A stretch of DNA of 64,000 bases from Trichoplax adhaerens (lineage: Eukaryota; Animalia; Placozoa). Where the stretch lies: assembly GCF_000150275.1 (NCBI RefSeq), contig NW_002060944.1, positions 3,724,123-3,788,122 on the forward strand. Reading direction: 5' to 3'. Numbering within the stretch: position 1 is the first letter of the stretch; every line of letters starts with the position of its first letter. Shown piece after piece: positions 1-64,000 of the stretch. The translations under genes were made by a program, and so were the position numbers. The notes below the pieces were generated by a model that saw only the letters and a list, made by a program, of their open reading frames with translations, made no database searches and was not told where the DNA came from.

Positions 1-722
1 GAACATACGTGTCTAACGATACGGTATATAATAAAAGTGATAATGATAATATCATTACATATACAGTATTGCAATTATATTAGCACTGTTTTTCATTTTT
101 ATATAGAGATACCTACTAGTTCATAATTAGTTGGCATTTTATTACAACTTATTTATTGTATATACGAATATATATGCGTCAATTAGTTCGTCTTTAGATG
201 CTCTCAAGCTTTGATAGTATGGAATAATATACTTTAAATTGAGAATAAAAAGGAAAAGTGCTTTTCTTCGTGATTGAAGTTAAAATTATGAATAGGGAAA
301 TTTACATCGCTGTAATAGGACACTACAATTTTATACTACAAAATTACGCCCTATATTTATAAAATAAGTAGCTAAGGGATAAAAGCCAAATTACCTAGAC
401 TCTGTATTAAATGCAAATCGAATTTAAAATTTCTATCGATTTTAAGGAAAATCAAGAAATACGTATTATGTAATACTATCATAATCGTTAATAATTTCTT
501 ACTCAACAACTTAATTTCCTTCATATTTTAATAATTCAAGATCTTATTACATTTGCAATGTGGGTGATGATAATTTTAAAATCAGAACACTTGTAATGTT
601 AATAAAATTTTTCTCTCCTTCATGTATCTTTTTTGTCGAAATTCAGTTCGACATAAAATGTTATGTAAGACTAAGATTGACTTCAAATTCATATTATTAT
701 TAATAGCTAATGATCGGAATTT

Positions 723-3563
723 TTAGCTCCGGCATAAAGAATTATTCATCGTCTTCTTTGTGGCCAACGATGTATTACTGTGATGTTCACATACTATATG
801 GCCGTTAACTAGTCGGAAACGATCACCCGATGTTAATCGACTTGTACATACTACACAGGTAAAGCAATTGGGATGGTAAGCTCTCTGATTTAACTTGAGA
901 ACCATCTCGTCGGGTGATATTGCCTGAAGACAACCTGCACAGCTGCCACCACTACCAAAGCGCCTGTAGAATAGTAATAGTGGCATTTAATATTATGACA
1001 TGTTTTATGATCTATAAAGAAACTTTGAAGATGAAAGAATACAATCATCATTTCATACTGTAGTCAAATAAGAATACTACCATGCTATTATAAATATTAA
1101 TTATCATAACAACAATAACGAGTAATAAAAATCAATATATGTAATCATCATGATCAATATAATTATCATAATAAGAATGACGAAGTAATAAAGTATAATC
1201 AATTTATTGCTAAGATCAGTTTATGATTATACTGTAGAAGTGTAAACCAATGAATCAGAATATTATGTAATCTTGTGATATGAGCTATACTAATTATAAA
1301 AGCAATCATTTTTAATGATATCAAAAAAGATAATAGGTGTAATTAAAATTAATTGGAAACAGATCATAATGTTATTAAATCATAAAAAACTTGTCAACTG
1401 ATGAGTAGCCTCTGCCAACCTAATACTCTTTTCTTTTCTTAGGCAACTCATAGTAAGTCATTGTACAATTTTAAATATCGATTTTTCCTCTTTCTCTCTC
1501 TCTCCTTTTGGATTGAAAAGTTAAAACGAATTTAACCTTGGGATAATATTTCATGGTTGAATAGAATAGAAAATGATTGAATTATTCTAATTGATATGTT
1601 CTATTAATGACAAGGGGGAAAAAAGAGAATCACACCGTATTCTTCTTGCTTATTGCTTTTCTTCACCTTTAATTCATAATATTGTTTGAAGATATTATTC
1701 GTTAAAAAAAGATTGCGATTGATGAGAAAAATTGAGCTAACCTTAAATGCTCAACTACAGTTATCTTGTACACCTGGTGTCTAACAGGGTTGAATATGAT
1801 GACAATGAGAATCATTTCATTTCATTTTGTTGAACGATTTCAAGTTGAATAAGTGAAGATAATTAGAAAATAGTAGGATATTTAATCCCTATAAAAATAT
1901 CGGTGTCTATGGAGGATGTAGTTATGTATAGCAAGTTTACATATATTGAAGTAAACGACTTTCACCCAACTGAAAACAATTACTTGATTTATTCAAACCA
2001 CGCAATTCAATTAGCAATTCTAACATGCTTTACTATGATAAATTAGTTTCCCTACCATGAGAATTAAAAAATTAATAGACAATAGTGTTATGGCCTTCAC
2101 AACTATTATTGAATAACATTGAACAATCGTTTGGTTACCGATGACGAAAACAATCATGCCTCATTTCCCCTTAAGTATTCCCCTACAGCATGTAATGGTT
2201 TAATTAAATCGGAATTTAAATCAATGGATTGCAAAGAAAAGAATAAACAAGTTTAAGAAGAAATTGACTGAAAGGAAATCAATTAACGTGGCTGTATATA
2301 ATGAAAAGAAAAGTGTCAATAAAAGAGATCAAAATAAATGGAATTTATTAGTGATGACATGATAGTCAGCAGTCATGGCGAAAAAATGATAACTGGTCTT
2401 AAACGACATCAAAATAGTATTATTGATATTAATGATCGGTGTTAAAATAAGAGATAGATTGATTAAATATATATACATCACCAAAATTAATGCGAACTGT
2501 AATGCTAGCATAAATAGAAATTTCAAGATTCTACTGCTGAACTACTGCCTTAATGTTGAATCTGTATGATATCTTCGTTGAAGGCAGCTGTCTTGAAGAA
2601 GATTTTTAATTTTTTACGATCAAATAAGTTTGTCTTACGCAAAATCAGGTCCATTGCGATAAAAATATGTCGATTGAGCACGTCTTAGTAGCGAAAAAGA
2701 ACTTATTAGATCATCTAAGATCTGATGGTAATTTACTGTAACATAGTCTAATCATATAAGTACATAAACCTTAATATAACTAAAAAAAGTGCTATCGATG
2801 TCATGATAAATTCTATCTGATATTGCTAAACTGAATCCTTTCAACCATTTCGTGTCAAAATGATACCTTGTAATATATATTCAAGAAGAAAATAGAAGCC
2901 AATCATTTACTTAGATGACGCTGTAGTCAATCAGAGCGACTAAGTTGGCTATAACCTCTTTTTTTCAACAATTGCTAATAAAATGGATCAAGGTCAAAAA
3001 AATTATAACTGACGGAGAACTGCTTTAAAAATTGGGTTAATATTCTAGTAATAGCTAATTTGTAAAAGTAAATGGCTTACTATCCATGATATTAAAACAT
3101 AACATCAAATAGAAGGTAGGTTTAATTTGATAACGAAAAAAGAAAAAAAGTACCGGTAAGCACTTACAAAAAATATTACGCAATTAAACTAATTCATAAA
3201 AAGAGATTAATTTAAAAAATATTATTCGATCATGCCCTGGTTTAACAAATAGTAACTATAGAAACTACGGATTTATTTTAGTGTCTGAGTTTGTGATCTG
3301 AGTTGGGTAAATTAAATCTCATCATCAAAGAAATAGATACATAAGTTTAAAAGAATAACAATTAATATGGAAGTAATAACACACCTGATATAATCTCGTT
3401 GACATAAAATCAAGCCAGATTTGTAATAGCATTTTGTTGCTACGTCATCTAATCTTATGCCACAGCAAGAACATTTTAAACAGTTAACATGCCAATGCCT
3501 ATCCATCGACAAGAGAAGATGTTTATCGCGAATTTCAGTTCCACAACCAGCACATGTATACAT
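723..3563 (-). CDS. LMO4: LIM-domain-only protein, LMO4-like (2 coding exons: 3563-3385, 963-723; ~139 aa)
   Basis: ATG at 3563 gives MYTCAGC...WHVNCLKCSCC...LILCQRDYIR. A phase-2 GT-AG intron (AG|GTGTGT at 3385/3384, TACAG| at 964) joins this to RFGSGGSCAGC...YHPNCFTCVVC...CEHH and TAA at 725-723. There are two tandem LIM domains and no homeodomain, and the DYIR-xFG linker is typical of LMO proteins. Probable 5'UTR intron: acceptor ~3805, donor GTAAGC ~4126. Confidence 0.9.
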
Positions 3564-6490
3564 AGTGATGTTCGTCAATAGTAATTAAAATGATTAATTT
3601 AAAAGAGCCACCAAGAAAGAGATAAATCGGATAAAATAGTTTTTTTTATGGATATACTCATATATATATGAGTATATATATATATAGATAGATTGAAGTT
3701 GAAAGTAGAGGAGGAAGTAATCAATGTCGAATAGTGATTAAGAAGAAAAAAACTGCCTTAGGTTGATTAATGACAGCGGTCAGTCTAGGCAAGAAATGGA
3801 TCGACCTAAAATAATAGAGTTGGAACATAAGAAAAATTAATAGAGGAAGGATAAAATTTCGTTACGATAATAGTACAAGTTGGAAAGCTCCAATTCTATA
3901 TCCAATTTGCAATTGTTTATCCATTGCAATTAATGGAAAACCCGTAAAACAGAAAACACTTAAAATCAATTTCTTCCAAATCTAATTCCATCATTTAAAG
4001 TATATCCATTACTCGATATGAGTAATTTATCGTTACCATCGATGACTGGTGATGGAAGAAAGAAAGAATGATGCTTATTCTACATCATGGGCAATCCGAA
4101 AACTTTAATCTTCAATTATAGCTTACCGAATGAATAGGCAATCGATTTTTTTACCATGGAAAGAATAAGATTCTGAGAGAATAATCGATGTAATAGTCAA
4201 TTTGCCATTAAATGGAAGAAAGCAAGCATTGGCATGACAAGTCAAAGGTGATAGAGAGTTGGATGAGTATCAGTCAAGCTAATTATTGGATAAAATTCTG
4301 ATGGTAATAACATGGATTGCATTCCACAAGGGGACTGACTGTATTGAATTATGTGTGTTAATAATTTAGCTCTTGTTTTTCATTATCAATATTAGAAGGT
4401 TTGCGTTTACTACGGGCTTATATATAGAATAGCTTAATGAGATTTTCTTTTGAAATCAAATCATCAGCTCGTGCTAAAACCTATCCAATCATGATAATGG
4501 CGGCAATCATGTGATTTTACAAGACACAACTTAATACATTTCCCACCATATTGATTGGTTCAAATTATTTTATAACATGAATAATCTAATTTATAGTATA
4601 AATTAATTATATTATAATGACCATGCTGTCAGAAGTTTACAATTAATTAATTAATTAATTGATTGAAATTCTTGCTATGACATGGAGTTATGGGCAGGTG
4701 GAGGAGAGATGGGTTTATGTTTCATGGCTTGGATAATACATGGTATAAGTGATAGAAGACGGATTGGGGATAGTGAGACCTATCCTGCTGGAATAGCAAG
4801 ATTCAAAATTATTCTAGGACAATTCATTATAAATTGATAATTAATATCATTCATCTTTTTTCTATTCTAAAGATAGTTTACTCTGATCGTAAATGGTAAG
4901 AGGATAAGTAATGGTTGAAAATGAATTCAATTTAATTTAGCAAACAATAACGCCTTGTGCATAGAAATGAGTGTGCAAGCTGCTGTATATAAAATTGATA
5001 TTAGAAAAAAAGAATGAGACACTACGAAGCCTAATATTTTCATTGATTAGGTCGACAAACTGAAATGGATCATTATTAACGAAGAGCTTATAGTAGAACA
5101 GATAGGGCAGCTTTTCAATAAGACAGTTGTTATTTATACACTTAAATCTATTATGAAGTACAGCAATTTCTAGTTTTCCAGGAATAGGGACTATCCTCAC
5201 GGATAATTGGATTGTTCACCATGCCTTTTCATTAAAATTAACTGTTCATCGCCATTTGCAATTCATTTTAAGATTTTAATTGGTCATAAATTATAATTTA
5301 TGATTTCTTATTGAGTTATGCATTAGTCAATAGTGACTCATTACTGTTTACTAGTTATTAGTCAATAGTTTTTCATCGTTATCCTTTAACCGTTATCCAT
5401 CTTATTTGTTAAGGTAACTTCATTCAAGTAATTCTCATGACTTGCACTCGCTAAATTGTTCGAATTGGATCTACAATTCTTCATTGTCACTATGTGAATT
5501 ACTATTTTTTTTATGAAGGTAAGGTTTAATCCTGGAATTCGAAGCTGAAAGTCGGCCGGCTAGGTGCATTATTATTGTCCTCCTTCACGCTAATTTTCTT
5601 ACTTTTGATCCTCTTTTTTGATATTTTGGATAATTAATCATCCACGAGTTTATTGCATATGAGATTTTATACTTTATAAATAGCAGCAGCGATCATATCA
5701 TCATTAGTAATGCAAAGTAGGATTATTAAAGTGATCATAATTGCTAGTCCTAACTGATAGGAATTGACCAGAATTCCATGGATCAGTTTTCGTTGATGGA
5801 GTCAGAATTGACTCAATTCTGACTAAGCGTTTGCTAACAAATAATGAAAGCAATAAATTAATCAGCATTGGCTAGATATTACAAGTTAGTATTTGCTACT
5901 TTCCTGTCTTGATTCCATCATTTAACAATGTCGAACTTAAAGGATGGCTATTAAATGCTCTACTTGAGATTATCCTTGAACGATTGCATGGTTGAACTTT
6001 GAACCCCGCTGCGATTATTTTCTGCACTAACTGGAGGGGGATAGCTTCCATTTAACTTGTTTAACAAGATTCTGCTTTCCACTTATAGTCTATGAGTAAG
6101 TTAATATAGATGGACTAGTTTAAACTGTTGCATCCTTTTCCAGGAACTATTAATTAACTGTACTTATATTTTTTAAACTTGCCCTCCCGAAAAGCCAGTT
6201 TCCAACTTATTAGTGCATTAAGCAACATGATGGAATGCTCAATCATGATTTCGTTTACAGCTAGTAAGTACCACAAACTGATAGAACACGGTGAACTATT
6301 CTCTAAGTCAGTAAACAAGTAGGCCAAATAGCATGAGCTGGGTGGTCGATTAATTCTCTATCTATAATTTAATTAATGATATAATCGCTCTTTGATCATG
6401 CTCAAATCTATACTAGGCCTAAGTGGGTTATTTCATCAAAGTCAAATACTGCAGGACTCATTGATGATGACAATTAAACTGTTTGTGTTA

Positions 6491-6900
6491 TCAGATTAAA
6501 TAGATTTAATAAGTTAAACAATCCCCCATTCTTTATTCAACCTACATGAAAACTTCCCTTCTCGCTAGTCTACGATAGCAATTCTAAATCAGAGATTAAA
6601 TGTAGCGCTATTAGCCTAGTTTGTATTATTAGATTAAATAGATTTAAGCTAAATCATCCTCCATTCATATCTATTCTAGATACCAATATCCATTCTCTAT
6701 AGTTTAGGATAGCAATCTCAAGTTAGCGATGAAACGTAGCGATATTAACCTAATTTGTAATATAAGATTAAATAGATTTAAGCTAAACTATCCTCCATAC
6801 TATATCCATTTTTCGTGATAACGTCCTTTCTCAATAGCTTGGTTTTACGATAGCAATTTCAAATCAGTGATGAATTGTAGCGTTATTAGCCCAATTTAGA
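6491..6900. repeat. Degenerate tandem repeat, 3 copies of ~136 bp
   Basis: AGATTAAATAGATTTAA recurs at ~6493, ~6631 and ~6766, each followed by GATAGCAAT and GTAGCG.TATTA.CC blocks. Confidence 0.8.
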
Positions 6901-7014
6901 AGACTCTAGCATATTGTCAGAGCAATCCAAACTATAGAGTTTATTTCAGGGATTCTTTATACAGTGAAATATAAAGTGACATTAACCGTCCCTTGCCATA
7001 TTCTTGCGCCCAAA

Positions 7015-7680
7015 ATTGTTTTCTTCTTATTGCTAGTTTACTAGACATCTTAGAGAGCTTTCTTAATTCCCTACAGCACTAGGTCTGTGTTTACCTTTGG
7101 CAGCTCATAAATCCTTCCACCTCCCCACACTTCTACTTGCACACTAAATAGTTTTCTTCTTATTGCCATACAGCTAAAAATGCTTTCCTGATCGAGCATA
7201 GCACTAGGCCAGTGTTTATCTGAATTGCTCTCCACTCCCTTGCGTTAATTTTAGCACTCATAGGCCGTTACTCCACTTCAGAGAATTTCAAGGATTTTCT
7301 CTTAAAAGTTCCTGCTCCAAGTCTACTTATACACACTAAATACTTTACTTCTATTACTATACAGCTAAGAAAGCTTTCTTGATTAATCACAGCACTAGCA
7401 TAGTACTACTAGGTTTATGTTTATCTGAGTTACTTTCCATTCCTCTGCGTTACCTTTAGCGCCCATTAATCGTTGCTACACCTCTACTTGCATATTGAAT
7501 ACTTTTCTTTCTTTTAGTAATAGGCATATAGACCCATAAATATATACAGGCTATTAAGAAAGCTTTCTTGACCAAGTACTAGGTCTGTGTTTTATCGATG
7601 TTACTCTCCTCGCCTCCAGCACCCTCAACCTTCTTTCATGGATATTTATACACTAATGGTTTTCTTTCTGCTACTATACT
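7015..7680. repeat. Degenerate tandem repeat, ~4 copies of 130-190 bp
   Basis: Recurrent blocks TTTTCTTCTTATT...AGCTTTC.T...ACTAGGTCTGTGTTT...CTACTTG/CACACTAAATA start at ~7019, 7152, 7343 and 7503. Confidence 0.75.
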
Positions 7681-8589
7681 CTGTAATATGAAACTACTAG
7701 CAAAAAATCTGTTTGCACTTTTCTAGTAGTCTCTGCTCTTCTATATTACATTTATCATCAATAGCACTTTACCATCATCTCTGAACTGAAATATCTCTCT
7801 CCAACATACTGTAGCAGTATTTCAGTATCTTTTCTAACCATTTTGAGCATTGTACTCTGAACTTTGAATAGAAAATGATCTCAAAACTGGAATTTTCCTC
7901 GTTGGTATTCAGTATAGCATTATCAGATAATATATAACGAGGTAGTGTGCTATGCAGAGTAGCGCACCATTCAGTCCTATTACTCAATTCCTACTCCATA
8001 GGTATAACGGAACACTTCATTGTGCTTCTAATCGGGAATAAAACGAAAGCAAACAAAAATGGAGCTATTAGTATTCGGATCTAGCGCTCGATATTTGATT
8101 CATCTGGCTTACAAAAGATGATGTTCTTCATTGTAGTTCTTCAAGCTACAAGCAACATAGCTATCATATTAATGAGCTAGTGATGCCAGCGGCCTTTATA
8201 GGAATCCCAAGTCAATTATACTACTGTGTTATCGTACCGATTCATTGATTTACATTTAATGAAGTAAAAGTATGATATAGAAATTGAATTCAATCGGATT
8301 GGAAAGCGAAAAGGAAAAGTTAGACCATTCAAGAAGAAAACAGGATGGTTAAGACAATCAATGATATTGAATAAAAGTTGATTAATGAATGATACAATCA
8401 ATGGATCATCTGGATCAATATTACTGGCATTAGGGTCTTTTATTAGCGGCGTTTATGCTTATTCGAAAGTCTGTAGCAGGAATCAATCTTCTCTATTCCA
8501 CATTTGAAACATTATGGCATTGAGCTTTCAGCAATGCCTATTCATCAATATTTAGGCTTAGTAGGGCAGTACTCTATTTGTTATTATGT

Positions 8590-9080
8590 CTGCAGCCTAC
8601 TGTAATTAGTTATGAAGTAGAGTAGAAGATCTCTTTCGTCATCAACTAACTACTCTTATTATGCTATGGTTAAAATATGAAGTAGAGTGGAAGATTACCG
8701 TTGCCATCAAATTAATCTCACTCAATGTAATCTAAATTACCAATCTACGTATGTGTAGATTCAAGGATATTAGTAAACATCGATATTATGCCAACATTAA
8801 AATATAAAATAGAGTGAAAGATCGCTGTCGCCCTAAACTTAATCTTCCTATCCACAATCGAAAATACTGATCTATGAACTTATAGGTTTACGGTGATTAA
8901 TCTCACTCTAGTTCCCTTCCAATGAATATCGATATTATGATAGCGTGGAGTAGATGATCACTATATCGACATAAATTTAAAATCTAGAATGTAAAACACG
9001 AGTCTACGAACGTATAGGTTTACGTGTATTCATCTCATTCTACTTCCGCTATAATTAACATCAATATTATGCCATAGTCT
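8590..9080. repeat. Highly degenerate tandem repeat array
   Basis: ATGAAGTAGAGT.GAAGAT recurs at ~8612, 8677 and 8804. ATC(G/A)ATATTATG recurs at ~8779, 8928 and 9060. TCTACG/TATAGGTTTAC blocks also recur. Confidence 0.6.
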
Positions 9081-12000
9081 ACAGTTCAACCTGAATCAAT
9101 TATAAATAACACAACTACAACAATAATACGACAGCTAGAATTAAGTTTAGAGGTATACTATTCTATTATTACGGTATAATAGTCCTCTTGGATATTTATA
9201 AATGGTTTGCAAATTGGACGATAGTGATTCATTAATAATTCAAAAGCAATATCTAAATATGTTGATCGCATCAAAATAGCTCGTACGTAGCTTTGCCATG
9301 GTGATCTTTTTGTAGTCTTTGATTACAATTCAGTTAGGCCCATATTAAATATACATGTATGCTTGTATCGTTACCTTGTTTGTATTTGGCAAATTATTAT
9401 TCTGTTAATTACAACTGCTTATTAATATACATCTCATGACAACTTTCATCGATACTAATTACTGTAAATGATCATTATCCAATCTTGATTCATATAGACT
9501 AAGATGACTATAATCGCTACAGAGTGCAGTCAATTCGTCGAATTGGTATCCATTAAATGGAGCTTACCGGTATTATAAGCAGGGAAAATTGAATAAAATG
9601 TGGATATAAAACAGTCATATCAGCCAAGAATAGTTATTGTACCACAATTAGAGGAAATAATGAAGACCAAGAGTAAAATAAAAAATCTTATTACTCTAAA
9701 CTATAGTACATTATCATTACATGCAATCAAACAAAACAAGAAAAAAGGAAGAAAAAAAGCAAATAATACGTAGAATACAATCAAAACAGGATACATCATA
9801 AATGTGGTCTTAAATTCTTTTAGATAACAATAGTTGAATGTTTGATAATTGAGGCAAGTGAAAAATAGGTTGCTATGTCTAGTTTGTTAAATATATTCAC
9901 CTCTAACTTTGCTAAGACAAGAACAATTAATGAATTGCATGTTACAACTACAACTATAATGGTTAGGCTCCCGATCAAATATCGACATTATGCTTTAAGG
10001 AACATTTCAACTAAAGACTAGCCGCAGAACATCACTGATTGCCGGTAAAAAAAAAGTAAGAAAAGATTATTGATTGGCAAGAGAATACTAATAAAATCAA
10101 CCCTATCGAAGGCAAAAATTAATTTTTGTTGCTAGCAATAAGTTTTGTACAACTTATGATCTGATAATTCTAGGAAAATATCCATTCAGCTTTAGTCTCA
10201 CAACAAAAAGTGTATCTACAAGGGAATTTACCATGCAGAGCTATATATCAAAATTTTAAAGTAAAAAGGTAGAAATACCAAACAACCATATCCGAATAAG
10301 TGTACTAGAGGGACCATTTCGTCAAGAAAAAGGACTCCGATTTGGTCAATATTGATATCATGACTACAACATTTTCAAACAGAATTTTATGACAAGATTA
10401 TTTATTTATTTCTTCAACTTACCTTCAAATGATTGGATGTAGACGTGAAGAAATAACAGATTTTAATTCAAATCCAACTTATGATTGAAATTATTCAGCT
10501 AGTCCGTTATGGCTTGAGCAAAGCATCAAAATTTATTCAATTGCTCAATTAAACTAGTATTTTTATCCAACGATTGTGCTGATGATTTAAAATCGTATTA
10601 GTTCGATACCCTTCGACTACAGAAGCTTAGACGTCGTATATCTACATGTAGATTAAATAGATAATGAATTCTGCATCACTATTGCTATCGATATATCAAG
10701 TTAAGCGAATGAATGGAAAAACCTACATAATAGTTTAATTGCAATGTTGAATTGACGTAAGAGATTGGATTGTCAATCTTTACAAGTAGAATATCATCAA
10801 CTAAAATACGTGGAAGTATAAAAAGTGAGAATCAATAGGTATAATATCATGTTTCAAGCGTTGAATAATTATCGAAATTAATTAAAGTAAAATTTCAATA
10901 GATTCCATCGACATTAACGGTAATTAAACTATTGTTTCAATATCAACAACAATATCTGCCGAATGGATATTAATCATTTCTCAATTCCTAATGTTAATAA
11001 ATATGTGAATTAGATTTTAACCTTGTATTATACTCAAGATGAAAGACTAAAAAAAATAATTTCATTCATTCATTATGTAATTAAAATAAAAAAAATGTTT
11101 TCTATTAATCACTTTAATTAGATAACAACATTTGCATAGAACGTTAAAATAACATCTTGATAGATATTAATTAAAAATATATTAATAATAAATGAAAATA
11201 AAAACTTGAATTTATTAATAAATACATTCGAGATAGATATCAACCTTTGTTAGTTATATATTATTAATAGGGGAAGAAAACGAATATAATAATAAAGAAA
11301 GTCGTCATAATTAAATAAATTGAATTTTATGGTCAGCATTTGCAGTAGATAATTTCAGCTTTCATAAAAGAATTGAATTTGAAAGAAAACTATCAATAAT
11401 TTTTCCCAGTTGAGATATTCAATTATTGATGAAATAAGGATCGTTGTGATGAACAAGATGACTGAATCAATGGAAGAAGATATAATTAAAGAAAACTCTA
11501 TTTCTCGTCTATTCTTTCACAATCACGTATATTATAATTATTATCGTATTCGATACTAGTAAGCTTAAAGATGCTTGAAACTTTTTAAAAAACTTATGGT
11601 TTGCTNTCATAAATTAATTCTTGAAGTCTTTACTAGAACATTTATTAGTATAGTGTATTACCAATGTGATATGAACTATTAGGATATCCAATGTTAGCAC
11701 TATATTTTTGCAGTATTAAATATTGTTATAAAAATGTTAACTTTCTCATCTCTAATTAAATTCCACAGATATTTACTAGATTTCAATTTCTTAATATATC
11801 AAATTAATAAAGTTTACATTATTTGCAGAAATCGCATAGAATAAACAAATGGAGCCGATTTAATTTCGATTTTAAAAGTCAAAATTGGTTTTTATTTATG
11901 TCACTCTAAAGAATCGATAGAAAATCAATAGCCTTTCTCCTTCACTATTTACATGACTTTAGTACAGTATGACATACTAATTAAATTATCCAGACACTAT

Positions 12001-15000
12001 TGTTAGCAATTATCTACTAATTAAAAAATTACTTTTAATTCTAATAATCATGATAGAAATCTATCTATTTATTTCTACTCTCTGTTGTAACGAATAACGC
12101 AAGATAGTGAAGGAATATATTAAATTCGATTTATTTAACTTATCAACAAAACATAACCGTAAATTAAAATACAACAGCATTTTATCTACTCTAAAGCATA
12201 AACCTTTATTACTTTACGAAATGATCTCCTTCTATAACGTCAAGACTATCATTTTTTTCGATCCAAATTACTGTAACAATTTACGATAAAACATAATGCA
12301 TAAAATGTCAATATAAAATACAATTTCTCAGTATATCATATAAAGAAAATTAATAATAATCTTCGTATGCATCACTGATTAATAGGAAGTTGCATTATGA
12401 AATAAGTAAAGGTTATTACAATTTCACCAATCCGCTGCATTGCAGCTATCTTTTCATGTTAAAATTAAATGGAATTAAATTTAAGTTTATGCTTTGTTTC
12501 GATAATTTTATTATTCAATTAATCGCATAAACTATATCGAAGTGATAGATGCATTCGAATAATTGGCAATCAGTGCCGCACTTTCATCTCATATTATTAA
12601 TTATATCTTCGTTATATTTCAACAATCATTTCTTCAAAGATACAACCTATCAAACGAAATTAATATCTTACTACCAAGGTGAAAAATTTTATCTTGATAA
12701 TGTGGAAACCTGGCATATGTTATTAATTGCAATTCACACAGATATCGCACAATACTGCTGTTCTTCTTTAGAAATTTTATTCTTTAATCAAATAAATCTG
12801 TGGCTTACTAAATCCTATTTAATTGAATGTTAACTGAGATTTTTCATTTCTTAAAAAATATGTTATTCTTACCATTTCATTTAATCGATGGCTATTGCCA
12901 GAATTTATGTTATGCATCTATGTTTATAGCTATTCATATCTGAAATGGTGATATTTATAAATCGGGTAAGAGAAAAAGAATAAAATCTACTAATATATGA
13001 ACGAAGTAAAAAGTAATAGAATGAGGAATACATTCATTGAAAGGTAGAAAAGGAGAAGAAAAATAGTAACCATAATAATAACAAAGTTTAACTAAGCAAT
13101 TAAGTACAATAGGCAATATTAATGAGTCATAATTGAAAAATACAACGGCAACAGCTACATCTAGAAATTGCGATTTAGATATTATAACGTTCGTAATCAA
13201 TACGATCCTGTATAATATTTAAACTGCATGGAATTAATAAACTGGAAATTTTTCTGCAGCTAAATGAATGACTGAAGCAATTGAATAGATTATCAGGAAT
13301 AATTCCAAAATCTAAGCCCTAAAGTACTTAGAAATGCAGTAAGTCAGCATTATTTTCTACAGAATAGACATTTAAAAGGTAGTAAATCCGTCACAGCCTT
13401 GAATTCTTTATTAATAACTTCGATAAAGTAAGAATAGCTTCGTGATGTAACTGCATATTAATCGTTTCTATTCTTGATTCGATTCTATTAGATATATGTG
13501 CTTGTACTTAAGTAAAATGTAGCAAAGCTATTAATAGATAATGCAGAATTTCGTTTAATTAGTAAAATTAAAAGGTTCTAGATCGGGAACTAAGATATCA
13601 TATATCGCTTATTACGGGATACACCTTTAACTTTTACTCTATTTTTGAAGCAAACATATCTTGTTGCTGTCGGTGTACTTCAGATTTATCACGATTGATA
13701 AATATATCTGCGTGATTGCCCATTTATCTTTGTTAGAGGTTAATAGCAAAACCTTAGCTTCAATTAGATGATGCTATTAACTTTATTGAGCCTGTTATGA
13801 TAATTAACGCGGTTATGGTGATGTTTATCCACGTACTGATTATGGAGTATAATAGAAAATGCTACATGATGAAATTTTTAAACTGACCCTATACACAATT
13901 TCCTCAATTATAATTAATGCTATTTGGCATAGAAAGCTGCATTAATTTTCCCTATGTTACAACTTTGAGCATGAATTTGGATAAATGTTAAAGTACTTAT
14001 TCATCACCGGTATATCTCCAAGCTCGGCATAGTTGATATATCGATAAAATTTGTATTTTTTATTAAAAAAAATAATGTCCATAATAGCGATTAGTACATA
14101 TCCAACCAATTAATACTACGTAACAGTTTATAACAAGTTAGATTTATCATCTCAATTGAACAGTAAAGTTACTTTCAATATATAATGATGCAGTTAATCG
14201 ATTAAATAATTAAGGTTTAACGATAACGTATACAATATTCTTAGTTACACTAGCATTACCTTAATAGTACTATATAAATCATTAACATTTTTATACCGCT
14301 TAGAATTGTATTTTTATTTTAAATTTTCTATTATCAGTTACGATTACTATCTTCTGCCTTAAAGAGTGTTGCTGTCATCAAATAAATATAGTACATCCTA
14401 TTAATATAAAAATATTCCGGTATGGAAATTATGCATAACCGTAGTATAGCAATTGCTTAACTACATCTTTGATAACCATAGCGGCACTTCATGAATATTA
14501 ATATTACAACAAATTCATTCTGTAAACATCTCTCATAACTAATATAACACAAAAACTCAATAAGAACAAAAGTCTGAAAAAGCCAAAATATCGTTGGCAT
14601 TCGGTTATACTTTACACTGCAAGAAATAACAACTAAAAGCGCACACACCTGGCATGCGTTTTTTTACAATATTGAGTTCGTATGCCTAGTTCACAAACTG
14701 TAAGTTCTAAAAAGACTTCATACAATAAAAAGTCACGATAAAAGTCACATTCTGTACAAGCCATCTATCTAGGCATCAAAAATTTAAAATTTAGATAATT
14801 TGTAATTTCAAATAATGTGCAAAGGTGCTCATTATAATTTTAGAAACTATATCCTAATTATTTCTCCAATATAAATCGCGATACGACCATGGTCAAAATG
14901 CTCTTGTGTCAGATTGATGCATTTATGGATGGATATAAATCTTAGGTATGACAACAATGATTTTGTTTATAGTGAAAACTAACACAGTTTACGACAAACT

Positions 15001-15198
15001 ATTTTAATTACCTAAAAATTATTTATCGCTTCCTATACATAGCGATACAAGAACATAACTTTGTACATAAATATTGTGCACAACAGTACATATTAAAGTC
15101 TACCAGGCATCTTTTTATACATTGCTTACTGTCTTTAATTAAAATCTATCCATGTTTGCTTCTTATAGTCAAAAGTAAAATAAAATTGAATTCCTTTC

Positions 15199-22655
<7,457 letters not shown>

Positions 22656-23100
22656 TTTGGCTGCCTGTAATAATATAAAGTATTATTATTATTAGATATA
22701 GCATTAACATCAGTTTACATTTACAGTCCTCTTGACTTTACAACGGAATAGAAAGCATCAATAAATTATTAAGTCTAGAATGATGTAGGGTAGTTTTCAA
22801 TGGATTTAAGTAGCATCGACTAGGAGGCACAGATGTTGACCAATGTAGCCGTTTATTCAACTGTATGCAACATGGTGATTACTAGGTGGACAAGATTACT
22901 TTTGCATGATGGAATAGTCTACATTCTAGCTTGATTCTTGCTGTAGACGATCCACGTTGAAAACACTATCCCCAATGTATTGATCGCAAGCCTATAGCAA
23001 CATATGCGATGGCTGAATGACTGTCCATCGATGGCGCATTACGAAAGGCCATAATACCGGATTAGGATATTTTAATGAAGCTAGAAAGTTCATTATACAA

Positions 23101-23138
23101 CGCTAGAGTAATACTGGCCATCCAGTATTACTCTAGCG
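23101..23138. other. Perfect 17-bp inverted repeat with a 4-nt loop, in PKN intron 1
   Basis: CGCTAGAGTAATACTGG-CCAT-CCAGTATTACTCTAGCG. Confidence 0.95.
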
Positions 23139-24780
23139 ATTAACACTGTGCATCATCCTGTCGGCACGATGAGAACTTGAATTAGTTTGTTGCAATTTGC
23201 AAAGCGATCATCTCTCTACTAGTTGGTTGGGTATGATTAACAAGACGTTTGTAGGGTGATGGAAAATAGCCATGGCTATTTTTCATTCTTCAACGATATG
23301 ATAAAATGATTGACAAAATGAAAAGGATAGCCACTCACTGACTACTCATCCTACCGGCAAAGCTGTAGTCTACTCGACTTTCCTTCCGATTCTTTTTGTG
23401 AAAATAATGCGGTAAGAACAGGAAAAAATAAAGTACAGCCGTTCTTCAATGGCATGAACTTATTGATCGACTGTATCGATCAGTTGAATTCAAAAAGTGT
23501 CTTAAAATACAAGAAATGAGAAAATGGCTTTCCCCCCCCCCCCAAACTTACTATAGCTTAGCTTAGACTCATTGTCATTGGTGGCGTATAATAAGGCTGA
23601 TCGAAGCTGATTCAATTATCAAGCAAGTATGGAAATGGATCTACAGGTAAGGCAAGTTGGTGGCCTGTGGTGATGAGAAATGGGATGATTTGTTGCAATG
23701 CTACGAGTATTTTACACCTAGACTAACTTCTCCATGGATGATTGGAATATTGAAAAGGTAGAATTGGAGAAGGGGAAACGCTCCGTTCTTGCTGGATGCT
23801 ATTATTGAACAAGTATTGGAAGATTTGTGGTTGCACTGAGTCAATGCTTGATGATCAAATCAAGACAAGACAAAGTGATTGCAGTGATGACTTGATGAGT
23901 GAAAGCATCGCCAGTCTGATGGCAGTTGTTGATTTTCTTCCATTCCACTGGTTAGGATGATCTTTTAGCGTAGCGACATAAAAAGCGAAAGGAAGTTGAT
24001 GATGATTGGATGTTGGTGAATTGAATGATGTTGCAATGACCATCAAGAAGGGGAGAAAAAACTGATGATGGTCTTGTATCAACATGAATTGGAAGTAGGC
24101 ATAGGGAGGGAATAATATATTCTCCTGGCAAAAGGATCGAGTACAGTAGAAAAAAAAAGAAAAAAAGAAGTCTACTCTGCAATGGATTACCGTATCCTAC
24201 AAGTGGAGTAGAACGTTGTAAATGGAACTGGATCGATGGTTTCTCCAACGACGGTAATGGAAGATTCTCCCAAGCAGACTTTGGTCAATTTTATCTGTCT
24301 CTCTTCTTCCTGTATTACCTTAGCCAAGTGGAAATTGAAAAAGATGAAGATGATGTCAAGCTGAACGATTGGATACCTCGATCGCTTAATCCAAATGTGT
24401 TTGATTGACTTTGGATTGAAAATGATCCTCTTGCAAACAAACAAGCAGGACCAAGACGTAGGCCTGCAGATTGGATGATGGCTATGATGCTTAGGATAGT
24501 TCCTCTTGGCCTGGCCAATCAATGGATACTATATTAGTGCAATCACTCACCACTGGATCATCAACGATAAAATCGATGCAATTTTTCCCAGCAAATAGAC
24601 ACCAAGAAAGATGGAAGAATTGATTTTTGCGATGGTTGCCACGGCGGAATTGAATTGGAAATCAATTAAGAGCTTGAAGAGCTTGGAGGAAAGAAGACTC
24701 AACGTCACTCGCTTCACCCACCAGTATCGCTTGACGCGCTTGCTTTCGTGCCTGGATAGCCAGTGGTTGTAGGCGGCGAT

Positions 24781-26725
24781 CGCACTGTAGTACAGTACCA
24801 ACTTGGGGGGGGGGGACTGTAGTACTGTACAGTGTACAGTACATACAGTACAGTACAATACCAACGTCTAGTACTGTACAAATGCGTTGTTTTACAGTAC
24901 AGTACTGTAAGACTCTGACTCTAGTACTGTAAGACAGTGGACTCTACAGTACAGTGTACTGTACAATACCAACGTCTAGTACTGCAAATGCGTCAACGGT
25001 CCTCCACGCCGTGGTGTGTTGACCAACGGTAACGGTCAGCCTACACTCCTACAGTCAATCAACGGAGCCAAATGGTACCGTAACGTACTGCGGACGAGAC
25101 TGGCCGTTCCGGTCCGGTCCGGTAGCATGATGATACTGTACGATAGGTAGTCACAGTGGACTAGGCTACGTACTGTACACTGTACACTGTACAGTACAGT
25201 GATACAGCGGACACCGGTCATGTAGCGTAAAGCCATGCAATGGCTTCGAGTTCGCTGACATCAGTTCTGCTCCGACCATTTCTTCTTCACCATACTGACC
25301 GATACTGCTCCGTTTAAGTACTGTTGGCGCTACACTACACATGATGCAGTCTATGATTGAAAGCGCTAGAAAAAATATTATTCCTATTTTCTTTTCCTTG
25401 CCCTTACAGTCAGCGCTCGAGGAAAGAGCAAATCGCTATGGGTGGCATCGATGACCGATCGTGTTGATGATTTTACTACTACAGTACAGGACGGTGTTGT
25501 GGTTGTACTGTACTGTACCGCAGACAGCACTGGACTGTCCATACTGTACAGTACAGTACAGTAGTAAACAAGTACGCCGAATCTTCACCAGCGCAGGGAG
25601 GGGTTCCACGATGGGCAGAGACCCTTTTAATGAATCCAAAGAGAGGACGTTGAGATGAAAGAAACCTTTTAAACCAACCATTCAATCCTCTGTCAATAAA
25701 AATGATGAAAGCAGTCAATGTGTGTCGTGCATCACTCATTTTGACTGCCATTTTACTTTCTCTCAAGGGTAAAATGACGATTGGGACCTAGTAGCGAACA
25801 GACGGACAACTGTACAGAGTACGATCGTAGTATGTACAGTATACTGTACTGTAGTGCTGACATGGATGTGGACAGGGACTACAGTGTACTGTAGAGTCTA
25901 GACCATCAAGGTATTGAACCCAACCGAACCTTTCTCAGACCAGTACAGTACAGTGTGTTTATCTTGGCATCTACAATACAATGTCAAGAGAGATGGTGGT
26001 GTTGTGCCTTTGTGTACAGTATTGTTGATATCAAGTTGTTGATCATCATATCCAGTAGAATTGAATTCTTATTTTTGCCTTGGTTTATTACAAATATATT
26101 GAATACAATCATCAGCAGCATTCTTCATTCAGCATACTGCATTTTACAACACTTTGACAGGCATCATATACTATCCTGTTACAAGTACTGTAGGTTGCTG
26201 CCCAGTCAATCAATCCAATCCATTGAAGGAAATACTGTACTAGTACAGTACACTGTACTGTAAAGCCTTTTTTCCCCCACCACTTCTCTGTCCTGTCCGT
26301 TACAGTACAGTGCGCACGCTCATGATCAGTGCAAAGTAGAGTACAATGCATTGAGTGTACAGTACAGTGCTGTACTGTCGTACTGTACTGTATACAGTAC
26401 GTACTGTACTGTACAGTGTGGACGGGCTAATTTCTATGATTTTGGTGCAAACAGATGGATTAAATTTTTTTTTTTTTTTTGACAAATTTTATATCAGTCT
26501 ATAGAAAAAGAGTTAATTTACACGAATCTGTCATCAAAATTTACGTACGACGTTTACTTTCATCGTAATTATTAATTAAAGTACCCGAGACGCTACAGTA
26601 CAAAGTAAAAATGAAGGTTTTGTAAAGTGAACATCCAAGGAGTCGCCGCTGTACAGTACAATGGACTGTGCTGCAGCAAGTTTTCACAACACGGACAGTA
26701 TCAATCGATATAGAGTACAGTACGC
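24781..26725. promoter_or_regulatory. Divergent promoter region (PKN / membrane-protein gene) with several TACAG/TACTG motif islands
   Basis: Dense clusters of TACAGTA/TACTGTA/TGTACA at ~24781-25205, 25470-25570, 25810-25955, 26230-26420 and 26590-26725, with locally raised GC, lying between two head-to-head genes. The promoter role is inferred from position. Confidence 0.65.
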
Positions 26726-27070
26726 TGATCGCAGTGACCACATCCACCCATACCCGACATCGAGAAATAGTCGCCGCTGGCTTGCAGCGAGTTGTTATTG
26801 GACTCATCTGGATTCATGTAGACCTGGAAAAACTTGCCAAAATAAACCAACTTTCTCACACAAGCTAGTAGCCAACTGGTAAGCAACCACTATCCATGTA
26901 TATTGTGTCTACTGCTCTATTTTGTCATCTTTTTGACTTGAATGGACAATTATGCTAGTGTCAATATCAATGCTACTTTTGTCTCCATTGGATAACTAGA
27001 TCGCTCGTCCTATTGACGCCAAAACACCAACCACAGCCAGTGGCAAAATTGACTCCAACATTCCACAATT

Positions 27071-30000
27071 ATGGCATACTCACAGCTAATGTTATTTGCT
27101 TACGGTAAGTGTTGCATATTGTAGCAATGTGACCTACTTGACAGTAAGATGAACCCGATCTATGGAGAGCATGTCCTTTGCCGCTCTATTTGCATACACA
27201 ACGCCATAGTACAGTCTATCGTAGTCATCGGACGTAAGGAACAAGTATCGCCATAGCGCTGTCGATCTCTTGTTGCAAACAGTAACAAATATCCATAGTA
27301 CTGCGGGGTATTGTCTGCAAATCAAAAATTCTTTTTCGTCATCGCTTCTTCGACCAACATGTCCAACTTTATTCACTTGTTCATGACATGGTGACCAAGA
27401 TAGAAGCAAATACTTGAATGCACCATGTCTTTTGCTATACTGTAGTGAGTAAAGTGCACAAGAGGAGCAGTTTAAATGATTTTCATCCAATCATCATAAC
27501 ATCATTAAACCGATGATTTAAACCGATTGCATTGATTGAACGGCAGAAACGATATCCAGTACGAGTACAGAAATAGAAAAAAAAAAAAAAAAAAGAAGAA
27601 TGAGAATGATAATCCAGTCTACGCCTTGATTAAACTATTGTTACTAGAATCACGTAGCAAAAGCCAATTCAGTAATGATACAGACTGCATTGCACATGAT
27701 TATCATGGTTACAACAGCACACGGCATTGCTTTTTGACGGCAATTTGATCAAGTATGCAGACAATTGATCAATTTACAAGAAAAACGCCTATTCGGCCAT
27801 CCTTGTAACCTTGAATGGATATGGATACTGTAGCACTTGTAGAAAGAGACTCGCACTACTTGGCCTACTCCAACGACAGCACAACCCTACCTGTAAATAT
27901 CAATGGAGTACATATTGAACTTGCTTGCCATCTTCCTAACGGAAGATATTGTGATAAGTAAATAGAAAATCTTCAGTAATCAGCCTGTCATGCAAAAAAA
28001 AAAATATTTAGACATGAAAACAAAGCGGCCAAGATTGCGTATCAACGGCTACTATCGCGCATCATACAGTAGGTTAACATTGGTAGTGGACGACTCAATG
28101 GGACGATTGACCAATGAACAGTATCGCAGTAGACTAGCGCCGGTACCAGTCGGTAAGTCGTACCGATTTTGCGCACTCTCTCCACTTGCAGCGCAGTACA
28201 GGATGGTGCCAGGTCGGACTGTTCTGGACACCGTATAGTAGTGATGGGAATGAGTTGGTTTTGCCAAGGATTAAGGGAAAAGCACTTCAACAACAGTCTA
28301 TCTTGCAGCGGATGGGTTTGTCCTTTTAATACTAGCAAATATTGTTACGACTCTATCCTAAGATGAACCATCTCCAATGGAAAGGTAAAACATCAGCCAA
28401 GATAGTGCATACTGTCTGTACTCTCCTTGAAAGCAATCCTTGCACTAGCTAGCCAATAGCGATTGCTGACGCTCGCTTAAATGATCATGATCAATGGAGA
28501 GCTCAAGTCGTTAGCAGACAACATGCCTACGAGTACAAGTACAAGTATATTTAATTTCAGACATGAATCAATCTTGGGTAGTATCATCCATTCATAATTC
28601 AACGTCATCGAGCACATTGTAGAGTTGTAGTTTCCATTTTGATTCCGCCACTTTGTAGGCTTCTTTGCATCAAATGGACATAGGCAATATGTATAATTCT
28701 TACTTCTTATCAATATACGCAGCCTGCCTTGCCTCCTTATTGCCTTGTGCTATGGCCAAATATAAAGCTCTTCCTCGCTGTAAGTACAGCATTCAATAAT
28801 ATGTTTCTAATTGAATATTAATCGCTGTAATAATTAATGATTTATCTATTACTGTAATTTAGCGTGTCTTTCTGATGAAGCTATATTTGCACCTGTAATG
28901 ATATTATTCACTGTAGCTGTACTGTACAGTAGATAGAAAAGCTATCCATTACTTTTCATCCTAAACATTGTTAGAGTATTCCGTCAACAAATTTACAAAA
29001 GACCTTTGCCAATACTGTACTATAGTACTGTACGTTGAGTCAATGCATTGCCAAAGAGGAAATAGCGATATCTATTCATCATGAATGAGATACTATGATT
29101 CTCATCATACAAGAAAATACTAATACATATTTTATTTTAATGCCAATTTATTTTTGACCATAGCTCGACGCGATGGTGATGATCTTGGTAAGCAACTGCT
29201 CTAATATAAGAAATTACCGTATCGATGTTCCATTCTGTAGTAACTGCATACGGTACACAAATCATAGGAGAATGTAGTCTTGAAAAAAAAAGTATTTTTA
29301 CCGTGTCATGCAAAAATCAAAAGTCTAAAAGATCCGACAATAATTCCAGTTGAAATAGTTTACTTGCAATGTGATAACCACGTTTATAAATTAATTTATA
29401 ACATAATAGAATCAGTATCTGCGCATTTGTGTGTCAATATTCTAATGGATGCTAAAACACTTTTCTTCTATCTTTATTCAAAGGCGATTCCAGTGTAACT
29501 GCTATTGTAATAATATGCGCAGCCATTTCTATGTCAATCATCGTAGGCATATTAGTCTACGTCCGTAAGAAGTGCTGTATGGACTCGAAGGGCTCAGAGG
29601 GAAACATTTCAAATAGAAATCGCTCTGCTAGTACTCAAAATTTGATTGAAGGTAACTAAATTTTTAAAGCATACCTAAGGTGCTTAGTTTTATACAGTAC
29701 ACATGGCTGAAACCGAGTAGGATAGATCATCTCTTGGTACTAAAAGGCTTAGCAATAAAGCCTCTTTTTTCGCATGTATAATTTAAAAGTAAACAATATT
29801 AATCTTGAAATAATTTGGGTGTTAATGATATATTTTGTTATAACATCGTAATCCTTGAACTGTAGTTCTCTTCTCTTTTACGATCTAATAGCTGATGAAG
29901 TTGGAATAGTAGTGCCTGATGATGGCAATGTTGATAACTTGACTGCAACATCACCTGGCGTTTCTAATGATACATCCAATGAAGCAGAGCCCAACAACAA

Positions 30001-30226
30001 TGATAGCGATGGTACAAGTGAGCCTAGTATCACAACTGACTCCAGTGCTTTAGCGGTGAGATTTATTACCGCACACAATCACACTGACATGAATTCTGTT
30101 CGACCAAGTCAACGTGTACTTCCACCTCGCATACCTCAAGAACCACCCACTTACCAATCTTCGGTAATCCAGAATGAATTAAACAACAACTGCAATGAAG
30201 AAAATACTTCTAACCTTAATCAATAG
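27071..30226 (+). CDS. Uncharacterised small type-I single-pass membrane protein with a cytoplasmic PPxY motif (5 exons, ~205 aa)
   Basis: Exons 27071-27104, 28723-28779, 29164-29187, 29484-29651 and 29892-30226 are joined by four phase-1 GT-AG introns into one open frame: MAYSQLMLFAYACLASLLPCAMA-KYKALPRSRRDGDDLGDSS-VTAIVIICAAISMSIIVGILVYV-RKKCCMDSK...QEPPTYQSS...NLNQ*. This gives a signal peptide, a TM helix with positive-inside flank and a disordered tail. Confidence 0.8.
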
Positions 30227-31984
30227 CTTTGAAAGGCTTTAACTTTACGACTCAAGTCAATTGATATTATGTGGAACATGGAGATTCCGTGTCTCATAAA
30301 GTTCTACGGTCTCTCTATTGTGCTAAAGTCTTTAATTAGTTATTCTTGTTTTAGCAGTACTTGATATTTTAAAAAAAAATTTTGTAATTTACCAATTGTA
30401 AGGGTAAAGCAATGCAGTAAATGTTTTAACGACCGAAAAAATCCATATGTGCATATACAGTAACTTTTAATGCATTAGTCAATAGAGTTTTTTTGATTCA
30501 ATCAATCAATCGGTGGTAATGAATGGATACGATGCTGCACTAAAGAATATACAGTACATGTATCTGCAGCATTTTTTTAAAGCTGTTGTTACTCTAGATT
30601 CTGGTATGTACTAGCTGTTGTACAATTTCCCTTTATCATGTAATTAAATTATAATACTTTATTAATAGTATCATTTAGATGTAAAGTATTTATCTGTTAC
30701 TGCTATGCTCGAAGCATCTTATTATGCAACAGTGTTGTTACTACTGTAGTATTTCGTTTACTATATTATCCAATTGGTGACTCCTGTAAATTTAAATTTA
30801 TTCGCACACTTACACTCGACAAGCTGTGATAATCCTGTTATTTTACTATACACCGTAACTAGGTAATTTCACAGGTTAAAAATTAACTTTCGTAAAAAAT
30901 CAAAGTGGTATGCTTTCTTAATAATTACAATTGGAAAGATAGGTCTGGATGACCTATAAAAAATAATTGTATCACAAATAAAATAAATCACGTTAGATTA
31001 TGTACAGTACTTATTGAGCGCTAATTGTTTGCATCAAGAAACGTCATCCTAATTTAGCACCAGGCTATTGCAAAAGTGAGGCAGGCCACATTGAATTCAT
31101 GATACGAGCCTATCATTTTGCGTGCAACAGACGGAATGATAGTAATTTACTATGAATTAAAATTGCACCACAATGAATATTCAACATAAGGTTAACTTCA
31201 TTTACTTTAAATCTATCAGTTTTATGAGAGTGAATGATTAATGATTGAATATACTATAGTGACAAGCATCCTTATTGAGTAGACTGCAGTTACTAAACAT
31301 TCGATACTTGGCTAGATTCTTTGGGATACAACTTATGAAAGCTAGTATTTCCGCTACGCGTACAAAAGGCAAGTTTAAGTCGGTGTAATGTACATTCCTT
31401 AAACACATTAATAAGTACATTGCAGATAACTATATTATATACTTATAGAAGCAATTTTGAAATTACAGCCAATTCCATGAATAATACTTGATACTGATTG
31501 AACGATACTTATAGTCAGATAATAAGGAATTAACTAAAGTTATAAAAATGTGTCATAAAAATAGTAGTACAGTCCTTATAATCATAATCATTGTTAATAT
31601 AGTAGTATTGGAGTTGATTTTTACTGAACTCAACACGTTAACAGCTTAAAGAGGGCTTCAAATCTTACCTTGTTAATGCGTATATTACTGTACACGATAT
31701 ATTAGTAGTATAAGCAAGTATGTACTATACGTGCTGAAATAGACTATAATATTATTTCTATTAACACCGATTATATTCAATCAACACGAAAATTTTGATT
31801 GGTCTTTCCTACCAACGACAACAGACAATCAGAAGACACTGCGGAAACATACCAGTTAATTGCAAGTTGTACATCGTAAGTTATATAGGGATAAAATTAA
31901 TATGCTCAAATTATTATCATTTCGTCCTGTTATTAAAAGAATTTTCATTTTACTTTTAGTACCGTCTAAAAAACTTTTTATAAA

Positions 31985-34900
31985 TTAGGTCTCGCTTTCT
32001 CGGCTTGATAATTTGATTTCTTGAATTGCACTCATAATAGCCTCAGTAATATCATCGAACACAGGGATCGATGCACGATTTGCAATATCTGATAAATAAC
32101 TCCTTGCTCGGTTGTAGTCAAGTAAACTTCTACCAGTAACCTAGAAATTAAGTCAGATATATCATTTACCTAGCACCTAAATGTGTACTCGTACTACATA
32201 AGAAAATACTTGTTGCATTCAAAAATTTTTGTTCTGTTACTAGATATTCAATACATTATTTTACGCACTGTAACTCCATCTAGAAGGTTTCCGTCGGTAA
32301 AATTTTGAATACAGAGAACAACATTCCTACCCAAGCCGATATAGTAAGCGATCTAATAAAACAATACAATAATTGTCACAACACGTTACTCTCATACTGC
32401 ACAAACATAAGGCTTGTTAAAATTTCAAACTTTTCGGCTACCTCAACCATCGACGCAACACATCGACTCTCATTCCCGATAAAGTATAGCAAAAGTCTCG
32501 AATGTTTTTTTGCTTCAGCCTCAATACCAAGAAATTTCATCGACCAGTCAGGTAATTGCGGATTAAAATAGGAAATTGCCTGTTTCCTGTAAAAAATTCA
32601 TAAAAGACGATAAAAATTCTCATAATCGACTATCAAAACAATAAGATACATGCCTACAAATTACAAAATTCACGGTAGATTTACTTTAGCAACGGAATAG
32701 CTACATCTTCTCTCCATGTTGATCGACCACAGCTGCCACCAAGAAATATATCGCGTTCGAAAACCGATTCATCCTTTTCATGTAAAATGTCTGGACCACC
32801 ATTAAACAACCAATCTAAACAGATCATCCTCTTTGTAAGTCATTTGAAAGACAATACGACAAAGTTAAAGCAAATGCTCTACAGAGCACATGTTGTACAA
32901 ATATCGATCTTACTTATAAAATTTGTAGTTGTGCCGCTAACAATATTAAATAGAGAATTCAGATAATTTAACTGCGGTTGCTGTATAATCCAAAATGTCC
33001 CGAGTTAGACATAGACACAATTCAAAGTTAGCGACTTAGATTAAAAATTTTTACATCTAAATAAAATATATATTATTACGTCTGAAAGCATTTCTGTTAG
33101 TAAGCAGCAAAATTCTTCGAACGACATTCTAATCTTAGAAGGATCGCTTTCATACAAGCCCGACAACATTTCTACATTATCCTGCGATAACGCCTTTCCA
33201 CTAAAAGCTTTGTAGGCTAGAGCAACCTAAAATTTAAATATTTTAAATTAGGAAGAGGTATTTCACGGTTTCAGTTCATCAGCGTAATACCGACCTCATT
33301 AAGTGTTAACTTTCCCGAACCACCAGAATTGTAGTCATCATATTTTTCCTTGGCAGCTCTAATGAAAAAGTAAAGTAAAGTATAACAAATCCAACCCATC
33401 ACTTTTACTGATAAATTTGGGGGCTCACTAATCATAACAATCATACTTCGTAACTCAAGAGTTATATAAAGATGACTTACATAAAACTATCATCTACAGA
33501 TATATCCGCGAGTCTAACTGGCTGAGCGCCATCATCGGTCGTTAAGTTGGTAATCTTGGTTCCAACTTTAATAACCTGAATAAGAAGCGTCGCTGTTTAG
33601 TTACCAAATTGGAAATAACTTTGACATATATGTTAACAAAGTATCTATTCCAATTAGCCTTACATCTTTATATATAATTATATATAGTAAGTTTTGATAA
33701 TTAATTTTTATTCATAACCTTAGCACAACAGTGAATTGCAGTTTCTATATCAGTAAATACTGGAATATCCACTCTTTCAACCGTATCTCTCAAAAATTTT
33801 CGACCACGATTAAGGTCTTCCTTCTCACTATTGAAGTGTGTGTCCCGTATAAGTAAATAGCATCACTCTAAAGTTAATAAAAGTCCTAAAAATAATCACC
33901 TAGCTGAAAGTGTCTCGCCAGCTATGGTTGTTTCGGTTTCAGGCAATTCTCTAAGAACTAATATGAGCGGCCCACCACTACCTGGAAATGACAAATATAA
34001 AAATACAATATAAATTTATCAGGCTAGCAATATTGATTTTAATAAAATTACACTGAGACGACATAAAGCAAGCAAATACAATTTTACCGGCTACATAAGC
34101 TGCTTCCACCATTGAAGACAACCCTCTTGTCGATTCCTCAATTACAAAGAGAAGTAATTCTGCAGTCTATACCAAAAATGTAATCAAGATATAGATTAAT
34201 ATGTAAAATAGATCCTTGAAGTATTAATCATCTACAGAATAAAGTGTATTGATAATTGCTAGTAGTAAGAGTTATTAAAATTGCCTCAATTAGTTATTGA
34301 CTGTGAGTAAGAACCTGTTTTGCTTGTTCTTCTACTTCTATCAATGCCGGAAACCATTCTTCAACTTGCTACTCGGTATCATGGCAAGGAATAGAGGAAA
34401 GAGTAATTATTTTAAAATAAAACTCGATGGCTTATAAACTTTTACAATAGCACAACATACATTGCAAGATATTATAAAAATGAAAGACCTACCGGGTTAA
34501 AGTAAGTAATACAATGATCTTTAAGTATTGGTATAGCAATTTCTTTCCTCCATGTCGTTGGGTTGCATGCTCCCCCAAGAAACACTACTCCAATAATATC
34601 CATAAAGGATACAACATAAGGTTGTGCATTGTTACATTATAGTATTAAATGGATAATAATTAGTACAGTATGCAGTCTTGATAAATTAGCATCATTATGG
34701 TACCTTGAACATTCGGGTGATCTAAAAGTGAAATAACATCATTAAAAATAATTACTAAAGCAAAAAGTGCTGATGGCAAGATTTGTATCCTAGACTCGAG
34801 TATACTGCGATTGGCGATCACAGGTAATGTAGTCTTACTTGTTCTTGGGCTATGCTTTCGATTTACAATTAAGCTTCCTTCTTTATTAGCAAATGTTATA

Positions 34901-36974
34901 CTACAATAACGAGCAGAAAAGCTAAAGTTTATATATAAACCGAATATCCTGTGATTTTATCTAGTGCAGTTTCGACGAATATTGTAATATAGGAGTATAT
35001 TCGAATGCAATTACGATATAATGTTTATTCTATATATATACACTATAGCATCTTATGGCTAATACCGGAAAATAAATAATATCGGAACTATCTAAATTGA
35101 TACGGTATTAATTACCAATTCAGATAGTTCCGATATATTTAATCAAAAGTTTAAATTATAGTGCTGTAAAATAAATGGGAACTATCAATTAGAAATAGAT
35201 AAATTACTAAAGTATACAGATATGAAAATATAAGAGAATTTATATTAATAAGTGAGTGTACAAATTGACTAACTTTCTTTCCTGATATTCTTTCTTCAGT
35301 AAGGATGCAAAAAATGCAAACTGACCAAATGTTAAACTATTAAGATCGGTATTCTGGCAACATTCATGAGCAGACAATAACATCTCTTCAACTACGCAAT
35401 TTAATGAACAAAGTCCGTTAGTAAGAAATTAAAAGTAATTCTAAGATTACTATTTAACGGTAAAATTTTGTTCTAAAGCAATATCACTGACTATAATTTC
35501 TGCATCATAACATTGTAGGTTAAAGTAAGGGGAGTACATAAAATTTGCTACATCATTTATGTTTCCATTATTAAATGCTACCGCATTCTCGTCACATTGT
35601 ACAAAGCAATCAATTATAGTTTCATTTTTTTAGTAATGGTAGAATATCGATGTAACTTGAAGTCATTTAGTGTGGAATCTTCATAATACCAAAGAAACAG
35701 TAGGTAAAACTGTCGTATCGTAAGATTTTTTGTAACCGATATTTGTGCTTTGCGGTAGAAAAAACATGAGTTATCTTTAGGTAGTTATTATGAATTCATA
35801 ATTTAAAAATTAGAGTATTTCATAGCGTTGATAGCTACACTATTCCAGGAATTTCATGAAAGGCGATTATACTACTGTAATTTTGATATCTGAGCGCGTT
35901 TAGATCATCTTTCTCGAGAATTTGCTTTCGATTTGAAACAATTACACGAATAGTTATCAATCTGGTTGCAGAGTATGCAGCTGTTCAAGCTACATTGATA
36001 CACGCGTACAGTATGATTATAATATTACTGCCTGCCATAGCGATGGTAAAATGAGTCAACGCCAACATATGCCATATTTGATGTAATTTAATTGCAGTAT
36101 TGACTAGCAAAAAATAAGTTATCGCGAACAATATCAATTCATGCACATTGAAAAAGGTAAAACTGCACCTTGAGCTGTAGAAGGATATAACTGGATAGAA
36201 TTGAAGGCTTTTTTAATGTCATCTCTATAAATTTGTTGACTTGCATGGCTGAAATCGTCAAAGAGTATTAACAAATCCCTATGAATTGTAAGAAAAAATG
36301 ATTAATCTGTAGCAAAATATTCAATATCCTCAGGTTGTATGCATCGAAGATGACAGTAAATTGAACAATTCTCTTGGCTATTGTACTGTAGATCCATTTT
36401 AAAATAGCGATTTCAATTTATCGTAGTATAAGCAGAGACAAAATGAGTCAATCGATTAGGAAAGTATTGAGCTATCACTAAAGTAGCTGGAGATAGGAAT
36501 GACTGGTTATTCAAGACTACTGGATATTAAGCAATGTATTGTCCAGTGGTAATTTAAGGCTCTTTTTTTGCCGTTGCAATATTGTTTTACCGCCATAAAT
36601 AAATTTACCATAGCGTGTTTTAACGCTATCCATTGGGTTAAAATGAACTGCTGTATTACCGGTGATCAATTTGATCGTACAGCGCCTATACCGTATACGA
36701 CAATAAAGTCATTGGATTTAAAATGATACACTAATTGAGCAAGATATTCAATGTAACCCATAGTTGTTGTTTACAAGATATCCATCTTACGACACGGTGT
36801 CGTCAGTAATCAAGGATAATAACACAAGAATGCAGCATGAATTGCATCATCAATATTCCGTTCAAGATGACTATACCTAGTGACGCTACCAAAAACTAAT
36901 AGATCACCATGCTCATTTCTGTTGGTGAGCACAGTCTCGACCTCTTCTGTATCTTGATGGAGTAGGTTATCCAT
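31985..36974 (-). CDS. raw: Raw/OLRN-1-like protein: two degenerate EF-hand pairs alternating with two nucleoside 2-deoxyribosyltransferase-like (Raw-repeat) domains (18 exons, ~569 aa)
   Basis: Exons 36974-36877, 36278-36169, 35391-35274, 34900-34839, 34721-34704, 34584-34493, 34368-34315, 34166-34088, 33981-33900, 33827-33719, 33575-33481, 33358-33295, 33226-33080, 32980-32914, 32814-32685, 32586-32442, 32352-32269 and 32140-31985 are phase-consistent and total 1710 nt. Repeat 1: VFLGGACNPTTWRKEIAIPIL...YFNPQV..W...TRGLSSMVEAAY...DLNRGRKFL. Repeat 2: IFLGGSCGRSTWREDVAIPLL...YFNPQLPDW...SRCVASMVEIAY...DYNRARSYL. The supplied ORF track misses this gene. Confidence 0.88.
35073..35141. other. 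~70-nt fold-back hairpin in raw intron 3
   Basis: ATATCGGAACTATCT (35079-35093) is the exact reverse complement of AGATAGTTCCGATAT (35122-35136). Pairing extends outward (TAAAT/ATTTA) and inward (AATT, GGTA/TACC). Confidence 0.85.
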
Positions 36975-37089
36975 TGGATAATGATCAATTTTATCATCAG
37001 CAGGACAAGCAATCGATGAAACTATTTGTGTATTTAGCGATCAATTTTTTGCTTGTTTCCTTGGTAAAGCAAAATTGTTTGAGCCTGCT

Positions 37090-38230
37090 GTTCTGTACAG
37101 TACTGTACTTGTACGTTTGATAGTTCAATATAGCGATGTTGCAATGTACTGTACAGTACAGTACATGTACTGTACGTATGGACACTGTAGCTAAACATTG
37201 GCGATTCTTCGGATGGACGGACTTTTCTTGACCCAGACGAGGCCGAAAATGTGGCACCGTAGAGTAGTGTTTTTCTTAATTACTTCTATTGTACTAATTC
37301 AAAAACACTGGAGACATTTATAGAACTGTTTTCGAGGCAGTACTTTTTGGGTAAAGTAAACGTTGAAGTTGATAGGATTCAAGTATAAAGGATTTCGAGA
37401 AATCATTCCATTCAGAATCGAATATTATCATACTGACGCAATAATCAGTACAAGTGTTTGGAACAGTGCAGTACTGCTTCTGCAAGGCCTACAGTAAATG
37501 CGAATCGCCCGTTGGACGGAGTTTCCAGTACCGTTTAGTTAATTATTAACAAATAAATGGTAATATTTCCTATTTTATTACAGTACTGTACACTGTACAC
37601 TAGTGTAAAGTACTGTACAGTACAGTATGTCACATGACGATGTACTGGATGTATCCGTCCGTCACAATTGGCTAAAATTCTACCGCTACCTTTGACATCA
37701 TCCATTACTTCCTTGTTTTTAAATAAGAAATGTTCCCTCTTTGACATTTGAAAGGCTATAAAAAGTGCTATTCTCATAATATAAGTTAGTTAGCGATGTC
37801 GTGCTACTCTGTGATTCTCTGTGTTTCTTCTGATAGCATTTCCAATCATTCTCCTTTCTCTTTATAAATTAAATCAACTTTCTTTCTCTGTATTATTTGT
37901 GTGTGTAAAGGCTGACGTATTGGACACAAAACATTCCACTGTATTGTACAGTACGTCAATCAGCAGAGCAAGACATGCAATGGGCAAGCGCAGTAAATGA
38001 CTTGCTCGGTTTTCACTACACTGTAGAGTACAGTACTTTACACTGTGTAAGTGTGCATGGACTTGGAGAAACGCAGTCCTGTACTGTACAGTCCAACCCC
38101 AAATCTTGTACTGTACCAGTGTAACGCCATACAGTATAGTACACACATATGCCAGTTACACCAACATGCCACACACTCATTGTACACTCAATGTACAGTA
38201 GACACTGGCAGTGTATTGTACTATCAGAAG
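37090..38230. promoter_or_regulatory. Divergent promoter region (raw / roquin) with TACAG/TACTG motif islands
   Basis: Clusters at ~37090-37190 (e.g. GTACTGTACAGTACAGTACATGTACTGTAC), 37575-37650 and 37935-38225, between the two head-to-head ATGs (36974 on -, 38709 on +). Confidence 0.65.
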
Positions 38231-38708
38231 AGAGTGCTGGCTCAGCCCTAGTCAGGCTACAAGCAAGAAACAAACAACGTTATAAAAGTTTGCTGCCGCG
38301 ATTTGGAGCAATATTCTACCGTAGAAGGGAAGCATAGTGGCATTTGGCCGTGTTATTCTAGTCCTGTGTCCAAATCAGTTGTTAATACAGTATACGCAAG
38401 TTGTAGTAGTCTGCGGTAGACAAGTACCATTGACGTACAATTTTGGGACAAATTGTTTTTCCAGCGGGGGGAATCCTATTTGGCTGATCTTTCCTAATGT
38501 CATCGATCGACTTTGGAAGTTACGAGTAACCGCAAAGGAAACACAAGTTGTATTCAAATTCTTCTTGGTCTTAGGCGGTGATCTTGATCCAGACTGCTGA
38601 TCAAAACTTGTTCTCCTATTTTACTTGGATCTGGAATTCAAATCGTGCTCATTTTTGGGGAGCAGTCCGCCTCCTTCGTCATACTTGACCAAATTACCAA
38701 CGAGAAAC

Positions 38709-41700
38709 ATGGAAGAAAAAGGAAGTAAAGGAACCACTCATACCTTGATCAGAAATTTTCTTATTCGTTGTAGTTTTTGCCGTAAAAAATTTGGCGACTG
38801 GAACAGTTCGGCACCGTACACGTTTGGCTGTGGGCATACAATTTGTTCCAACTGTTTGGCTTCAGTCGAAGATGACTGCTGTCCTGTTGACAATTATAAG
38901 TCGGCGATATCGGTCAGAACGCTGCCTCCCAACACATGTATATTATACTTGATTGAAGTGGCTGTACCGGCTAACGCATACGAAACGATGATTTCAAATC
39001 ATGGCATTGAATATTATCAATCCATGATTTTGATGGAAAAATTAGTTTGTGTGTTGAATCCCAATGCTTTCAAGAAAATTAATAACCAAGTCAAACCGAT
39101 CAACTTGGCGAAATCTTTAGAGCGTAAATTAATTTCTTTGGCAAGTTGTCAGCTACTTGAAGAATTGGGCAGGAAAGATATTATCAAGTATATTCGAAAA
39201 CTAGGCGAAAGAATTTTATTAGAACTCATTTTACTAATGAAGAGTAGACAACAACAAGTCAATGAGTTATTTGCTGCTTTGCGTTCTCTCAAGTGTCAAC
39301 TTTTTGGACCCAAATTGCAAGAAATGATTATGCGTTTATTATACAATATCATGAATGAAGGGGAAAGAATATCCAGAAAAACTTTGACCGCCTACCTCAT
39401 CCATCAGTTAGATGGACGTTTTAAAGAAGAATCGAAAAATATTTCCAATACATCCATTGGTCGTGCTATTCAGTTACTTGTGCGTGGCAGTTGCTTTGAG
39501 GTAAGTTTTCCAACTAGAAATTCATCTTGAAGGAGAAGAGCACCTCCATGACATTTTTCTGTCGGACATGGAATATGTTATTCTGTACAATATCAGTAAA
39601 CAACTTCCAACGTCATAGTGTCGCTAGCAAATGTTGATATGTACTATACACTACACTATCCAAATCACCATGATGTTTTGTACACAATATCATTGGTATG
39701 GGTCACGTTCATCATCGTCTTGGTGTGCCCCTTTTCACAGCAGTACTGTACTGCATGTATAGAAAAAGTCATTTGTACTGCTCTCTAGCACGGTTCCGGG
39801 TACATTACCCGTACTGTAGACACTACGAATGGACGTGCACCGGTGCGTAGTGTGACCGGCATCTCGTGCTTTTTTTTGGGGGGGGGGGGGAAGGAATAGA
39901 TGAAATCGAGGTTTTCTCCTACTAAATCCAACGATTCAAACCGATATGTGTCTTGCTACTTTTACCGTTATGACATCGATAAAGCCTATGTAACATGTTT
40001 TGGTGAAATGATTATAGTTAACACTGCTAACTTTTCATAGTTAATGGATGAATCGAGGTTTTCTCCTACGAAATCCAACGATTCAAATCGATATGTGTCT
40101 TGCTACTTTTACCGTTATGACATCGATAAAGCCTATGTAACATGTTTTGGTGAAATGATTATAGTTAACACTGCTAACTTTTCATAGTTCATGGAATTTT
40201 TTCAACTTCGATATCTTTATTGATCAATTTTTATTTATATTTGTATTTTTAGGTCATTCCTAGAGACAAAGGAGGATCGCTATTAAAGTTAAAAGACGAG
40301 GTAAATACAGTGCCGTGCTAATTCCTTTTTTGGTAGTAGTATGACTAGAGTACAGTAGTTGATAGGTGTACGGTTTACTAGTGATCTGCCTGGATGGAAT
40401 AGTTTCGAATTTCTTACCCATGTTGTCTAGTGGATGATTCTAAAGGAGTAGATGGATCGCTAGTCGAGATTGGAAGAAAAAAATTTTTCAGAACAACAGT
40501 ACAGTACTTAGTACTGACGATAGCCAGGCGTTACAGTAATTCTGTATACTGTACAATACTGTCACTACTGTACCCTACAGTATATATCTACACTACAGTA
40601 CGGTACAGCAGAATGCCGTACGTTGAAACTATTCATTATTATTTTTTTTTATTTTTATTTTTGAATGCTCTTTAACTGTTCAACATCAGTACGACATCAA
40701 CAACATGATACGCAATCATTCTAATTTAGATTACAGCACTGTAGTTTGAGGATATTGGCTGATACTTTGTCGCTCCAGAATAGGCCACAATTGACTCAAT
40801 TCATTCTTTAATATTTATTTGAATTAAATCGTAAGTTATACGCTTGGAAATAAAATAGAGCAGACTGTAAGAAAATACTCTATGGAAGGGGGATTTGAAT
40901 TAGAATTTTTACTGTTTTGTTGACAACAGTACAGTAAAATGCATTCAGTACTTTGCGATAAAGATACAGTAAGCACGGATTTTGTTACGACTGTTCTTAT
41001 AAGAAGTTCAGTTTGCAAAAATAAATAATTTATTTTTAGATTTTTTGTTTTGTTACTGTTTTATAACATGACTTAGCTATACTGTACACAGTGTACAGTG
41101 CAATACACTACGTACTGTAGTATTGGACTACTTGACTATTTAATTCCAAAAAAGTCGAATATACCAATTGCTCAACTTTAGCTCTTAACAGAGTGGACAG
41201 AGATCTCATTTTATACGCGTATAAATCAATTTATTACAGTGAAATGAGACATTCATTTTGGAATTCAAAGTGATGTCTTTTCGCTTGGTTTCGGACTTTC
41301 ACTTCCGTACTTTTCAACCGAGCATACCAAGTACTCGGGGGCACTTGTGCACTTTTTGGTTTACTGTACTCGGTACCTGTATCAGTAGCCCACTGTACTG
41401 TACATTGTACAGTACAAATTAGTACCAGTATACTGACTACAAACCATAAATGACTGGAATCGCAGTTTTTAACTAGTCTTCAACCCTTGACGGCCTGATC
41501 ACAGTCTACGGTACTCTACTAGACCTGGAGATAAAGTTTATTAAAGCTCTGAATTCGTTAGACAAAATAGTACGTAGGCCGACGGTAATCATTACAGTAC
41601 TGGCAGAGACTCTTTTTCAATTGCCCTGCAGGGTAATCGTAGACTATTATAGTAATAACAGTTTGGTGCTGCCGCAATCGATCAATTCGGTCATTTTTAT

Positions 41701-43010
41701 TTTTTTCCATACGTTAAAAAATACATTTTAGTAATCTAAATATTTATGCTTAATTTTAGATTCGAAACTATGAGCAGTTTCGACAAAAGCTAGATGCTGC
41801 CGTCATTAAAGTGGCTTTTGAATACGATGTGCACCTGAAAGTGGAGAAATGGTCATTAATTCTTTATGGATCAACGGATAAAAGCCAATATTTGAATTCC
41901 ATGATAGACAAGGTAACGTTTCGATCAAGTTTTATAAAATTGAATGCATTGTTGAAATCTATAAAAAGTGGTAATAACATTATACTTACAATTAGTAAAC
42001 TTTTAATTTATATTGAGAACATGAACTTTGATGATTGCTTTAGTTGCGACCAGCTTGCCTGTTAAATAGCCGGCTTAAGCATATTTCCTGCACCCTGAAT
42101 GAGGAAGTCGGTAAACCGTTTCAAGCTTTAAGAAAATTAATACCACAATTTAGCAGAATAGAAATGCTAAATCCCGGTATGCAATCTACGATATTGATAC
42201 ATAAAGTAAAGTAAACTACAGCATGTCGATATCGCACTACAACAACATTCATACTGTACTGTATGATATTGTCACGATCAGTCATACGAACAAATATAAC
42301 AAATGAGTATTTTTCCTAATTTTAATGGGTTATTGTATTTTCTTCTCTATGCAGATGACGAATATGACCTAGCAAAGGTCAAAGAGATGTTAGAAGTTGC
42401 CGTAGAGATACTATATGCGCTTCTAGAATACTCTGAGGTGAGTTAAATTCTACTTATTTAATAGCCATGGCTCATCGTGCATGATTTACTGTATACAGTA
42501 GTAGGGTAAATTTTTATTCTGCTTTACAATTGGAATATGTGAAGCAGGTGTAGATATACCGTATACATAACGGCTTATGCAACGTGGTACTATTAAGCTC
42601 TACAACATGACAGAATAATGGCTTTATTTATTATAAACTTTATTATCAATGTAATTATATTCTTACTATTTTCCCCATATAAAGCATTTCGGCAAAGCTA
42701 AAGATCAACGGCAAGAAAATGCTCCCACTGAGTAAGATATGCTGTATTCCCGTACAATGCATAAAAGTCTAACTTTTTAGTAATTTTTATTTTAACCTTA
42801 CTTTGTAGTGTTGTTGTAAATCCACCGGATATTATCACTTTGAAACTGGATGATCCAATATCTTTTAACACACTCGACAATGCTGCTGATTTGTCGAGTG
42901 ATGAAAGCGTAGATGGTACTGATGACCTAATCATCTCTCCTGTTCCGTCTACACCTCTTAAAGATGGAATTAATCGTGCTGTAGGATCAGCTGTGGCTAT
43001 TAGTCCATAA
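38709..43010 (+). CDS. RC3H: Roquin-family RING/ROQ protein, short form without CCCH zinc finger (7 exons, ~485 aa)
   Basis: Exons 38709-39500, 40253-40300, 41760-41912, 42044-42176, 42355-42437, 42685-42731 and 42809-43010 are phase-consistent and total 1458 nt. The Roquin-type RING is CSFC...GCGHTICSNC...CPVD, with Asp as last ligand. The ROQ core is CQLFGP...ISRKTL...TSIGRAIQLLVRGSCFEV...SLLKLK...WSLILYG...NSMIDKL. Confidence 0.9.
39899..40195. repeat. Near-identical tandem duplication of ~147 bp in roquin intron 1
   Basis: AATCGAGGTTTTCTCCTAC...CTGCTAACTTTTCATAGTT occurs twice back-to-back with only a few mismatches/indels, just after a poly-T/poly-G run at ~39869-39890. Confidence 0.95.
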
Positions 43011-44849
43011 GTTAATTAATGCGATGTATTAATGAAGTCTACTATACAAGTATCAGCCGGTAAAGTATCGTTACTGGGTATTGTGGTTAAAGTAACTGAA
43101 AAAGAAATTCATATTAAGAAGTGAAGCATTACTTATATACCATTGCTGGTATTGTAATACCGCATTAATCATACATGTCTACAGATATCGATATTTACCA
43201 ATCCCGGTATAAAGCGTCAGTCAGATTGATTAATGACACATTGTAAAGTTCTTCATTTGACCAGTTTTGGATATGGTAACAGGTATTATAGCGTATAACT
43301 TTAATATGCTAATAAAGTGGCAAGTTTATGTTAATTATTTAGGAATACTGTAATGATAACTACCACTTTATAAGCCATTACTGTACAGCCAGGCAATTTT
43401 AAAAGCTGTTTAACTCGATATGCTAATATTATATACTAAATTCTGATTATCGTCAATAGACACGAAAATTCGTATTGTAGACTACAGTGACTGTAGTTAT
43501 TAATTAATCTCATTAGCACAATGTTTACATTCTATAGATTTGTAAACATTGGTAACTGCATTCAGAACTAATTTACCTTGCAACCTATATGTTAATGATT
43601 ACATAGTTAGCATCAACTGGCATAGAAAATGGGCCACCTTTTACGACTGTTCAATTGTAAATTTACCTAATGTTGCATTTGAAATTTTTGCGATTTAGAA
43701 TAATTATAATCTTGATATATTTACAATTTTGACCCGGTATCACTTGACTTTACGTCGTTTTAAGCCATGTAAAACGCGCATGGATAAGGATGTCGAGTCA
43801 GTTTATGCTAATCCAAATGCGGTAGCAATATATTTAAAACGTGAAATTAGTTCATATTACTACTCTAGTCAGTACGGTATGGTACTGTACAACAAATACG
43901 TGGGCATTATAGCATTTTTCGTTGATAAGAACTATAAGTAAATACAGTATCTCATACTGTCTTACTCTAATAAGAGATTATTCACTGATTGGAACGGTAC
44001 AGTGCTGCAATTAAAAAATTCAATACTGTGTTATTTATCTATAACATTAGTAGTTCGTATCTAAGAACGTTGCGTGGTACTGTAGCTTATTTATTATCTT
44101 GTATAATGTATATTCATTCCGTATGTATTATACTTTGAAGGTATTGATATGCTTAAATGTTAAGATTGTTCACTACTAATAAAGGAAAACATACGTATAT
44201 CGAATTGCATAGGTCGACGCCATCTTTGTGGTTGTAATAAGTTATAAAGATGAATTTTGTTGTCCTGAAAAGTTAGCAGTGAAATTGATACCGAATTTCA
44301 CGTATCGCACATCAGAAATCGCGATTATTGATACATGCCTTTTGTACAAAGTCATATTAACACACCTAAGCCAGAGATAAATTACAAAGTGTACGCAATG
44401 TTTGAAGTACACACTGACTACGTGCATAGACATGATTTGACGAATTATATCTTGCATTCGTATGTTATCTTTTGATGCTGAGACGTCAATTGTACGGGCA
44501 ATTTCGGTTATAACCTATAGAAAGAAAAATTCTGTAATTTACACTACATCTTTATTTTAAAGACTGTTTTCTTCGCAGTTGTATTATGCAGCACAATATA
44601 AGTCTAGCGTACGAGTATTACACAGACGTTGACATGCGTCTTGCTTTAAAATCGCATCTACGGTTGAATATTGACCAGAAACCATATACGCATGCTAAAT
44701 TGGTTGTACTACTATTTGCGCCTAATATAAAGATTTATGGTTACAACAGCTACGAATTTCATTTATAATAATGGTCTCGCAATTAAACAGTCAAATTACA
44801 TACCAATTGATAATCAACATTCTTTATCATCCTACAATGATTGAATCAT

Positions 44850-45025
44850 TGTACTTAAACACAGCAGTGTGCCGGATTCCGGGAATTTAGAGTTCGTATA
44901 ATAAATAAGAATTTTTCCTCTATCTAAAATATGATCAAATCGTATTATACTTAAACACAGCTAGTGCCGGATTCCGGGAATTTAAAAGTCTGCGTAAAAA
45001 TAAATAAGATTTCTCCTATACTGCA
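44850..45025. repeat. Two-copy ~95-bp direct repeat carrying TTCCGGGAA
   Basis: TACTTAAACACAGC..GTGCCGGATTCCGGGAATTTA...AATAAATAAGA at ~44852 and ~44948. Confidence 0.85.
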
Positions 45026-45790
45026 CCCAAAAACGTGAGCAATACCTTTATTGATCAAAATTCGCAAAATAAGAAATTGTACGGCTTCATCGTAAGAGAA
45101 TTAAGTTCTGCCCACATGGTAACACATCCTATTGAAAATCTATCCTATAACGTTAATTATGACGACCAAGACGATTATTTTGAAGTAGTCGTATCTTTCC
45201 TCCTTCGCCTGTTAGGAATTTAAAGTACTAAATTTAAACTATCATGCTGGCTTAACTATTCAGCGGAACAGGTAGTTTTCTAGTAGTAGTTTGTGATTAC
45301 TTGAAGACATCACACAGGCAATAAAAGAGTTTAAAATAAAAGGGTTACAAACGTATGAATCTTCAATCCTAGTTTTATCACACTGTACTGTATATTTACG
45401 ACTTAATGTAACGCGAACTTAAAAAAATTTGTTGCCTAATAAAGATATACGTACGATATGATCAATAAAAATTTTTATTACACGTGAAGAACAATAACGA
45501 AGCTTCTTTTTAGTCGAAGTTTCCTTGAATATGACAATTCGGCTGGTAAACAAATAAAATAAAGCATAGAATGATATACTTTTATTCGACGATAAAGTAA
45601 CGGTATAACTTTGTGAAACGAGTTTCTAGTAATAATACGATAATACATTAGAAGCTAGTTACTGCGGTACTTGTAAGATTTTAAATAATGCGATCAATTT
45701 CAGTACCGCAACGGTATTCTATCTGAGGTTTTTATTTAGCGCTTGTTATTTTTTAGTAAGATTAACTAACACATTTTCCGTATACAGTAA

Positions 45791-48188
45791 TTATTCTGCT
45801 TCCATGGCTACGTTTGCTTCTCCAAGAACAAAGAAAGGACCCTCTTTTACATGTTGCTGCAATTCTACATACATAGAGCCACCAAAGACCTCAATCGCAT
45901 ATTTAGATTCAGTTAATACAACAACAATGTCAAATTTGGCCTCTAAGCAGGATTTGTCTTGCTCAACTTTGCGATCTAATATGAATTCAATCATGCCCGG
46001 CTGACGACTAATATCTCTTTGTGTCCACTCAAATTGTGCTAAATTTGCTAATAATTTTAGAGCGGCACATCGAATATCTGGAAATGGTTGATTGCTTAAC
46101 TTTTGTAGCATTGAAGCAACGGAAGGATTTAATGCATCGTACCAGTCTTGAAGACCTAAAAAAGTCAACTCTACTTTATATCGCGTAAAACAAAATCTTG
46201 TTTAAGTCTTACAACAGCAGGACTAAGATCGTGGCAAATGACTGCGCTACAGGCTGTAATCGCTTTCAGTAAAGGATTAAGGTATAGGTAAAGATACAGG
46301 TGTCAAACTGATCATTTTTCTACTCAATTTACTGTAAGAGTACCACATTTGTGAATGATATAAATATTTCAGTTACGGAACAAACATCTTACAATTACAT
46401 TTCATACTATGTCTCTTACAGTACTTAGTTTATTTCGTGTCATCATCATTAGTATCGCTAGCTCCAAATATATTATAAAACTAAATTAAAATAATCTATT
46501 AAAACCAGTTTTTACAAAAGACCCATTATACTTACAGGCACAGTGGCGTACTTCATCTGGAAAATTACGATAAATTTCAGATAAGGCATCCAGAGCTCGT
46601 AAACGGGTGGAAGTGTTTTCGGTAGTAACTATTTCGCCTATTCTGCTCATGACCTTATGGATTTGTTGTTCTTTGCATATACTTAATAAGGACTGACGCC
46701 CTTGATTGCACGAAGCAATGGCTCCGAAAGTATCGAGAGCGATATTTAATATACTTTGATCTCTAGATAAGATGGAAGACACTGTGACTTCCATGAAAGT
46801 TGGATATTTTTCATTCACTTCGATAAAATTTACGGTACTTGAGGAGTGAGTTAAGTGACCATAGAATACCAATATTCCTGTTTTAAAAGTCAAATGAAAA
46901 AGTAGTAAAATGTTCAATAATTCCCATATCATAGATGAATTTAATCCTTGAGGCATGTGATGCATTTATTTTAGTACACAAACATGTACACTTAAGATCC
47001 TGCACTAGTCATAGTATCCCAAGCGTATGCTATGTGATTGATGAATAATGGTCAACAACTTTAAACGAATTTGATTGTCTAAACTTACTTTTTAAGCTAT
47101 AATAATTATAACCGTACAAATCTATTATCATCCTACAAATAACATGTACATTTTAAAATACAATTATCACAGTGATATGGTCTGTAGTAAAATAAAATAA
47201 CTGCAGATTTACAATTAAGATACTGGAAGTATACAAGCATATTGTTCAATTATTCATCCTGTATTTAAGCAATGGAAATATTCAAACAACAAACGTATTT
47301 TATCATTGTAGCAATATTATGATTAATACGATACGATGATACGATTACATACTCACTTGGTACTATAAATGATGATAGTGGGTCGTTCGCTGAGTCGACA
47401 AGTAGTTTATTTAGAGTGTATAAAATATTGAAACTTTGAAGATAATGCCAGCCAAAAGTTGTTTGCTGTAACTGAATCAAGAATTCAATGCAATTCATCC
47501 TTAAGAGCGGATCATCACTTTCTAATTCATGCATCAATTTATTTAAGATACTAGTATTCATTGACAGTGTCATCGCTCGATGTGATATAGATAAGATATT
47601 AATGAATAATTCATAAATTCGAAATCTTAAAGTATCGTTATCCCAATCTAATCTTTGAATATCGGATATAACTTCTTCATTAAAGATTAATTCAAGTCCG
47701 TCACTCTCACAACGCGCTATGGCAAGTAAGGACTTGATAGAAAATGATGCCACATTGACAAGATCATTTGATATCCCTTGATTGATAACGAGTTTAACAA
47801 AATCCTTCACTGGATCACTATAGCCTACTTTTATTGTAGCAATATGGCAAGATAGGGATAATTCACGTACACAGCTCATTTCATGCAGAATGCCAAGCAT
47901 TAATGGCTGTTTATATTGATGAAAAGTGAAATCGATCGGAGATTGATTGAAAAGCGTTTGTAATATTTGCACACATTCTCCAACAATAATACTATCGTTG
48001 ATTGATAGGCATTGAATGAGGTTATCTAATCGATGATGGTGCACCAGATCTGTGACTTCATTTTCATTCATTTGTTTTACAATAACATTTAGTCGATGAA
48101 GAACAACTAACTTATCGTCAGAAGCTGGCAACTCATGGAGGACTTTATTAGCTTGCATTTCTAGCGACATGTTGAAACTTGGTTGCAT
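45791..48188 (-). CDS. PSMD5: 26S proteasome non-ATPase regulatory subunit 5 (S5b/Hsm3-type assembly chaperone)
   Basis: HEAT/ARM-like helical exons 48188-47357, 46877-~46540 and ~46155-45791. Motifs LRFRIYELFINI, ELESDDPLLRMNCIE, IALDTFGAIASCNQGR, QPFPDIRCAALK, PGMIEFILDRKVEQDK and EGPFFV...VAMEAE* resemble metazoan PSMD5. The exon 2/3 junction and the start Met (48188 vs 48170) are unresolved. Confidence 0.88.
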
Positions 48189-48289
48189 TGATGATGCAGA
48201 CTACCGTCGAGCACAGTATTAAGGATACCTACCGATGCATGGCATCATGTCCATATCAAGTAAGTACTTGTGGTCCATGACGGCCCTAC

Positions 48290-49580
48290 GTATAGTACTG
48301 TATCTCGACTAGAATACTGTACTGTATGTTAGAATCTAGGATTGTCCTCTGCAGCACTATACTGTACAGTATGTCAGGAAGTCGGTCTGGCAGTCAACTC
48401 AGAAGCTTGCAGAGGGTTTTGGTTCGGTGAAAACTGGTACAGGAATGAAAGAATTTGCAGTGCAATATTTATAAAACAGCTTTGCATAAGCGTGTTATGT
48501 ATGATAGATAGACTGGTAATGTCTAGGAATTAGGGCAGACATATTGCATAGCTGCCTAACTGAGAAGATAATCGTATAATACTAATACCGTAGCTGTATT
48601 GATACGTTCACTAGTAATTTACTAATATGTATGTAATATATATTTATATCACTTGTGGGAAAGGCAACCCAGAATAAAGAAGTGGACTCCACGCATTAAG
48701 CTACTTTGCAGTGTCTAACCGAGTATTGCATGATTGACCTAGGGTCGCGATAGAGAACATAACGAAGAGTAGCATCGATAATTATTATAATTATTAGTAT
48801 AGATCAGTGTCGAAAATTTGTATTAAGGTAAACAGTCGATATACGTAAGGTAACAACTCGATATTGATGGAGGAGGCAGTGAAAGATGCTAGAGCACAGA
48901 GTCTACCTATTGCATACTCGATTACTCATTCTGTGTACTGTATACTGTATAGAAAATGGTTTTCTCAGAGGGTAAAGGCGGTTTTGCTGTAAACTACTAA
49001 CATGACAATAAATCAATCGATGTTGAGGTAGTACAAGTAAAATAAATACTAAGTAGATTCACTTTATCAAGTCGTCTGCTCATACAGTTGCAACAATTTC
49101 GTTTCTATTCAAGCAGGCAAATAGCGTACTCAATCACTTTCTAAAATGGCCTCTCAAAACATCCATAGCCACTCTTCGTCTTCCAACTATTTCCATTATG
49201 GTTCTTTAGTACCAAGCATGATCACATGACATTCTCGTGGAAGACAAAATCTAGGCATCGTCATGGACCTCCACAATCCCGAACCTCTAGAGAATGATAC
49301 CTCTACGCTCTAGCAATATAGGACTCATGCTGCGGGATTAATTAATATAACCTATATGTCGTTTACCGTATTGATAGTCGATCATTTTGCAAAATGATCG
49401 ATTCTAATTTTCTACAAGGTAAACGACATACTGTATATATATAACATATAGACATAGCAATTGAAAAAGATAGTAGTACCCATGGTAGTATCGTTCAGTA
49501 TGGACAGTGCTGTGTCGTACCTTGGCATATAGTACTTGTACTGGTCTACTGTTCACTTCCGTGTACTGGGTACAGCCGTA
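48290..49580. promoter_or_regulatory. Divergent promoter region (PSMD5 / DPP7) with smaller TACAG/TACTG clusters next to each gene start
   Basis: Clusters at ~48290-48375 (TAGTACTGTA, TACTGTACTGTA, TACTGTACAGTA) and a weaker one at ~49495-49575, with a CACTTCCG ETS-like site at ~49554. Confidence 0.55.
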
Positions 49581-49632
49581 GCTTAAAGTAACCTGTCAAG
49601 CTTGACTAAAGCCATTCTCAAGTTAGCAAGTC

Positions 49633-52600
49633 ATGGCCATGGCTGCGTTAAAGTGCATTCGCGGACTTGTTCTAAGTCTCGTCATCATCACTCTGCTAGC
49701 ACAGGGTACTCAAGCCGCTGTAAAATATAAAACTAAATACTTCGATCAAATTATTGACCACTTTGATTGGAAAAGCAATGCAACGTACCGACAGAGATAC
49801 TTAATGAACGGTAAGGAATAGCTTGTGATTGGCTTGGCACTTTGCAAAACTTGTTCTCGACTAATTTTTATACTGGCCTAGTGTGCTGCCGAGATACTTC
49901 GACGGCATCATCATCATGTACTGATGTTATAGGCATATCGCATGGTTGCAAGCTCTGTACAAGTGTACATGGCATCAGTTGATACTGTTCCATAGATATT
50001 CGTACAATCCATCTCCACCGATGAGCCCTAATCTAAACACAATCTGCGTGAAACATGTTGCTATTGTTTCCACTGAGTGTCCATCTTTGCAAACAAGTTA
50101 TTAGATGATAATCATACTTCATTCTGTTATTAAGCTGATCTTCGATAGAATGCGATCCACCTTAATTAAGACAATATACTGTACTTATGCTAATCTAATC
50201 TACAGCTTTGATTGACTGGAATATGATAAGATTGATGAGCTATCATTTGACACAATCATGTGTGTATCATAGTACGAAAATGATGAAGAAACATCAGTTG
50301 CACTACTGTGTAAGTGTGTAGGAGACTCTTAAAGTCTACCTATACTGTATACTACCTAACGGCAGTTGTAGAGACATAGACAATATATTGCTCTACGTTA
50401 GCAACGAGGCTCGGAGAGTATTCATCATTAAAATTTCATTCGTTAGTGTATAGTTAAGGTACGTGTTAGGCTTGATGGTAAACGTTAATACTAATTCTTC
50501 AGGTCCAAACCTTAAACTAATCTAATTAACTTACTACGAGTATACACGGTACATCCAATCATGAATTAAAGTATATGAGAGAAGTATTGTACCACATACA
50601 TCTGAAGTTGTAAAGTACTATATGTATATATAGTATATATAACATATATATTAAGAACCATATACTATAGTACGATAGAGACTTAATGCTGTTATTGAAA
50701 TTGTGAAATTGAACTCGATCGCTTTCATCATCTTATTTCGTATACCGTTATTCGAATCCTACAGGATTGTATCACGCGCATAGTCCATACTGTACCAGAT
50801 GATGGTACTAACTTTTTCAATTTTGCTTCCTATATATTATATATATAGATGATCATTGGGATAAAGGTACTGGACCAATCTTTTTTTATACTGGTAATGA
50901 AGGTGGCATTGTCGGGTTCTGGCAAAACAGCGGATTATTGTTTGATTTAGCACCGCAATTTCGTGCTTTGATTGTATTTGGCGAGCACGTAAGTACTAGG
51001 CAGTTTGTTGAAAGTACTGTAGCTTCCGTAACGATAACATCTGATTTAGTATAAAATTAATACCCAGTCCTAGTAATGATGCTTCTGTAGTTCGGCTATT
51101 AAGGCTGCAGTTAGCTCTGGACTACTACTGAGAAATTCCATTACGGCTTTTTAAAGTTGCTTATACTTCCAGTTACGAAGCAGTATGTCACGCTTTAGTT
51201 ATTCAATCAAACCTATACTGTTATAACAGTAGAGATAGCTCCTTAGCATCTAAAGCCAGACCTAAGTAGCTCTAAATGATACTTTAAAAACCATAATGAT
51301 CATTAAAATTGGAGAAAATTTAGGTCATATACGTACTATTGAGTAAAATAATTTAATGTAGCTTATGTACATCATAACTTTGTGTTATTCCTTTGTACAT
51401 TCGTACTATATTATTGACTTATGTAATAAGCATTATACACTTTTCTCAAGCGCTATTACGGGAAATCTCTGCCATTTGGAAAGGATTCCTTCAAACCAAA
51501 GAATCTAGGATTGTTAACATCAGAGCAAGCCTTAGCTGACTACGCTGTCCTCTTGACTAGCCTAAAGAAATCATTAAATGCTAATAAATGCAAAGTTGTC
51601 GCTTTCGGAGGCAGTTATGGTGGAATGTTAACTGCTTGGATGAGACTGAAATACCCTAACATTATTGATGCTGGACTAGCCGCGAGCGCTCCACTTTACA
51701 TGGCAGGTGGAGTTGTTTCCCCAAACTTCTTCTTTCCAGCAGTAACCAAGGTATCTTTAGCAAGAAATAGAACTAATGTATCGTATTGGCCAATGATTAA
51801 TAATCCGATAAATGTAAACTATGTATAGTATAATGCTTTTAAAAAGTTGTCGGTCCAAGTAAAAACTTCATATATTATTCAGTATATTGAATAGTAAATA
51901 ATTTGACTATACTGATACAGCGCAGTAGTACTACCCTGAACTTTATCTTCTCGATAAATACTATACAGCAAAACAGTTTTCACATTTTATCTCTGTAGAA
52001 TAAATTGCGATATCAAGTTGATTCCGATTATCTAGATCGCCATTATTATAAGGTTAACGTGTATGCAAAACTTCGAAATAAATATTTCCATTACTAGAAA
52101 CAGTAACGATCTTAAACCTCTACGATAGATTACTTGTTACCACAATAAGAAATCATAGCGTGTATAGTGTCTCTCCACATAAAAAATAGTTAGGCAATTT
52201 GTCCGTGTTTATTCTTATTTACCCCGTTTAGACGCTAATCATTTGCATTTTATGGCGACTGTGCAGCGATTTATTATAGTAAAAAAGGATTGTTGCTAAA
52301 TTTAATAACTATACGCAGATTTGACTAAAATTACAGTAATTTTTCTATAGGATTACCAAGATGCGAATCCTAAATGTGTTCCTAATATCCGAAAAGCATT
52401 TAGCGCTGTGCTAGAAATGGCAAAGTCCAAAAGTGGTAAGAGTAGTAATTGATATTGGATATAGTGATTGTCTACGAATGCATTACTGATTTGGTAAACG
52501 AATATTACTAGGTAAGCAAAAAGTCGCTAAAATTTTCAATGTCTGCAACAAGCTGAAGACCTCTGCTGATGTTAGTCATTCCTATAGTAACAGTATCTTG

Positions 52601-54094
52601 CAAATCATACTTGACTAAAATGCTTGAATTATACAAACTTTCATAATATCGAATCGATTCAAATGCGTTAGGTTAAACAATTAATTGGATGGATTCGAAA
52701 CGGTTTTGTTTCCATGGCTATGGGAGATTACCCTTATCCAGCATCCTTTTTTGGTCCACTTCCTGCATTTCCTGTTAATGTATGAAACCTATTGCATAGC
52801 TGCCTTCTAAGCAGTATTCAACTCAATAATGAAAGAATCAATCCAACTATTAGGATAACATCGTAGTTTGTTTTATTCAATGTAGGCTTCCTGCAAATAT
52901 ATAGTAAATGCTAGCCACCCTATACAAGGAATGGCTAAAGCTATGAGTAAGTAAATTTGCAAAGTCCTGTACAATTCTTAACTTTACTAGCTTGTAGAAA
53001 TAGACCATGACTTTCGGTCAACTTACAAATCTCTTGTAATGGTTTATTTATCACATAAGAGCTTTTTTATGGAAGCAAAAAATGTCATGATATCTACAAA
53101 CAGTACGTGCACTGTGCAGACCCAACAGGATGCGGAACAGGTGCCTCTGCTATACCTTGGGATTATCAGGTAATGTTAGACTTGCTTCGAAATATGCTAT
53201 GCTACATTTCAGTTTAGTAAATAAGACAAATTCTTAATGATTTTGCAATTTGATGTTCACTCTATCTAGGCTTGCACTGAAATCCTTCTTCCTGGTAGTA
53301 CAAATAATAAAACTGACATGTTTCCACCGATACCCTTTACATCCAAAATAAGAAAGCAGTATTGCCTTAAAAAGTATGGCGTCACGCCAAGGCCTAACTG
53401 GGTTGCAACTCAATTTTGGGCAAACCGTAAGATCTTTGGATTGAGCTTACTTTCTTCTTTAGTATTCCAAATAGCATTTAGTAATTTGCTCGAGTTCATA
53501 AACAAATCTATTTGAAATTTGATAATGAATACTCTCTGAATTCAGGACTAAAAGGAGCGAGCAATATTATCTTCTCGAATGGAAATCTGGATCCATGGAA
53601 GAATGGCGGCGTAAGTATTATACTATATAAACAATAATTAAGTATATTATTCGCAACATCTTCAATTACTTTAGAGACTCATAATTTTGATATTTACTCT
53701 TACTGATACCATTAAATGCAAATCGTGTTATGCTTCAATTTTATCAGAATAATCTTGTATGGCCAGTAGCTTGAAAATAGTCCTGTCTAGATATTTGGGA
53801 TAATGTTGTAAACCATCGATTCTTTTGTACGTTTGTATGATCATAGATCTTAAAGTCCCCATCATCTAGCCTAGTCGCTATCCAGATTCCCCACGGAGCT
53901 CATCATCTGGATCTCAGGTAAAGATATTATACAGCTATTATGAGGATGTTCGTGTAAGTAGTAAAAATTTTCACTTACTTACTTTTATATTTTTATTGAA
54001 TACTATTAGAGGTAAAAATAAAAATGACCCTGCATCTGTTATTAAAGCAAGGAAAATGGAAGCTAAATTGATAAAGAAATGGATTAGCAGTTAA
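49633..54094 (+). CDS. DPP7: Dipeptidyl peptidase 2/7 (serine carboxypeptidase family S28), ~12 exons
   Basis: Signal peptide, then YFDQIIDHF, GPIFFYTGNEG and EHRYYGKSLPFG. Catalytic residues: nucleophile motif GGSYGG, Asp in NGNLDPW, His in GAHHLDLR. CADPTGCGTG...WDYQACTEI favours DPP7 over PRCP. TAA at 54092-54094. Confidence 0.93.
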
Positions 54095-57000
54095 ATCATG
54101 AACAACGTTCATTGAATTTGTACGTAAAATGAATATACTCTACGTTTAGATTGAAACCCTTTAGATTTTTATGTAGCATAAGCACATAGCACGATAGTAC
54201 TTTTATGAGATACAAATTTAGAAAACGGCTTATAATAGTCTTTGATAATATCTGCAGTCTTGATCATAGATACAACCATTTCATTTTAATTGATTTATAT
54301 TCCGATTAATTGCTAGTTGCACCAGCTATATACCGGGATATATGTATATTTACTTGTTCTTATGCTAAATGAAAAATAAAATAGTCTTAAATTTCCATGT
54401 TAGATTGAATCCATTTTAAAAGCTACCCTCAACACCATTCTTAACTTCAATTTCATTTTCTGCGTTAATAGAAGTTTTAAGTTAGTCAACCTTATAAAGC
54501 ATATTCGTTATTTTGATATGAAACCAAAATGGGTGATAACTGACGAGGATCTCGCGAAAATTTTATCACCAATCCTGGTAGCAACATAGAATTAGAAAAT
54601 TTCACTATACGTGAAACAGTTGCTTACAAGCATTCTTGCTAAATCTCGAAACGTTAATACCACATGCACTGTTCTGCTATCAAAGTTGACGTAATAATGT
54701 TCAGTTAACATTTTCACTAGCTAGTGATGACACATAATATAGTAGTAATAGATCATCTTGCGATTTGAAAATTGACTGAAATTACGCATTTGATAAGTTA
54801 ATAAATCCGAATGTAGTTCTCTGTAGTTCTCATTGATACTACACTTTTGAAGCACAGTATATGACAAAAGTAATGTTGAGATAAATAATTTAATTTGATA
54901 TTTACGATTAATTGCAATTGAACTTATGCGCATTTAGCTTCATTATCTGGACTCATTAGTAGTTCTTTCTTATTCTTCCTAAAGTAGTTGTTGGTCTTCT
55001 GTTTTGCTAGTGCATTACATTACAATTGTACGACTACAATAGCTACCGTCAATGCAGCCATTTCGCTAATTTATTGAAAGATGGCAATCATACCCGTAAA
55101 GCTAATAATTCTACGCGTATTATCATATTAAAACAACTAATTTAGAGTGTTCTTATAACGAAAGGGCCTTCAATTTTATTTCGTCACTAACAGCTTCAAT
55201 CAAAGGAAGCCCGTACTTGTAAACCCTTCTAAATTGTGATGAATACGAGTGTTCTATTAATATATATACATACTGCAATTCTTTATTTTTTATAAATTTT
55301 AGCCTTTATATCTTCAAACAAGATGGAAATTTTGATTTTACTGACAATTAAAATAAAAAGCAGAGTAATTCCTATCAACAAACTAATTTAATTCAAAGCA
55401 CACTATCTATATTTCTATACTTTAGTACAGCTAACTTCAGAAGCAATAAATACTGATCTATAAATAATGTAAAGAAGAGCTAATATGATATTCAGACGAA
55501 TAATTTAACTTTTGCTGTCACATAATATTCAAATTAATTTACCGGAAAAATAATGGTTTGATATTTTTCACCATTTTGGAAATACTAAATTACAACATCA
55601 CTACTTTTATTAGTGACCATAAATAGCATTCTCGACACTTTAATGTTTAGTTTGATTGAAATTTTTTCCATTTATTGTATGGCATGAATTAGTGGATTCC
55701 CTTGATATAATAGAATCGAAATAAAATGGTGTATTATATCATGTAAAAACAACTACGACATGTTAGTCTAGACTTCTTAACTCATGTTTCCTTTCGTTAA
55801 AATCTTAGCCTTTTAAAATCATAATAAAGTCTATCTAACAATTAATTAATTGAATAGTAATACAATTTGAACAGGCACATTAATGACGTCAAGGCTAAGA
55901 TAGAATAAAAAATTGACAATGACCGTTCATAAACCTTTTTTGTGACGTAAATAATATTAAAATTGGTATTTAATCTATTCAAAGAAACCTAGTATTGACT
56001 TAATCATATTTGATAAAATTTGTACTCGTTTTATTTTTCGAATCTATTTTGATCTTGTAGATAATAGCTATGATTTTAAATAAAAGTAAACAGCTATTTA
56101 AGATGATTTTATTAACGCGACTACATTCAAACCAATAATTAATTAAAGTGAATAATTTTTGCTATAGAAAGGATGTTCTAAAATTATATTATATACGGCT
56201 TCTTTAATCTTAGTAACATACAAATACTGAATACATTATTAGTATATAACTTAAAACCTATATTTTATCAATTATAATTTCTATACTATAAGTGATCAAA
56301 GCAATATCATAGTAATGTGTGCTTACTTTTACGGATATAATTTACTCTGTAGATTCTTTTCACCATTCAACCTGATATTCAACTGGAAACATCAAAATAT
56401 GCTACAAAATAATTTTAAAGGCGGATAATTTATCTACTGACTGTATTAGCAAATGATCACATAAGATTTAAGTATTTGCCTTTAATTAGAGTTTAAAGGC
56501 CATGATGATTCTGATTTCGATAATCTTTATATTCCAACATCTTTTGAACCAAATTTAGAAAAATAGAGGCAAGAATTTTATTCCTTGACACAAGAATATG
56601 AGTTAGATTTAAGCTAAAAAAATTTATTGTTCTTTAATACAGTCTAATTTTATAGTATAGTACGAATAAATTATCCTATTCAAAAAGACGTAAACTTTCC
56701 GATGTGGCGATTAATTTTGTAAAGATGAGAATTGATAGTCTTGACGTTACTAGTATATCTTTATATCCCGTGTCATGTCATTAGTGAATAAAATAAATTT
56801 AAACGTTGTTTCTATCATTTTACCATCCTACTGTTACTGTGTTACCTTAACGTTAGGACAGTTTAATAGTACAGCAGTAGCTCATGTGCAAAATATTCCT
56901 ATTTGTAGTGCTAGTTAAGATAAGTAATGCTTTAATGTGGATATTATTTGCTATAGTTCACAACATATTTGATATTAATTGTTATTATATGCTAATAGTA

Positions 57001-57560
57001 GTAAGGTGATTCAAGTTCTAGCTAATGATAGTCGAACTAGGTAGCATACATGCTTAGATTAAGATTAAGTATTTACTGATAGAAAAGCTATGTAATGAAT
57101 ATCTCAGTTTGAGATGACTCTTCTAGTCGTCATCATATTATAAAAGTAGCAGCGGCTTAGCCAGTACTGTATAGTTTTATTCTACTTATACTGTAGTACG
57201 CGAAGTATAATAAGCGAGGAATTTACTATTAATGTCTGATAATAATAATACCCTTACTGTTTACAAGTCATAGACGGTTCCTATATAAATGGGAATATTT
57301 TAAGTTAAATTAAGTTATGAAAAATTGTAGATGTGTCTAAGCTAATAGAAGTTCTATCGTTACGGTACTTTGCTGCCAGTGTTTAACGTCTAGTAAAATA
57401 GCATTTAAGACAGTAGTTACCTATAGACATTTACTTTACGTTTCCTCGTCGCAGAGTTTAAATTATGACACCTACTAATAATAGTCATTTGTTTAGAGTA
57501 TACTAAATGACAATTACCTCATCATCGTCTAACATTAGTATCATATAATGGTATTTAACG

Positions 57561-58560
57561 CTAGTGGTAACTACTATTCATGTATTGTAACAGAAAAATT
57601 AAATCAGGTACGTAATTACTAATCAATTTAAGCAGACAGAACGGAAGGTAGTCATCAAGAAATTTCGTCTTTAGTGTATTTGTGAACGGGGTAAATGAAT
57701 AGCCTACCTGTAACATATTAATGAACAGATTTATTTTTAAAGAACTTACCAGTATTGACAATTGCAATCAGCGTTCATCAAGGGTGAAACTCTCAATCAT
57801 AACGTCAAGAATGGTATACAAGTGTGTTCACAACAACAGGAAGGGAAATTGCTGTTGTCTTTTAACAAATTATATTTCAACCTTTACTTGCTTAACTTCT
57901 TGGTAAAATAGTCGTGACTCCTATTATTGCTGAAATATTATTCTTAGCCAAGGATTGAACAGATGTTGCTATCATTACGTCTACAAAATTATTGACAGTA
58001 TCACTTCCTGTGGTAAAATCTCCATAAAAATACCTTGCAAGTATTGCAATAATTAAATTATTTAGAGATTAAAAAGTTTTTCGACATCAGGAGGTAGATA
58101 TAATGCAACTAAAGTCAACTATTGCATTTATTAAATTTGGCTAGTTATAATTATTGAAAGTAGCTTGAGAGATTGATTACTTTCGAATTACTTAAAATAT
58201 ATGATTGCAAATAAAATGTGTGGGTTAAGGACTTTCTTTCATCGTCTTCTAGTCAAACAAAATCAATCAGCTACGATATTGGTAATATAATCGATATTGA
58301 TTTAAGATTTCCCAAATTGTTACACCAAGGTAACTGCTTCTGATGGATTTTTTTAAAACAATTTTCCAATGAAATAGCGGATCCCTCTTGCATATGTACC
58401 TGTATATCTTGAAATCCTATCTCCCTCAATCTTCTCATTTCAACAATACTCGTATAAGAAAAAATACGTAAATCGCTCTTCTTTCATGTTGTAATTAGAT
58501 TTTCTATCGATTCAAGTGAAGTATTATGTTATGTTTGTGCATCATTTACCTGACAATATT
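57561..58560 (-). pseudogene. Possible decayed multi-exon gene remnant
   Basis: Several good minus-strand splice signals (donors ~58548 and ~57749; acceptors ~58400 and ~57707) flank protein-like but stop-interrupted segments such as YFYGDFTTGSDTVNNFVDVMIATSVQSLAKNNISAIIG. Confidence 0.25.
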
Positions 58561-60879
58561 TGATGAATAAATAGCGAATGAAAGTTACGCCCATAGAGTT
58601 ACCTTTATAATCACGTAGTAGTCTTAGTTATCCATAAAACAAAGCACCACCTAGCGATACGATTCTCTACATATGATTTGTATCATCTGAGAGTAAATTA
58701 TATAATACAAAATGGGAATTTAAACGGAAAATGCATCACATTGTTACAAATTTAATTTCTCCAATATAACTTGCAATATCTAGAAAACTCTGTACTTGCA
58801 GTAGAATAATGAGGAATCATTTTTCTAGACGTGTTGATCCGGTGTAGCTAAAAGGCGAGAATGATGGAGAATTTATTAAATATTTGTCAATCACTTCGAC
58901 TTGATCAACCTTTTAATGGTATTGTTCGATAAATAAGTATATTTATCGATGCTTTACCTTAAAAGGAAAGAATGACAAATATTAAAACAAACTAGAGCTC
59001 ACAACTTCTTTAAACTTTAATTACGAAAATATACAATAGAAAGCCAGAGAGAAAAATACTAGCTATAACTATGAAACCATAAATTAAGGACAGATATGCA
59101 AAATAAACGTATTGTTCTGGTATGGATAATTTAATTTTAAGAACTTATCTAAAAATATGCCTATTCTATTACTCTCGTGAATAGATTGAGGCACCACTTT
59201 TCAGAAAGTTATCGTGAGTTCTAAAGTTAGGCTTCTTATTTATGTCTAGCCCAACTGACAGATAGTTTTAATAATATCTAACCGATATTAAAATGGGACG
59301 AAAAGTTTTACATGTATGAGTTTATCACAGTATTGAAGACCACCGTTACGTATAAATATGCCGTATTGATTGTTATACAGTTGATAGCTTGTCGTTATGG
59401 TTATCGATTATAAAACTAATTGATTTTCCAGTAAGACCAAGTGAGTTAGTGAGATATCTAATTTACAAGAAAGCTCAAAGGTCAAAACGTGTTCTATGCG
59501 TGCTCTTACGTATTATACAATATAGCATAAAGATATGTAAATTAAGGTCTTAGAATAGACGATAGCAATATCATTTATTAGTATTAATTTCCATGTACAG
59601 TACATACGCTGAAGCTGTTCACGAATATAGATAGTAGATATAAAAGCGAGCTACGGTGCTTTTCACATTAAAGAAATTTTGTTATTTTTATTGCTTACGC
59701 AAAAGAAGAAAGGCTATCTTTTTTCTACTGTGAAACTTAGGAAGAGGCTTCTAGTTATTACGGAGAATTGATCTTGATAAGTAAGGTAGTTTGAGATATA
59801 AGGAGACCCACATATATTTCTGGGGTATCTTTGATACAAGGATACATATATTGGTTACAGGGTTAAACCGTCTTGATATGGATTAATCTTTATCTAGGTA
59901 TAGTAGACATGACTGTAAGTTTAACCAACATTTAAATACGGAAAATTTATAGAACAAACGCGCTCAATCACTTTCTTAATAAACGGAAGGCAGTCCTTTT
60001 CGATTCGAACGTTTGATATTAAGGAAAGTGATCAACCAAGATTAAAGTAATGAAATGGATATATAAATATATCCATTAAATCACCCTATACAAGGGTAAT
60101 ATCGACTTTAGTTTAAACTTTTAACAATATTACAAGATAATTTGCGATTAGCTAACTTTAAAAAGGAATAAAGAAAAGTATTGCACGCTTTTATTTCTAT
60201 TTCCTTCTAAGTAAACAATATCGAATTGAGCCTCTAGACATTTTTGCATCGTGATTAACCGACATTAAAGCAATAGAAAATGTATTGTAAGCATTCATTG
60301 AATCGTTGTCTTAAGGAGCAATATTAAATTAAGACTGTAGATAGTATCATATAGCGATTAACTGGCGGTACCATAATTAAAAAATTATGCATATATTTAT
60401 TATATTACCAAAGCTCAAAGGATAGTAAAGGCTGGAGTTTGAAGAGCACAATTATAATAAGTGATTGAAAATCGACGAAAGTATACAAAAAGAAGTTAAC
60501 ATATTGAGTAAATCTCCTTCTCTAGAGGAAAGGATTCTTGAAATCGACGTAGATAATTATAATGTAACGAAAAGTAAAGTAATGAAAATGAAACGGAAAG
60601 TAACTCATTGAAAGTAAGGTTAATTTGACTTGTAACAAAGCAATGTTAATTTTTAATTTTTATTGAATATCTAAACACGTATGTAACCTTTTATTGAGGC
60701 AATAAAAAAGTAATGAGTACGGTCTATTTATAAAATCGTCTATTTAAAGAGTAATATCGGTTGTAGTTTAAATGACAACGAATAGAATAAGGTGAACGAT
60801 TTGCTTTCACTCTAAGCATTATAATGAATTAATATCAATTAAGGGTATAAAAAAATACCAAATGGGTTGATTAAACTGT

Positions 60880-62050
60880 CTACTCAAAGAGTATTGGCGG
60901 TTTTGGTGTAGGCTAAAGACATTGCAATTACTCGGTGTTGAGGTAATAAAAGAATATTGAGTTAGGGTGCCTTTAATTCTAAATCTTCTTCTCAAAGAGC
61001 ATTACAATTGCTCGATGTTGAGTCAATAAAACAGTATTGAGTAATAGTGCTTATGCTTATTAATCGTCTTCTCAAAGAATCGTATCGATTTCAGGGTTAG
61101 ATATCAACATTATAACGAATGGATGTTAAGGTAATAAAGAGCGCTGAGTAGTGGTGTACCTTCTATTTATTTATGAAATTACCTACCCAAAGAGTAGCAT
61201 TCATTACAACTTATTAGAGTATTCATATTATCAGAAGGTAATGTAATAATTTCAGCTAATTACAGTAGTTATGTGCTAGGGAATACAGTGACGGTATGCT
61301 GTGTAGAATAGTATGTCTTAATAAAACAAGAGTTAATTTAACAGCTCAGAATTTGGAGTTGCCGAATTGCGAACCTAGGTTTGAAAAATGCATACGCTAC
61401 AGGTGACTAACAGATGTTAAAGTGGTAATGAAAGAGTTTTGAGTATATTAATAAAAGAATTTTGTCAAAGAACAGCATCGATTCTAGGTTGGAGTACAGA
61501 ATTTGCACTAAGACGAATAGTCGATATTCTAGGGGCAATAAAAAAGTCCCCACCATTTCATTATATCGTGTATTAAAAAATGAGGCATCAGTATTAATTT
61601 AGTGTACAGATATAGTAATAAGACAACAATTCCATGTTAGCGAGGCAATGAAAGAAGATAGAGTGAGAGTGCATATATAAAAAATGATCTTTTTAAAGGG
61701 CAAATTCCGTTTTAGCTTAAAGGATCGACATTATAATAAATCGATGTTGAGGTAATACGCATAAAATAAGACTAAAAAGACTTTATTCACGTAATTATTC
61801 GTTTCATTAACACTAGCCACCATTTAACTTATGTTAATGAGGCAATGAAGGTGTACTGAATATCTTTCTAAAATGATCAAACACCATTATCTATTTTGTT
61901 TTAGATCTTGTCGCTATTACAATACGAAATGCTAAGAAATCAATTAGAATATTGATCCAATCGTCTCTTCAAAGAGGAATATCGATTTTAGTTTCACCAG
62001 AACTATTGCTTCCTAGCCGATCTTGACCCAATGAAAGAACATCAAGTAAG
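60880..62050. repeat. Highly degenerate tandem array, ~80-120-bp unit
   Basis: Recurrent (C)TCAAAGAG/A...ATCGATT...GATGTTGAGGTAATAAA..GTATTGAGT blocks at ~60883, 60991, 61071, 61187, 61466 and 61969. Confidence 0.65.
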
Positions 62051-62059
62051 TATTTACAA

Positions 62060-62705
62060 AGCTCCTTCTCAAAGGCCATTATTCACTATAATTATTATAG
62101 ACTCTGCTGAATATCGTGATAGCTGATTAACCACGGGTAAACTACCGTATTAAAAAGCACTGCATTCGTATAAGAGCAAGATCGTGTTCAACTTAAGAAT
62201 TTAGCCCTTGTTCTTAACCATTTTTTCAACATTCAAGACAAGAAGAAAATCTGGGGTGCATTTGTAAAGCTACTTCCACCAAGATTAATGTGAACTTTAA
62301 GCTTCTTACATTTTATTAAGGTAAATAATCACATTGGCAAAGTCATCCTATCAGCTTCTCAAAGAGCCATATTAGTATTGATTTGACTGTAGGTTTTAAT
62401 GGCTGATTAACTACGGTTAAAGTATTGAAAAGGCACTATATTGGATAGAATTTAAAATAGCTTTGTATTAGAGCAAGATCGTAGCATTCAACCTTAAATT
62501 ATAGGTCTTACTCAAAATCATTTTACATCGTTAAAGGCAGTAAGCAAGTCTGGTGCGCATTTTTAAAACTATCTTCACCAAGATTAATGTGTACTTTAAG
62601 CTTTTTGCATTTGAATAAGGTGACTAATCAACGCTAATCTATCAGAAAAGTTTATAAGTAAAATTATCCTAACAGCATCTCAAAAAAGCCATATCAATAT
62701 TGATT
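62060..62705. repeat. Degenerate tandem repeat, ~2.1 copies of ~300 bp
   Basis: CACCAAGATTAATGTG.ACTTTAAGCTT at ~62277 and ~62576. GCTGATTAAC, AGAGCAAGATCGT and TCTCAAA..GCCAT also repeat in register. Confidence 0.8.
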
Positions 62706-63349
62706 ATCATGGTGTAATGCTGGATCAAGAGCTCATCCTTTTACGTGACGATAATAATAATCATATGTAATTAACTATTAATACAGGAAGGTCAAAGTTA
62801 TTCATTTGTGTTTGTCTGCTGTGAATACGATTACAAATAACTGTCATTACATTAATAATAGCAATTTGGATCATTCTAATTTCTTAGTGGATAGAAATGA
62901 TTGATATAGGTCTACTGTATTTGAGAGCGAATTTAGAGTGAATATGACTAATTTTCAATGGAGTAAAGTAAATAAAGTTAAATATCCTTGGAACTGATTC
63001 TATCATGAAGATGAATGTTATGATCGTAAACTAAGCAGTAAGAAGTGAATTCCAAACTGTAGGTTTAATAAGTTAGATTGATTGATGATTAAAATGCAAG
63101 AGGTAGACTATAAAAATTAATCAATTTTTTTTATAATATCTTGTAAGGATGAGATTTGTTATCTAAAAAACTTAATAAGAAAGGATCAGAATTTGTCGCA
63201 CTGTCTTAGTATCAACTTCCATAAGCCGAAAGTCTAGTTGTAAATAAGGTAGCAGAAGCAGTGCATGGCTTTGCTAGGGTTACGAGTTGAAATAAAAGAA
63301 AGCTGTTTTTCTCTTAAAAAAATTTCAAATTCTGATAAGCAAATAAAGG

Positions 63350-63945
63350 CGATAACTTAACTAGAGAAGATACTAGCGATTAATAGGCATGATGATACTG
63401 ACGATTTAAGTAATAACTAAGGAATTTGTGGGGAAAATAGTATATAACATATGTTATATATAGATAGTGTGATAAGCTAATCGGAGATACTAACGATTAA
63501 TAAAACGCGACGATATTTGACGATTTAATAACGAAGGAAGTTGTGGAGAAAATAATATATTTAGTATGATAACCTTATCAGAGATGATGCTGTACTAGTG
63601 ATTTATAAGCATGATAATATTAATTATAATAAAAGTAATGAAGGAAATTATGAAGAAAATAATTTATATAATATGATAACCTAATCGGAGATAATACTAG
63701 CGATTAATTAGCGTAGCGATATTGATGATTTAAGTAATAGCGAAAGAAGTTGTGGAGAAAATAATGCATTTAGTATGATAACCTAATCAGAGATAAATGC
63801 TATTGATTAATAAGCGTGACAATATTTATAATTTAAGTAATGAAGTAAGTTATAGAGAGAATCATTTATACGAATATAGAATGATAACCTAATCGGACAT
63901 AGTACTAGCGATTAATAAGCGAAAAGATATTGATGATCTAATGTA
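63350..63945. repeat. Degenerate tandem array, 6 copies of ~100-120 bp
   Basis: Units start with GATAACCTAATC(G/A)GAGAT-like cores at ~63351, 63471, 63568, 63675, 63777 and 63883, followed by TACTAGCGATTAAT and GAAGTTGTGGAGAAAATAAT blocks. Confidence 0.85.
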
Positions 63946-64000
63946 ATGTAACTTAGTATTGTGATTGTAGACAGTTAGCCATGTTTAGTATAATGTACGG

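What the first reader, a model, noticed from the sequence alone, without database searches (positions are those of the whole stretch)
31985..36974. Raw/OLRN-1 homologue looks like an EF-hand-gated N-glycosidase: 2x[EF-hand pair + NDT-like domain], candidate catalytic Glu kept in both halves
Seen: an internal duplication. Each half has a helix-loop-helix pair (half 1: LFDDFSHASQQIYRDDIKKAF ... SLTFGQFAFF; half 2: YDDYNSGGSGKLTLNEV ... MSFEEFCCL) followed by FLGG.C...TWR...YFNPQ...LLF/LLY...R..SMVE.AY..G.G..LVL. Established: nucleoside 2-deoxyribosyltransferase/DNPH1 (Rcl) fold enzymes have an N-terminal [YF]LAG/FLGG strand, an xxNP/P motif and a helix with the nucleophilic Glu followed by xAxxxGKP. 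Drosophila Raw restrains JNK signalling and nematode OLRN-1 represses p38 signalling, but I know of no assigned enzymatic activity. Inference: SMVE supplies the nucleophile, so Raw proteins may be nucleotide-cleaving or second-messenger enzymes, conceptually like TIR NADases, regulated through EF-hands. This would be an ancient signalling system.
Basis: partly seen in the sequence, partly recalled or inferred. Interest (0 to 1): 0.76.

Follow-up and report, generated by a model that had tools for sequence, protein, structure and literature searches.

The report
Placozoan Raw cyclic-ADP-ribose hydrolase
This is the Trichoplax copy of Raw/OLRN-1, a gene family shown in 2026 to destroy the messenger cyclic ADP-ribose in fly and worm; the placozoan protein likely does the same, keeps the residues for a second predicted active site that insects lost, and carries calcium-sensor-shaped domains that probably no longer bind calcium.

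Summary
RNA-type contigs confirm an 18-exon, 569-aa minus-strand gene (17 of 17 introns). It is Trichoplax Raw, built as 2x[EF-hand pair + PF15891 NDT-like domain]. The central inference, that Raw is a Glu-dependent second-messenger glycosidase, is right but already published: Raw and OLRN-1 hydrolyse cADPR to ADPR (PMC13455253, June 2026). The half-1 SMVE Glu (E205) maps to the essential fly E422. The half-2 Glu is not family-wide: 59 of 118 homologues have it, and 0 of 30 named arthropods. Ca2+ gating is unsupported here: none of the four Trichoplax loops is canonical, and fly Raw was constitutively active. Two points are absent from the paper text I could search. Its 'dimerization domains' are EF-hand pairs, canonical-looking in unicellular relatives (Diphylleia, Pigoraptor). 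And Trichoplax keeps a mirror-image second catalytic set. The scan reported the same reading earlier on another genome (e1-7318246). Verdict: new member of a known family, modest interest.

The parts
31985..36974 (-). raw/olrn-1 orthologue, 18 coding exons, 569 aa (= TRIADDRAFT_53313 / TrispH2_009332). Exons: 36877-36974, 36169-36278, 35274-35391, 34839-34900, 34704-34721, 34493-34584, 34315-34368, 34088-34166, 33900-33981, 33719-33827, 33481-33575, 33295-33358, 33080-33226, 32914-32980, 32685-32814, 32442-32586, 32269-32352, 31985-32140
   Evidence: joints; frame, GT-AG; database names
35276..36884 (-). EF-hand pair 1 (aa ~31-108; the paper's DD1); both loops non-canonical
   Evidence: model topology; structural matches to EF-hand clusters TM 0.72-0.80; loops
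34704..34721 (-). 18-nt microexon before catalytic domain 1
   Evidence: table 5c
33573..34707 (-). NDT-like (PF15891) domain 1, aa ~135-275. F137, C142, E179, E205 serve site A; D242, R245, F249, D252 serve mirror site B
34315..34368 (-). exon carrying E179 (fly E396), codon 34330-34332; missing from database model TRIADDRAFT_53313 (P0003) but present in spliced contigs
34104..34106 (-). codon of E205 (SMVE of half 1 = fly E422), invariant in 118 of 118 homologues
33080..33494 (-). EF-hand pair 2 (aa ~302-376; the paper's DD2). Loop 316-327 has N at position 1 and G at position 3 where D and D/N are expected. A331 corresponds to fly A532 (raw dcp-1 site)
32015..32755 (-). NDT-like (PF15891) domain 2, aa ~419-560. 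D526, R529, Y533, D536 serve site A; F422, C427, E464, E490 serve mirror site B
32442..32444 (-). codon of E490 (SMVE of half 2); E in 59 of 118 homologues, 0 of 30 named arthropods

Best explanation
The gene encodes the placozoan Raw protein, which likely hydrolyses cyclic ADP-ribose to ADP-ribose at a predicted active site shared between its two NDT-like domains, with the EF-hand pairs probably acting as a scaffold and not as a calcium switch. Shown here: the gene structure, the 2x[EF pair + NDT-like] layout, and all eight residues that the 2026 paper names in fly Raw (F137, C142, E179, E205, D526, R529, Y533, D536). Shown in fly and worm only: the activity, the need for both domains, and in fly the essential Glu pair. 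Inferred by analogy with DNPH1/NDT: E205 attacks the ribose C1 as nucleophile, E179 acts as acid/base, R529 of the other half holds the pyrophosphate, and F137 in place of the NDT Tyr admits a 2'-OH. Inferred: the protein is a fused version of an NDT-type homodimer, so the mirror set (E464, E490 with R245, F249) probably forms a second working site in Trichoplax (about even odds), which arthropods have lost.
For: Orthology: 341 relatives at E<=1e-5, many named raw, about 35-45% identity over most of the length. Residue mapping: in three fly-order Raw proteins the spacings F, C+5, E+42, E+68, A+178 equal the published 354/359/396/422/532, and D, R+3, Y+7, D+10 equal 946/949/953/956 in the two of them with a complete C-terminus. 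Trichoplax has the same catalytic spacings. Site A (both Glu + Arg + Tyr) is kept in 117 of 118 homologues. Activity: Km 20 nM for cADPR, no NAD hydrolysis, loss of activity on substituting E396 or E422 and in R949C and Y953N, and OLRN-1 also active. Fold: AlphaFold2 model pLDDT 84.9, pTM 0.85. Best matches are NDT-family chains (4MCJ Z 13.0, rmsd 2.8, 124 aligned; 6EVS 10.6; 6QAI 10.2; MilB 9.7), with the best TIR at 9.9. DNPH1 has an Asp80/Glu104 pair and a site built from both subunits. A single-domain relative with a complete residue set (P0251) models as a symmetric homodimer: score 0.56 against best control 0.29, runs agree in 100% of contacts, pLDDT at least 87. That mark was reached by 21 of 30 solved pairs and 0 of 23 single chains. 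Its E205-equivalent touches the Y533-equivalent of the other copy. Against calcium sensing here: no Trichoplax loop matches the EF pattern.
Against: No assay of the Trichoplax protein exists in what I read. Drosophila Raw itself was not retrieved, so the mapping rests on spacing in Eurosta, Bactrocera and Haematobia proteins. The source of cADPR in placozoans is open: the placozoan immunity survey has no occurrence of 'SARM' and no genome was held to search. Direct superposition of E205 on the NDT nucleophile was not obtained. The profile alignment puts it on the invariant NDT Glu but is not significant (probability 0.3%, E 0.21). The mirror site has F249 where site A has Tyr, and it is far less conserved (27 of 118). 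The homodimer pass may come from likeness to solved NDT dimers and concerns a relative, not this protein. Foldseek on the whole model gave nothing at E<=0.001 and ranked a plant TIR first.
Confidence: 0.72

Rival explanations
1. Calcium-gated hydrolase: Ca2+ binding to the EF-hand pairs, mainly loop 316-327, would reposition the catalytic domains and switch cADPR removal on or off, closing a feedback loop with cADPR-driven Ca2+ release.
For: Both helical domains are EF-hand pairs. Unicellular relatives have canonical-looking loops: Diphylleia P0164 and P0174 match the pattern at 4 of 4 loops, Pigoraptor P0056 at both loops of pair 2. The fly loss-of-function site A532 falls in the exit helix of EF-hand 3 (Ala in 106 of 118), and deleting the helical domains lowers activity. 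The paper says Raw regulation is unknown. The Trichoplax loop keeps S5, G6 and E12.
Against: The Trichoplax loops match the pattern at 0 of 4. Among 118 homologues the pattern hits loop 3 in 20, loop 4 in 1 and pair 1 in none; a strict D-x-D/N-x-D/N/S-G...E loop occurs in 2 of 117. Fly-order proteins have Gln at position 12 and no Pfam EF hit, yet fly Raw is highly active and constitutive.
Confidence: 0.13
2. Single-site enzyme as in the fly: only site A works, and the mirror residues are a relaxed remnant or structural.
For: Site A is nearly invariant (117 of 118), while the mirror set is patchy (both Glu in 48 of 118; with Arg and Tyr/Phe in 27 of 118). F249 replaces the Tyr, and fly Y953N is inactive.
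Against: Trichoplax keeps seven of eight mirror residues exactly. Annelids (Helobdella, Ridgeia) and a hemichordate (Ptychodera) keep eight of eight, which is hard to explain without selection. A Tyr-to-Phe change was not tested in the paper.
Confidence: 0.4
3. Another substrate in placozoans: the protein cleaves a different nucleotide (NAD+, a cADPR isomer, or a deoxynucleotide as DNPH1 does), perhaps at the mirror site.
For: The fold is closest to NDT-family enzymes. SARM1, the cADPR source in the fly, was not demonstrated in Trichoplax.
Against: All eight published residues are identical to the fly's. Fly Raw rejects NAD, cGDPR and cIDPR. Phe instead of the NDT/DNPH1 Tyr argues against 2'-deoxy specificity (PMC11204291 passage; F in 117 of 118 at site A).
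Confidence: 0.12

Closest known systems
Drosophila Raw / C. elegans OLRN-1, cADPR hydrolase (Chen et al. 2026, PMC13455253)
   Same: Four-domain layout DD1-cat1-DD2-cat2. All eight named pocket residues are present at matching spacing, and the dcp-1 Ala is conserved.
   Different: Trichoplax is compact (569 aa against about 925-1220 aa in the fly-order proteins retrieved). It keeps the mirror Glu pair plus Arg, where fly-order proteins have Leu for the second SMVE Glu. Its EF-hand 3 is less eroded. Activity is untested.
NDT / DNPH1 (Rcl) / MilB N-glycosidases (PF05014; PDB 4MCJ, 6EVS, 6QAI, 4OHR, 2KHZ)
   Same: Flavodoxin-like fold (Z 9.1-13.0), an acidic pair about 24-26 residues apart, and an active site predicted to be shared between two domains.
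   Different: Phe in place of the strand-1 Tyr, Glu in place of the Asp, a fused pseudo-dimer with EF-hand pairs, and a cyclic dinucleotide substrate. No significant sequence match of the Trichoplax protein to PF05014.
TIR NADases (SARM1, plant and bacterial TIR)
   Same: Related fold (Z up to 9.9; SARM1 TIR 8.2) and Glu-dependent N-glycosidic cleavage. The 2026 paper files Raw as a distinct TIR family.
   Different: Raw does not cleave NAD. In my comparison NDT-family chains score above every TIR chain, and no TIR Pfam model hits.
Calmodulin / calcineurin B / centrin EF-hand pairs
   Same: Helix-loop-helix pair with a short beta scaffold (profile E 8e-10 to CaBP1, about 1e-8 to calcineurin B; TM 0.72-0.80).
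   Different: Calcium ligands at loop positions 1 and 3 are missing in Trichoplax, and the other three loops are more eroded.

Membership tests
Raw/OLRN-1 cADPR hydrolases | Two tandem PF15891 ('Raw TIR') domains, each preceded by a helical DD domain | tested here: met
Raw/OLRN-1 cADPR hydrolases | Domain-1 F, C, E, E (fly 354, 359, 396, 422) | tested here: met
   F137, C142, E179, E205 at identical spacing, checked through three fly-order proteins
Raw/OLRN-1 cADPR hydrolases | Domain-2 D, R, Y, D (fly 946, 949, 953, 956) | tested here: met
   D526, R529, Y533, D536
Raw/OLRN-1 cADPR hydrolases | Full-length similarity to proteins named Raw; each half groups with the same half of animal homologues | tested here: met
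   quick tree with weak support
Raw/OLRN-1 cADPR hydrolases | Hydrolyses cADPR to ADPR and not NAD | not testable with these tools
   shown for fly and worm only
Raw/OLRN-1 cADPR hydrolases | Co-occurs with SARM1 | not tested
   no genome held; 'SARM' absent from PMC6321704 text, which is not proof of absence
NDT/DNPH1 family proper (PF05014) | NDT-type fold | tested here: met
   4MCJ Z 13.0, rmsd 2.8, 124 aligned
NDT/DNPH1 family proper (PF05014) | Nucleophilic Glu at the same position as the SMVE Glu | tested here: inconclusive
   aligned to the invariant Glu of 29 PF05014 proteins but not significant; the Mytilus orthologue reaches the PF05014 cut-off (28.9 against 28.8) over that segment
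NDT/DNPH1 family proper (PF05014) | Tyr-Asp-Glu triad giving 2'-deoxy specificity | tested here: not met
   Phe-Glu-Glu in both halves
EF-hand superfamily | Paired helix-loop-helix fold | tested here: met
Ca2+-binding (canonical) EF-hands | 12-residue loop with D1, D/N3, D/N/S5, G6, E12 | tested here: not met
   0 of 4 loops in Trichoplax; the pattern was typed from my recall of PROSITE PS00018
Ca2+-binding (canonical) EF-hands | Measured Ca2+ binding or Ca2+-dependent activity | not testable with these tools
   no data found

The most novel reading that the evidence does not exclude
Raw began as a calcium-sensing cADPR eraser: a module of one canonical EF-hand pair plus one NDT-type glycosidase that worked as a two-site dimer, later fused by tandem duplication before animals arose. 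Unicellular relatives would still be switched by Ca2+, and Trichoplax would keep both active sites and residual metal gating through EF-hand 3. That would close a direct cADPR-Ca2+ feedback loop in a neuron-less animal and answer how Raw is regulated.
Probability: 0.15. Interest if true: 0.65.

Novelty: new member of a known kind. Interest (0 to 1): 0.3.

Why it matters
The family's activity is known, so the gene itself is an expected orthologue. It still offers a compact, correctly spliced Raw for structure work: both database models are wrong, and one drops the exon with a catalytic Glu. It also gives a direct test of the paper's stated open question, how Raw is regulated. The 'dimerization domains' are EF-hand pairs, so Diphylleia and Pigoraptor proteins with canonical-looking loops are the obvious places to look for Ca2+ control of cADPR removal, and Trichoplax is the place to test whether the ancestral enzyme had two sites.

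Tried and rejected
No whole genome was held, so SARM1, CD38 and paralogues in Trichoplax were not searched. My first splice model (570 aa) used the wrong acceptor before exon 6 and was corrected from the RNA letters. One search took E466 as the mirror of E179; the correct residue is E464, so its mirror-site counts (7 and 5 of 118) are void and replaced. The search meant to fetch Drosophila Raw covered only 1191-3400 aa and missed it. Foldseek on the whole model gave no hit at E<=0.001. A sequence profile of single-domain and short relatives found no NDT or TIR structure (one hit at E 0.41). Profile-profile comparison with 29 of 30 PF05014 loci (L028 dropped, wrong frame) was not significant for either half. 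The language-model search with EF pair 1 gave only scores under 0.8. The careful tree did not finish; the quick tree has 40 of 85 forks open and left out two fly-order proteins with split second domains. Paper searches for the Pfam name or accession found nothing. The search for the TACTGTAC motif in Trichoplax papers was uninformative. Intron positions are not shared between the halves, so a recent genomic duplication was rejected.
Full report
Gene model. The finding lies on the minus strand of an AT-rich eukaryotic window. Of four runs laid on 31500-37500, three (X6, X9, X10) carry contigs that skip introns read as CT..AC on the plus strand; the fourth (X5) covers the region unspliced. Fifteen listed joints account for 16 introns, one joint holding an 18-nt microexon (34704-34721). 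The seventeenth intron was bridged in 3 of 4 runs. Only X10 is on record as RNA; the others are guessed. One exon matched two database proteins at 100% identity: Trichoplax sp. H2 TrispH2_009332 (P0002) and T. adhaerens TRIADDRAFT_53313 (P0003). P0002 reads through one intron. P0003 lacks exon 34315-34368 and mis-models 32914-32980.

Architecture. The halves align at 56 of 146 identities, E 3e-37, at a constant offset of 285. Pfam finds two PF15891 stretches above the cut-off and EF-hand_7 below it. The AlphaFold2 model of P0002 on a 110-sequence alignment has pLDDT 84.9 and pTM 0.85. It shows two helix-loop-helix pairs with short strands, each followed by an alpha/beta domain. A profile of the family hits calmodulin, CaBP1, calcineurin B and centrin over the second helical domain. 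The first helical domain matches EF-hand clusters by predicted structure at TM 0.72-0.80, with aligned-part scores under that tool's bar for naming a family. Against 48,161 solved chains the best matches are NDT-family proteins: 4MCJ (Z 13.0, rmsd 2.8, 124 aligned), YtoQ 12.1, 7M5H 10.9, 6EVS 10.6 and 6QAI 10.2. The best TIR scores 9.9 and MilB 9.7. Foldseek gave no significant hit and ranked plant TIRs above 4MCJ. NCBI already names a fly-order orthologue 'NDT-like domain-containing protein raw', and UniRef calls several orthologues 'EF-hand domain-containing protein', so both domain labels exist in databases.

What is published. PMC13455253 (June 2026) shows that fly Raw hydrolyses cADPR to ADPR (Km 20 nM) and not NAD. 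Both catalytic domains are needed. Substituting E396 or E422, and the mutants R949C and Y953N, abolish activity, and A532D nearly does. Worm OLRN-1 is active too. Raw behaved as constitutively active and its regulation 'remains unknown'. I read the abstract, Results parts 1-2 of 4, the phylogeny section, the Discussion and supplement parts 1 and 4 of 5, and ran word searches. The words EF-hand, Trichoplax, placozoa and deoxyribosyltransferase do not occur in the main text, nor the corresponding terms in the supplement text. Figures and one archive of tables were not visible and could show these. Searches for Raw/OLRN-1 with EF-hand and for the Pfam name listed no paper making the link.

Residue mapping. 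Drosophila Raw was not retrieved. In Eurosta, Bactrocera and Haematobia Raw, F, C+5, E+42, E+68 and A+178 reproduce the published 354, 359, 396, 422 and 532. D, R+3, Y+7 and D+10 reproduce 946-956 in the two with a complete end. Trichoplax has F137, C142, E179, E205, D526, R529, Y533 and D536. Counts were made on 118 homologues: the 120 listed of 341 hits minus the two Trichoplax models. The set includes isoforms and one misaligned triple-repeat protein, so the rows are not independent. E179 and E205 are invariant, and site A is complete in 117. The mirror set is patchy: E464 102, E490 59, R245 42, both Glu 48, both Glu plus Arg plus Tyr/Phe 27. None of 30 named arthropods keeps E490 (which replaces the mistaken counts). 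Trichoplax keeps the mirror set with Phe for Tyr. Annelids, hemichordates, crinoids, a sea cucumber and a nemertean keep both Glu, Arg and Tyr/Phe, and so do a sponge (Oscarella), a choanoflagellate (Codosiga) and Macrostomum. Two sites therefore look ancestral and the fly's single site derived. This is an inference from distribution, not a tested reconstruction.

Mechanism. DNPH1 uses Glu104 as proposed nucleophile and Asp80 as acid/base, in a site completed by the neighbouring subunit (PMC10483697, passages). A Tyr beside the Glu restricts such enzymes to 2'-deoxy substrates, while NAD-cleaving TIRs have Phe or Ala there (PMC11204291, passage). Raw's Phe-Glu-Glu set fits a ribose-accepting version with E205 as nucleophile. 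The paper itself offers two alternative roles for its two Glu residues, so this assignment is my inference. My profile alignment with 29 PF05014 proteins placed E205 on their invariant Glu but without significance. Single-domain relatives carry all eight residues in one domain. One of them, P0251, modelled as a symmetric homodimer: score 0.56, best control 0.29, 100% contact agreement, pLDDT at least 87; the mark was reached by 21 of 30 solved pairs and 0 of 23 single chains. Its catalytic Glu touches the Tyr of the other copy. This may reflect likeness to solved NDT dimers. In a quick tree of 88 domains the animal first halves group together and the second halves group together, with weak support. 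Intron positions differ between the halves. Both point to an old duplication.

Calcium. None of the four Trichoplax loops fits the canonical pattern (recalled from PROSITE). The best, residues 316-327, has Asn at position 1 and Gly at position 3. Among the 118 homologues the pattern hits loop 3 in 20, loop 4 in 1 and pair 1 in none. Fly-order proteins have lost the loop ligands altogether, and fly Raw is active. In contrast, two Diphylleia proteins match at all four loops and Pigoraptor at both loops of pair 2. Two metagenomic proteins consist of a single EF pair plus one complete catalytic domain. The fly dcp-1 site A532 corresponds to A331 in the exit helix of EF-hand 3, so this helix matters for activity. 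Calcium gating is thus plausible for the ancestor and for protists, and unlikely (about 0.13) for this protein.

Pathway context. In the fly, cADPR comes from dSarm and acts on Ask1/JNK. For placozoans I could not establish a source. The immunity survey PMC6321704 (passages; fetched by a recalled DOI) lists TIR proteins but never the word SARM. PMC3517549 and PMC6040629 (passages) report SARM1 in a sponge and in choanoflagellates only. PMC2213652, PMC7215899 and PMC10719852 were seen as search listings only.

Verdict. This is a real, correctly described gene and a new member of a family whose activity was published in 2026. The remaining value lies in the EF-hand identity of the 'dimerization domains', their canonical form in protists, and the mirror site. 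Interest 0.3.

Noticed in passing
window 24141-26722, 28920-29033, 37095-38200, 39744-43890, 48315-48371: The octamer TACTGTAC occurs 73 times on both strands against 2.24 expected (largest of 100 shuffles 9). It forms dense, often palindromic clusters between genes, including the region between raw and the divergent roquin-like gene. It may be a placozoan promoter element or a small repeat. One paper search was uninformative.
   Followed up: partly
window 34315-34368 and 32914-32980: The database model TRIADDRAFT_53313 omits the exon carrying catalytic E179 and mis-models another exon; the H2 model reads through intron 34722-34838. Spliced contigs support the 569-aa form.
   Followed up: yes
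L002 2765-3226 (+) and 3469-5721 (-): In a Lentisphaerae MAG a single-domain Raw-like gene converges on a gene with a SLOG/LSDAT domain (PF18171, 32.1 bits, cut-off 25.4). From my own knowledge SLOG domains bind ADPR-type nucleotides, which hints at a bacterial cADPR/ADPR circuit. One of two bacterial loci only.
   Followed up: partly
proteins P0164, P0174 (Diphylleia rotans), P0056 (Pigoraptor chileana), P0241, P0247 (metagenomic): Raw homologues with canonical-looking EF-hand loops; the best candidates for Ca2+-regulated cADPR hydrolases.
   Followed up: partly
proteins P0196, P0198, P0265, P0267 (two named as chlorarachniophytes) and P0021 (Cyanophora): Long proteins with the two half-sites in swapped order (D-R-Y-D in the first domain, F-C-E-E in the second), and a protein with three near-identical complete domains. 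These suggest independent duplications.
   Followed up: no
window 38601-39530 (+), 19050-22682 (-), 45791-48200 (-), 51430-51828 (+): Neighbours: a roquin-like RING+ROQ gene divergent from raw, an HR1-repeat gene (likely protein kinase N, my reading), a PF10508 proteasome-subunit gene and a peptidase S28 gene. No functional link to raw is evident.
   Followed up: no
protein P0002 residues 170-320: The nearest language-model clusters are PF15891 proteins recorded mostly from tailed phages (scores 0.90-0.91). Phage relatives might degrade host nucleotide signals; untested.
   Followed up: no
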